Source: Mobula hypostoma (lineage: Eukaryota). From it: a DNA stretch of 64,000 nucleotides. Shown here piece by piece: positions 1 through 64,000 of this stretch. The notes beneath the pieces are model-generated. The model made no database searches, was not told where the DNA came from, and saw only the letters and a program-made list of their open reading frames with translations. The stretch covers positions 145,516,001 to 145,580,000 of the forward strand of contig NC_086097.1 in NCBI RefSeq assembly GCF_963921235.1, given 5' to 3'. The translations under genes were made by a program, and so were the position numbers. How positions within the stretch are numbered: position 1 is the stretch's first letter; every line of letters begins with the position of its first letter.

Positions 1-566
1 TTCAAACATCACACCGTTTTGTAAAAAAAAAGCTGAAAATGAAAAGAGGATGGCTTCTACAACAGGATAATGATCCTAAACACACCTCAAAATCCACAAT
101 GGACTACCTCAAGAGGTGCAAGCTGAAGGTTTTGCAAAGGCCCTCACAGTCCCCCGACCCCGACATCATTGAAAATCTGTGGATAGACCTCAAAAGAGAA
201 GTGCATGCAAGACGGCCCAAGAATCTCACAGAACTGGAAGCCTTTTGCAAGAAAGAATGGATGAAAATCTCCCAAACAAGAATTGAAAGACTCTTTGCTG
301 GCTACAGAAGGCGTTTCCAAGCTGTGATACTAAGTACTAAGTACCGACCATGCAGGGTGCCCAAACTTTTGCTTTGGGCCCTTTTCCTTTTTCGTTATTT
401 TGAAACTGTAAAAGATGGAAATAAAAAAGTAATCTTGTTTAAAATATTAAAGAAATGTGTCATATTTAACTTTATGCCTTTTGGAAATCAGGTCATCTTT
501 TACTCGTTTAGCTATTCACAGTAATAGAAATTTTGACCGGGGTGTCCAAACTTTTGCATGCCACTG
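1..566 (+). mobile_element. Tc1-family transposon, 3' part (transposase C-terminus and right TIR)
   Basis: ORF 39..524 carries QQDNDPKH...SPDPDIIENLW (DD34E catalytic tail). Ends ...cttttgcatgccactg followed by TA. Confidence 0.93.
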
Positions 567-804
567 TAAAGTCGAATGTCTTTTATCACAGTGTAATGCA
601 GTACTCTCAGCTGTTTACCATGCAGATGAACAACATCATGTGCTCATCTCTGCTGCACAGTAAATCTATTTGTACCAAAGCATGAGGGATTAACAAATAT
701 ATTGATCCTTTAAATTACCTAAAAGTAGTCTAATTTCCCCAATTTACTAAGGCTGTTGAGAAGTACAAATAGAGTAAATAGTCTTTTTCCCAGAGTGAGA
801 GTAT

Positions 805-1213
805 TACCAGTCCTTAGTGCAGGAGTGTAAAGACAGGGGATGGCAGGCATGGTTGTTCCCGGTGGAGATCGGCTGCAGAGGTTTCCCAGCCAAATCAGCA
901 TGGTGGTTGTTGTCAGATCTGGGCCTGGTCGAAAGGAGCAAAAAACAAGCAGCTCGTAGGATGGGGGAAGAGGCAGAACGAGCCTCTTGTTGGATTTGGA
1001 GTAGGCGAGAGGAGGGAAGCTGGAAGCCAGGAGCAGATGGGCAGTGACTTGGCCACCACTGCCGGCCCACCAACTGCAGAGTGTCGTGGTTAAGGGTCAA
1101 AACACTCTGTGATGGTTGGGCACCACCAGAGGACATCTGCTCCTGGCTGAAGGCTACGGTTACCTTATAAGGTAACTGGAGAATGCACCCTAACGGGTGT
1201 ATGTAACAAGACA
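805..1213 (+). mobile_element. 3' fragment of a Hero/R2-group (restriction-like endonuclease) non-LTR retrotransposon, inserted in an old CR1
   Basis: YQSLVQECKDRGWQAWLFPVEIGCRGFPAKSAWWLL...AERASCWIW resembles the Hero RLE C-terminus (PVEVGCRG motif). Followed by a hairpin-rich 3' UTR. Confidence 0.75.
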
Positions 1214-1996
1214 AGTAAAGGAGAAAAACTTAGCTTTAAGATGAAAGGGGGAATATTTAAAAGAGATTTATGAGGCAGTTTTTTTTTAAACAGTGGTAAA
1301 TGGCTGGAACATGCTGGGTAGTTACAATTTTTATTATGAAGTTTATGGAATTTCAAGATACTCATAATGATACACTTTACATGATTAAGAAAATTACGTG
1401 AAGGATATGAACAATGATTCTGGGGCAAATGAATTTACAATTTAAAGTTATTAGTAGACTACAGTACTAAGAATAGAAAGGAAAATCCAAATTTAGGTTC
1501 CTTACCGTAATTTTTTTTAGGTATCTGACTGATTCAAGGAGACTTGAATTTTTTTTCAGAGAAAGTCACTGGATTTTTTTCAGAGAAAGCTAACCAGTAA
1601 GTAATCTTTTGCAAAGAAATTGGAAGATCATAGTAATCCCTGGCTGAAGATCTGTTTGAGTATGACAACCATTTATTTTAATTATTAATGAAAGCACTTT
1701 TCTTAACTTTCTATCAATGAGTTCCAAAATATTTAGAATTTGTTAGTAGTTTTATGGGAGAGGTGCGAGAGAAACATTTTAAAATTTACTCAGCACAATC
1801 AACTTGTTTCAAAACTGTTATGGTTTAGACATATGCAAGTGTTTTCTCCCCCCTGAGAGCTCTATAGATTTTCCTTTTCTCCACATCTGTTATGTTTTTT
1901 TTTGAGGCAGTCACTTGTTGGTTGAGGATGACTTATTTTTACTTCAATTGAGAACATTGCTAACCTTCAAACAGCTACAGGTGGGATAGGAGGTAC

Positions 1997-3030
1997 TTGA
2001 TGGGAGTCAGTAAAGGCTCAGTGCTGGGACCCCAGTTGTTTACAATATATATTAATGACTTGGATGAGGGAATTAAATGCAGCATCTCCAAGTTTGCGGA
2101 TGACACGAAGCTGGGTGGCAGTGTTAGCTGTGAGGAGGATGCTAAGAGGATGCAGGGTGACTTGGATAGGTTGGGTGAGTGGGCACATTCATGGCGGATG
2201 CAATTTAATGTGGATAAATGTGAAGTTATCCACTTTGGTGGCAAAAGTAGGAAAACAGATTATTATCTGAATGGTGGCCGATTAGGAAAAGGAGAGGTGC
2301 AACGAGACCTGGGTGTCATTATACACCAGTCATTGAAAGTGGGCCATGCAGGTAGAGCAGGCGGTGAAAAAGGCGAATGGTATGCTGGCATTTATAGCGA
2401 GAGGATTCGAGTACAGGAGCAGGGACGTACTACTGCAGTTGTACAAGGCCTTGGTGAGACCACACCTGGAGTATTGTGTGCAGTTTTGGTCCCCTAATCT
2501 GAGGAAAGACATCCTTGCCATAGAGGGAGTACAAAGAAGGTTCACCAGATTGATTTCTGGAATGGCAGGACTTTCATATGAAGAAAGACTGGATGAACTA
2601 GGCTTGTACTCGTTGGAATTTAGAAGATTGAGGGGGGATCTGATTGAAACATATAAAATCCTAAAGGGATTGGACAGGCTAGATGCAGGAAGATTGTTCC
2701 CGATGTTGGGGAAGTCCAGAACAAGGTGTCACAGTTTGAGGATAAAGGGGAAGCCTTTTAGGACTGAGATGAGGAAAAACTTCTTCACACAGAGAGTGGT
2801 GAATCTGTGGAATTCTCTGCCACAGGAAACAGTTGAGGCCAGTTCATTGGCTATATTTAGGAGGAATTTAGATATGGCCCTTGTGGCTACGGGGATCAGG
2901 GGGTATGGAGGGAAGGCTGGGGCGGGGTTCTGAGTTGGATGATCAGCCATGATCATAATAAATGGCGGTGCAGGCTCGAAGGGCCGAATGGCCTACTCCT
3001 GCACCTATTTTCTATGTTTCTGTGTTTCTC
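1997..3030 (+). mobile_element. CR1 LINE, 5'-truncated (RT C-terminus and 3' UTR)
   Basis: GSVLGPQLF, SKFADDTKL and LVRPHLEYCVQFWSP motifs; one frameshift near 2345; tctatgtttc-type tail. Confidence 0.93.
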
Positions 3031-3251
3031 AGTCTTTTGGAGTTGGTGACACCATCTTGGATACTTCTGGTTGATTTTTCTTGATTATGGGCTAAGAATT
3101 CCCTTGTTTCTAGGAATAGTTAAAAATCAAAGTAATTACAAATCCAGGAAATACTCAGCAGGCCAGGTCGTATCCAAAGGGAAGGTGGGGGGGGGGCATC
3201 ATTTGACATTGGAGACCCTTCTTCAGAATGGAAAGGAAAACAAAAGAATCT

Positions 3252-3450
3252 CTTGGCTCCATCCCTCCCCCTCCTGTCTTCTCCTATCATTTCGGATCTC
3301 CCCCTCCCCCTCCCACTTTCAAACCTCTTACTAGCTCTTCTTTCAGTTAGTCATGACGAAGGGTCTCGGCCCGAAACGTCGACTGTACCTCTTCCTAGAG
3401 ATGCTGCCTGGCCTGCTGTGTTCACCAGCAACTTTTATGTGTGTTGCTTG
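3252..3450 (+). mobile_element. Penelope-like terminal-repeat (pLTR) fragment
   Basis: Homologous to the termini of the GIY-YIG-bearing copies at 18299-19500 and 50540-51480. Confidence 0.75.
3348..3385 (+). ncRNA. Minimal type I hammerhead ribozyme motif, best-preserved copy (C3 replaced by A)
   Basis: tagtc-ATGACGA-a-gggt(ctcg)gccc-GAAA-cgtc-gactg: stem I agtc/gact, core (C)UGANGA, stem II, GAAA, minimal stem III and a GUC triplet. Confidence 0.6.
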
Positions 3451-3621
3451 CAAAGGTGATTGAGTAAAACCAGAGTGACTACGGGGATAAGCTGTAAACA
3501 AGGTTATCCAATAAGTGAATGAATCGAATCAGTTGGAGGGTGAGAACATTTGCAAATGAGCCTAGGTAAAAGAATGTGGGAGTTGTAAAATGCAGAGCAG
3601 GATTGTCCCAGCAGGCCAGGC

Positions 3622-3935
3622 TTGGTAATAGCATAGCAGCTAGCGTAATGCTGTTACAGCACCAGCGACCAATGTTCAGTTCCACTGCTGTCTGCAAGGA
3701 GTTTGTGCGTTCTCCCTGTGACTGTGTGGGTTTCCTCCAGGTATTCCAGTTTCTTCCCGCATTCCAAAGACATACAGGTTAGTATGTCGTGGGCACGCAA
3801 TATTGGCCCTGGAAGCCTGGTGATTGTTGTGGGCCGTCCCCTGCACAACCTCAAACTGCATTGAGCATTGACGCAAATGACACGTTTTACTGTATGTTTT
3901 GATGTACATTTGACAAATAAAGCCAATCTTAATCT
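3622..3935 (+). mobile_element. tRNA-derived V-SINE-like element
   Basis: Decayed A/B boxes; central ggagtttgtgcgttctccctgtgactgtgtgggtttcctcc...ccaaagac domain; aataaagc-aatctt tail. Confidence 0.75.
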
Positions 3936-5204
3936 TACTAAATTACTTTGCCATACTTATCCATGGTAAATTGGCAACTAAAGATGACTGTCCATCATTG
4001 AGTGTGATTTCTGGTTTCCATAAAATTTCATTCTGGAAGTCCCAACCCTTATTTTGAGGAAAAAATTCTTCTCATCTAGAGCAATTTCTTACAAACTCAA
4101 CTAATTTTGAATTGTTTTGTAGTTACTCTCTTATTTGTAATTCTTAATCTCCATTGAACAATTTGGTATCTGAAGCAAATTGTCATATGACTTTGAATTT
4201 AGACCATATTTCTTAGTTTCTCCATTGTGAAATTTTGTTTTACTTGTGATAATTGTCATGGCCATGTTTATACTGCCTAATCTCAACTGATGGTGCCATT
4301 GGAATTTGTTATTAGGAGAACCATTTTTATCACTATCTGTTGTTACCTTTCTATAATTGATTTTTATTTCTTGGTTGCATAAATTCTGATACACTGTATC
4401 AGTTAAGTTTCTTGTGTTTTGCTTTGCTAATACATCCAGCAAGCATTTTGTTCATAATGAGCCTTGAGTTGTATTTTGTTAACAATAGAAAACAGACTTT
4501 ATTTACAAGAGGGTGGTAATTTAATTGTTTCTTTTGCCCTGGAATTTCAATTTAGCAGGCCTTTTACAATCAATCATCCTTCTAAATTTAAGCAGATGCA
4601 AACTCAGCCTATCTAGCATTTCCTCATAAAATAATCCACCATTTCCAGGGGATGAGAGACTTCACTCATAGAAAGTAAAGCTCAAGTTTTTTTAATGTGG
4701 TAAGACAGGGAGGCCTCCAGTATCCCTGACTACGACAACTGCAAGAAGTGCATCCAGCTGCAGCTTCTAACAAATGACTTTAAGGGGTTGGAGCTGGAAC
4801 TGGATAAACTCCAGGTCATTTGGGAGACTGAAGGGGTGATAGGTCATATAAAGTGGTAGTTATACCCAAGGTACAGGACACAGGAAACTGGGAAAGGGGA
4901 AGGGGGTTAAAGAGCCAGTGCAGAGTACCTCTGTGGCCCCCTCAACAAGTATATCACTTTGGATACTGTGGGGGGGGGGGGAGTAGAGTGACCTAACAGA
5001 TGTTGGGTCTCTGGCACTGAGTCTGCCCTGTGACTCAGACGGGAAGGGGGAAAGAAGAGGCATATTGTGGTGATAGGGGATTCATTAATTAGGGAAATGG
5101 ACAGGAGGTTCTGTTGGTGAAAATGAGATTCCCAGATGGTATGTTGCCTCCCGGGTGGCAGGGTCTGGGATATCTTGGAGCAAGTCCTTTTAAGTGGGAG
5201 GGTG

Positions 5205-5870
5205 TGTAAAAGTAACTTTGCTGGATCAAATAACGACAGCACAAAAAGATCGTTACTTATCTTTTCACCCATTTATTTCTTCGAGCTCAGCCAGCGAGTG
5301 AACTTGGACCCAACATCAGGGAGAGAATCTTTCTCATCTCCGCGGCGGTTCTACAAGTTCACTGCCTGATGTCAGAATTGTCAGGAGTTATAAGGCCACC
5401 GATACAAAAGAAGAATCAATTTGATAACCATTCCGGCCAAGTCAATGGACTATTGATACAAAGAGCAATCAGTTCGATAACCATTCCGGCCAAGTCAATG
5501 GACTATTGATACAAAATTACAATCAATTTGTTAGACACTCCAGCCACCTTAATTAAAGAAAAGAATGTCCTACCTGGTTTGCTGGAGCCACAACTTAATT
5601 GCAAAGATAAGAACATCCGTCAAATTTATGTTTTAAATAAAAAGGAATGTTCTGTCTAATTTCTGTCAGGTACTGCTTTTTGTCAAAATCAAAAGGTGTG
5701 AAAAGCCCAGAGATATCTTATGTGGATCTGGGTGAACTTTAACCCTTATCTTGCTCCAAAGAAGGCAGCTGTGGGACATTATTCAAACACACTGCAGTCA
5801 CAGACTTAGTCAGTACTTAATCCATTGTTTACAGGAATCTTGAGAATCCCCTAATCCTTAAATTTTATCA
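5205..5870 (-). mobile_element. Solo LTR (666 bp) inserted in CR1 ORF1
   Basis: TG...CA termini; GGTG 4-bp TSD at 5201-5204 and 5871-5874; on the minus strand a tandem of about 54 bp, then a TATA-like box near 5390 and AATAAA near 5275. Confidence 0.8.
5401..5530. repeat. Tandem repeat of about 54 bp (about 2.4 copies) inside the solo LTR
   Basis: gataaccattccggccaagtcaatggactattgatacaaa occurs twice. Confidence 0.9.
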
Positions 5871-6269
5871 GGTGAACAGTTAGAAGTCATGGTCCATGTA
5901 GATAGCAATGACATAGGTGGGACAAGTGACAAGGTTCTGCACAAAGAGTTCAGGGAGTTGCTTGCTAAGTTAAAGGGCAGGATCTCAGGGTTGTGATCTC
6001 AGGATTGCTGCCCATCCCACATGCTAGTGAGGCTAGAACTAGAAAGATTATACAGTTTAATACATGGCTCAGGAGTTGGTGTAGGAGGGAGGGCATAAGA
6101 TTTTTGGATCGTTGGTCTCTCTTCCAGGGAGGATGGGATCTGTACAGAAGGGACAGTTTGCTCTTGAACTGGAGGGGGATTAATATCCTAGTGGGAAGGT
6201 TCGTTAATTCTGCATGGTGGGGTTTAAACTAGAGTTGCAGGGGGATGGGAATCAGTGCCAGAACACTTA

Positions 6270-6996
6270 AGGCTGATTTATACTTGTGCGTACTAGCTTA
6301 CGCCGTAGCCTACACAAGTGGGCTACGCCGTTGTGAGCATTTATACTTGTGCGTTGGTGTGCCTGCGTCGCTCTGCAATTCACCGCCAAAACGCTAGTTG
6401 GCGGTGGGGTTTCTATGCCACTGTGTTGAGTTTCTTCGTGTTGAAACTCAACACGAAAAAACTCAAACTTCAAACAATGGCAACTGAAACTGAAGGAGGA
6501 TGAATTTTCTGTGCTTGTCCGACCACTGAGAGACATGGACGAGGAAATGCATTTCAAATATTTTCAGATGTTGGCAGGTAGATTTGACGATTTGGTTCGT
6601 CGTCTGCAACCATTTATTTTGCATCAGTGTACGCACTGTATACTCGGAGACTGGCAATCACCATTTGAGTTTTAGCTTCAGGTGGAAGTCAACAGCTTCA
6701 GGTGGCTACAAACTGGCGTCAAGCACAGAGTCCTCCCTAATTTTGGAGGTCTGTAAAGCTTTATGGAAAGCATTGCAGCCAGAGTTCCTTCCCTACCCTT
6801 CAGTAGCCCAATGGGAAGCTATTGCAGCATAGGAGGAAATGCGATGCTACCAAGTGGACCAATCACAGTTGTTGCAGTCTGCATCGCCGCGACACGTAGT
6901 TACATTTTTGGGGAGGTGCGCGTCAGGCTACGGCGTACAGTACGTAGCTACGCTGTAGCCACGGCGTCGATTTGACACACAAGTATAAATTGTCCT
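6270..6996 (+). mobile_element. PIF/Harbinger internally deleted element
   Basis: TIRs aggctgatttatacttgtg and cacaagtataaattgtcct; TTA TSD on both sides; transposase N-terminal remnant ([11 protein letters not shown]...[25 protein letters not shown]). Confidence 0.85.
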
Positions 6997-9154
6997 TTAG
7001 TAGAGAGGTCGTAGAGGCAGATGTTGGTAAGACCTTACACAAAGTTAGGAATCAAAAGGTTGAGCATGGTGCGACAAAATTGAAAAGGGAAATTACAGGA
7101 CTGAAGGTGGTGTATCTGAATGTGCGCAGTATACGAAATAAAGTAGATAAACTTGCAGCACAGCTGCAGATTGGCAGGTATGATATTGTAGGCATCACTG
7201 AATCATGACCGAAAGATTGTAGCTGGGATCTTAACGTCCAAAGATACACATTGTATCAAACAGATAGGCAGCAAGGCAGAGGACGCGGTGTTGCTCTGTT
7301 GGTAAAAATCATTAGAAAGAGGTGTGGATAGAGCTAAGGTAAAAAGACCCTGACGGGCGTTACATACAGACCCCCAAACAGTAGTAAGGATGTCGCCTAC
7401 AAATTAATACGGGAGATAGAAAATGCATGCCAAAAGGACAATGTTACAATAGTCATAGGCGTCTTCAATTTGCAGGTAGATCGGAAAATCAGGTTGGTGC
7501 TGGATTACAGGAGGGGGGGATTTCCAGAGTGCCAATGAGATGGCTTTTTAGGGCAGCTAGTGGTTGAGCCCACTGGAGGATCAGCTATTCTGGATTGGGT
7601 GTTGCATAGTAAACTGGAATTGATCAACGAGCTTAAGGTAAAAGAACTTTTAGGGGAAAAACTGATCATAATATGATCAAATTCACCCTGAAATTTGAGA
7701 AGGAGAAGCTAAATTCGGATGTATCAGTATTACATTGGAGTAAAGGGAATTATAGAGGCATGAGAGAGGAGCTGGCCAGAATTGATTAGAAAAGAACATG
7801 AGCGGGGATGACGGCAGAGCTGCAATGGCTGGAATTTCTGGAAGCAATTCGGAAGGCACAGGATATATACAATCCAAAGAGGAGGAAGTATTCTAAAGGG
7901 AAGATGAGACAACCATGGCTAACAAGTTAAGTAAAAACCAAAGAGAGGGCATATAATAGAGTACAAATTAGTGGGATTTTAGAGGATTGGGAAGCTATTA
8001 AAAACCAACAGAAGGCAACTAAAAAAAAATCGAGAATATAAAGATTGAATACAAAAGTAAGCTAGCCAATAATATTAAAGAGGATACCAAAAATTTCTTC
8101 AGTTACGTAAAATGTGAAGGAGAGGTAAGAGTGGATATTGGACCACTGGGAATTGATACTGGAGAGGTAGTAATGGGGAACAATGAAATAGCAGATGAAC
8201 TGAATAAGTATTTTGTATCAGTTGTCACTGTGGAAGACACTAGCAGTATGGTGGAAGTTCCAGGTGTCAGTGGACACGAAGTGTGTGACGTTACCATAAA
8301 TAGAGAGAAAGTACTTGGGAAACTCAAGGTAGGTAAGTCACCTGGGCTAAATGGTGTACACCCCAGAGTTCTGAAAGTAGTGGTTGACGAGATTGTGGAG
8401 GAATTAACAATCGTCTTCCAAGAATCACTAGATTCTGCTATGGTTCCGGAAGACTGGAAAATTGCAAATATCACCCCACTCTTCAAGAAGGGAGAGAGGC
8501 AGAAGAAAGGAAACTATAGGCCATTTTGTCTGACCTCAGCGGTTGGGAAGATGTTGGAGTCAATTATTCAGGATGAGGTCTCAGGGTACTTGGAGCCACA
8601 TGATAAAATAGGCTGTACTCAGTGTGGTTTCCTCAAGGGAAAATCTTGCCTGACAAATCTGTTGGAATTCTTTGAAGAAATAGCAAGCAGGATAGACAAT
8701 GGAGAATCGGTTAATATTGTATACTTGGATTTTCATAAGGCTTTTGACAAGGTGTCACACATTAGGCTGCTTACAAGCTGCGAGCCCATGGTATTGCAAG
8801 AAAAATTCTAGCATGGATAAAGCATTGGCTGATTGGCAGGAGGCAACGAATGGGAATGAAGTGAACCTTTTCTGTTTGGCTGCCAGTGACTAGTCGTGTT
8901 CCACACGGGTCAGTTGGGGCCAGTTCTTTTTATGTTATATATCAATGATTTGGATGATTGAGTTTGATGGCTTTGTTGCAAAGTTTGTAGACAACATGAA
9001 GATAAGTGGAGGGGCATGTAGCTTTGAAGAAGTAGAGAGAGGCTACAGAAGGATTTAGACAGATTAGAGAATGGACAAAGAAATGACAGATGGAATACAG
9101 TTTTGGGAAGTGTATGGTTATGCACTTTCGTAGAAGAATTGAAAGGATTAACTA

Positions 9155-10732
9155 CAGGTTTCCCCCACCATCCAAAGGTAGACCGTTCCTATGAAACGGT
9201 TCGTAAGCCAAAATGTCGTAAAGTGAAGAAGCAATTACCATTTATTTATATGGGAAAATTTTGTAGGCGTTCACAGACCCAAAAAAACCTACCAAATCAT
9301 GCCAAATAACACATAAAACCTAAAATAACAGTAACATATAGTAAAAGCAGGAATGATATGATAAATACACAGCCTATATAAAGTAGAAATACTTTTCCAC
9401 AATCATTGCCTGAACTGTTCTCCGTAGTGAAAATCTCAGGCAAGCACTCTTCGCAGAAACACGGCACAAGCGCTCTCCAGTAACCTTGAAGCTATGAAGC
9501 TGCCAAATCATACCAAATAACACGTACTAATATACAGCCGATATAAAGTAGAAATAATGTATGTACAGTGTAGTATCACTTACCGTAATTGGAACAGCGC
9601 TGAGCACACTGATGGTGTGTTAGACTGAGTTGTCGGAGTTTGGGTGGTGCAGTGGCCCCCACCCTCCGGGCAGCGACCCAATACTGATCTGCAAAGGGTG
9701 CAGGGGTACAGTGGTAGCCGGGAGGCACCCAGCACATCTTTAAGAAAAAAGCCGAAATAAACATGCTAATTAATTAGGTGCCACCCGGCACGTAATTGTC
9801 GGCTCAGATCAGAGGCAGTTGCCGAATGCATCGCCTCTGATCTGGGTCAACAATTACGTGCCAGGCGGCACCTAATTAATTAGCATGTTTATTTCGGCTT
9901 TTTTATTAAAGATGCGCTGTGTGCCTCCCGGCTACCGCTGCATTCTCCGCGAATCGGTATCTGTCCGCGGCCTGGGGGTTGGGGTGGTGAGACATTGGAG
10001 TGTCATCTCATCGTCGTCTGTTTCCATTAGGACAGGCAGCTCATCTTCTGCCTGCCTCGATGTCGAAGGTGGAGGTTCATCGGCTGATGTGGAAGGCTTG
10101 AAAAACGACAGTACAGTATGCTTGACTGCTGAGCCTCGCGCATTTTTCGATCATACAGTTCTTTGTAAGGACTCAAACCATCTTACAAATATGCCGTAAA
10201 CCGACGTACCCTTTCAAAATTGAAGTCGTACTTTATCATTACTCATTCAGTTTCGATTGTTATCCTTTCCTCTTGCAATTGCATCAGCTCTTCATCTATC
10301 ATCAGTTCTTGGTCATGCAATGCCAAAACCTCTTCAACATCATTTTCGTCGACTTCCACAAGCCAAACTCAAGTTGTCCTTACTTCGTTCACCACGATCG
10401 AAACGCTTAATTATGTCTAGTTTTATGCTATGTGTAACATCCTTGCGAGCTCTTTCAGGCTTTTCCGATACCTTAGAAGTCATCTTGCAAACGGCTGCTC
10501 ACAGGCACGTGTTTAAGCAATGCTGGCTAGAATGCCGTTCCGAATCCGGGGGACAGCGGCTGCTCAGGGTGCGCGCTGCCTTTTTTTAATCGCGCACTGA
10601 TTTTTTTTTCGTGCGCAGCCTTTTTTCATAACAGTGAAAACACCTTCTGTTAGCAAAAACAGGGAACTAATGTAGGTCTTTCGTAACAGTGAGGTTTCGT
10701 AATGCGAACGTTCGAAAAGCAGGGGGCACCTG
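9155..10732 (-). mobile_element. Tigger/pogo-like DNA transposon (non-autonomous) inserted in CR1 RT
   Basis: Termini caggtttccccc and gggggcacctg flanked by TA; removal restores CR1 actattttctaaatgg; acidic transposase C-terminal remnant on the minus strand. Confidence 0.82.
9709..9940. repeat. Long inverted repeat (arms of about 110 bp) inside the Tigger-like element
   Basis: aaagccgaaataaacatgctaattaattaggtgcc pairs with ggcacctaattaattagcatgtttatttcggcttt; cagtggtagccgggaggcac pairs with gtgcctcccggctaccgctg. Confidence 0.9.
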
Positions 10733-11765
10733 TATTTTCTAAATGGAGAAAAAATACAAAAAACGGAGACATTAAGGGACTTGACAGTCCTTGTGCAGGA
10801 TTCCCTAAACATTAATTTGCAGGTTGAGTCTGTGGTGAGGAAGACAAATGCAATGTTAACATTCATTTCAAGAGGACTAGTATATAAAGGCAGGGATATA
10901 ATGTTGAAACTTTATAAAGCACTGGTGAATCCTCACTTGGAGTATTGTGAGCAGGTTTGGGCCACTTATCTTAGAAATTATGTGCTGAAACTGGAGAGGG
11001 TTCAAAGGAGGTTCACGAAAATGATTCCAGGATTGAATGGCTTGTCATATGAAGAGCGTTTGATGGCTCTATGCCTGTATTCAGAAGAATGTGGGGGAGG
11101 GGGTGACCTTATTGAAACCTATCGAATGGTGAAAGGCCTTGATAGAGCGGACGTGGAGAAGATGTTTCCTGTGGTGGGAGAGTCTAACACCAGAGGACAC
11201 AGCCTCAGAATAGAGGTGTGTCCTTTTAGAGTGGAGTTGAGGAGGAAATTCTTTAGGCAGAGAGTGGTGAATCTGTGGAATTCCTTCCTACAGGCAGCTG
11301 TGGAGGCCAAGTCTTTATGTATATTTAAGGCAAGGGTTGATAGATTCTTGATTGGTCAAGGTATGAAGAGATATGGGGAGAAGGAAGGAGATTGAGCCCG
11401 AGAGGGAAATTGGATCAGCCATGATGAAATGGCAGAGCAGACTTGATTGGCCAAATGGCCTAATTCTGCTCCTATATCTTATGGTCTCGTGGTATTGAGG
11501 CTAAGGCTTGAAGCTTATTGATTAATTTTGAGGGGATGATGGTATTGAATGCCGAGCTATAGTCGATAAAGAACATCCCAATTTATGTATCTTTGCCGTC
11601 CAGAAGTTCCAGGGTTGACTGAAGAGCTGGTGTGATGGCTCTTCACTCAACTAATGCATTGTAGTGTGTTGTATAGATAAGATTTATGCCATATTAAATA
11701 ATAAGCTACGGTTAGAATTTCTAGTCCTGTATGTCTAATTCAATTAATTGACTTCTTTCTTACAG

Positions 11766-11847
11766 ATCTGTTGATGTGACCAACACCATCATCGTACTCT
11801 GTGACCGAATCTGATTAAAGGCAGTCATGTGATACAAGGTGACGAGG
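11766..11847 (+). promoter_or_regulatory. SCAP 5' UTR segment with two ATG-TGA start-stop uORFs (11774-11779 and 11827-11832)
   Basis: Sequences ttgATGTGAc and gtcATGTGAt lie between the acceptor and the main ATG. Confidence 0.6.
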
Positions 11848-11969
11848 ATGACCATTACTGAAAGGCTGCGTGAAAAGATATCACAGGCATTCTATATCCA
11901 CGGACTCTTGTGTGCATCATACCCCATTCCCATTATCTTTTTCACTGCTGTGTGTATTTTAACATGCTG
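11848..11969 (+). CDS. SCAP: SCAP first coding exon (exon starts about 11766 with 5' UTR); [40 protein letters not shown]
   Basis: Acceptor ttctttcttacag ends at 11765, ATG at 11848, donor gtaagt at 11970. Confidence 0.96.
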
Positions 11970-14900
11970 GTAAGTAAAATGTTGCATCAATGACTGCTCA
12001 ACAGTAGTATCAATAATTTAACATTATGTGGTGACTTCAAAGCATTGAATTCCAATATTTTCTGGTCATGGTGAATAGTTGCTCGGAAAATATAGATTAT
12101 AATTAGGTATGTAACCCAAAATATAGCTGTTTGGAGGCTTTTGAAGATTAGGAAAAGTGCGGTGAGATGGAATGCATTAATAAAGAAAATTCCATTATAG
12201 GGTTTGAAGCCTGATGCCATATTTTGTGAAAAGTGGGTGAATGTAGAATAGAATAGAGCTGTAAGAGCACAAAATACACATTGTGGCTGGATACTGTTGT
12301 CAATGATGATGAAAGCCAAAGCTCTTTTTGAGATTATGGAATATGGAATGTATATTGCTAAACAGGAAAAACAGAGTTGTCATAACAGAGGTGGCAGGTG
12401 GGGCTGGGTATGCTAGGGTGTGAGCAGCTGTGCAATTAAAATACTTTTCAGAAAGCATGTAAAAATGCAAGTCGGGGGTTGTTAAATTGCTTGCTTTAGT
12501 TATCTTGAAATGTTAAATTCCTGAAATTTGTTTGAATTGAATTGTGCCTAATTTGCTCTTACAATTTTTTTCCATTTTGCGAAAATTCATTATTAAAAAC
12601 AGTGACCCAAAAGATGATGTAGAATGACCTGAAATTTATCCAGGTTTTCAACTTATGTTTTCTGATTGCTTGTGTCAAAAACCAGTTAAGCAACAGTTAA
12701 TGAAAGCCCAAACGTAGGCAGATTTGCTAAGAGCCGACCATGAATATTGTGTCCTAGCTGTCTACGTGATACGCAAGCCTGGGCAGTATGATATTGAAAG
12801 CAAGCTGTTGCCCATGCAGTAAGGCTCCCCTTCTCCATGTAGCTGATGAATCCAAAGCAACAACAGAGATCGATAGAGTTTGGCACCAGTAGCATCGCAG
12901 GAGTTGCCGGTCAGCATTGATCTCAACATAGGTCTGTTTTAGGGACTCCAGCTCCGGATTATTCCTCAAGACTTAATCCCAAAGCTTTCCCTATGAGTAG
13001 ATATAACTGCAAGGCAACAGATATTTAAGATCAGAGTTTTCCTTCTCCCTGAAGAGCAGCCAACCACAGCTGATGAGTCTCACCCACCTGACGTGACTGG
13101 TTTTTAGGCTCCAGTAACCCTCTTTTTTTTTCCCCTTCTGTCAGTGGAGCTGGTTCTGCCAGGCTTGAAGGCCAGGAGCTGGACTTGGTTGTCAGAGGCT
13201 ATTTGAGACGTATGCCATCGGGAACATTTAATAGCTTATCCCCACCATCTCCCCCGACTATGACAATTTTAAGGAACCAGCTTTGTTAAGAAAGCCTGAA
13301 ATATTTTATGACAAGAAATATCAAGTGACCTAGTAGGGCACAGATATCAAACTGCCTATCAGAATCCTAAATAGGGCATGTAAGAAAATGAAAAAATCCC
13401 CTGCAGATGTTCAAGTGTACCCAATCTTCACTGGTTCCATATTTGACAAAAATGCTTAATCATGGTTGTTATTGTTTCATTCAAGATTCAAGATTGCTTA
13501 ATAACATTTCCAGGACAGAAGTGTAAAGGGGAACAAAATAATTGTTACTTTGGATCTGATGTAGCACAAAAGAAAACACAATAAGATCAATAATACAATA
13601 ATAAAAAAAAAGTATAAATACATAATTTAGCCTATATACATTGAATGTATGTCCTTAAGGTGACACCAGGCACAGGAGTTTCTGTAAATAAGGTGAATCA
13701 AGACAGGTAAGTAGTGGTGGTGCGGTGGTGTGGAGGAGGAGGTTAGTGGGTGGAAGTACTGATCAGCCTTACTGCTTACGGAAAGTAACTGTTTTTGAGT
13801 CTGGTGGCCCTGGCATGGATGCTACGTAACCACCTTCCTGATGGGAGTGGGACAAACAGTCCATGAGGAGGGTGGGTAGGATCTTTCATGATGTTACTGG
13901 CCCATTTCCAGTACCTTCTTGTACACACGTCCTTGATGGCAGGTAGGCTGGTGCTGGTGATCCATTGGGCAGTTTTGACTACCCATTGTAGAGCCTTCCT
14001 GTCCTCTGCAGTTCTGTTTCTATACTGTACAGTGATACAGCATGTTAGGATGATCTCTACTGCGCATCTGTAGAATGATATGAGTATAGAAGTGCCTAGT
14101 CCTTTCTTCAGCCTCCTCAGTAAGTAGAGGCATTGGTGAACTTGCCTGGTTGTGTAGGATGCATTCTGGGGCCATGAGAGATTGTGTGAGATGTGCTCTC
14201 CCAGGAGTTTGAAACTGCTCATAGTTTCCACTGTTGTGCCGCCAATGTAAAGAAGAGTGTGAGTGGTGTGAGTTCTCCCGAACTCAATAACCATCTCCTT
14301 TGCCTTGTTGACACTAAGGAAGAGGTTATTTGCCTAATGCCAGGCCTTGAGCTCTTTCACATCTTCTGATTGTTTTTGGTGATTAGCCTCATCACTGTCA
14401 TGTCATTGGCGAACTTGACAATGTGTTTACTTGGGTATTTGGCTGTGCCGTCATGAGTGAGCAGTGTACAGCAGTGGGCTCAGCACTCCCATGTTACAGA
14501 TGATGGGGAAAGGAGGAAAGGTTGTGCAACCTGACTGTCTGAGGTCTGTTGGTTTAAGAAGTCAAGCATCCAGTTGCACAGTGGTGTATTTGAATTGAAT
14601 TGATTTTATTTCCTACATCCTTCACTTACATGAGGAGTAAAAATCTGTGCGTTATGTCTCCGTCTAAATGTGCAATGTGGAATCATAGTAATTTATAATA
14701 AATAGAACAGTTGGTGTAACAGAAATATACTCAAATCAGCGTGAGTTAATCAGTCTGATGGCCTGGTGGCAGAAGCTGTCCCAGAACCTGTTGGTCCTGG
14801 CTTTTATGCTGCGGTAACGTTTCCCAGATTATAACAGCTGGAATGGATTGTGGTTGGGGTGACACGGGTCCCCAATGATCCTTCAGCCCTTTTTTTCACA

Positions 14901-17900
14901 CCTGTCTTTGTAAATTTCCTGAATCATGGGCAGTTCACAACCATCTTCACCACTCCCTGCAAAACCCTGCGATTAAGGGAGGTACAGTTCCCATACCAGG
15001 CAGTGATGCAGCTCGTCAGGATACTCTCCATTGTGCCCTGTAGGATGTTCTTAGGATTTGGGGGCCCATACCAAACTTCCTCAACCGTCTGAGGTGAAAG
15101 AGACGCTGTTGTGCCTTTTTCACCACACAGCTGGTGTGCAGACCACGTAAGATTTTCGGTGATGAAATGGCAGGTGCAATTTAATCGTGATCAATGTGAT
15201 CTGTTGCACTTTGGAATGACAAATATAAGAGGAAATATAAGTATTTAGCACTGATTTACAGAGGGATCTTGGGGCCCAAAACCATAGCTTCCTGAAAGTA
15301 GCAATGCAGATGGATAGGGTGGTAATGGATTCATGCAGCATGCTTGCCTTCATCTGATAGGTGTGTATAAAAGTGGAGAAATCTTGTTACAGCTGAATAT
15401 AACTTCTTTTAGAACAAATTTGGAATATTGTATGCCTTTTTGATTGTTGAATGACAGGAAGGATGTGGAGGCTTGGGGAGGGTGCAGAAGGCATTCACCA
15501 GCATATTGCCTGGTTTAACGAGTACCTGGTATAAGGGAGAGGTTTGATAAATTTGGATTGTTTTCTCTGGAACTTTGGAGGCTGAGGGGTGCCTGATAGA
15601 AGAATATAAAATTATTAAGAGTACGGAAAACGATTCCGGCCAAGACGTTGACTGTATTCTTTTCCATAGATGCTGCCTGGCCTGCTGAGTTGCTCTAGCA
15701 TCTTGTGTGTGTTGCTGCAGACATATGTGATTATTTTGCATTACTATCATTTAGCACAGACAGTATGGGCCCAAAGACCCTGTTGCTGTTCTGTATTATT
15801 CCTTGTTATATGAAAAGAAATGTTAGGCATGAAATTTAAAGAAGAATAACAAAGGAAGAGATTCAGTCTTGGATGATTTGTGACTTTAAGAGGAAGTTCA
15901 AGGTATTGGTATTCCATCTTCTTGCTGCACTGATCTTTTGGGTCAGATGTTTTCAAAGAAGCCTTGATATGTTGCTGAAATTATTGTGAAGAGTCACTGG
16001 ACACATTCTGCTTTGGTCAGTATTTGAAACTGCAACAGTCAAGACAACTACCTGTTCCACATCTAACATACACTGGGAAGCCAAGGGCAAAAGTCATTTA
16101 CTACAAAACATAATCTAGCCTCCAGATGGTTCTTGTTGCCACAGTAGTTAATGCAAATTGCTCTATCTGGTTAACTGGAACCCAAGGATTTTGGTAACAG
16201 GGAATATGATATTAAAGGTGATAGTTGGAGATTATTGTTCTCTGGAAACTGTGTCATTTGATTTTTTATTTGCCACTCAGTAGCTCTAGGTAGGATATTG
16301 TGCAGACCGTGACAAGTCATTAGATTAAGCTCTAAGCTGTTAAGCCTTTAAAGCTTCCTCTGCCATTCTTGAAGATCATGGTTGATCTGCTATAAAAGTA
16401 TTGTTCTCATGCACCATTTCTAATAACTTGTTAGCTCTTAGTGACTTGCATACTAGGGCATGCAATGTCCTTAGAGCATTATTTCCCAATCTGTCACCAT
16501 CTAAGGTATACTCTGTTATTACATTTTGTGTGTCCAACTAGATGACCGTATATGTTTCCAGTTTGTTATTCATCATTCATCTTCTTAACCATCGACTTAG
16601 TTTGTCCATTTCCTCATGAACTTGGAAACGTGGTATTTGTTACCTTCATTTATAGATTGTCAATAGAAAGAGTTCACGTAGCAATGACAGTGGCACCCCA
16701 CCATTCACTAGCCACCTGAGAAGGACATATTCATTCCCACTCTTTGCTTTCTGTCTATTTTCCCGCATCCAGGTACAAATTCTTACATTCCTATGGATTT
16801 GTAAACAGACCTTAACGCTGTTCACAATTTCTTTCAGCTTTTTGTGTGTTGCTCCAGAGTTCCAGCTGCTGCAGTCTCCTGTATTTCTTTCCCTCTTTCG
16901 ACTATTTGACGGCAGATATTTTTTTCAGGATAATACGGTTTAAGCACTGCCCTGAGGCATTCTTGTAATGATATCCTGAAGATCAAATGAGACAAGTCAA
17001 TCATAAGTAAAGTGTTTTGTTTTCTGGCTTTGCTGTTGACATTTACTGAAGCATGAATGACCTTGGAACGCTCTCCTCATATTCAGCTACCCCTAAAATT
17101 TGAGTCAATTCTGTTTTCACTCATGCCAGTATATGAGCTTAGAAATTAACTAATGTTCAACAAGAGAGCGGAATTCAGTGAAGGCTGGTATCAGAGAAAG
17201 CTGCATTGTTGTCTCACATTAATCTTGTGCCATACCTCCAACAAGCTTCCCAATGGTATGGAGGTATCTTTCAGAACTAATGGGGAATAGTTCCACTTAG
17301 GGTGACTACAACACCAGAAACAATTTCACCTACACCTCAATAGTTGAGCTGCAAAATGTATTCTGTGGATGAATTCTAAGTTACTGTCAGCTGATTTAGT
17401 GAAGTGTGTGGGAAGATAGGCCTTGCACTAGCATCCACCGACAAATGTCCTCATCCAACATCCCCCATTTAACCATGCTGCCCTCCGAAAATAAAAGCAA
17501 CAAGATAAAAATGGTATCTTCAGAAAATTTCTTCAGTTGATGTTTGTATGTGCTCGTGGTATCTGAACATTCATGGTTCATGCCTAATTGTCCTTTAATT
17601 GATGAGGGAGTCAAGAAGTCAATTGCATTGGTGGGTCTGGGTGACATATAGAGCTGAAGGACCTTATAGATACCAGTCTTTTATTCCAGATATTCCTTTT
17701 ATTTAATTGCTTCATTTTGAATGCTCAGCAGCAATGGTGAGATTCACATTTTTGCCAGTGGTTCTTTTCTCTATATAGTCATGCGCTACTATCATTGCTC
17801 TTCAAATGAGGAAACTATCAACAACAAAAAATGACTGCTTGTTGATGATAAGCTCACACAAATGATGCTATTTTAAAACTGTTCGCTCTAAGCATGATGT

Positions 17901-20900
17901 AGTGTCTAACGACCACATGACTTGCATGTGTCTCACACCAGTTAGAAAATGTTCAGCAACAGTCTTCTGCCCCAATTAAGCAGCATAGTGCCCAAATAAA
18001 TAAAGAGAATTCCGTCTACTTTCATGGTTTCTTTTTGTTGTTTAAGAATTGTCCTAAATAAGTGACTGAAATGGTATTTTAAGGAGTTATTTTAAATGAT
18101 GAGTGCATTAATCTTGGTATCCAGTATTAAAATTACATTGAAAAGAGTATATGCGGAATAAAGTGAAACAGAAGAGACTGCTGATGTTGGAATCTGAAGT
18201 AACGCATGAGATGCTGGAGAATCTCGACAGGCTAGGCAGTATCTATGGAGGAAAGTGAACAGTCGACATTTTGAATCAAAGTCCTTCATGAAATAAAGTG
18301 ACACACACAAAATGCTGGAGGAACTGAGCAAGACAGGCAGCATCTATAGAAGTAAGCACAGTCGCCGTTTCCGGCTGAGACCCTTCAGCAGGACTGGAGA
18401 AAAAAATCTGAGGAGTAGATTTGAAAGGTCGGGGGAGGTGAGAGAGAAACATCAGGTGATGGAGATGAAACTAGGAAGGGGAGGGATGAAGCAAAAAGCT
18501 AGGAAGTTGATTGGTGAAAGAGACAGAAGACCATGGAAGAAAGGGGGGGGGGAGGAGCACAGAGGGAGGTGATGGGTGGGCAGGAGATAACATGAGAGGG
18601 GGAAAGGGGATGGGAAATGGTGAGGGAGGGGGGTGCATTTGAGAAATCGATGTTCATACCATCAGGTCAGAGCCTACCCAAACGGAATATATGGTGGTGT
18701 TCCTCCAATCTAAGTGTGGCCTTATCGCAACAGTGAAGGAGGCCATGGATGGACATAGCAGAATGGGAATGGGAAGTGGAATTAAAATGGGTGGCCACTG
18801 GGAGATTCTGCTTGTTCTGGCAGACAGAGTATAGATGCTCGGTGAAGCGGTCTCCCAATCTACGTCAGGTCTCACCGATATACAGGAGGTCACATCGGGA
18901 GCACCGAACACAGTGTATGACCCCAAAAGGCTCACAGGTGAAGTGTTGTCTCACCTGGAAAGTCTGTTTGGAGCTCTGAAGGGTAGTGAGGGAGGAGGTG
19001 TAGGGACAGGTGTAGAACTTGTTCTGCTTGCAAGGGTAAGTGCCAGGAGGGAGATCAGTGGGGAGGGACAAATTGTGTAGGGAGTGATCCCTATGGTAAG
19101 CAGAAAGTTGAGGAGAGGGAAAGATGTGTTTGGTGGTAGGATCCAGTTGGAGGTGGCAGAAGTTTCAGAGAATTATATGCTGGACACGGAGTTGATGGGT
19201 GGTGGGTAAGGACAGAGGAACCCTATTCCTGGTAGGGTGGTGGGAGGATGGGGAAGAGCAGATGTGCATGAAATGGAAGAGATGCGGTTGAGAACAGCAT
19301 TGATGGTGGAGGAAGGGAAGCTCCTTTCTTTGAAAAAGGAGGACGTCTCCTTTGTTCTAGAATGAAAAGCCTCATCTTTACAGTAGATGCGGTGGAGACA
19401 GAGGAATTGAGAGAAGAGAATGGCGTTTTTACAAGTAGGAGAGTGGGACGAGGTATAGTGTACGTAGCTGTGAGAGTCCATTGATTTATCATAGACATCA
19501 GTGGGATAATGTGTTTATTTTCTAGATTTACAAATAAAAAGACGGATATTGCAAAAACAACAGACAATTTACTTAATCAAGCCTCAAGTAATCGAGTTAA
19601 GAGTAAAGAATAAAATGCTAGTTTTGGTGTCATCACGGAAAAGGAAGTATTCAAGTTGTTAAGGAAGTTAATACAAGTTCTTTGTGATAAGATAAGAGAG
19701 AAGCCAATATTCAAAACTATCCTTCTTACCAGCATTTTATGGAAAGTCACATGCAACTCAATGTCCATCTGTGGCCTATATAAGAACTGTACATTTCTGT
19801 ACAGCCATTATATAAATTTAACTGTTTAATGGATGGAAAAATATAACCAATATCTATAATAATTTAGAAATTTAGTTGAACATTTTACTATTGCCATTAA
19901 AAAGTACATAAACTGGGTTACAAAAATAAACGGCAGAAATAAAAATGGAATTGAATCTGCAGTTACAATTCAAAAAAACTCAAACTGTCAGCTTCGTGTG
20001 AATGGCATTGAAAATCACATCAGACCTTGGAGAATGTAGTTTGACAGTGAGAACAGTAAATCCCAATGGAAATTATTGCATTCACTTTTCACTTACAGTT
20101 ATTTTGTTTAGTTAATTTTTGGTGACTTTAAGGTGGAGAATTGGGTTTCAAGCCTGGTCTCAATATCAAATGTTTCAGAAATCAAACTGGCCACAGGAAA
20201 TTTTGTGAACTATATCGAGAGAAGTCTCATTGTCCCTTTTTAATATTACTGCTAAATTTCGGGTGGGGTGTTGAAATATAATTAATTAATAATTGGAAAA
20301 AGAAAATGTCATTGGTAAAAGTGATCACAATAGCTTAGGATTTTCAATGCAGGTCAAGAGAGACATAGAAACTAGACTTGAGCTTGAAGCCGTAAACACG
20401 AGGAATTCTGCAGATGCTGAAAATTCAAGCAACACACAGCAAAGTTGCTGGTGAACGCAGCAGGCCAGGCAGCATCTCTAGGAAGAGGTACAGTCGACGT
20501 TTCGGTCCGAGACCCTTTGTCAGGGTTGCTTGTGTTGCTTGAGCTTGAAGCCTATTAGAAAAGTGAGCCAACCATAACCAACTGTGGAAGTTAAAGAGAG
20601 TACATTAGATTAATTCAAGTGGCTTATAATATTGCCAGGAAGGATAATAAGCATGAGAATTCAGTGTGTTTTTGGAAGCATCGAAAAATTACTGGAAAAT
20701 CTGTAAAACAGAAGTCAGTAATAAGAATAGATTAGCATGAAATAATAAGTATGAGTATATTATATTAAAAAACTATATCAAAAGCAAAATATAAGTGTGA
20801 ATCCAATGGAGATAATGACCAATGAAACTGCATGACTGAGGAAATGATTGAGGAATATTATGGATCTACAGTATCTTAACAATCAATGGAAAACGTAAAT

Positions 20901-23900
20901 GTAGCAAAAATTAGGAAAGAATGGAACTCTGGTGGAACTAAAAGCCTTAATGGAAGTAAGGAACTTGTAGTAACTAATACCACTGAAAATAAAGTACTTA
21001 AGAAATTGAAGGAACTGAAATGAGGTTAGTCCATGAATTTGATATTTTTTTAATTGTCCCCATATTCTCATCGACTCTGTCTTATTGTTTCTTTCTGGTG
21101 CACGTGGTCTTTCTGGTGCATATGCTCTCTCTGGTTCTCTGCTTTCTGGTACACGTGCTCTCTCTATCTCTCTGCTTCAAGCTATATTTTAAACCCTGCC
21201 TTCATATACAAACTTTTGGTTTTCTTGCCCTAATATTTCAAGCTGTAGTTTATGACCAAATTTGATGCTATCAGTGCCTTTTGTTTACTTCACTCTTAAA
21301 GGTATAATAAAACTGCACTTTATTGTTTCTAGGGAAACAGAAATTCAGTTTCTCTGAAGAGTAATATGAATTTGTATTGCTTTTTAATGTCCTCAACTAT
21401 TTCTTTTTAGTTATGAGGCTACAGAAAAATTTCAGTAATGTTAAATTTCAACCTTGCAACTTGACATATCTGGGGAGCACTATTAGCTGTACAGTCATCA
21501 GTTATGTAGAATACTTGTATTTGCAAATATGTAATGGAGGATGGTAGAAAGAAAATAATGTGATGAATTGCACAATTATAAATAAAATGTTATATCTGAT
21601 CTAGCATTATTGTATTTATATGTTACACATTGATACTATTTACCAAGCTCGTTATTAATTTGACAATTCAAAAGATTACATTTTTAATGGTAAACAGATG
21701 TGCTTTTGGAGCAGCTACTAAATGGTAAATGATGAAGATTATTAATTTGATGAAAATCAGAAAAAAATGCCAATGTACAGTGGCATACAAAAGTTTGGGC
21801 ACCCTCGGTCAAAATTTCTGTTACTGTGAATAGCTAAGCGAGTAAAAGAGGACCTGATTTCCAAAAGGCATAAAGTTAAAGATGACACATTTCTTTAGTA
21901 TTTTAAGCAAGATTACTTTTTTATTTCCATCTTTTGCAGTTTCAAAATAACAAAAAAGGAAAAGGGCCCGAAGCAAAAGTTTGGGTACCCTGCATGGTCA
22001 GTACTTAGTAACACCCCCTTTGGCAAGTATCACAGCTTGCAAACGCTTTCTGTAGCCAGCTAAGAGTCTTTCAATTCTTGTTTGGGGGCTTTTTCGCCCA
22101 TTCTTCCTTGCAAAGGGCTTCTAGTTCTGTGAGATTCTTGGGTCATCTTGCATGCACTGCTCTTTTGAGGTCTATCCGTAGATTTTTGATGATGTTTGGT
22201 CGGGGGATTGTGAGGGCCATGGCAAAACCTTCAGCTTGCGCCTCTTGAGGTAGTCCATTGTGGATTTTGAGGTGTGTTTAGGATCATTATCCTATTGTAG
22301 AAGCCATCCTCTCTTTATCTTCAGCTTTTTTACAGATGGTGTGATGTTTGCTTCCAGAATTTGCTGGTATTTAATTGAATTCATTCTTCCCTCTACCAGT
22401 GAAACGTTCCCCGTGCCACTGGCTGCAACACAAGCCCAAAGCATGATCGATCCACCTCCATGCTTAACAGTTGGAGAGGTGTTCTTTTCATGAAATTCTG
22501 CACCCTTTTTTCTCCAAACATACCTTTGCTCATTGTGGCCAAAAAGCTCTATTTTAACTTCATCAGTCCACAGGACTTGTTTCCGAAATGCATCAGGCTT
22601 GTTTAGATGTTCCTTTGCAAACTTCTGACACTGAATTTTTTGGTGAGGACACAGGAAAGGTTTTCTTCAGATGACTCTTACATGAAGGTCATATTGTGCA
22701 GGTGTTGCTACACAGTAGAACAGTGGACCACCACTCCAGAGTCTGCTAAGTCTTCTTGAAGGTCTTTTGCAGTCAAACAGGGGTTTTGATTTGCCTTTCT
22801 AACAATCCTTCAAGCAGTTCTCTCGAAAAGTTTTCTTGGTCTTCCAGGCCTCAACTTCACCTCCACCATTCCTGTTAACTGCCATTTCTTAATTACATTA
22901 CGAACTGAGGAAATGGCTACCTGAAAACGCCTTGCTATCTTCTTATAGCCTACTGCTTTGTGGGCATCATTTATTTTAATTTCAGAGTGCTCGGCAGCTG
23001 CTTAGAGGAGCCCATGGCTGCTGATCGTTGGGACAAGCTTTGATGAGTCACGGTATTTATAAAGCTTTGAAATTTGCATCACCTGGCCTTTCCTAACGAT
23101 GACTGTGAACAAGCCATAGCCCTAACAAGCTAATTAAGGTCTGAGATCTTGGTAAAAGTTATCTAAGAGCTCAAATCTCTTGGGGTGCCCAAACCTTTGC
23201 ATGGTGCTCCTTTCCTTTTTTCACTCTAAAATTGTACAAAACAAAAATAATACACTAATCTTGCTTAAAATGTTGAAAAGTATGTTTCATCTTTAACTTC
23301 ATGACTTTTGGAGATCAGTTCAGCTTCTACTCACTTAACTATTCACAGTAACAGAAATTTTGACCAGAGGTGCCCAAACTTTTGCATGCCACTGTATGTC
23401 CTGATTTATGGGCCTAAAAAGTATTTTATAATGCTTCTACAATTACTAAGCCATTAGTTACTACATGTAAATTAATTAATTGCATCAGATAAAACCATAC
23501 AGGAGTTATGAATTTTGAAGGAGGTCCCCTGTTTTAATCAGAAGTTCAAGAAATTATGTAAATCTATCTTAATATTGTACAGCATTAGTTTAATAAACTG
23601 ATGATGAATATTTGCAATATTTAGGATTATTATGCAGCAAATAACTGGAATTGCTTGGAAATGACAACTATTATGTTAACCCTATGCTGTTAATGCATAA
23701 TCTATGAATTAGCATGAAATGGGATAGGGAGAATTGAAAAATATGTATATTGTTTTTTTTTGAGATATTTATTTTTATTGTTTGTTTTTTGTTTATCATA
23801 GTTATCCCTTATTGAAACTACCTCTGCCAGGAACAGGGCCAGTAGAGTTTACAACACCTGTAAAGGATTACTCCGTGCCCCCAACTGAAGCAAATCCAGG

Positions 23901-26900
23901 ACACACCGAGCAGACTGATAGACCGGATTGGGTAAGTTTACAAATTATCTGGAAATTACAGCCCATGAGGAAGTTAATAGCATTTCAGTATAATGTATTC
24001 TCTTTCATTACAGTTTGTTTAAATAATTTAAATTAGCCCTAATGCACTTTCTTCCTTGTAATTAACTTGTGGATAAATCCAGAAAAGCATTTATTTTGAG
24101 TTGCAAAGCTTTTGTGGCTGGTCCATCATTGGGAAAAAAAATGCTATCAATATAATCAGGATTGTCAATGCATTTGCAATTTCAGTAGCTAAAGTAATAT
24201 TTAAAACAGCATCCATAGAAAGGAAAATAATTAGCTCTTAAGACAATGGGGACTACAAGATGATGCTGAGTAATATAGAAAGTAAATCCTTCTATAAAAG
24301 ATTTGCTTCTAATCTTGTTCTCATGTAATCATTTTCCGATAAAAGGACAACAATTTGAATTCCCAGATGAAATTAAGCAGTAAATAACATTCCCTTGCTT
24401 AAATATCAGAATAAAATTTGTATTGAATGAAATATTCAGTCTCAAATATTGTGCACTGGCAAGCTGCTGATTTTTGCTTATCCACCAGCTTGAGGACACA
24501 AAATGGCACAGTTGCCTATTGTCATGGAGTAACATTAATTTCTATCCACCTGCTATGTGTTCCTCTTGATTGACTGTCTGTCTATCCATCTTATGGTCTG
24601 TGAGCTTTCACTCCTCCTCTTATTATTTTAGTTTCATTATTTCCAACTGGATTGCTTTCCTTATTTTACCTGCTATCTCACTACTTATTGAACTAAATAT
24701 CTTTTTTAATCTTGCCTCTCAATTTTTGTGTATTACTATTTAAATATAAGATAACAAAAGAATTGGGTTTAGTTATTCTCACTGGATAATTTCCTTTCTT
24801 GACATTCACTAATTACAGATTGTATTTTCAAATGGCATATACATGCAGAAGCTCTCTCACTGCCGAAGAATACTTCTCATCACAGATCTTGTACCCAAGG
24901 TTTTTGCTATTTAAGTAGTAAGCCAATTCTAGAAAACAAAATTCAATAATTAAAGTTAAATCTGAAATCTTACTACTTTGCTTAGATTTTTATTGTTATT
25001 TGTAGTAACTTTATCTTATAAGTTATTGGATATTATTCTTTTTAATCTTTACTCTCCAGAAATTCCCATTACAATAATGACAATGTGAATATGTTATGAG
25101 CTTTAAAGCATTTTTGATGACAGATTGTCTTGTTTTTGGTTGTAACTTGCAGTACTTCACATACATTGATTGTTTCATCATATCTTAGTTTCATCATATC
25201 TTTTTTTTATCACATATGATTTATTTTGGATACTTTTGCAGTTCTTCCAGAGGCCTCATACCATTGATAGAGGTAGCTAACAATAATTTATTCACTTGAA
25301 TAATTTAGTTCTTTACCTTACGGTTATAAATTTCGTTTTTAAAAATAGTACCGGTTGGATAATAGTAGAATATTCTAGTGCTTCCATGAAGTATTGTATA
25401 AAGGGAACCTTAAACCTTGAGACCAACAAGGTTGAAAATTTTCCTCCTTGCCAAGTGGGTTTGCTAATTCTGAACATTGAAACATTCCTAGGTGTTAGGT
25501 TTGATCTTGATAACAGATACACTCCACCACAGGAAGTTTATTTGCGCTTCTACAGCATTCTCCAACTTTAATTCTTGTTCAAGCTCACCTCTTCATTTTT
25601 CATTTTTTATTGTCATTCTTCAGTATGCGAGTGCAAAGGGGAACAAAATAATTGTTACTTCAGACCCAATGCAACATAAATCCCCAATGATCATAAAAGA
25701 CACAATAAATACAAATATAAAAACAATTCCTAAAAACGCAGAGTACAAGTAACTCTTTGAGTATGGTTGTGTCTGTGTGTGTTGTTACGTACCCCGAAAC
25801 TGGGCCGCCAAACCAGCAGAAATGGATCACTCAGTTGGAGTCTGGATTACAAGAACTGAGAAAGTTTTATTAAAGAAACAAGCAACACAGTACTCTAATC
25901 AAAAGGATAATAAATGCAACAGTTCAGCAATGATAAACACACATGCACACAGAATTAAGATAACAGGATTAATCAAGCTCTATCGTTGTCTAGGGGTAAA
26001 TGACCAGTTTCAAAGTGACGCAAAGTTCAGTTCAATTTAGTTCAGTTCAGTTCGCAGTAATCGCTGCCGTGGTGATGGACAGTGGGGGGAAGGAGAGAGG
26101 GAGCAAAACGAATGAATATTCAAAACAGCTTCCACACACAGACCTTCGCAGTCAGCTTTCGGACGAGTCCTTTGTGATGTCATCTGAGGTCACCGACCGT
26201 GACCCCTCCGTTTCCAGATACGACCATTTCTCTGCGGTGAACCTGGCACCCAGGCAAGGGTGGACACACACCAGGTTCCCGCCGATCGTGCCTTTCCACC
26301 CTGTGCGTTTATGGCCCGGTACTTCCCACCGACCTGTGAGAGACGCACCGCTTCCAGGGTCTTGTTACCTCGGGTGTCGTGTGTGTCCTGCCTTAGCGAA
26401 CCTGTCCCTTTTTATCCCCCTGCTGGGGTATCGCCTGTCCATCACTTCAAACAGTTGGGGGTTCAAAGGGTGAGCCGCTCATTAACATCTCCAAATGCTG
26501 CTCCATTGTTTCCATATCTCTCTCTCTCCTGAAGTCAGGTGGCAGACCAACTGCTGATTCCACTGGTGCCAGCCCAGGCCAGCTACATCTTAATCTATGT
26601 GTATTCTTGTCACAGTGTATATATATATATATTGATTGTATGTACATAAGTGTTGGTACGTGGCCAAGTGGTTAAGGCGTTCGTCTAGTGATTTGAAGGT
26701 TGCTAGTTCGAGTCTTGGCTGAGGCAGCGTGTTGTGTCCATGAGCAAGGCACTTAACCACGCATTGCTCTGCGACGACACCGGTGCCAAGCTGTATTGGT
26801 CCTAATGCCTTCCCTTGGACAACATCGGTGGCGTGGAGAGGGGAGACTTGCAGCATGGGCAGCTGCTGGTCTTCCGTACAACCTTGCCCAGGCCTGTGCC

Positions 26901-29900
26901 CTGGAAACCTTCCAAGGCGCAAATCCATGGTCTCACGAGACTTACGGATGCCTATATATGTACATAAAGTGGTGTTAGGTATGGGGTGGGTTAATGGGTG
27001 AAGGTACTAATCCAGCGGCCGCGGACCGGTACCGGGCCGCAAAGGATGCGCTACCGGGCCACGAGGAAGCTATAAGATTTGGCAATATGAGTTAGCTGCA
27101 CCTTTTCTCATTCCCTGTCACGGCCACTGTTGAGCCATTACACATGCGAGATCATTACCCGCGCGTCATCCATGTCAGTGCGGGAAGAAGATCAACTCCT
27201 CGAGCTTGCAAATGACAGCGGGCTGGAGAGTATGTTTGACATAACATCTCTGCCGGCATTCTGGATCAAAGTCAAGGCTAAAAATCATGAGATAGCCACG
27301 AAAGCACTGAAAATGTTGCTTCCATTTCCAACATATCTCTGCAATGAATGCAACGAAAACTAAACTGCGGAACAGACTGGACATAAGGAACCCCGTTCGA
27401 CTATCACTGTCTCCCATCACCCTTTGATAGGACTGTGTTGTTGCAGGAAAACAAGCCCAGAGCTCCCACTGATTCAGCGATATTGGTGTGTTGCAATGAT
27501 TTTATATGTTCATACGGGAAAAATATGTGCTGCGTGTTTAATATCCAAACATTACTTAAAATGTTATGATGCTATTGACATATAACTATATAACAATTAC
27601 AGCACGGAAACAGGCCATCTCTCCCCTGCTAGTCCATGCCGAACGCTACTCTCACCTACTCTAATTTTAACATTACTCTAATTTTTCTTTGAATGATAAT
27701 ATCGAACCTGCCTCTACCACTTCTACTGGAAGTTCGTTCAACGCTTACTTCAAACTCCCCTGATAATTGACTTATCACTATAATCACGCGAGGAAAATAT
27801 GCGCTGTGTGTTTAATATTAAATTCATTGGATAAACCCTTTTAAGAAGGAAATTGGGTGTATTAGCCACTTATCACCGATATTCCGGTCGTGAATAAGAC
27901 CCCCCCCCCCGCCCCGAACAGAATCACCAAAAATGATTTGTAGAAAAAAAATTGTACACGCATGCGCACTGGTGCCTGCACAAGGCTTCATGGTCATTGT
28001 AGTCTTTCCTGGGGAACACCCAGCGTATTTGACTGCTACTCTTGTGCGTTGGCAACCCTACCACCCCCCCCCCCCCCCCCCCCACTGGTCGGCAGGTCCG
28101 CAAGAATCTTCTCAATATGAAACTGGTCCACAGTGCGAAAAGGTTTGGGGACCCCTGTACTAATCAGCATGACAGGTTGGAGGAAGTAACTGTTTTTTAG
28201 GCTAGTGATCCTGGTGGGGCTGCTTTGTAATTTCTTCCCTGATGGGTGTGCGACAAACAGTCCATAAGCCAGATGAGTGGGATCCTTCATGATATTACTG
28301 TCCTTTTTCTGGCACCTTTCTATATACATGTCCTTGATGGTGGGTAGGCTCATGCCAGTCTTGTGTTGAGCATTTTTAACTACCTATTGTGAAGCCCTCC
28401 TGTCTACTGCATTTCAGTTTCCATACCGCACAGTAATGCACATGTTAGGATTCTCTCAACCGTGCATCTGTAGAAGGTCGTGAGTATTGAGGTGCAGAGT
28501 CCAGCTCTCATCAGCTTCCTCAGAAAGTAGAGATGTTGGTCAGCTTTCTTGACTGTAGAGGATGTGTTTTGGGGCCTTGAAAGGTTGTGCAAGATGTGCA
28601 TTCCCAAGAGTTTAAAACTGCTCACAGTTTCTACTGCTGTGCTACCAATGTGAAGAAGGGTGTGAGCAGTGCGAGCTCTCCTGAAGTCGATAACAATCTC
28701 CCTTCTCTTGCTGACATTAAGGAAGAGGTTATTTGTCTGGTACCAGGCCTCAAGGTCTTCCATCTCCTCTCTGTAGGCCATCTCATAGTTGTTGGTGTTG
28801 AGCCCCATTACTGTTGTGTCATTGACGAACATGACAATGTGATCGCTCGGGTGTTTTATTGTGCAGTCATGTGTGGCCAAAGTGTACAGTGTAGAAAGTG
28901 TACAAAGAGTTCAGCACATAGTCCTGGGACACCCGTGTCAAGCATGATGAGGAGGGAGAAACAGTTGTGCATCCCAACTCTGAGGTCTGTTGGTTAGGAA
29001 GGTCAACACCCAGTTGCACATTGATCTATTAGACCAAAGAGTAGGAGACTGTTCACCAAGGTTATGGGACAACAGTGTTGAATGCCAAAGTGAAATCCAG
29101 AAATGGCATTGTGACATACTGCAAGCATCCTTGTTTTCTAGGTGTGTCAAGGGCAGATGAATGGCAGGTACTACGGCATTGGTTTTAGTGGAAATGCCAT
29201 TTATACATTAATTATCTCTTAACTTAACTTGCTAATGCTTCTCCAGTCTTTAATCCGACATAAGCCTGAGCTTGACAAAAATTACGTAACCCAGCTTTTT
29301 AACCAATAATGTGAAAAATAGCCTGAGTACATTCTGTTATGCAGGCAGGAAAAATACAACTGACTAATTGCCAGCCAGTCAGTCTACAATCAGTTATCGA
29401 CTAAAGCAGGGAAGGTATCAGCAATAGTATAATCAAATGCTACCTACTTGCTAATAATCTGCTCCCCAATGCCTAATTTGAGTTTGCCACTACTACTTGG
29501 CTTCAGATTTCATCACAGATTTAATCCAAATGTAAATGAAAGATATGAGTTGGGATAGATTTCTTTGGACATTAAAGTATCATTTAATTGCAGGTGGTAT
29601 CAAGGTGACCTGATATACGTCTGTAAATAAATTCCAATGACTGGAGTGTTACTTTGCACTATTGCAGGTGTTTATGTTTGTTGAAGTCCAGTCATGCAAG
29701 ACATTCTACAAGACTTCCTCGGGACAGTATCCTAGGTCCAGTCATTCTAAGGCCAGAAGTGGGGATGTTGGCTGATGACCGCACAGTGTACAATTCTATT
29801 TGTAACTCATCATTAAGTGGGTGGTACAGTAATGTAGCAGTTAGCGCGAGACCTCAGAGTTAGGAGTTCAACCACAGTGTCCCCTATAAGTAGTTTTTAT

Positions 29901-32900
29901 GTTGTCCCCATGGAATACGTGGGATTCCTCCGGCTGCTCCAGCTTCCAAAGACTATGATTAATTAATTGGTCATCGTAAATTGTCCCATGATTAAATCGG
30001 GGGGCGCTGTTGGCACAGCTCGAAGGGCCGGAATGGCGTATTCTGTGCTGTATCTCTAAATATATAACAAATGAAGCACTCCATGTTTGATTAATGAAAA
30101 GTGACATTTGCACCACGGAAGTAAAGACTTCGGCTACTTCCAGCAAGATAATAAAGTCTAACCACATACTTTTGATTTTCAGTGGCAATACTTCTACCAT
30201 CATTAACATCTGGACACTTACCACTAACCATAATCTCAGCTGGACATTAATTCAGTGAGGATAGGAGCTAGTCAGAGACTGGATATCCTTTGGTTAGCGA
30301 CCTACTATCTGATGTTCTGAAGCCCTTCCATTATCTTCTCGTCAAAATATGAAGGAACATGAAAAGTCATTGTTGTAATATTTAATTCTGTTACTTCCTC
30401 TACAGATACTGCCTGGCATGCTGAGTATTTCCAGAGCTTTCTATTTTATTTCAGATTTACCATAGCTACATTGTTTTGTTTTTCTATTAGGCTTTATGAT
30501 CTTGTTCTAGAAATTGTAGTTGTTGATATTCAACACAAAATGTATTAAGAATTAAATAGCATGCACCTTTATAAATAAAGGTGGACCGTATTCTCTGTTA
30601 CTTATGTCACTTATGTTATTTTTAGCATTAGCTCTCAGGCTTCTTGTGTACAATATTCCTTCAATAATGTTAGCTAAGAACTATCCTGTACCTTTTTCCT
30701 CACTGCAGTCTTTGACAAAATATCATTGCAGCTGTTGATACAACCAACTTCTCACTTTCAATGCCGTGTCATCAGTGTAAACTTGACTCTTTCCCATCCA
30801 CATCTCTGCTACTATAATCCCATGAAAGATCACATCTGTTTGTGCCATTGTCAGATTTGCCATTAAATGGATCTTGTATTCCTGTGGTCTCAATCCTGCT
30901 GATGTTCCAGTCTGGAGACAAAATGTGATCTCCTGCTTCTAAGTATCTTGAATGTTAACTCAGTTGTCTGACTCACTGAGTTCCCCCAGTTTGTAGCTGC
31001 TGGCATAAAGTCACATCTCTTGAAGTAGATATTAAAGAATAGATTTCCAGATCAGTTCCTGTTTCATCTTGACAGTGAATGGGATAACGTGTTTATTTTC
31101 AAATAATTGTCTGGTTAAACATGGCAAGCTCACTGACCCTTCTTTGCTGCTTTACAATGTATCCACGTGAGGCCGCCCACCCCATCGGGACTTGATCTGC
31201 AGGGCTATAAGTACCTTTCCAGTCATTGGTTTTATAATCTGCTACATCTCGAAAGTTGTTAAATCTATTATGTGAAACATTTTAATTACAAAGAACTTAT
31301 AATTAAGTATCTTCAGTACGAAACATTGACTGTTTCTCTTTCTACAATTGCTGCTTGACCTCCTGAATGTTTCTAGCATATTTTGCTTTAGATTCTAATT
31401 CCTTTCAAATGCAACAATGCCATTTGAAGATTCACAGTTCTTTACTTCACAAACAAAAACAAATTTAAATTAATGAAACCATTCATGACTAAGGCTATGT
31501 CCACACTAGACTGGATAATTTTGAAAACGCCGGTTTCGCGTAAAAACGATAGGCGTTCACACTAGGCGTTTTGAAAATACCTCCGTCCACATTAAAACGG
31601 GTATTTGGGCGAATCTCCTCCTACTGGGCATGCGCAGGACACATCTACAGAAAACGAGCAAAGAGGAAACAGTATACTTGGTGCACGTTTGTCCAGTTAC
31701 AGACTAGAAAAAACTTAAAAGGAAATTGCCAAATGACGGACAGCTGTTGGCTCTCATGCAGGAGGACTTAAAACTAAAAAAAGACACTGCAGCGTATGGA
31801 GGCAACCAACAGGGAGTTCACGGACAGTATGACCCGGCTGACGATGAACATTGAAAAACTGACTAACTCTGTTGCAGAGGGATTTGCAATGATGAGGAAC
31901 ATGATTGCTCTCCCCCCCACCCCCCAGTACTTTTCACTGCCACAATACCAGCCTCACAGCCACTACAATAGCTACACATATGGACACACAGACCCCCGCG
32001 TGGCCCCACCAACATCTTCCCCACTCCCACAGAGGGGTCACCCTGGAAACATTTCCTACAGCCATAGTCTCTTCACTGATGAAAGGGACGACAGCTACAA
32101 CTAACTGCAGTAAGAATTGTTACTGTGCAAGAGTGAAATTTGCTGTTACCTCATTTGTTTGCCTTTACTTTTGTTTGTCATTCTGTATTATTTTGCTGTG
32201 TTTAACATGTGCAATAAAACGAGTTACTGGAGTTACTAGTGATTTTATTTTTTATTTTATTTTTACCTGAGTAAAAATGAAACTTACAATTTTCCTTTTT
32301 TGGCCTTAACATTTTCACGTCTATGCCAAACATAAGCTAGTGACAATTACATCTATTGAATGTTTGCTCAAGCAATACATTAATAAAGCACCTTGTTAAA
32401 TGTATAAAACATGTCTGCATCAGTGTTATCTTGTATTTCCATACAATGTTACATTAGGCTGTTACGCATCTGTTGTCAGAGAAGTACTTGCATAAATAGG
32501 TAAACCACCTTCATACCAGCAAGGACAGAAAACAGGGCAAAGTGAGTATACTTATTTATTCAGTATTCAGTAAGTTATGGGTCAAAGTAGTTGGTGAGTA
32601 CATTTCTAACTCTTCTGGCTTCAGTCTTGTTGCCATCTGTCCTGAAATTGTTAGGTTGTGTGTGTGTGTGGGGGGCGGGGTGGGAGTTGAAATTAATGTA
32701 GACAATAAAGTAAGCAACACACGCATGAAGCCGTCCGCCACTGTTGTTGTGGTGTTGGAGGTTGTGTTCAAGAAAACAATGAAATGCCACGCTGCTGCCA
32801 CCATCTGTTCCAGCACGTCATGACAGCGTTTTTAAAAAGAGCTGGTTACCCTGTACACACTACACCGGCCATTAGGCATTTTCAGATTTATTCACTCTGG

Positions 32901-35900
32901 AGAGCGTTTTTGAAAAGCTCCGTTTTTGGGGGAGGAAAACGCCATTTCAGTGTGGATGGAGGGTCAAAACGAAGAGAAAAAGCTTTGGTTACAGATTTAT
33001 CCGGTCTAGTGTGGGTAGCCTAAGTCTATACAGTCAGCCCTCCGTATCTGTGGGGGTTTGGTTCTGGGACCCCCCCCCCCCCGGTGGATGCTCAAGTCCC
33101 GTATATAAAGTGGCGTAGTATTTGCATATAACCTACGCACATCCTCCCGTATACTTTAAATCATCACTAGATTACTTATAACACCTAATACAATGTAAAT
33201 GCTATGTAAATAGTTGTTATACTGTATTGTTTAGGGAATAATGACAAGAAAAAAAAGTCTGTACATGTTCAATACAGACACAACCATCGTAGCTCTTCTG
33301 GGAACGCTGATGCCGATTCTCCCATCATCTTTCAGTTCTTGAGCCTGTATCGCCTTACATAGCTAGCCAGCCATTCCTTACTAGCCTTAAACTCCTTCCT
33401 TTCCCTCACAACATAAGTAGCGAACGAACAATGCTGAAACAATGAGTAATACTTTTAATCATTTCTAGATTACAGTACTTTACGCTGTCTCTTAGCCGTT
33501 GAGGAATTGCTTTGACCACTTAATTGCTTTTTAGGAGCCATTTTTTCCACAGAAACAAAGGGTGCACGCAACACAAGTAGCAACCGAATGAGACGCGAGG
33601 TGAACAATGCTCAAACGACGAGTGCTGCAGAGAGAACTTCCGGGGTTTTCTCCGATCCCGATCCGCAGTTGGTTGAACCCGCGGATACGGAAGGCCGACT
33701 GTACATGAAAATTCACTGGTTGGTTGTTAAATGACAGCAGCAGACTGACACATCCGGAACATTTTATACAGCAGTGAACATGCCATCCAAAATCTGTTTT
33801 TGAGTCACTCCATAAATTCTTATGTGTTTTTCTACTTTTTTTCTTTGTAGTATTTTGGACCCCCAGTTGCATATATACAACAGATATTTGTAAAAGCCAT
33901 CGTATCCCCTTGGAACAAAAACTTAATTGCTGTTGATGTATTCCGTGCCCCACTCTCAAAAGTGTTTCAGCTCGTGGAAGAAGTAAGAAATCATGTCTTT
34001 CAAGACAGGTAGGAAAGGATTTGTTTATTTATAATATGTGTCTTATTTTGGGAGGCAAAAAGGAGAAAAATAGATGTGTTTTGAGAAGGAAGATGACGAG
34101 TGTCGTACGTCTGTGTGTGCAACCATATGTTTGTCTTCTGTTCTGTACGGCAGAATCTAAAATTCAAAGTAAAATTTATTACCAGAGTATATACATGTCA
34201 CCACATACAACTCTGAGATTTTTTTTCTGTGGGCATACTTAGCAAATCTATAGAACAGTAACTGTAAACAGGATCAATGAACAGCACACTGTGCAAATGC
34301 AGATACAAATAAATAGCAATCAATAACAAGTATGAAATAACAAGATAAAGGGTACTTAAAGCTGTGGAACACCAGAAGTAGAATCAGTGCACTTATCCCC
34401 TTTTGGTTAAGATCCTGACGGTTGAGGGGTAGTAACTGCTTTTGAAGCTGGTGGTGTGAGTTCTGAGGATCTTGTACCATCTACCCGATGGCAGCAGCGA
34501 GAAAAGAGCATGGCCTGGTTGGTGAGGTTCTTTGATGATGGATGTTGCTTTTCTATGGCAATACTTGATGTAGATGCGCTCAGTGGTTGGAAGGGTTTTA
34601 CCCATGAGCTGAATCCACTACCTTTTGTAGGACTTTCCACTCAAAGGTATTGATGTTCTCATATCAAGCCGTAACGCAGCCAGTCTGCATACTTTCCACC
34701 ACGCATCTTTAGAAGTTTGCCACCGTTTTCGAAGACATGCCGAACCTCTTGCAAACTGCTGTGCTGTCTTCACAATAATATTTATATAATTGGTTCAGGA
34801 CAGGTCCTCTGAGATAGTGACACCCAGGAATTTAAAGTTACTGACCCTCTCCACCTCTGATCCTCCGATTACTGGCTCGTGGACCTTTGGTTTCCCTCTC
34901 CTGAAGTCTATAATCGTTTCCTTGGTCTTATTGACATGGAGTGAGAGGTTGTTATTATTACACCACTCAGCCAAATTTCCATTCTCCCTTCTGTATGCTG
35001 ATTCATCACCATCTTTGATACAGCCCACAGCAGTGCTGCCATCAGCAAACTTGTACATGGTGTTGGAGCTGTACTTAGTCACACAGTGTAAAGTGAGTAG
35101 AGCAGGGGGCTAAGTACACATCCCTGTGGTGCTCCTGTGCTGATAGTCCAGAATCTCTGCCTAGCTTATTCAAGACTCGAACAACCAGATGGTGACTGAT
35201 GTGCATTATCATTATCACATTAAAATAATTTTAGATCTAGTATCTGTCTCTCCTCACAGTCAGGTTGTCCTCAATCCCAAATGGTTGGCAGTAATGAGGT
35301 GGGGAAAAACAAGATGCAGGAAGAGCACAACCAAATAGTCAACATGTATAGATGCAATATGATAAAGCATTTCATGCAACTAAACTTTTTTTGTATCCAG
35401 AGCAAATAATATGAATGTGAAACAGGGTTATTACCTTGATTGTTGATTTTTACTTCTAATTAATAGTGATTGATTTTTTTGCTAATATTGTTTAGCAAAT
35501 TAATAATTTAATAATTTAATCATCATTCAATTAACAATATAATTTGCTAAATATTGTTAATTGAATGATGATTTGAACTTCTACTGAACTTCTCCTTAGT
35601 TTTTTGATGAGGTATTGGTGGTTAAATAAGAAAGTGGCAATTGATGTTGTGAGCATTGATTTTTAAATGAAGTCGGATATTGTACCATATCTGAAGTTTG
35701 TTCAGAAAATTAACAGAATAAAAGGAACATCAATAGCGTAAATTCAAATTGGAGGGTCAGTTGTCGTGAATGACTGTTTAGTCTAGAGAAAATTATGCAA
35801 TGCTGTTTCCCAGGCTTTAATTTTGTGACTGCTCTTTTATTTCGTACAATAATGACAAGGGCTTGGGAGTACAGGGTATGATATTGAGATTTATAAATGA

Positions 35901-38900
35901 CAAGGAACCTGGAGATATACTAAATGCTAAGGAAGTTATCTATGAACTTAAAAAAAGGTCAGGCGATTCAAAAGGATAATTGAATGGCAGATGAAATTCA
36001 CTGCTATAACATGAGATGCTACATTTTGTAAGAAAGAATAAAAAGACCTATATATGCCGAAAAGTTTCATTTTGTGTAACTCATTGAGATTAGGGAATAA
36101 TTGAATAAAGCAGTTGGAGTCCCGTAGTTCATAAATGGAGGCAAAGAGTATAAATGATGAGAAGTTTAACTGCAATAATGCAATACTGTAGTGTAGCTTC
36201 AGACTGCCCATTGTCTCTAGCTCCACAGTTAAGCGGAAAACTTTGCAGAAGAAGCAATAAGTTTACTGACATGATTTTAAGGCTGAGGAATTAGTTATCT
36301 GAATAGACAGGAGAAGCTGGAACCGAGAAAGCAGAGATTTGCAGCTTGGCAGATAAAATCAGGAAGTTTATTTTCTATAACAAAATGGAATTCCCAGTGG
36401 GTGAAAGGTTGATAGAAAGAGGGCACATTTCAAGTAACTGGCAAAGAAATCAGTGGCCCATATAAGAAAAAGACATGCCCAGTCACAGCTACATGAGTAG
36501 AGAGCAATAAAAAGATGTAAATACTTCATAGAAAAACAATGTAAGGAAATAGAGAAACTGAACAATGCACTAACTGGATTGCTCTAGAAAGTGTCAATGC
36601 AAAGTCAATGAACAAAGATGTTTTATTGTTATGTAATTTTCTATGACATAAACGTAGTATTCACTCAGCTGCCACAGTTTGTCAACATGTAAACAGAATA
36701 CAAAATCAAACCATGCCAATATAGTATGTAAAAAATATATATTATGAGCTGTTAGTAACTTGCATTCTTCTATCATTAACAGTACTGGCATGAAGAGCCT
36801 AGAAAATATCTGTCTCCAAGTCACTGATCTACTTCCAGGGTTGAAGAAGTTACAGGGTATACTTCCAGAACATGGCTGCCTCCTCATTTCTCCAGCTAAC
36901 TTTTGGAAAAACAGTCGTGATCATTTTGATTCAGATCCAGATATTATTGGCACCATCCACCAATACGAGCCTAAGACTCTGCAAACATCTGCTTCACTCA
37001 AAGGTAGCTTGGATCCTTGAGAATGTAATCTAATGCTCTTTGGCTTCAAACTACACATTACCTGACCTATTCCTGTGTCTGCTATCCTGCAGTTGTACTG
37101 TCTGCCACCTTCTCTTCAAATTCTGCATTTCTACCTCCTCTAGTTAACCTTACCATCAAAAACACAGCCATGAGCACTTTGATGCCTTTATTTACCACCT
37201 TTAATATTTTTTTCTGCTTAATGGTCACTCTTTCCTTTTTTAACCCATTAAAGCATTTTGATTTGAATTGAATCAACCTTATTACTTAGATCCTTCACGC
37301 ACATGAGGAGTAAAAATCTTTACATTACGTCTCCATGTAAATGTGCAGTGTGCAATTTATAGTATTGTAGCATCATTGTAGCAATATTATGGTAAATTGC
37401 TGATTAATTTTTGATTGTATTGATTGAAAGTAAATGTAGGTAAGATATCCAGGAAAACTGACTGCGTTTTTAAAAAATATATATTTAATGTTTATTGGTG
37501 TTGTTAACTAATGAGCCTGCATTAAGGCAAACTCTGGGGAACAGTGATCACAATAAGGTAGAATTTGATTGATGCTTTTTAAGAGAGATAAAGATCCATC
37601 AGAAACTAGCATCTTGGCCAATATAATTTGTAAATTTACATTAGAAAATCTAAATCTGCAGATTGTGGTATTCTCAAATTAAAAACAGTATTTGAAGTTA
37701 AAGTTCATTTATTGTTGGCGTACACGTTGCTAAGATATGGTTTTATTGATTATCTGTGCTCGCCCCACAGTGACAGGAGTAAAATGGCCCACCAGCTGCG
37801 GCGGTGGTCCGACCCACTCCCGTCTGTCCGTCCCCCCCCCCCCCCACCAAAGTTCATCTATTATTGTCTCTGGGAAATTGTATAATACTATGGTAGTCTT
37901 GGCTAACCTGTACGCTCCCAATTCGGATGATGTGGAGTTTTTTGATCGTTCTTTCTCTTTATTGCCTGACCTGAGTTTATATTCTCTTATATTGGGCGGT
38001 GATTTTAACTGTTGGTTAGATCCAGTTTTGGATCGATCGTCTTCTGTTCTAGACTACCAAGTAAATCTGTTTTATCAATTCAGTCCTTCCTTTCTAATTA
38101 TGGTATCTCCGAGGTATGGCGTTTTTTCCATCCAAGTGAGAGAGATTATTTTTTTTTACGTCCATCATACTTTTACTAGAATTGATTATTTTTAAATTGA
38201 TAACCTGCTGATTCCATCTGTTCGCTGTTGTGATTATCAGAGTATGTTGATTTCAGATCATGCCCCAGTTGCCCTGTCTATAATTCTTCCTGGTCTTCCC
38301 CCTATGAATAAACACTGGCGTTTTAATCCGACCCTGTTGTCGGATAATGATTTTGTAAAATTTATGAGGGACCAGATAACTTTTTTCTTAAATACTAACA
38401 TGTCATCTGAAATCTCAACTCAGGTTGTCTGGGATGCCATGGAAGCTTATCTGAGGGGTCAAATAATTTCATATACTGCGAATTTGAAAAGAATGACCTA
38501 TACAGAGCGATTAGATTTGGTTCGTCAAATTAAAGCAACAGACCAATTATATGCCCAGACCAAATATCCGGAATTGTACAAGAAGCGAGTGGAACTTCAA
38601 ACTAAGTTTGACCTTATTTCCACTCACCCAATTGAACGCCAACTTATCGAAAGTAAGAGCCAGTTTTATATTCACAGTGATCAATCCAGTAAATTTTTAG
38701 TCAACCAACTAAGACGTTCTAAAGCTAAACAACAAATTACAAAAATTCAAATGGGAAATGGGAATATTACCTTGAATCATTCTGAAATTAATGATACATT
38801 TAAGAATTATTATTCTGGACTCTATACCTCTGAATCTTTAAATAATAGCATTTCTGTCGAGCATTTCTTATATAGTTTAAATATTCCTTTGCTTTCTCCT

Positions 38901-41900
38901 GATATCAAAGTAAAACTTAATGAGCCGTTATCACTAGAGGAAATATCCTTAGCCATTTCTGCACTGCAGTCTGGTAAATCTCCTGGACCTGACGGGTTTT
39001 CTGCAGAATTTTATACATCATTTTCCTCACTCCTCTTGCCTCAATTATTCTTAGTTTTATCCGATTCGTTTGAACATCGTAAATTACCAGCATCATTTAA
39101 TGAGGCAAATGCTTTATACTTTATTGTCGCCAAACAATTGATACTAAAACGTACAATCATCACAGCGATATTTGATTCTGCACTTCCTGCTCCCTGAATT
39201 ACAAATTGATAGTAAATATTAAATATTTAAATTATGAATCATAAATAGAAAATAGAGAAATGGAAAGTAAGGTAGTGCAAAAAAGACCGATAGGCAGGTC
39301 CGGATACTTGGAGGGTACAGCCCAGATCCGGGTCAGGGTCTGTTCAGCAGTCTTATCACAGTTGGAAAGAAGCTGTTCCCAAATCTGGTCGTACGAGTCT
39401 TCAAGCTCCTGAGCCTTCTCCCGGAGAGAAGAGGGACAAAAAGTGTGTTGACTGGGTGGGTCGTGTCCTTGACTATCTTGGCAGCACTGCTCCGACAGCG
39501 TGTGGTGTAAAGTGAGTTCAAGGACGGAAGATTGGTTTGTGTGATGTGCTGCGCCGTGTTCACGATCTTCTGCAGCTTTTTCCGGTCTTGGACAGGACAA
39601 CTTCCATAGCAGGTTGTGATGCACCCTAGAAGAATGCTTTCTACGGTGCATCTATAAAAATTAGCGAGGGTTTTAGGGGACAGGCCAAATTTTTTTTAGT
39701 TTTCTCAGGAAGTAAAAGCGCTGGTAGGCCATCTTGGCATTGGACTCTGCTTGGTTGGACCAAGTCAGGTCATTTGTGATATTGACCCCGAGGAACTTAA
39801 AGCTTTTGACCTGTTCCACTTGCGCATCAGTGATGTAAATTGGGTGATGCGGTCCATTACTCCTTCTGAAGTCAACAACCAATTCCTTCGTCTTGCTGAC
39901 GTTGAGGGATAGGTTACTGTCTTCGCACCATGCCACCAGGTTCTTACTTTCCTCTCTGTACTCAAACTCATCATTACGGCCTACAATTGTTGTGTCATCA
40001 TCAAACTTATAAATTGAGTTTGATGGAAACTTGGCTACACAATCATGGGTGTACAGCGAGTACAGCAGTGGGCTGAGTACACAGCCTTGTGGGGCACTGG
40101 TGCTCAGAGTGATTGTAGAGGAGAGCTTGTCCCCTGTTTTTACAGCCTGGGTCCTGTCTGTGAGGAAGTTGAAGATCCAGCTGCAGATCTGAGTGCTAAG
40201 GCCCAGGTTCCGGAGCTTAGAAATCAGTTTATTTGGAACAATGGTAGTAAAGGCACAGCTGTAGTCAATGAAAAGGAGAATGAAATATCATTCCTTTAGC
40301 GAAAAAACGTGAAGACCCAACAGAGTGTTCTTCGTATAGGCGGATTTCTTTGTTAAATGTTGAGGTTAAAATTTTGGCTGAAGTTTTGGCTCGTTGATTG
40401 GAGAACATTATACCTCAATTATCTCTGAAGATCAAACTGGTTTTATTAAAAATTGCCTCCCTTTTTTTAATATACAGTGTCTATTTAATATCTTATATTC
40501 ACCTTCAACTGGGATTCCTGAATGTGTCATCTCTCTTAATGCGGAGAAAACATTTGATCGTGTGGAGTGGAACTATCTTTCTGCGGTTTTAGAAAAATTT
40601 GATTTTGGAAAAAATTTTGTTGCATGGATTAAATTGCTATATTCATACCCCATTGCTTCTGTTTTGACCATCTCTCAGCAATCCCAGCCCTTTAACCTTA
40701 AATGTGGCACCCGACAAGGGTGCGCTTTAAGTCCCTTACTTTTTGATCTGGCCATAGAGCCACTGGCGATTGCATTTCGTAGCTGTGCTGGATTGACAGG
40801 GATTCAGAGGCGGGGTGTGGAGCATAAAGTTTCTCTTTATGCTGATGATCTTTTACTTTTTATATCAAATCCAACTACCTCCTTACCCCCAATATTTTCA
40901 CTTCTTAATAAATTTAGCCAACCTTCCAGATACAAACTTAATTTACATTAGAGTGAACTTTTCCCAATTAACAGAGAAGCACAAATATTAGAATTTCATA
41001 ACCTCCCTTTTACTTACCTCGGTATTACAATAACAAGGAATTTTAAGCGTCTTTTTCGAGAAAATGTTTACTAATCTTTTAAATCATACAAAACAGAGTT
41101 TGGCACATTGGTCACCCCTGTCCATGTCTCTGGTAGGTCGAACTCATGTTGTTAAAATGTATATCCTCCCTAAATTTTTATACTTATTTCAATCTATACG
41201 AATTTTTATTCCTAAAGCTTTTTTTGATTCGTTAGATTCTATTACTTCATCCTATTTATGGAAGGGCAAACACTCCAGACTTAATAAAGTTCACCTTCAA
41301 AAACCTAAAAGGGAAGGTGGCATGGCCTTGCCTAATTTTCACTTGTATTACTGGGCAGCCAATATACGTCGTCGTATTTTTTGGTCTTTCTTTTATAATC
41401 AGTCTGACTGCCCAAAATGGGTGGCAATGGAGTTTAACTCTAATAAGGGTTTCTCCATTTCCGCATTTCTTGGATCTGCACTTCCTTGTCATTTGCCTAA
41501 ACTAATTGTTAATCTTCTCTTTAGACATACTTTGAGAATATGGGCTCAGTTCAGAAAATATTATGGTCTTCATGGTTTCTCTCTCTCTAGTCCTATTTTA
41601 CATAACCATCTTTTCTGACCTTCTATGCAAGACTTAACATTTCATGTCTGGCACAGAATGGGCATTAGGTGCTTTGAAGATCTTTCCATAGATAATCGCT
41701 TTGCAACTTTTGAACAATTGTCTGCAAAGTTTAACCTACCTAATACTCATTTTTTTAGTTATCTTCAAATTAGACATTTTATCAACCCTTCAATACCAAA
41801 CTTTCCTGAGGTGCCGGAAAAAAATGTTCTGGACTTGTTTCTTTCTATAAATCCATTGGGTAAAGGTTTAATATCTACTATTCGCGATAAATTAGCGACC

Positions 41901-44900
41901 TTGAGGCGTGCCCCCTTTGATTAAACTAGAACTGCTTGGGAGCATTATTTAAATATTTCTCTGTCCGACGAGGTTTGGGATTCAATTCTTAATTCAGTTA
42001 ACTCAACCTCTTTATGCGCTCACCACTGTCTTTTGCAGTTCAAGGTTGTACATAGGGCTCGTATGTCTAAAACTAAATTATTGTGGTTCTATCCTGATAT
42101 TAGTCCCTTTTGTGACAAGTGTTATGGGGGCGAGGTTTCTCTCTTCCGTATGTATTGGGCTTGTCCTAGTTTGGAGAAATTTTGGAGAGAAGTCTTTTCA
42201 ACTTTATCCCATATTCTTAATTGCCACTTAGAAGCTAAAATTGCTCTTTTTGGCACCTCAGGTGAAGTTGACATGCATTTGAGTCTGACTAAACGTCAAA
42301 CGTTATCTTTTACCTCTTTTTTGGCTAGGCGTTTAGTTCTTCTTAGGTGGAGAGATGTTGCCCCACCCACTCAATACTCAATGGCTTAGAGACATTATGT
42401 CCTGTTTAGACCTTGAAAAGATTCATTATTCACTTATTAATTCGGACATTAAGTTCCATAAGTTGTGGGGACCTTGAATATTTTCATAATTCCTCTTTAG
42501 ATTAAAGGTTTATCCCTTTTTGTATTTTATTCCCTTACTTTCAGCTTTTTTTTTCTGGTTTTACGGTTTTATTACAGTTTATAGGTAGTAGGCAATATAC
42601 TTTTTTTATATTTACAGCTCTGTGGTGACAAAAGCTCTGTTTAACTTTTCTTTACATTGAAATGGTTGGCTTGGAGTTGTGTAGTGTGAGGGTGGGGAGG
42701 ATACTAACTTTATATGATTTTAAATTTTGGGTGCTTTTTCTTTATTGTTATGAATTGTATATTAGTCATGTTTAGTTTGCACTGTATAAATCTATTTTTT
42801 GCTGGTGGGTTTTTTTCCTGTTGTATTGTAGAAACTCATAAATAAATTAATAAAAAAGTTCAGCAGGTCAAGTAGCACCTGAGAGAAAAAATATACAAAT
42901 GTTTGTATTTACCATTTCAGGTTGATATTTTTTCATTGCTTTGTGCATAAATAATGACAAACATCTATAGCCTTTTTCAATATTAACAGCAAATGTATTT
43001 TCCACTAAAAAAGCAAAACTCCAAAAGAAAAATGATCCACTCATAGCTATCTAAGGCTAGGAATAATATGAGATCAAAACAAGCTTATTAGGTTACTGAA
43101 AGGAGCAATAAGCACAAAAATTAGGAAAGCTTTAGGAAGGATGACCAAATCTAACAGAAAGGATAACATAACTTTTATGAGTAAATTAGCAAGAAAAGTG
43201 TAAAGAATTTATCAGAATTTCACAATTGTATAAAGAGGGTAGGGAAAACATAACAAAAGTAATTGCAAATCCTCTGGAAACTTACGGGGAGATTATAATG
43301 AGGAAAGGCCAAAACATTATGTAAATGCTTGTAGTTAGCTTCACCAAGCAAAAGTTAGTCCATCACCAATGGAAAGTTAAATTGGGGTTTAGAAAATATT
43401 GTTTGCTTAGACTAACTTGAAAAGCTGCAAAATTGGGCTACTGGGAAATTGTTTAGCTTAAGGTCATTCATAATGAATAGATTGTACTTAGGATAAAAGC
43501 AGAAATAATACTCATAATTAATTTATGTGCAGATTTGCTGTTTGGTATACCTGGGAAGCACAGTGGCGTTAACTTGCACAATCGCAAACAGGTGGTCTCC
43601 TATGCCATCACTGTCATCCTGCAGGAGTACCACTCGAGGTAAAGTCATTGTTAAGTGTTTTGTGGAACCTCTGTTTGACTTTTCCATCCTGAGAAAATTT
43701 AGTTCAGAATTATTGAATATGCAAGTGAGATAAATTGGTTGTATGCCCTTGAACTTAAGCAAAATTTTGTACACTATTCTTTATTCCTTCCATCGTTAGG
43801 CATTAATATAGAAGTAGTAAAATGGATTCAGCAGTGGCTAGATGGGAGACACCAGAGAGTAGTGGTGGATAACTGTGTGTCAGATTGGAGGACAGTGTGT
43901 AGCGGTGTGCCTCAGGGATCTGTACTGGGTCCAGTGTTGTTTGTCATATATATTAATGATCTGAATGATGGGGTGGTAAATTGGATTAGTAAGTATGCAG
44001 ATGATACTAAGATAGGTGGCGTTGTGGACGATGAGGTAGGTTTTCAAAGCTTGTAGAGAGATTTAGGACAGTTAGAAGAATGGGCTGAAAGATGGCAGAT
44101 GGAGTTTAATGCTGATAAATATGAGTGCTACATTTTGGTAGGACTAATCAAAATAGGACATACATGGTAAATGGTAGGGCATTGAAGAATGCTGTAGAAC
44201 AGAGGGATCTAGGAATAATGGTGCATAGTTCCCTGAAGGTGGAATCTCATGTGGATAGGGTGGTGAAGAAAACTGTTGGTATGCTGGCCTTAATTAATCA
44301 GAACATTGAGTATAGGAGTTGGAATGTAATGTTGAAATTGTATAGGGCATTGATAAGGCCAAATTTGGATTATTGTGTACAGTTCTGCTCACCGAATTAT
44401 AGGAAAGATGTCAATAAAATTGAGAGAGTACAGAGGAGGTTTACTAAAATGTTACCTGGGTTTCATCTCCTAAGTTACAGAGAAAGGTTGAACAAGTTAG
44501 GTCTTTATTCTTTTGAGCGTAGAAGGTTGAGGGGGGACTTGATAGAGGTGTTTAAAATTATGAAGGGGATTGATAGAGTTGACGTGGATAGGCTTTTTCC
44601 ATTGAGAGTGGGGAAGATTCAAACAAGAGGACATGAGTTGAGAGTTAAAGGACAAAAGTTTAGGGGTAACATGAGGGGGAACTTCTTTACTCAGAGACTG
44701 GTAGCTGTGTGGAACGAGCTTCCAGCAGAAGTGGTTGAGGCAGGTTTGATGTTGTTGTTTAAAGTTAAATTGGATAGAAAGGAATGGAGGGTTATGGGCT
44801 GAATGCAGGTCGGTGGGACTAGGTGAGAGTAAGAGTTTGGCACAGACTAGAAGAGCTGAGATGGTCTGTTTCCGTGCTATAATTGTTATATGGTTATATG

Positions 44901-47900
44901 TTGTATTGCATGAAGTTTGCTTAAAATGAAAGGTATGGGAACTGGAGAAATTGTATCTCTGGTAAATAGAGAATACTGAGGGAGAGAACATAGTAACAGT
45001 TATATGGATTAAGAAGTGAAGTTAGTTTAGTAATTTAGTGAGAATGGAAAGAAATGGATCTCGGAGATAAGTTCCACTTTCGTGGGCAGGAGTGGCAATA
45101 GAAGAAAAGCTGGCCACACAAAACATTATCATCAACCACATGCATGTTATCCAGCAGAACGTGTTAGCTAAGAACTAGCTTACATTTTCTGTTGCCATGG
45201 TAGTGTAGTGGTTAGTGCAACACCATTATAGCTTAGGGCATCGAAGTTTGGAGTTCAATCCAGGTGTCCTCTGTAAGAAATCTGTGCGTCCTCCCCATAG
45301 AGCGCTTGGGTTTTTTCCAGGTGCTGCAGTTTCCTCATATAGTCCAAAGGCATACTGGTTAGTAGGTGAATTGGTCATTGTAAATTGACCTATAATTACC
45401 TTAGGTGGGTGGCACTGCTTCAAGGACTGGAAGGATGCATTCTGTGCTGTATTTCTAAATAAAATTTTTAAAAAAGGAATTAACAAAAAGAATTTCAGAG
45501 ATCAAAGTATATATACCATATGCAACCTTGAGATTCAGTGTTTTGTAGGCAGCCACAAAACAAAGAAACACAATAAAATCCTCAAAAAAAGTCCCACACA
45601 ACAAAGACTGTAAAACATCCAAGGTACCAAAAAAAAGAAGAAATTAAAGAAGTAAACAAATTATACATAGAACTGCAGAGTCCCTAAAAGTGAGACCACA
45701 GTCACAGAACCAGTTCAGTGCTGCAGCCGGTCCAGTAGCCCGATGGCCGCAGGCCACAGCTGCAGAGTTAATTGGTGCATATTGCAAAATGTTAAGTGTT
45801 CTTTAGGAAATCCAACTTGTCTTATTTTGACCTTTTTCAGATTTCTAAAGAGCCTCCGCTTGAGGTTAAGGCAGCTTCATCCTGGTACTAACAGCACATT
45901 GAGGGAAGATCAGATAGTCCACGTCCATTTTAAGGAGGAAATTGGCATTGCTGAGTTAATTCCTCTGGTCACAACGTACATCATTCTTTTTGCATACATT
46001 TATTTCTCTACCAGTAAGTTGCAATTTGAAATCTTATTCAATGTATTAAAGTTCATCATTTTGAAATAAAACCAGAAACTTCTGTAAATATGTAGCATAA
46101 TGACATCTGTGGTGTGAGAATTTGATTAATCTGGAATTTTAAAACCTTGTCTCCATAAAGGTTGCCTGACCTGCTTAAGTATTTCCAGAATTTTCTCTTT
46201 TTTTTTTTGGAGCTTATTTCTGCACTTTATTTCTGGTTGGTCTATAACTGGTCTTAATAAAACCCCCTGTCAGTCAATTTAATGATGGTCACAATTCCCG
46301 CCCCTGTAACTGGGGATTGGGTCTGTGATGTTTATTGCAGTAGTGGCGGTTATTTTACCAAGCCTTAGTGCTTGCAGTGTACAGACGTAACCATTTTAGG
46401 TGCATTGAAACCATTTTGGATAATTGAAAAATAATGTTGGGTAAGTAAGCAAATTTCTCAGGTCCAGGTTAAAGTAGCTTGAAATTTGTTTTGGACCTAT
46501 GGCTCCCTGCAGGATGTGAGAGAGTTCCTAATTCTGTCCAGTTCCCCTAGTGAGTAGGTTAGACTGGTTGAGGGGAATAATGTCAAGTGCAGAGAATTTC
46601 AGCTGGCAACCTGCTATTCTATGACTAAGTGCACTGAGCTTCTTGTGTACCTAATTTTTTTACTGCTACCTAATCTTAAAAACTATCAAAATTCAGATTT
46701 GTCTCATCAAACTTATTCAGTCCAGAAAGTAATGAAAATAATCAGTCAGTCAGTCAGTGTGCAATTGTGGGAAGAGAAAGTCAAATATTTTTGGTCGGAG
46801 ACCCATTGTCACAACATTCTGGAAGCGAGTCTCTGATGTAAAATGTTGACATTGTTCCTTTTTCCATAATTGTGGTAGGATCTGAATATTTTCAGCATCT
46901 CCTATTTCTGTTTTAGATTAGACAGAATGAATATTTTTTTAAAATAAGCTAGAAATTTCGATTTTTCTTTTTTAAATCAGATATGCCTTTATGACATCAT
47001 CTCATGCAATGTTTCCTCACAGCTCCACTATAAAAAAAAGCAAATTTTTTTTTTTATTATGTCTCTATGTTTTAGTTTCTCTTCAAAAGATGCCGGTTCA
47101 ATTTTTTTTTTCAAATTTACCAATGTATTTAAATCAGTTTTTCTGATCTTACTCATCATTTGTGAGCTCTGTCCGTTTCATTTAGTTCTCAGTTCTTGGT
47201 TAGAAATTGCATTAAGTAGCATTCTTTTGTAAAAATAGCCATCGTGTAGCTTTGGTGAATTTTCTTTCAAAAAATTAAGCTTAGATCAATTCTTTTTCTT
47301 TTTTATTCATGGTTTTTGAGTCATATCATGTAATTTTGCAGGGAAAATTGACATGGTGAAATCAAAATGGGGTCTTGCACTTGCAGCAGTGGCAACTGTT
47401 CTTAGTTCCCTTCTTATGTCTGTTGGTCTGTGTACACTATTTGGCCTTACACCTACTTTGAATGGAGGGTAAGTGACAATTAAACTTTTCTCATTAATAC
47501 CTTTAGTTCTGTTTATATTGTTTCATCATTACATGAATGCTACCAGCTTCAAATGTAAGGAGCAATAACAAAGGAGGTAGCAGTTTTAAATTATGTAGTA
47601 TCTCTGACAGCTGCCAGAATTAAAACAGAATTTGACACTGAGCCTCAGGTGTATGTTAGGGCAGATGATCAGAAGCTTGGCCAAGAAGGGTTGGTTTTAC
47701 TAACATGGCAACTTGGAAGGGAAGTTGTCATTGGTTGAATATCATGATACTGAAGGAAGCAAAGCAAATCTACAGTTATGGAGGAATATCTGTCCTGTTC
47801 ATAAAAAATTTTCTACAAGTTTAATCAATTCAGGATATAGAAACGTAGAATACCTACAGCATAATACAGGCCTTTCGGCCCACAATGCTGTGCCGAACAT

Positions 47901-50900
47901 GTACTTACTTTAGAAATTATCTAGGGTTACCCATAGCCCTCTATTTTTCTAAGCTCCATGTACCTATCCAGGAGTCTCTTAAAAGACCGTATTGTATCTG
48001 CCTCCACCATAGTTGCCGGGAACCCATTCCATGCACTCACCACTCTCTGCGTAAAAAAAACTTACCTCTGACATCCCTCTGTACCTACTTCCAAGCACCT
48101 TAAAACTGTGCTCTCTCATGTTAGTCATTTCAGCCCTGGCAAAAAGCCTCTGACTATCCACACGATCAATGCCTCAGATATTGTGATTGTAAGGAATTTT
48201 GCAGATTATAGATATCTAAGACTGTTAATGATTTTTTAATCAAATTGTCTTTGCTTTTCAAAGAGAGATCTTTCCTTACCTTGTTGTGGTCATTGGTTTG
48301 GAGAATGTCCTTGTTCTCACCAAGTCAGTTGTCTCCACCCCTGTGGATCTTGAAGTTAAACTACGAATTGCACAAGGTAAAAATATATATATGTTTAGTT
48401 TGCCTTTGTTATTTTACCTTGTTTTATTACTTTCGAGCTGACACAGCTGACCCCTTCATTTGGACACGGCGTATTTCAAAATAGTCATTTATTGCTGGTT
48501 GAATCCATAGAATCATATGAGCTTACAGCAAATAAGGAAACCATTTGGCCTGCTTTTTCTATGCTGTTCAAAACTGCAAGTATTTAGATTATAAATACAA
48601 GAGGTTCTGCAGATGTTGGAAATCTTGGGCAACACACACAAAATGCTGAAGGAACTCAAAGTTCGGCAGCATCTATGGAGAGGAATGAACAATCAATTTT
48701 TCGGGCTGAGACGCTTATTCTGGTCTGGAAGGGAGGAAGATAGAAGATCCTTTGGTCCTTTCCTTTACAGTCCTGATGAAAGGTCTCGGCCCAAAATATA
48801 TAGTTTAAACCATCCATAGATGCTGCCTGAATTGAGAGTTCTTCCAACACTTTGTGTGTGTTGCTCAATTATTTTTTGAGTAGGCAGTGAAGAAAATTGT
48901 TGAAGGCAGAGTGGTAGATTTAGTTTACGTGAACTTTAGCAACAATGTTTAAAATTGTGGAGAGGTACTACGATAGGAAAAATTTAGAGTAACACAGACC
49001 TTATATGGGTAAATGGGACTAGTACAGATAGGCACATTGATTGCCTTGGCTGAATTGGGCTCATTTCCGAGCTGTATGTTTCTATGATAGTGCTAAGTTC
49101 TCTCTGTGTATCTTTCAATGAGCCCACATTAGTGTAGAGTCTCTTCAGTACTCGTCCAGGTACATTCTAAGTTAAGGTGGTTTCTGACAAAGTTCTAGAG
49201 TTCACTTCTCTTTGGGTGAAAGGAATTTTTACTTGTTACCAACAACTCTGCCAAACAAAATTGTTCCTTTTTCATCTTATCTCATCCTCTTCATAATTTC
49301 GTGTACCTTAATTAAACCTCCGCTTTGTGTCCATTGATCCAAAGCAAATAAATTCAGCCTAAAGTTTGTCTTCCCATAAAACTATTAACATTTTGCCAAT
49401 TTCTGCATCCTCTAAAATTTTGGCAAACTGACACTGTCTTCCAGCTGTGGTCAGACTAGAGTTTTATATAATTTAGCATGACTTCCCTGCTTGTATTCAG
49501 TAACTTGGTTGGTGAAGTATCCTGGTTCTCTCCTTATCATTTCATCTATGTGCCCTGCTACCTTCAACATGTGGTGGGCCTGTACTCTTTGGAATTTAGA
49601 AGAGTGAGGGGAATCTCAATGAAACCTAAAAGGCCTAGATAGAGTGGATGCCGTGAACACGTTTCATTTGGTGGGAGGAGTCTAGGACCAGAGGGCACAG
49701 CCTCAGAATAGAAGGACGTCCATTTAGGACGGAGATGAGGAGGAATTTCTATAGTCAGTGGGTTGTGAATCTGTGGAATTCATTGCCACAGGCAGCTGTG
49801 GAGGCAAAGTGATTTGGAGTACTTAAGGTGGAGGTTGATAGGTCCTTGATTAGTCAGGGCATGAAAGATTAAGGGGAGAAGGCAGGAGAATGGTGTTGAG
49901 AGAGAGGATCAGCTATGATGAAATAGCAGAGCAGATATGATGGGCCAAATGGCCTAATTCTGCTCCTATGTCTTAGGTCTAATGTTTTAGTATATTATTT
50001 ATCTGTTTTCATTGGCACCTGTCATGTAAATATTGCATTAAATTGCACCATCAATAAAATCTGCAAATGTTGAATTTTTTTTTTCTCTCATTGTTTCAAT
50101 TTAATCTTATTTTTCCATCAGGTAGTTTTGTGTGATTAGGGTAATCATGGTAGAGATATAACTTGATTCAATAAAATAATTTATTAAATGGCTCGATATG
50201 GTGTTGAGCATATATTTAATATAATATTCTACTCCTTTCCCTGACCACAGTTTACCACTACTCACGTATGCACAACATTATATATTTTATGACTTTTATG
50301 AAGTTATAATAAACTGATACCACCTCCCCCCCCCCCACCCCACAATAATTCAGTGAGTAGATGAAAATAGCCAGGCTGTATTTATAACCCATCTCTAATA
50401 GTGCTGAAAAATTAATCATTACATCAAAAGGCATTAAGAGCTAACCACATTGTGTGAAAAAAGTCACAAATACAGTCAAGTTAAGGCAATGATACAATTT
50501 TTCTTCTTCTGAAAGATATTAATAGACTTCACTCCAAACAAGAAAATCTGCAGATGCTGGAAATCCAAGCGAAACACACACAAAATGCTGGAGGAACTCA
50601 GCAGGCCAGACAGCATCTATGGAAAAAAGTACAGTTGCTGTTTCGGGCCGAGATCCTTTGGCAGGACTGGAGAAGAAAAGCTGAGGAGTAGATTTAAAAT
50701 GTGGGGGAGGGGAGAGAGAAGCACAAAGTGATCGGTGAGGCCGGGAGGAGGCAGATGAAGGAAAGAGCTGGGAAGTTGATTGACAAAAGAGATCCAGGGC
50801 TGGAGAAGGGGGAGTTGGATAGGAGAGAACAGAAGGCCATGGAAGAAAGAAAAGGGGGGAGGAGCACCAGAGTGAGGCAATGGGCAGACAAGGAGTTAAG

Positions 50901-53900
50901 GTGAGAGAGGGAAATGATGAAGGGTGGTGGGGGAAGGGGTGCGTGGAGGGGGGGGGGTGGTGTGGGCATTACCAGAAGTTCAAGAATTCGATGTTCATGC
51001 CATGAGGTTGGTGGCTACCCAGGCGGTATACAAGGTGTTGTTCCTCCAACCTGAATGTAGCCTCATTGTGACAGTAGAGGAGGCCATGGATTGACATAGG
51101 AATTGGAGTGTGAAGTGGAATTAAAAAGGATGGCCACTGGGAGATCCCGCTTCTTCTGGCAGATGGAGCATTGGTGCTCCGCAAAGTGGTGTCCCAATCT
51201 ACGTAGGGTTTCACTGATATACAGGAGGCCACACCAGGAGAATCGGACACAATATATGACCTCAACAGACTCACAGGTGAAGTGTCAACTCACTTGGAAG
51301 GACTGTTTGGGGCCCTGAATGGTAGTGAGGAAGGAGGAGTAGAGGCTGCCTTTTAAATCTACTCCTTGTATTTTTTTCTCCAGTCCTGCCGATGGGTCTC
51401 AGCCTGAAACATTGACTATTTTTTTTTTTCCATAGATGCTGCCTGGCCTGCTGAGTTCCTCCTGTATTTTGTGTATATTTATAGGCTTATTTGTTTCGGC
51501 AACCCTGTAGTTTATATGCCAGTTCTATGCTGGACCCTGCACGTATATTATTGGATTAATTATTCCCTCAGTTTGTGACCTCGGGGAAACCATCTAAGTT
51601 AATGGGTATAAATATTAGGTGAATTTGACTGAAATGAAATTTATTTCAGAGTCACTGATTTATATGATGCAAAATTTGTAGTGTGAGAAAAAAGGAATAA
51701 GGTTCATGAACCATTCTGAAATCTGGTGCAGGAAGGCAGAGAACTACTCCTTAATGGATGAATGTGTGTGTGCAGTCTCCTGTACCTCCTTCCTAATGGT
51801 AGTAATGAGAAGAGGATGTGTCCTGAGTGGTGAGGGTTTTTAGTGATAGACACCTTCCTGAGGCATCATCCCTTGAGGATGTTTCCGATGGTCAGGTGGG
51901 TTGTGCCCATGATAGAGTTGGCTAAGTTTATAACTCTGCAGCCTTTTGTAGTTGTGTTCTTTAGAGGTTCCATACCAGGCTTGATGCAACAAGTCAGAAT
52001 ACTTCGTACCATAAAGCTGTAGAAATTTGTAAGTCTTTGGTGATGTACCAATTCTCCTAAACTCATGAAGAAGTGTGCCACCTTTGTGATTGCATCGGTG
52101 TGCTGTGCCCAGAATAGACCTTCCGCAGTGTTGGTGCCCAGGAACTCGAAACAGGTTGTTTTCTACTATTGACTCCTGAAATGAGGATTGACCAACTTCC
52201 CCTTGATGAAGACTACAATCAATTCTTTGATCTTGCTGATATTGAGTGTGAGGTTGGGTGACTATCTGTATCTTTAACTTTTTGAGAACAAAGAGAGAAG
52301 AAGAGCTGAAGTAAATACTCAGCTCCTCAAACCCATTTTGCCATGTTACTGCCCACTCATCTTATTGGGTTGCAGGCTCTATTTTCTGCAATACCTCGTT
52401 GTAGTCAGCTGTTCTGTGAAAGATAAACAGAAAGTCTACAGATGCTGGAAATCCAAAGCAACACACATAAAATGCTGGCTGAGCTCAGCAGGCTAGGCAG
52501 CATCCATGGAAGTGAATAGATAGTTGATGTTCTGGGCCAAGAACTTCTTCACAGACCCTTCTGTAAAAGACCTGTTTATATGTTTTTCACTTCAGTTGTT
52601 TGCATGATTTATGTTTTTCTTTTTCTTTTGCATCGGTTGTTAGTCATTTTTTTTCTATAGGGTTATTTCGGGTTTCTTGCTTTGTGACTACCTGTAAGCA
52701 AACAAATCTCAAGGTTGCATAATTTATACATTCTTTGATAAAAAGTGTACTTTGAATCTTTCAGTATGTGCTACTTTGGGTGCAATTTTATTATTTCAAC
52801 GAACTCTAAATCTTTGCTAGTATATTGCTCCCAGTTCCATCCACTCTAACCTTGTGTATCATCTCTTGTGTGAGGTGTTATCAAAAGCCTTCTGAAAATC
52901 TAAATACACACATTCACTAGATTCTCCTCATCAACTCTGCAAAATATGTCCCACGGAACACAAAACGATTAGCAAAACCTGATTTTCTCTCATAGATCTA
53001 CATTGACCATGTTCAATCAAACCATTATTTTATGTATCTTAATATGACGTCCCTTATTAAAGTTTACATAATTTTTCTCGTATGTTTTGTACCTCTTCAC
53101 ATGTTTGCAGTATTCTACTTCTTTTTTCCTTCTATATATAGACTTCTGAGTGACCATTATCAGACTATTCACTGTTTCTTTTGCCACTTCATTCAAAACT
53201 CTGGGATATGGATCACTAAACTTGTGATTTATGCTTGTCTAGGTTTGAGCAATGAAAGTTGGTCCATAATGAAGAACATGGCTACTGAACTCATTATCAT
53301 ACTGATCGGTTACTTCACCCTGGTTCCAGCCATTCAGGTATTTCTTGTTACTTGTCTTTGTAGTTAGCCAAAACTTTAAAAACAGAATAACAATACATGA
53401 ATGTTTGATTTGCAAAATGACTTTATTCATTAAAGGTCATCTACAAGTGACAGCTGGGCTACTAATTGTTATACTGAAACTTACCCAGCCGATGAGTAAC
53501 AGAATTGTTCTTGTGTTGAGTTTGTGGCGTGTTCCTGATTGTAATATGCTGGTCAGTTACTTCGCTCTCAGTTTGTGCAAAGAATGCAAGTGCTGGTGGA
53601 ATATGGCTTTGGAAGTGCATTATTGTCAGACGACTGTGCTAGCAGGGTGGTGCAAACCTCTGCTCTCTGTCTGCTGTACCAGGAATCAGATCGAGGCTTA
53701 GCTCTCTGCTAGTACACTATGGTAACAAGTTCATTAGTAGTCATTATAGTGGGCTTGTTACCAAAGGGAAGTCTCAGATTAGCTGGGGACATCCAGCCAA
53801 GTAAAGAGTTAAAAGGTGAGAGAACACAACTTCCATCACGTCCAAGAAGTGGAAATGAGTAATTAGAGGATTTGGGTGGTCCGTCAATACATGATGCAGT

Positions 53901-56900
53901 TGCTTGCCGTCCCCAGCAATGTCCCACGCTTGCCATGCTAGTGGAGGTACATCCTTGAGACCAATATCTTAGCATTGAACAATTGCATTACTTGCCTTGG
54001 CTCACAGAACACCAGTCCCATAGATGGCTACTGCATATTAACACAGCACATCATACTAAGCCATACAACCATGTGATTGTTTTGGGAGTGCCAATGGAGG
54101 GCAGAGGCTCATGCCATCCACAACACACAACCTAAACGAATATACTTTATAAAAGACTACGGACAGGTACCCATGAGTGTTCAATCTCAGGGTAAGATTG
54201 TGCTTATTAATAGTATCTGAGTCATCTCGAAGCTGCAACTGGGTATTATAAAAGTCTTTATTCACACGGCTGACTTCCAGGAGAGTGAGAATCCAGGAGA
54301 ATCCAAGAGAATCTCTCTGTCTTGACACATTTTATACTTCTTAAACACAAATATAACAATAATCAATTAACTACAGTTTCAATTATTATAATCACTTACT
54401 TCAACATTTGGAATATAGTAGGATATATTTACAGAATTACATATTTACAATGGCAGCATATCCCAGCTAGCAAAACCTCATTGAATATTCAATACTGAAT
54501 ATTCGGAGGTGTTCTGCTAGTTGTTATGTGCTGCCATGGTGTCTGTTCCAAAAACCAGACACACAAAATTTACTGCTTTTGTTACAGTGTTGAGGGGTAG
54601 CTCCATGAGGGATTCTCATAGAGGGATTAGAAGTGGAAAGAGTGAGCAACTTCAAGTTCCTAGGTGTCATGATCCGAGGATTAACCTAGTCCAACATATC
54701 AATGCAGCTATAAAGAAGGCAAGACAGCAGCTATATTTCATTAGGAGTTTGAGGAGATGGGTTTGTCAACTAAAACATTCGAAAACTTCGAAGAGGTACT
54801 GTGGAGAGCATTCTAACAGGCTGCGTCATTGTCTGGTATTGGGGTTGGGGGGTGTTTGCTACAGCATAGGATTGAAAGAAGATACAGAAAGTTCTAAAAT
54901 TAGTCAGCTCCATCTTGGGTACTAGCCTCCATAGTATCAAAGACATCTTCAAGGAGCAGTGTCTCAGAAAGGTGGTGTCCATTATTAAGGACCTCTCATC
55001 ACCCAGGACATACACTACCTCACTTTTTAAATTATTTCTGTTTTTGCACTATTTTTTATTTATATAAAAATAAGTAAATTAATTACAGTAAATATATATG
55101 TAATTATTGTAATTGATTTACTTTTTTTTCTACATTATCGTGTATTGCATTGTACTGCTGCCGCTATGTTAACAAATTTCACGACACATGCCGATGATAT
55201 TAAACCAGATTCTGATTCTGAATATGCAACTATGTAGGTTAACAGACAAAACAGATCTCTCCTGAGTTCTGCATTAAGTAGCAGGGATACACCCCTAACA
55301 ATGGCATGAATAGGAGAAACATTCTCTATTGTCAACCCTGTGTAGTTTCAAAGGAACAGAAAGTCACAAGGATTCATTTGGAAGTTAAACTGTGTACAGG
55401 TTTTATTTCCTGAAAGACTGGTTCTCATTTTAATTAATCCATGATTGCATAGCTCCCTAATAGATAGATGCTTGGGAGGAGTGTGGTTGGGTGTAGGTAT
55501 CACTAAATGGGAGGCCATTGTAAAATTATCAATGTTCTTAGATTTTTGTTAAGATTAGATAATTAGGCATTTTTATTTTATGTCAGTGACCTGATGTTCA
55601 AAAAAATATACACCACCTGGAGTTAACGCAATAAGGGGAGATTTCTATAGTACCTATCACTGCTTCTGGTTGTTTCCTTTAATTTATAACCAGTGAAATA
55701 TTTCTGAAGTATAATCACTGTGTAATAAATCTGCTTATGGCAAATTGCCTCAAACGGCAACGTGATAATGATGAGATCTTTGCGATGTAGATTGAGAAAT
55801 TAATATGCCTAATGTCCACTTACCATTGAAGCCTTCAGAAGGGGATATAAGGGAATATACAATGGGAAAGAGAGGTGCAGAAGAATATGGAAATGATCTG
55901 ATTGCTGGGGTGAGACAAGTATTGGTCAAGATAGAGTCCAGATGATAGTTGGTGAGATCAGAATTTGCTGTGGTTTGACGTTTTCTTGATAGCCTGGCCT
56001 GGGAGATGTATTCTTCATGACAAAAGGTCTCACCTTTTTCAGCACTGCCTTGCCTGCTTTCAGCCACTTTATTTTCTGAGGACTGGGAAACATATCTGTA
56101 TTTAAAAGCAGAATGATTATTTAAAACATAAGCAACATGTAAAAAACCATCCTATTTCCCCAGAAGCCTGATTCATTCTGCCGCCACCAAAACTGGAGGT
56201 AGTGCATATTGACCCTGTAGCAATTTTTTGTCCATCTTAACATCTCTTAAACTTAGATTCGAGAATTCAAGTTCAGCTATGTGGTTCTGTATAGTGGACA
56301 TAAAAGCAGAAAATACTGGAAAAACATCAACAGGCAGGCAGCATCTGCAGAAAGGAAAACAATAACATTGAGGGCCCGAGAGCCTTCATCTGCATTGAAT
56401 AAGAAAGAAAAGTTAATTTTTAGTTGCTGAAAAAGTCGGGACGGGATGAATCACAAAGGGAATATCTCTGATTGGTGAGAACAAATAGATTAACCTGGTA
56501 GTTAGAATCTAATTGCGCTTCTGTATCTGTGTTATGTATTGTTAAGAGCAGAGCAGTAGGGCCTGCCCAGCAGTTTGAGTTATATTAATTGAGAAAGGAA
56601 ACATGAGCCAAAATCACAGCTGCCAGAAATAGCTGGTTCTGATACAGAAAAAAGAGCAAGTTGCTTAAACTGGAGAAGTTGATATTGAGTTCAGAATGTG
56701 CCCAGGCAGATTTAGGTCCTATAATTAAAGCTTGCATTTAGTTTTGTTGTAACAGTGTAGAAGGTACAGACCGATAATTCAGAATAGGAATGGGATGGAG
56801 ATTAAAAGCTCTGAGCCACTCTCTGTCTGATAAAGGACCTCAAACTTAAAACATTAACTTCCGTTTCTTTGTGCTTCCAGCATTTTCTATGTTTATTTCA

Positions 56901-59900
56901 AACTTTCAGAATCTCAAGGTTTTTGATTTTTTTCATTCATTGTATAGTGGACGCATTGGTTGTAAGCAACACACATAAAAATTGCTGGTGAACGCAGCAG
57001 GCCAGGCAGCATCTATAGGAAGAGGTACAGTCAACATTTCGAGCCGAGACATCGACTGTACCTCTTCCTATAGATGCTGCCTGGCCTGCTGCATCCACCA
57101 GCAATTTTTGTGTGTTGCTTGAAATTCCAGCATCTGCAGATTTCCTCATGTTTACATTGGTTGTAACCTGGTTTTCTACAAACTTGGTTTATGGTTAATT
57201 CGCTATGATTCATAATGAGGCTTTTTAAGAGGTAAGCTCCGAAAGAAAAATTAGCCATTGCAGGTGAGATGTTTCCGAAGCTTACGTTGGCCTTTGTTGT
57301 AGAGGCTAAGGATATGTCAGTGTAGTTTGGGGAGTAAAAATGGTAGACAACTGGAAGCTCAGTAATTTTGTGGATAAACAGAGGTTCTGTGCAAGATAGT
57401 CACCCAATCTGTTTGATTTCTCCATTGTAGAGGAGACCACATCATGAGCATTGAATGCAGTACACTAAATTGGAAGGAGTACATTTGAATTGCTGCTTCA
57501 CCCGGAGAAGTGTTTGAGTCCTCGGATAGTAGGAAGGGAAGAGGTAAAAGAACAGATGTTACATCTCTTGTGATTGCATGAGAAAAAGCCACAACAAGGG
57601 GAGAGGGTGTTGGTGGAGATAGAAGGGTGAACCAGTGAGTCACAGAGGAAATAGTCCTTTTAGTTTACTGGAAGGAGTGGCAAAGATTTTTGTGTTGGTG
57701 ACAGCAATGTACTGAAAGTGGCAAACATCACACTGAATGATCTGTTGAATGTGGAAGTTGTTGGGTTATCAGAGTTCTACTCTTCATCTGGGTGGGACAA
57801 GGGAGGATGAGAAGTGTGGGAAATGTTACATAGTTGAGAGTCCTTCTAGCTAAGGTGGAGTCTAAATATAGTTAAGAAAATAGAAAATTATCTTGGCAAG
57901 TTTAATCATCTGAATACATTTTGTGAAGTTGGGAGTATGGAGTCATATAGGATTGGAGTCTTCCTTTACCTTTTAATATACAACAAGCTTGTAATATTAT
58001 CACCAATTGTACAGAAGTCCTGACATTTATTATGGTAAATTACAATTCCTTGTACTGTAATGAAATGCCCTTGGAGGTTGAGACATTACAATAATGTTAA
58101 AGTACAGTTGACACAAGGTTACCCTTCCCTATTCCTCTACTCCTCCTTTCTTCAAGCCAGGCCCTGCATATAGCATGAGCATTTCAGGTGTCAGTCTGCT
58201 AGTGATAAAATGAGACATGACTCCTGCTGAATGAGCAGTTCACTTCTCTGATTGCACTTCATGTCTCAATAGTCCACATACCAAAATCTGATGATTGACC
58301 AACTTACCTTCTCTGACTCCGTAATTCTATGGCTCACTGTAATGCCTCTCCACTACCCAAAACCCCTGTTCTGGCTGTGATAACTCCATGGCTGAGAAGT
58401 CCACTTTCAAGGTAAAATCTCACTACCACGGTCAGTGAAAACTGCAAAATCTCCTTTGATCTCAGCCTGCTTTTATAGTCCCTCCCCCTGCTGGCAGATT
58501 AACAGTATTTCAGCTGTCTACCCCTTGCTGCTTGGATATCTGTCTCAGTTGATTGATAGATTTTCAATAGTTACAGTGGAAACACCTCTTAAATAAGGTA
58601 ATTGAAGTTTTTAATCTTTTCAGCACTGCTTTCTGCTGCTAAACCAAGTCGAAACTATGTCATGTATAAACAATAAACAGCTACTATTCCTAAAAGCTGT
58701 TCCTCACTGTTTTCCTGGTACATTGCTGAGTATAGTGGTGCTGCTATTGTGTAGAACTTGAAAGTTTCATCACCTCTACTGCTTCACCCCACTCTCATTC
58801 TTCATTACAATTCATAGTGCCTATAAAAAGTATTCAACCCCCACCCTGGGATGTTTTCATATTGTTTTGCACCATTGAATCACAGTGGATTTAATTTTTT
58901 GACACTGATCAACAGAAAAATGACTCTTTCGTGTCAAAGTGAAAACAAATTTCTACAAGTAGGTCTAAATTTATTACAATTATTAAACAGAAAATCATTG
59001 GTTGCATAATTACTTACCCCTTTCAAGTCAGTATTTAGTAGATGCATCTTTGACAGCAATCATAGCCTTGAGTCTGTGTGGGTAGCTTTGCACATCTGGA
59101 CACTGTAACTTTCCCCATTCTTCTTTACGAAACTGCTCAAGCTCTGTCAAATTGCATGGGAATCATGAGTAAACAACCCTTTTCAAGTCCAGCCACAAAT
59201 TCTCAATTGGATTGAGGTCTGGACTCTGACTTGACCACTCCAGGACATTAACTTAGTTGTTTTTAAGCCATTTCCGTTAAGCCATTCCAGGCTTTATGTT
59301 TGGAGTCATTGTTTTGCTGCATTCATTTTACACTCTACTTTCACAAGCCTTCGAAGGCCTGCTGCAGTGAATCATCCTCACAGCATGATATAGCCACCAC
59401 CATGCTTCACGGTAGGGATGGTGTGTTTTTGATGATGTGCGGTTGGCTTGCGCCAAATTGAGCTTTTTGGTCACCAGACTAAATGCTCTATTTTGGTTTC
59501 ATCATACCATAGAAAATTTTATTGTAACTAAGTCTTAATTCTTGACTAAGGTTTGAGAGTCAACGAACAATTTATTGTAGACATCTTTCATTTGAATATG
59601 GACTCAGAGTCAACGAATGTTTTTTTTATATAAATAACTTTATTTTGTAATATTTCTGAATAAAGTATTTTTGGAAAAAAAGTAATCATACCATAGAACT
59701 ATCTTCCAGGTGACTTCAGAGTCTCCCACATGCCTTCTGGCAAACTAGCCAAACTTTCATGTCAATTTTTTTCAACAGTGGCTTTTTCTTTGCCATTTTC
59801 TCATAAAGTAGCAACTGGTGAAGCAAACACGAGGAAATCTGCAGATGCTGGAAATTCAAGCAAAACACACAAAATGCTGGTGGAAGAAGCACAGTCGGTC

Positions 59901-61244
59901 TCCTATCTCAGCAAACTTGTAACTCCTCCAGAGTTGTCATAGGTTTCTTGGTGTCCTCCCTTAGTCGTCCCCTTCTCGCACTATCACTCAGTTTTTGAGG
60001 ATGGCCTGCTCTAGGCATATACAGCTGTGCCATGTTCTTTACATTGACTTAACTGTACTCCAAAGGGGTATTCAGTGACTTGGAAATTTTCTTGCACCTC
60101 CCTCCTGACTTGTGCTTTTCAATAACCTTTTTGCAGAGTTACTTGGAATGTTTTTTCGTCTTCATGGTGTAGTTTTCCACCAGGATACTGATTTACTAGC
60201 AGCTGGACCTTCCAGATACAGGTGTATTTTTACCACAATCAATTGAAACACCTTGACTGCACACGAATGATCTCTATTTAACAAATTATCTGACTTCTAA
60301 AACAGATTAACTACAGCAGTGATGATTTGGTGTGTCATACTAAAGGGGATGAACCCTTAACAGTATATTATTTTGTGTTTTATATTTGTAGAGATCTGTT
60401 TTTATTTTGACACGAAAAAGTCTTTTTCTGTTGATCAGTGTCCAAAAAAAGCCAAATTAAATCCACTATGATTCAATCTTGTAAAACAATAAAACATGAA
60501 AGCTTCAAGGTGGGGGGGGGGTAAATATTTTTATAGGCACCGTAAATATACTCAGTTTCTCACATTTCTTAGTTTTGATGACCTGAAATATCATCTCAGG
60601 TTTTATTTTCTCTCGCAGATGCTGCCTAATCCGCTGAATAGTTTCAGCATTTTCTATTTCTCTTTGAGAAAACAGACATTTAGGAAAGTGAAGTGTGTGT
60701 GAAATGCATAATTGGATTAGGAGCTTTTGAGATAAATCTTGTATTTGCCTCTTTTCTATTTCCATTTCTAAATTATAACTGGTAAATTTAATTTTTAAAT
60801 GTTGGGTCTTTTAGGGATTAGGAAACAATGCATACAGTAAGAACTAAGATAAACCCAATTTAACTAGTCTTTAGTAGATCAAACTGAAAGCCAGATCTGA
60901 AAATGTAATATATAGTGACCTTGTTAATTTGTAAGGTAATTATGTGTAAATCATTCCACCAGAATGTAATTATAAAAACTAATTGAGAGTACATTTTTAA
61001 TAAAAAAAATTTGTTTTGTTCAATTTGCTGTTATTCCTCTTCTATTTCTGATTTCGTATTTTATGAAATGTCTGCACCTGTAGCATTTATTGACCTTGTT
61101 TTTTGTTTTGTGAACTTTCCCCACCCCTCTCAAAATTTCTTACAGGAATTTTGCCTATTTGCTGTGGTTGGACTCGTTTCGGATTTCTTTCTGCAGATGT
61201 GTTTCTTTACAACAGTATTGTCCATCGATATCCGCCGCATGGAG
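11848..61244 (+). CDS. SCAP: SCAP, N-terminal 448 codons over 10 coding exons (spliced; gene continues beyond the window)
   Basis: Exons of 122, 130, 158, 221, 106, 173, 127, 113, 95 and 99 coding nt join in frame (1344 nt) with GT-AG boundaries. Translation runs [30 protein letters not shown]...[23 protein letters not shown]...SIDIRRME, recognisably SCAP. Exon numbering below assumes a single non-coding first exon upstream. Confidence 0.97.
12733..13280 (-). mobile_element. RTE-clade non-coding derivative (5' UTR-like)
   Basis: Resembles RTE 5' regions as I recall them (aatagcctctgacaaccaagtccagctcctggcc; aggagaaggaaaactctgatc on the minus strand). Imperfect flanking repeat gatttgctaaga / gctttgttaaga. 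Confidence 0.5.
13480..14590 (-). mobile_element. Rex1/Babar-type LINE 3' part
   Basis: ORF 13776..14294 has [21 protein letters not shown] and [16 protein letters not shown]; tcttgaa-type tail. Confidence 0.82.
14590..15150 (-). mobile_element. Second Rex1/Babar-type 3' fragment of a different subfamily
   Basis: Minus strand reads [13 protein letters not shown]...[13 protein letters not shown]; (ttgaa)n tail. A sister tail fragment lies near 37260-37360. Confidence 0.7.
18299..19500 (-). mobile_element. Penelope-like element (RT C-terminus, GIY-YIG endonuclease, pLTR)
   Basis: [12 protein letters not shown]...[34 protein letters not shown]...PVATHFN...[12 protein letters not shown]. Frameshifted. 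Confidence 0.9.
20392..20537 (-). mobile_element. 146-bp Penelope pLTR mini-insertion carrying the hammerhead motif
   Basis: 15-bp TSD cttgagcttgaagcc at 20377-20391 and 20538-20552. Minus-strand motif CTGACAA-agggtctcggacc-GAAACGTC-gactg at 20491-20523. Confidence 0.8.
21778..23394 (-). mobile_element. Full-length decayed Tc1 transposon, IR/DR type (1617 bp)
   Basis: TA on both sides; TIRs of about 210 bp with outer and inner caaaagtttgggcaccc-like repeats; transposase from about 23015 to 22000 broken by stops and frameshifts. Same family as 1-566. Confidence 0.93.
23802..23931 (+). CDS. SCAP: SCAP exon 3; [27 protein letters not shown]...RPDW
   Basis: atag acceptor, gtaagt donor, phase compatible with neighbours. 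Confidence 0.96.
25783..26614 (-). mobile_element. Solo LTR (832 bp), Gypsy/ERV-like
   Basis: TGTTAC...GTCACA termini; GTGT 4-bp TSD at 25779-25782 and 26615-26618; minus-strand GATAAAAA box near 26410 and AATAAA near 25868. Confidence 0.85.
26653..26956 (+). mobile_element. tRNA-derived SINE with CORE-like central domain
   Basis: A box TGGCCAAGTGG, B box GTTCGAGTC, central tgtgtccatgagcaaggcacttaacc, flanking repeat tatgtacataa(a)gtg. Confidence 0.8.
27013..28157 (+). mobile_element. hAT (Charlie3/MER1-like) non-autonomous element
   Basis: 8-bp TSD tactaatc at 27005-27012 and 28158-28165; right end aggtttggggacccctg; dimerization-domain remnant [25 protein letters not shown]...AGKQAQSSH; left TIR partly deleted. 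Confidence 0.87.
29818..30065 (+). mobile_element. V-SINE-like element
   Basis: tRNA-like head, cgtgggattcctccggctgctcc core, tctgtgctgtatctctaaat tail. Confidence 0.65.
31493..33020. mobile_element. PIF/Harbinger non-autonomous element (1528 bp)
   Basis: TIRs ggctatgtccacactagactggataa and ttatccggtctagtgtgggtagcc; TAA TSD at 31490-31492 and 33021-33023; subterminal ttttgaaaa and cacact repeats. Confidence 0.88.
33031..33701. mobile_element. Tigger3/MER2-like element (671 bp)
   Basis: TIRs cagtcagccctccgtatc and gatacggaaggccgactg; TA TSD; 33085-33285 matches the MER2 consensus as I recall it. Confidence 0.88.
33851..34008 (+). CDS. SCAP: SCAP exon 4; [52 protein letters not shown]
   Basis: ttctttgtag acceptor, gtagga donor. 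Not in the ORF track; read directly from the sequence. Confidence 0.95.
34165..35145 (-). mobile_element. Rex1/Babar-type LINE 3' part
   Basis: [39 protein letters not shown] and [18 protein letters not shown] motifs. Confidence 0.85.
35518..35573. repeat. Perfect 23-bp inverted repeat with a 10-nt loop
   Basis: AATCATCATTCAATTAACAATAT - aatttgctaa - ATATTGTTAATTGAATGATGATT. Confidence 0.92.
36783..37003 (+). CDS. SCAP: SCAP exon 5; [22 protein letters not shown]...[12 protein letters not shown]
   Basis: aacag acceptor, gtagct donor, inside ORF 36760..37020. Confidence 0.96.
37708..42857 (+). mobile_element. L1-clade LINE, 5'-truncated ORF2 and 3' UTR, decayed, interrupted by a Rex1 copy
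   Basis: APE motifs [19 protein letters not shown] and SDHAPV; RT motifs [21 protein letters not shown] and LYADD; C-terminal CDKC...MYWACP; AATAAA with A-tail; flanking aaagttca. The 5' boundary is either 37708 or 37857. Confidence 0.9.
39112..40278 (-). mobile_element. Rex1/Babar LINE 3' portion nested in L1 ORF2
   Basis: Highly similar reverse complement of 62031-63200; L1 reading resumes after it. Confidence 0.92.
43533..43638 (+). CDS. SCAP: SCAP exon 6; [36 protein letters not shown]
   Basis: gtgcag acceptor, gtaaag donor; contains Tyr234. Confidence 0.94.
43795..44900 (+). mobile_element. CR1 LINE, 5'-truncated
   Basis: [24 protein letters not shown] and [12 protein letters not shown] motifs; gttatatg tail. 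Confidence 0.92.
45195..45465 (+). mobile_element. V-SINE-like element
   Basis: tagtgtagtggttag A box, gagttcaatcc B box, tctgtgctgtatttctaaat tail. Confidence 0.65.
45841..46013 (+). CDS. SCAP: SCAP exon 7; FLKSLRLRL...[26 protein letters not shown]
   Basis: cctttttcag acceptor, gtaagt donor; contains the YIYF motif and the N263 sequon. Confidence 0.97.
47342..47468 (+). CDS. SCAP: SCAP exon 8; [41 protein letters not shown]
   Basis: ttttgcag acceptor, gtaagt donor; sterol-sensing domain. Confidence 0.97.
47835..48175 (-). mobile_element. CR1 3' fragment
   Basis: Minus strand reads [17 protein letters not shown] followed by a CR1-type 3' UTR. Confidence 0.75.
48264..48376 (+). CDS. SCAP: SCAP exon 9; [37 protein letters not shown]
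   Basis: ttttcaaag acceptor, gtaaaa donor; sterol-sensing domain. Confidence 0.96.
48595..48870. mobile_element. Inverted pair of Penelope pLTR fragments
   Basis: gcaacacacacaaaatgctg...gcagcatctatgga pairs with tccatagatgctgcc...tttgtgtgtgttgc; hammerhead core CTGATGA at 48773-48779. Confidence 0.7.
49580..49985 (+). mobile_element. CR1 3' fragment
   Basis: Homologous to 11100-11475. Confidence 0.8.
50540..51480 (-). mobile_element. Penelope-like element with an inverted terminal repeat
   Basis: GIY-YIG remnant ([25 protein letters not shown]); 50577-50699 is inverted at 51351-51474. Confidence 0.85.
51640..52250 (-). mobile_element. Old Rex1/Babar-type fragment
   Basis: [21 protein letters not shown] motif, heavily decayed. 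Confidence 0.6.
53243..53337 (+). CDS. SCAP: SCAP exon 10; [32 protein letters not shown]
   Basis: gtctag acceptor, gtattt donor. Confidence 0.96.
54600..55220 (+). mobile_element. Rex1/Babar-type 3' fragment
   Basis: [16 protein letters not shown] motif; (gattct)n tail at about 55207-55220. Confidence 0.75.
56300..57950 (-). mobile_element. Old, degenerate Penelope-like remnants
   Basis: pLTR-like start near 56305 and decayed GIY-YIG-like coding remnants at 57380-57600. Confidence 0.55.
56966..57154. mobile_element. 189-bp fold-back Penelope pLTR mini-element
   Basis: Near-perfect inverted arms of about 70 bp centred on a hammerhead remnant; 12-bp TSD cattggttgtaa at 56954-56965 and 57155-57166. 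Confidence 0.85.
58815..60542 (-). mobile_element. Second Tc1-family transposon, decayed and internally deleted, with nested insertions
   Basis: TIRs (c/t)agtgcctataaaaagtattca and taaatattttataggcaccg plus TA, about 200 bp long; minus-strand transposase remnants ([20 protein letters not shown]). Confidence 0.85.
59515..59684 (+). mobile_element. Short poly(A)-type retro-insertion, probably an L1/Tx1 3' end
   Basis: 14-bp TSD atcataccatagaa at 59501-59514 and 59685-59698; ends gaataaagtatttttggaaaaaaa. Confidence 0.75.
61146..61244 (+). CDS. SCAP: SCAP exon 11; [33 protein letters not shown]
   Basis: cttacag acceptor, gtaata donor; contains D428, D443 and M447-E448 of MELADL. Confidence 0.97.
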
Positions 61245-61645
61245 GTAATATTTAATATGATTGAATTTAATTTTATTCTCTCTCTCAAACTCTGGAATGT
61301 TATCTTAAACACAATGATAGCATATTGGTTTACAATTGGAAGCCTGAGGCTCCAAGACCTGGAATTTTCCATGTCCATTACTTGCCAGTTCCTCTTAAAC
61401 AAGGAACTAGTCATTGGCCACTCATTACTTAGAACCTGCCTTATCATTCATTTAAATCTTTGCTGAATCCTAACTCCATCTGTCTACATTGGTTCTCTTA
61501 TCCATAATGAACTTGCCCAACAAAAATTGATCAATCTCAATTTCAAAAATTTCTGTTGACATGATCTGATATATGTTTGGAGCATGGATTTCAATTTTTT
61601 ACAGTGGAAGAGTTAGTTCCTGACATCGCTATGCAAAGTCTTAAT

Positions 61646-63203
61646 TACAAGGAAGGCGACAGGCCCAGATGGTGTCCCGGGACGGGATCTCCTGGCCTGT
61701 GCAAGTGAGCTAGCTGGAGTGTTTCCTGACATTTTCAACTGCTCCTGGCTTCAGTCTAAGATCCCCTCGTGTTTTAAGAAGGCAACGACAATCCCGGTGC
61801 CGAAGAAGAGCAAGGTGGCATGCCTGAATGACTGTTGACCTGTGGCTCTGGCATCAATTGCTATGAAGTGCTTCGAGAGATTGGTTTTGGCGCACATCAA
61901 GCACAGCCTACTGGTCAACCTCGACACTTTGCAATTCGCCTACCGGAGCAACAGGTCAACGGCAGATGCCATTTCTCTGGCCCTACATTACTCCTTAGTA
62001 CACCTGGAGAGTAAAGACACATATGTAAAGCTCCTTTTCATTGACTACAGCTCTGCCTTTAATACCATCATTCCAAATAAACTGATTCCTAAGCTCCGGA
62101 ATCTGGGCCTTAGCACTCAGATCTGCAGCTGGATCTTCAACTTCCTCACAGACAGGACCCAGGCTGTAAAAACAGGGGACAAGCTCTCCTCGTCAATCAC
62201 TCTGAGCACCGGTGCCCCACAAGGCTGTGTACTTAGCTCCCTGCTGTACTCACTGTACACCCATGATTGTATAGCTAAGTTTCCATCGAACTCAATATAC
62301 AAGTTTGCTGATGACACCACAATTGTAGGCTGTATCTCGGGTAATGATGAGTTTGAGTACAGAGAGGAAATTAAGAACTTGGTGGCATGGTGCGAAGACA
62401 ATAACCTATCCCTCAATGTCAGCAAGAGGAAGGAATTGGTTGTTGACTTCAGAAGGAGTAGCAGACCGCACCACCCCATTTACATTGGTGGTGTGCAAGT
62501 GGAACAGGTCAAAAGCTTTAAGTTCCTCGGGGTCAATATCACAAATGACCTGACTTGGTCCAACCAAGCAGAGTCCACTGCCAAGAAGGCCCACCAGCGC
62601 CTTTACTTCCTGAGGAAGCTAAAGAAATTTGGCCTGTCCCCTCAAACCCTCACTAATTTTTATAGATGCACCGTAGAAAGCAGTCTTCTGGGGCGCATTA
62701 CAACCTGGTATCGAAGTCGTCCTGTCCAAGACCAGAAGAAGCTGCAGAAGATCGTGAATACAACCCAGCACGTCACACAAACCAATCTTCCATCCTTGGA
62801 CTCACTTTACACCACACGCTGTTGGAGCAGTGCTGCCAGGATAATCAAGGGCACGACCCACCCAACCAACACACTTTTCGTCCCTCTTCCCTCCGGGAGA
62901 AGGCTCAGGAGCTTGAAGACTCATACGGCCAGATTTGGGAACAGCTTCTTTTCAACTGTGATAAGACTGCTGAACGGACCCGGATCTGGGCCGTACCCTC
63001 CAAATATCCAGACATGCCTCTCGGTTTTTTTTGAACTACCTTACTTTCCATTTTTCTATTTTCTATTTTCTATTTATGATTTATAATTTATATTTTTAAT
63101 ATTTACTATTGATTTGTGCACCAGGGAGCACGAAGCGCAGAATCAAATATCGCTGTGATGATTGTACGCTCTAGTATCAATTGTTTGGCGACAATAAAGT
63201 ATA
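61646..63203 (+). mobile_element. Young Rex1/Babar LINE, 5'-truncated, with a long RT ORF (61842..63086)
   Basis: [49 protein letters not shown] and YKFADDTT motifs; in-frame stop just upstream of 61842; 3' end gacaataaagtataa. Confidence 0.93.
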
Positions 63204-64000
63204 ATTTATATTTCATTGTTTTTTGCTACCTAACTTTAAGAAAAAGATCTTGTCTGTCCATCCCATCCAATATGTAAATCTTGAAATCTTGAAAAGAATA
63301 CAAGTCTGATCTTTGTACCTTATCTTCATATCTTAACCGTTTATCCCTTGCTTCCCCCATGATTCATCCAGTGACCCATGACCACATTTTATAAGTAATT
63401 AATGAAGAAAATCAGGTTAATTGAAAAGGGTTTTTCTTGCAGCTGTCTATAGCGGGCTTCTGGATGTGTGAAGTCAAAAAAACAAGCACTGGCTGTGAAT
63501 CTTGCCACTGTAATAGAAATACCCTAGTTTGTTATTTCCTTAGTTCTGTTGCTGATGTGCATGTATTCCATTTCTTAATTAAACTTGTGTCATATTGTGC
63601 AATATTGTTAGCACTTCAGGCCTGTTGAGATACAGCTTACATTATCCCTTAATATATTTCTGCTTGTATGTTATATTTTTTCTGCTTGTTCTCCTATGTC
63701 AATACATATCTTGATGCCAGGCAATAAGACTTAAAGTACAATTTGTAAATTGTTTACAAAGACCAGGGGAGATAAGTACAGTGCAAATAATAGATTAAAT
63801 AGTATAATTTGATTAGCAGTTCGAATAAAAGCTGACCTATAGGCAAAAATAGGCTGTTGACATCAAGAATTTGCATTGGAATTGTCTGTTGTTATTTAAA
63901 ATATAATCTAGTTGTAGAGTTCTGTTTAGATGTTACACCAGGTGAGTAATGAATACTGAGAGAAGATGGCATAAAAAAAATTGTACTAATTGTTCAGTTT

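Follow-up and report, generated by a model that had tools for sequence, protein, structure and literature searches.

A hammerhead-like RNA fold opened at the A9-G10.1 step in the 3' UTR of RLE-type non-LTR retrotransposons

The hammerhead core comprises C3 U4 G5 A6 N7 G8 A9, G12 A13 A14 A15 and U16 (PMC3088659). The blocks S, G and C were defined by Eckert, Friedrich, Weinberg and Weinberg 2023 (PMC10085705; HRIMA-1 motif and variant). According to their text, RNAs with the block order S-G-C (type SGC) cleave at 0.007-0.19 per min, assayed as cis-cleaving constructs. They are known from metatranscriptomes, and the paper's search of RefSeq and genomes of known organisms is described as yielding one GCS candidate only. 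The authors assume that the A9-G10.1 link can be interrupted by at most 1-2 nt and that CUGANGA is inseparable from its stem strands. In their validated type-SGC alignments an unpaired column stands between A9 and the stem II strand, being U in most rows shown.

This was the single paper on type SGC in the open literature searched, and a term search of its supplement gave no fish or retrotransposon entry. The literature searched likewise contained no hammerhead without an A9-G10.1 bond and no kink-turn or dimer-linkage loop in a natural LINE hammerhead. No hammerhead in 3' UTRs of Hero or other RLE elements was found in the open literature searched.

A first-pass annotation of the locus presented here had taken its order of hammerhead blocks to be undescribed. 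The order is S-G-C and is already covered by type SGC (PMC10085705). What is new, as judged from covariation, is a stem II strand that comes from upstream and an A9-G10.1 step that is opened into a four-way junction.

The retrotransposon 3' end and its parts

The window is a stretch of 64,000 nt from Mobula hypostoma (NC_086097.1, positions 145,516,001 to 145,580,000 of the forward strand). Frame 799-1047 shows 58-81% identity to 11 of 11 candidate proteins, and a profile search with this frame returned 3,692 representatives at E ≤ 0.001. The homologues include a protein named R2DM-type Pol in hake and others in herring, pipefish and mussel. Long or full-length homologues exhibit RVT_1 and weak zf-RVT matches upstream, and the full-length ones match L1 and R2 proteins in PDB. 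They show the organisation of RLE-type elements (R2-group), one ORF that holds RT, a zinc knuckle and, at its C-terminus, a restriction-like endonuclease; the putative endonuclease motif was identified by eye. Judged by the RVT_1 and zf-RVT matches together with the R2DM-type Pol homologues, the locus is thus the 3' end of an RLE-type non-LTR retrotransposon. Presumably the element belongs to Hero. The hosts of the homologues, the dispersed flanks and an N-terminal CCHH finger agree with descriptions in PMC9004415 and PMC4640811; they fit this label but do not prove it.

Related copies were read out in one run (X1, 2,140 contigs at 80% likeness). Contigs of related copies contain coding sequence upstream of 805 and place the limits of the window copy near 805 and 1210. 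Position ~1210 is a candidate start site for reverse transcription. Similar end hairpins exist in many loci (judged by eye, uncounted). The parts of the copy, including those assigned below by comparison with relatives, are as follows.

805..1047, + strand: 5'-truncated ORF remnant of the retrotransposon, covers the last part of the restriction-like endonuclease domain and closes with the stop codon TGA (1045-1047)
1025..1039, + strand: W strand, last ORF codons; pairs with Z at 1134-1148, 15/15 complementary
1040..1063, + strand: P0 hairpin, contains the stop codon; self-complementary hexamer 1050-1055 in the loop; 94.9% paired in the family
1064..1068, + strand: X strand, i.e. the stem II 5' strand from upstream, with G1064 as G10.1; pairs with 1094-1098
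1070..1075, + strand: Y strand; pairs with 1114-1119, 85.5% paired in the family
1076..1078, + strand: non-bulged strand of the putative kink-turn (3n, 2n, 1n); G2n mutated to C1077 in the window copy
1079..1090, + strand: block S; stem III strand 1079-1084 (U16.1 at 1084), H17 as C1085 with the predicted cut site on its 3' side, stem I strand 1086-1090
1094..1107, + strand: block G; stem II 3' strand 1094-1098 (C11.1 at 1098), GAAA slot 1099-1102, stem III strand 1102-1107
1108..1119, + strand: bulge of the putative kink-turn 1108-1110, GA 1111-1112, 3b at 1113 (A in relatives), then Y' 1114-1119
1122..1133, + strand: block C; stem I strand 1122-1126, CUGANGA slot 1127-1133
1134..1148, + strand: Z strand, directly after A9; its partner is W and not the strand before GAAA
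1159..1176, + strand: subfamily-specific hairpin, the palindrome of the first-pass annotation; kept as a hairpin in four close relatives
1184..1210, + strand: terminal hairpin (1184-1203) followed by a short tail; the element ends near 1210, where 61 contigs leave the sequence

No second copy of the fold was found within the 64-kb window, and two scans of viral contigs gave no relatives. Just upstream of the retrotransposon copy lies a Tc1-type transposase remnant (DDE_3, window 3-524). LINE reverse transcriptase remnants are located at 1964-2933 (RVT_1 at 1964-2494) and, by eye, at about 61600-62400. The window looks like repeat-rich vertebrate DNA. Three protein homologues (P0016, P0145, P0012) have the endonuclease C-terminal domain joined to thrombospondin, SRCR/zona pellucida or other domains. 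These joins are likely gene-prediction artefacts over inserted copies.

Core, helices and junction in the family

All letters named by the first-pass annotation were found at their places, and its hammerhead-like core in S-G-C order within a 3' UTR is borne out for an RLE-type non-LTR retrotransposon. In the window copy both the core and the kink-turn pattern are incomplete (A1099, A1128 and two kink-turn letters): G12 (1099) has decayed to A and U4 has mutated to A1128. In related copies (X1), position 1099 is G in 17,066 of 22,111 depth and position 1128 is T in 48,537 of 48,672, with T also at 1131. Hence the family has GAAA and CUGAUGA and the window copy has decayed; with G12, U4 and two kink-turn letters changed, it is by its letters a dead relic. 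The related copies also show the kink-turn letters, namely G at 1077 (43,001/43,481) and A at 1113 (4,528/4,580).

Some details had to be corrected. The suspected decay of a CpG in the GAAA slot was right, but the slot is 1099-1102 (AAAA), whereby C1098 is position 11.1 and the CpG is C1098-G1099. Stem III is present, but with 6 bp in the family (1079-1084/1102-1107). The nine-pair version was rejected, its outer three pairs being formed in 32% of cells, as in shuffles; the window copy has these pairs because the kink-turn G is mutated to C1077. The 18-bp palindrome exists as well. It was rejected as a conserved feature, since it is a hairpin whose loop is self-complementary in the window copy and different in four close relatives.

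Folding of 1025-1210 gives z = -8.4, with 0 of 200 shuffles as good, and W/Z (1025-1039/1134-1148) is a perfect 15-bp helix in the window copy. Neither this helix nor three other conserved elements had been noticed in the first-pass annotation. For 1065-1121 single-sequence folding, a method blind to pseudoknots, proposes an alternative nested fold.

Relatives were sought by protein and not by RNA motif. The query alignment comprised 22 of 160 proteins picked for two exact peptide motifs and is therefore biased to close lineages. The resulting locus set (n=84) holds the best 80 of 333 confirmed metagenome-contig matches and 4 genome-contig matches; their endonuclease domains match the query at 43-94%. 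When 450 nt behind each match were scanned, the S-G-C layout appeared behind the endonuclease gene in 69 of these 84 loci. A motif score of at least 8 was reached by 67 of the 69 matches, with the window at 8.0, versus 0/205 shuffles and 0/36 coding controls. At a looser cut-off of 6 the controls gave 12/205 and 4/36. Twelve of the 15 misses are contigs ending 13-203 nt after the protein match, eight of which show a cut-off motif (two only at E 0.24-0.3). The remaining ones are a locus with an internal deletion (L032), one that breaks off ~8 nt past the site (L075) and one with the motif 670 nt further on (L056). Together with the window the 69 loci form 41 clusters at 85%, with a median pairwise identity of 55%.

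The complete core is present in 61 of the 69 scan matches. These core counts are partly circular, because the scan selected on GAAAC and CUGANGA. G12 is lost five times, always G to A, and four of these losses stand behind C11.1, the pattern that CpG decay would give. Informative are the positions that the scan did not score, namely H17, N7, 10.1-11.1 and the four outer helices. All four letters occur at N7. H17 is C in 33, U in 23, A in 13 and G in none of the 69 loci. Mapped onto a tree built from 41 endonuclease fragments, H17 requires at least 18 changes, no fewer than with shuffled labels. By our own arithmetic (one change in three to G), the chance that 18 changes avoid G is ~0.0007. In one family (L059) U3 occurs with A8; this is the way in which the C3-G8 pair of the active fold covaries in nature (PMC3088659; pair described in PMC11300833). 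This is one case, and its G8 to A change may be CpG decay.

Rfam returned no match for the window stretch or for 8 intact loci. An RNA-model search of the three prokaryote-labelled genomes behind L082-L084 gave two known loci and one weak match (E 0.49). Loci L081-L084 are animal-type retrotransposon pieces in bacteria-labelled genomes, one of them on a 539-kb contig; such pieces are probably eukaryotic contamination.

Helices were evaluated on 41 representatives drawn from 39 clusters. The clusters of L039 (deleted) and L068 (cut) were left out and two clusters give two rows. The sequence-only MAFFT alignment (A5) has 37 rows; L002, L024, L044 and L084, decayed or distant, were dropped, and L051 and L083 were kept although their 5' halves are misaligned. 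Six helices that share no nucleotide account for 88.4% of 1,340 cells as paired, with a covariation score of 0.686 vs 0.212 in shuffled and at most 0.164 in slid controls. Individually, W/Z is paired in 81.8% of cells, P0 in 94.9%, X/X' in 93.5%, Y in 85.5%, stem III in 89.5% and stem I in 93.3%. Double changes occur in 11 of 11 pairs of W/Z and in 5 of 6 pairs of Y. RNAalifold recovers W/Z, P0 and X/X' unaided. Stems I and III are adjacent to the core and covary, with 0 of 500 shuffles as high. The covariation that had been expected for stem I amounts to 58 double-change cells vs 14 shuffled. Two outcomes that would have spoken against the first-pass reading, AAAA/CAGAGGA as the letters of the family and a stem I free of covariation, were thus not observed.

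Stem II had been regarded as merely weak in the window copy. In the family, the strand after CUGANGA pairs with the strand before GAAA in 43.8% of cells, the level of shuffles, in contrast to 93.5% for the upstream strand X. X/X' exhibits 51 double changes vs 15 shuffled and its first pair is G-C in 28 and G-U in 5 of 37 rows. X is positioned 19-20 nt upstream of U16.1 in 40 of 41 representatives and X/X' closes on 11.1 next to G12, as a hammerhead stem II does. G10.1 comes from upstream of block S, not covalently after A9 with 0-2 inserted nt. Among the 41 representatives, 30 have G-C and 5 have G-U as the pair next to G12 (10.1-11.1), while the other two junction pairs, the one after A9 and the first one of P0, vary freely; this bias is the signature expected of G10.1-C11.1. 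All three junction pairs with no unpaired base between them are found in 34 of 41, whereby the script had searched for the W and X that pair best. No core base is taken up by the supported helices.

Read from this covariation, A9 leads into W/Z, W into P0 and P0 to G10.1, which is a four-way junction inserted at the A9-G10.1 step. Written as a circle, the connectivity deduced is that of type SGC plus interaction helix (Y), opened at a new place. Conservation and covariation identify it as a real, ancient and strongly covarying RNA.

Two additional modules were recognised. A standard kink-turn is described as a Watson-Crick helix, a 3-nt bulge and then G.A and A.G pairs (PMC5061560). Between stem III and Y the corresponding pattern (3-nt bulge then GA, opposite GA) is exact in 30 of 41 representatives (raw count), with U as third bulge letter in 23 of the 30, and A1112 is more than 90% conserved in A5. 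By sequence pattern the bulge is a candidate standard kink-turn. The second module is the P0 loop. Its centre is a hexamer palindrome in 30 of 41 and GACG in 3 of 41 representatives, together 33/41 vs 23% in shuffles. This shuffle control is lenient, for the hairpin is not preserved and, of the six letters, all but the inner four depend on the stem; moreover, four of the palindromes are GACG loops plus closing pair and a few lie in the stem. The loops vary among self-complementary forms (UGAUCA, UGGCCA, UGUACA, AGUACU); others are GACG tetraloops. Palindromic and GACG loops are described as retroviral dimer-linkage motifs (PMC516450), and by analogy the hexamer is a candidate kissing-loop dimer signal. 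One lineage (L028, L030, L040, L043, L046, L050, L082) has a longer tail after Z with an own conserved stretch, and GACG-type P0 loops.

Genomic traces, possible mechanism and alternatives

Cleavage had been suggested to make the 3' end of the element. The whole fold lies within the elements, whose ends are 35-130 nt past A9; hence cleavage does not form this end and 3'-end formation was rejected. No depth step was found at 1085/1086 in contigs of related copies and no loose ends there among those listed. Solitary copies contain the whole fold. Taken together, most templates were seemingly uncut or rejoined.

Another element begins immediately after the tail in 14 of the 55 loci whose 3' flank is 400 nt or longer. 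Such head-to-tail arrays with the next element within a few bases of the 3' end include L004, L009, L014, L049, L061 and L062. Of the six neighbours that could be tested, five belong to the same family, and for two of these the overlap comprises only 23 and 34 bases; once the neighbour is of a different family (68% identical). Some head-to-tail contigs may be collapsed assemblies.

One locus (L036:801-1082) is a chimera. It joins a 3' piece of 280 bp, whose end at position 17 (the predicted cut) falls into a 2-nt microhomology, to the RT region of a sister element. The junction fits a jump onto a cleaved RNA end, but loss of DNA inside a tandem pair would explain it as well. In L032, L071 and L075, likewise partial copies, the end is not at position 17. 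Template jumping of R2 was seen in vitro, while its role in vivo is doubted (PMC8857657).

At L071:956-1100 a remnant of little more than the RNA module (from W) is followed immediately by a full 5' leader and preceded by AT-rich DNA. The 5' leader itself (L004:3075-3230, L007:1975-2130, L009:2490-2645 and 12 further loci; alignment A6) comprises about five conserved short hairpins with purine-rich loops and UGAC-like spacers, followed by two more hairpins. In A6, 27 of 36 predicted pairs show double changes. The run of hairpins may serve as an internal promoter or in translation; those of the scanned loci that contain this leader had no Rfam match.

That the fold cleaves, dimer form included, appears probable from its conserved core. 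As to how, we lean towards a 3' UTR that acts as a conditional self-cleaving hammerhead with type-SGC helices, its chain being opened between A9 and G10.1. A9 would continue into W/Z and the upstream strand would deliver G10.1, with W/Z, P0, stem II and the core meeting in a four-way junction. The kink-turn would bend stem III back, allowing helix Y to reach the tops of stems I and II; a kink of ~50 degrees could return Y beside them. Here the pairing stems from covariation and we infer the arrangement in space. Based on conservation, the cut would fall on the 3' side of position 17, with G12 and G8 acting as they usually do in hammerheads. As new insertions are copied intact through the site, cutting would have to be conditional. 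The junction can presumably stack two ways and often overlaps the ORF end, which might provide an off-switch. Strict coupling to the stop codon was rejected, since the codon lies inside W-P0 in only 19 of 41 representatives. In the transposing particle the fold might be held off by the element's protein, by a terminating ribosome or by two-RNA pairing via the P0 loops. Free or read-through RNA would be cut, by which the next array element could be freed from the co-transcript and unbound copies destroyed; this role we propose tentatively. The most far-reaching version appears doubtful to us. In it an animal LINE clade would possess an active hammerhead of a seventh connectivity, with four separate blocks and no A9-G10.1 bond, switched by junction, kink-turn and kissing-loop dimerisation, whereby dimerisation would also yield the arrays and cleavage would release the next element and license its translation.

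Of the other readings, a silent hammerhead-derived scaffold survives best, although we consider it rather unlikely. The break between A9 and G10.1 would disable the chemistry and the fold would be a docking site for the reverse transcriptase, as is the 3' UTR core of R2. Such a core, small and structured, is described as being recognised by the R2 protein (PMC10499050). In accordance, the fold lies at the 3' end inside every copy, related-copy contigs show no trace of cut templates and a canonical stem II is absent. However, a silent scaffold must explain the kept catalytic letters, the free N7, the missing G17 and G10.1-C11.1 across elements at 43-94% endonuclease match, and a separate terminal hairpin is available for recognition. 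Docking and cutting are also not mutually exclusive.

A two-molecule ribozyme, which we judge improbable, would have kissing P0 loops and swapped strands. Its CUGANGA half would act on the S and G blocks of the other RNA, tying cleavage to dimerisation. The P0 loops agree with this, as they vary in sequence and yet stay self-complementary or become GACG, the retroviral motifs of PMC516450. Penelope hammerheads, moreover, are reported to cleave as dimers, and the frequent head-to-tail pairs, mostly of the same family as given above, point the same way. Covariation, however, cannot separate intra- from intermolecular pairs, the P0 control is lenient as stated, all helices can be drawn in one chain and type-SGC RNAs were, according to PMC10085705, assayed as cis-cleaving constructs.

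That the fold is an ordinary type-SGC hammerhead, whose stem II would arise from the strand behind CUGANGA and be weak in the window copy, is very unlikely in spite of the matching block order. With one extra nt the pairing of that strand reaches 54.6%, above all 500 shuffles. This is within slid controls (up to 55.7%), and without the extra nt it is at chance, for which reason the canonical stem II was rejected. Both strands have better covarying partners (93.5% and 81.8%), which largely refutes this reading. Chance resemblance in a decayed repeat, suggested by the window copy alone with its two core mismatches and its lack of an Rfam match, is refuted by family conservation, covariation and the controls of the motif scan and deserves hardly any credit.

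If the RNA cleaves, it extends the hammerhead topologies beyond the six thought possible by Eckert et al. (PMC10085705). It would also be the first non-circular hammerhead found in animal genomes and in a LINE 3' UTR within the literature searched. In this case the kink-turn suggests an answer to a question described as open by Eckert et al., the meeting of interaction helix and stem III. Without a match in Rfam the fold is missed by current models, and a large class of genomic ribozymes may hence be uncounted. If it does not cleave, it is a hammerhead that has become fixed as a binding scaffold, likewise an unusual case. With both outcomes a short, conserved RNA module at the 3' end, including a candidate dimer signal, is defined for an RLE-type clade; R2, to which this clade is related, provides elements that are at present employed for gene insertion. 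The fold can be tested on a 120-nt transcript.

Comparison with known ribozymes and 3' UTRs

HDV-like and twister ribozymes of R2 and other non-LTR retrotransposons are similar in that self-cleavage is linked to the processing of co-transcripts and to translation initiation, as outlined in PMC13725137. They belong to other ribozyme classes. The fold presented here is part of the 3' UTR and its target would be the neighbour downstream, whereas ribozymes of these two kinds generally sit at the 5' end of the element.

Penelope-like elements, retrozymes and satellite repeats share with our element a hammerhead core in a retroelement, often in tandem copies. Their hammerheads differ by being type I or III, often minimal, and located in terminal repeats, as summarised in PMC6155905. 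The RLE-type LINE fold, unlike those, has multiple pseudoknots and occurs once, inside the 3' end. The discontinuous hammerhead of Clec2, treated in the same source (PMC6155905), resembles it in its 3' UTR location and in a core whose parts lie apart along the sequence. It is a type III hammerhead of a host gene with a long insertion in helix I, and its stem II is attached to A9.

The 3' UTR core of R2 likewise is a structured 3' UTR of an RLE-type element and is needed for self-recognition by the R2 protein (PMC10499050). As presented in that source it is divergent between elements, and no hammerhead letters were found in it. Standard kink-turns and retroviral dimer-linkage loops (PMC5061560, PMC516450, as described there) are alike in the 3-nt bulge with tandem G.A pairs and in the palindromic or GACG loops; for our element their function is inferred.

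Type SGC (PMC10085705) comes closest. Common to both are the S-G-C order, the short linker between stem I and stem II, the fourth helix, here Y, by which these two stems are connected at their other sides, the full core and often one extra nt after A9, a feature of type SGC. In type SGC, stem II follows CUGANGA at the 3' end. In the retrotransposon fold its 5' strand stands upstream of block S and A9 passes into another helix. CUGANGA is thus not directly followed by its stem II strand and block C is not intact; hence the fold would work like type SGC but is not filed as one. Moreover it adds the putative kink-turn leading from stem III to the interaction helix and the four-way junction with P0. 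Type SGC has been shown to cleave, whereas cleavage by the retrotransposon fold is a prediction.

Follow-up and report, generated by a model that had tools for sequence, protein, structure and literature searches.

The stretch analysed here (64,000 nt in its whole length, hereafter the window) carries a motif of about 38 nt that recurs on both strands and resembles a hammerhead ribozyme. The locus raises the question of what this motif is, what carries it, and whether any copy acts in the host gene SCAP, in and near whose introns it lies. The sequence-only reading had proposed an abundant family of minimal hammerheads in Penelope termini, with sense copies transcribed within SCAP pre-mRNA. We consider it highly probable (roughly 0.88) that the motifs are decayed minimal type I hammerheads in the pLTRs of a very abundant Penelope-like retrotransposon, likely Neptune, and that the window copies are inactive.

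All six motif copies reported earlier are present, and they are also the 3′ ends (pLTRs) of a Penelope-like element (Table 1). A profile of motif and tail, built from 60 genomic copies, recovers 17 family fragments in the window and none in the reversed control. These include the four decayed traces noted near 15640, 31320, 52530 and 57040; the trace at 52530 is on the minus strand, and those at 15640 and 31320, together with both arms at 57040, turned out to be without the CUGANGA half. The core changes named before are exact (C3A at 3353, G8A at 20518, G12A at 48793), and the observation that no copy has a perfect core holds throughout, as 0 of the 17 fragments retains the core and no window copy passes a strict descriptor. 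An Rfam scan of the window gave no hammerhead family among its six matches (E up to 5). Three copies do share CUGC in place of CUGA, all with further defects, but because those at 50632 and 51381 read as two head-to-head arms of one insertion, the three probably represent two insertion events. From their letters, all window copies are predicted to be inactive hammerheads. At 3152-3250, the young anchor copy (3348) abuts an older antisense copy head-to-head, as if inserted into it.

Table 1. Family fragments and host gene in the window
Feature	Position	Strand	Details
Host gene SCAP, coding exons from ATG exon at ~11848	11848..61447	+	Pfam SCAP_N E 1e-26 at 36748-37020; exon translations
Older decayed antisense copy, head-to-head with anchor	3152..3226	-	nhmmer E 4e-4
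5′-truncated pLTR, young subfamily	3250..3450	+	90.5% identity over 201 nt to L202 pLTR; stops at first of two family 3′ ends
Anchor hammerhead, minimal type I	3348..3385	+	Stem I 5 bp, stem II 4 bp, CG palindrome as stem III; C3A breaks core
Motif 3′ half and tail, no CUGANGA	15640..15719	+	SCAP intron, sense
Further decayed tail copy, immediately behind 18359 element	18173..18271	-	Profile match
CUGC-lineage 5′-truncated element	18294..19514	-	RT thumb, linker and GIY-YIG remnants at 19514-18638, then pLTR; 79% over 899 nt to L202 ORF region
Hammerhead of 18294..19514 element	18359-18396	-	A6C, G11.1, U16.1G
135-nt mini insertion, young subfamily	20390..20524	-	Begins at C2.1 (hammerhead front edge); G8A; 3′ tail extension present; 92.5% to L202
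Motif 3′ half only	31319..31368	+	SCAP intron, sense
Old head-to-head pair	48590..48870	48736-48590 (-), 48756-48870 (+)	Plus arm: 48768-48796 with G12A, 3′ half lost (everything 3′ of GAAA)
CUGC-lineage element	50536..51341	-	GIY-YIG remnant, pLTR, full tail; 71% over 836 nt to L202
Hammerhead of 50536..51341 element	50632-50669	-	A6C, G8A, U16.1G
Inverted 5′ partner of 50632 element	51351..51480	+	Hammerhead 51381-51418: A6C, CG palindrome broken; SCAP intron, sense
Decayed old copy	52426..52550	-	Profile match
Fold-back, two young half-copies	56959..57157	57050-56959 (-), 57043-57157 (+)	Both without CUGANGA

The minimal type I architecture is upheld at the level of the family, with CUGANGA, GAAA and UH in type I order. 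Among 133 sampled copies, the canonical letter is the majority at 12 of 12 core positions and the extra base after A9 is A in 124. At 10.1-11.1, 51 of 129 copies have G-C and 56 have G-U, and C-G occupies 15.2-16.2 in 57 of the 129, most of the others being CpG decay products. The stem covariation that had been expected did not appear: the stem I and stem II pairs show no recurrent double change in 129 copies of this one family, whereas published covariation of minimal hammerheads spans families, and the sole recurrent double change (T-A at 15.2-16.2, 9 copies) is expected from double CpG decay. As there are no compensatory changes, the fold rests on the core letters, the complementarity and the known context in Penelope-like elements (PLEs). 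Monomer folds gain no stability over shuffles (z -0.24), and in four of four copies the double-hammerhead fold of the dimer is less stable than the best one predicted, by 9-17 kcal/mol, in energies that omit core contacts and ions; these predicted energies agree with the low activity reported for minimal hammerheads. In the youngest subfamily (L191-L210), U11.1 is fixed and turns the conserved G10.1-C11.1 pair into G-U. U11.1 is found in 17 of 21 descriptor-passing copies, and with C7 it is predicted to let the monomer mispair its core with its own 3′ strand. A further lineage (L075, L120, L123, L072, L205) has the loop II UCCG and a different tail.

That the motif sits in Penelope-like pLTRs is borne out by ORF remnants upstream of window copies, by pLTR alignments, and by same-strand hammerheads behind RT ORFs. 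Remnants of the RT thumb, linker and GIY-YIG domain lie directly upstream of the hammerheads at 18359 and 50632. Pfam returned no family for any of five short ORF remnants of the window itself, and their identity was settled by alignment to longer natural genomic copies. Searching the genome with part of the RT yielded 63,749 preliminary candidates, of which 150 were scored and 20 loci fetched; all 20 carry a same-strand hammerhead ~300 nt behind the ORF end. Two of them, L202 and L206, have an additional hammerhead in front of the ORF, and in L202 the first ATG follows the motif by ~135 nt; in tandem units the motif precedes the next ATG by about that distance. The element has a single ORF with RT and C-terminal GIY-YIG, which is the layout of EN+ PLEs; in L192, a 764-aa open frame gives weak matches to RVT_1 (E 3e-4) and GIY-YIG (E 0.015), both below the Pfam cut-offs. 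A fixed frameshift, considered for recurrent 532-aa frames, was rejected as a selection effect because the start of the query lay in the shifted frame and a 764-aa frame is open in L192. The insertion habits of EN+ PLEs are also found, namely 5′ truncation, partial tandems, an inverted 5′ copy, and an optional 30-40 bp tail. A C-X4-C-X2-C linker precedes EN in L192 and L103, and a CX2-5CxxC linker between RT and EN is described for Neptune, as absent from Penelope and Poseidon and as reduced in Nematis, in the cited part of Craig et al. (PMC8557442). By these motifs, the element is likely a Penelope-like retrotransposon of the Neptune clade. In its N-terminal region (L202:4760-6463 and L206:4674-6407), a block rich in proline and serine is duplicated ahead of the conserved part next to the RT. 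The host, going by its repeats, is probably a cartilaginous fish.

The family is indeed very abundant, as had been supposed. One 34-nt form, with positions 6 and 7 left free, has 6,812 exact matches in the genome (control 0), and A6 is present in 96 among the 100 matches listed. A sample of 120 evenly spaced 10-kb stretches (1.2 Mb, large contigs only) contained 226 fragments; 143 span the motif, 53 of the 143 have the core intact at all 12 positions, and C6 is found in 15. The strict descriptor (core, stems and palindrome) passes 21 copies in the 1.2 Mb and none in five shuffles. Extrapolated from the large contigs to 3.48 Gb, this corresponds to roughly 650,000 fragments, 60,000 descriptor-passing motifs and 40,000 C6 copies.

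The suspicion that CUGC is a fixed subfamily variant is supported by linked flank markers, flank-only assignment and an excess of exact matches, with 1,005 for C6 in one fixed context, 704 for A6, and 114 for G6 or T6. In the first 30 loci of each type, a 2-nt insertion after stem I occurs in 0 of 30 C6 and 15 of 30 A6 loci (p 6e-6); for an upstream marker the split is 15:2 in one group and 1:15 in the other (p 2e-6). With the hammerhead excluded, the C6 majority is the closest match for 19 of 20 C6 copies, and an A6 group for 18 of 20 old A6 copies. None of 45 young copies has C6, against 15 of 84 old ones; C6 copies diverge from their own majority by 12%, old A6 copies by 16-21% and young copies by 6-8%. 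The young A6 lineage is slightly nearer to C6 than to old A6 (0.26 vs 0.29), and C6 monophyly was not recovered in two poorly resolved trees. The C6 loci are separate insertions, given their different flanks and the sense ORF remnants upstream of 16 of 30 (15 of 30 for A6). As judged from these linked markers, CUGC (A6C) is a true older lineage that spread widely. The A6C hammerhead of phage Bcep176 has low activity (Perreault 2011, PMC3088659). A natural A6C hammerhead cuts well in Mn2+ and prefers it over Mg2+, and A6C in one test ribozyme gave a Mg2+ rate more than 10,000-fold below that in Mn2+ (Naghdi 2020, PMC7151607). The spread of the A6C lineage hints that cutting is likely not needed for jumping. 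We found no report of A6C in a PLE in our literature searches, but it may already be covered by the work of Lunse, Weinberg and Breaker (2017) on variant hammerheads in PLEs.

The ends of genomic copies provide a second line of evidence on the RNA template. The 3′ ends of young copies form two peaks at ~+95 and ~+131 from C2.1. At the other end, in a tail-anchored map of 51 young copies from which copies within 450 nt of a stretch edge were left out, 17 copies reach at least 300 nt upstream and 34 are truncated; 24 of the 34 start at -15..+14, at the front edge of the motif, and one at +25..+35, at the cut site. The front-edge pile-up has a p of about 1e-18 against a uniform distribution, with about five inverted pairs counted twice. 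Antisense element sequence lies directly upstream in 14 of the 24 front-edge copies, and a simple search found a target duplication in 7. In old lineages, 32 of 60 copies start at the front edge and 5 at the cut site, a count that we give no weight because diverged pyrimidine tracts can end alignments there. Since cut RNA would start copies at +29 and few copies do so, uncut RNA is the likely template, as the front-edge starts and the CUGC spread together suggest. We found no paper on a front-edge pile-up of PLE 5′ ends.

Directly before stem I, in all lineages (window 3310-3352), are a branch-point-like stretch, a pyrimidine tract and an AG, which we take to resemble either an intron end or an initiator at a transcript start. 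Two exact genome searches for intron-less copies gave 0 and 4 matches, none of them spliced; the four candidates were ordinary pyrimidine tracts, and one flank matching the ORF in sense showed no splice join. Read contigs from four runs (three presumed RNA) have joints near GT inside the EN region, some of which short repeats can explain, and no joint reaches the hammerhead in the 15 of 147 read-contig matches listed.

We propose that reverse transcription would start at two sites downstream of the hammerhead, by analogy with anole Poseidon, on an RNA whose hammerhead would be uncut. The ribozyme of the parent element may cut only as a dimer, through ACGU pairing between two copies, and then slowly or with protein help. 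Many short copies begin at the front edge of the motif, and these frequently have an inverted partner or a target duplication. Inserted copies would then decay neutrally, fastest at the CpGs of G8, G12 and the palindrome. One older lineage carried A6C and still spread. A broader reading, which we hold tentatively and at somewhat less than even odds, is that the A6C lineage was autonomous and made tens of thousands of insertions despite crippled Mg2+ cutting, and that A6 short copies run through the uncut ribozyme to the front edge. In vivo, insertion would then not require cutting, and the many solo minimal hammerheads of animal genomes would be run-off copies from internal priming near the RNA 5′ end.

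Against this stands the possibility that the parent element needs cleavage and that Mn2+, a helper protein or pairing with an A6 partner left the CUGC lineage active enough. A6 is retained by 45 of 45 copies in the two younger subfamilies, and the other core letters are canonical even between lineages whose flanks differ by up to 29%, which implies that the parents were under selection. Mn2+ does support cutting by a natural A6C hammerhead (PMC7151607), while the anole ribozyme depends on the element's protein (PMC11167929). The steep loss of A6C cutting in Mg2+ (one test ribozyme, PMC7151607), the few cut-site starts, and ribozyme mutants without effect on insertion in vitro (PMC11167929) speak the other way, and we regard a need for cleavage as plausible but short of probable. 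Instead of the RNA start, the front-edge pile-up itself may mark a splice acceptor, or a place where reverse transcription stalls or switches templates on meeting the structured motif or the pyrimidine tract. We see the odds on this as evenly balanced: the antisense element sequence immediately upstream of more than half of the front-edge copies, the scatter of starts over ~30 nt, and the splice-site-like sequence before stem I in all lineages, comparable to a D. virilis intron (PMC4209133), favour it, but clean short insertions with target duplications begin there too (7 of 24), and the exact searches gave no spliced copy.

Two further explanations would detach the motif from the life of the retrotransposon, and we give both little credence. 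Five sense copies (15640, 31320, 48768, 51381, 57043) are intronic in SCAP, in keeping with the sequence-only reading's placement of sense copies within its pre-mRNA, but every one of them is broken; the anchor copy (3348) lies 8.5 kb upstream of the ATG exon and is not placeable inside the transcript, the 20 kb upstream holding no clear CpG island for a non-coding first exon. These five fragments, and the intact intronic copies elsewhere that ~60,000 estimated descriptor-passing copies would imply, could be taken as working or co-opted ribozymes that cut pre-mRNA such as that of SCAP, singly or by pairing of dispersed copies. This is very improbable, as none of the 17 window fragments keeps the core, head-to-head pairs would fold back on themselves, and published single minimal hammerheads failed to cut (PMC4209133). 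Core and tail also decay without a significant difference: outside CpGs, 1.4% of the core versus 3.2% of the tail is changed in young copies (p 0.11), and 7.6% versus 9.9% in old ones (p 0.09), so that the core is slightly more conserved, non-significantly, which is no demonstration of host function. CpG columns are changed at 12.6% in young and 36.3% in old copies, and since G8, G12 and the palindrome lie in CpGs, this accounts for G8A and G12A in the window. With no intact core in the window, core decay close to flank decay, and no compensatory changes, cleavage of SCAP pre-mRNA is unsupported; as a host feature the motifs have no importance and are retrotransposon remains in and near SCAP introns. 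A chance likeness to the hammerhead, in a repeat conserved for other reasons, would suit the empty Rfam result and the absent covariation, but is scarcely credible when the published description is matched by the core letters (12 of 12), by the additional base that follows A9, by G10.1-C11.1 and by the palindrome at 15.2-16.2, the motif occupies the published pLTR position, and shuffles yield no descriptor match.

Decayed hammerheads in the pLTRs of a Penelope-like element are thus mostly known in kind, and the CUGC lineage is the addition. Minimal hammerheads have been described in metazoan PLE pLTRs, including those of fish Neptune, Poseidon and Xena (Cervera and de la Pena 2014, PMC4209133). 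Shared with those described there are the type I order with no real stem III, the extra base between 9 and 10.1, G10.1-C11.1, the palindromic 15.2-16.2, and the prevalence of single dispersed copies from truncated elements (PMC4209133). A sequence resembling a 3′ splice site likewise lies at the 5′ strand of stem I both here and in D. virilis (PMC4209133; PMC2377424). The differences are a stem II of only 4 bp, A6C in one lineage, and U11.1 in the youngest. The ~60,000 copies estimated with our own descriptor compare with 4,000 in the coelacanth and 9,000 in Xenopus, counted with different descriptors (PMC4209133).

For Poseidon of Anolis carolinensis, reverse transcription in vitro starts at two downstream sites and uncut RNA serves as template (Frangieh et al. 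2024, PMC11167929). Both elements have two 3′ ends ~35 nt apart downstream of the hammerhead (in the tail), a hammerhead near the pLTR-ORF junction, and, within what that source reports, no sign of a cut-RNA template; the genomic copy ends thereby lend in vivo support to the in vitro finding. The anole ORF starts inside the hammerhead, whereas here the first ATG comes ~135 nt past it, and the Zn-finger-like linker is an extra in the protein here (PMC11167929). Bcep176 shares CUGC for CUGA (PMC3088659; PMC7151607), but is a single phage ribozyme tested in vitro, whereas here the same change is the signature of a retrotransposon lineage (at least 1,005 exact copies) whose ribozyme is putative. 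Animal non-LTR retrozymes carry type I hammerheads from PLE pLTRs, and the families reported, those of one cartilaginous fish included, may comprise the present one (Li, Clavereau and Pollet, bioRxiv 10.64898/2026.07.22.740005). As described there, they are tandem arrays with a complete hammerhead per unit, whereas the window copies are dispersed, single or inverted, and broken, so the window holds no retrozyme array. The role of PLE hammerheads is stated to be unclear in the cited parts of PMC8557442 and PMC6765202, a question to which the C6 lineage and the map of copy ends contribute modestly. Nature offers ready-made matched test pairs in the lineages that combine A6 with G-C at 10.1-11.1, those that combine it with G-U there, and the C6 lineage.

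The window also holds other repeats. A 108-nt inverted repeat at 9709-9940 (92% complementary, arms 16 nt apart) is likely a DNA-transposon-derived hairpin, and its Rfam miRNA match is far below threshold. The stretches 6270-6900 and 9876-10600 are richer in CpG, and their open frames presumably resemble a Harbinger-type transposase. Two young LINE-type RT copies, ~91% alike, lie in opposite orientation at 39114-40288 and 61839-63204, and one such copy is inserted in an older LINE at 37700-42400.
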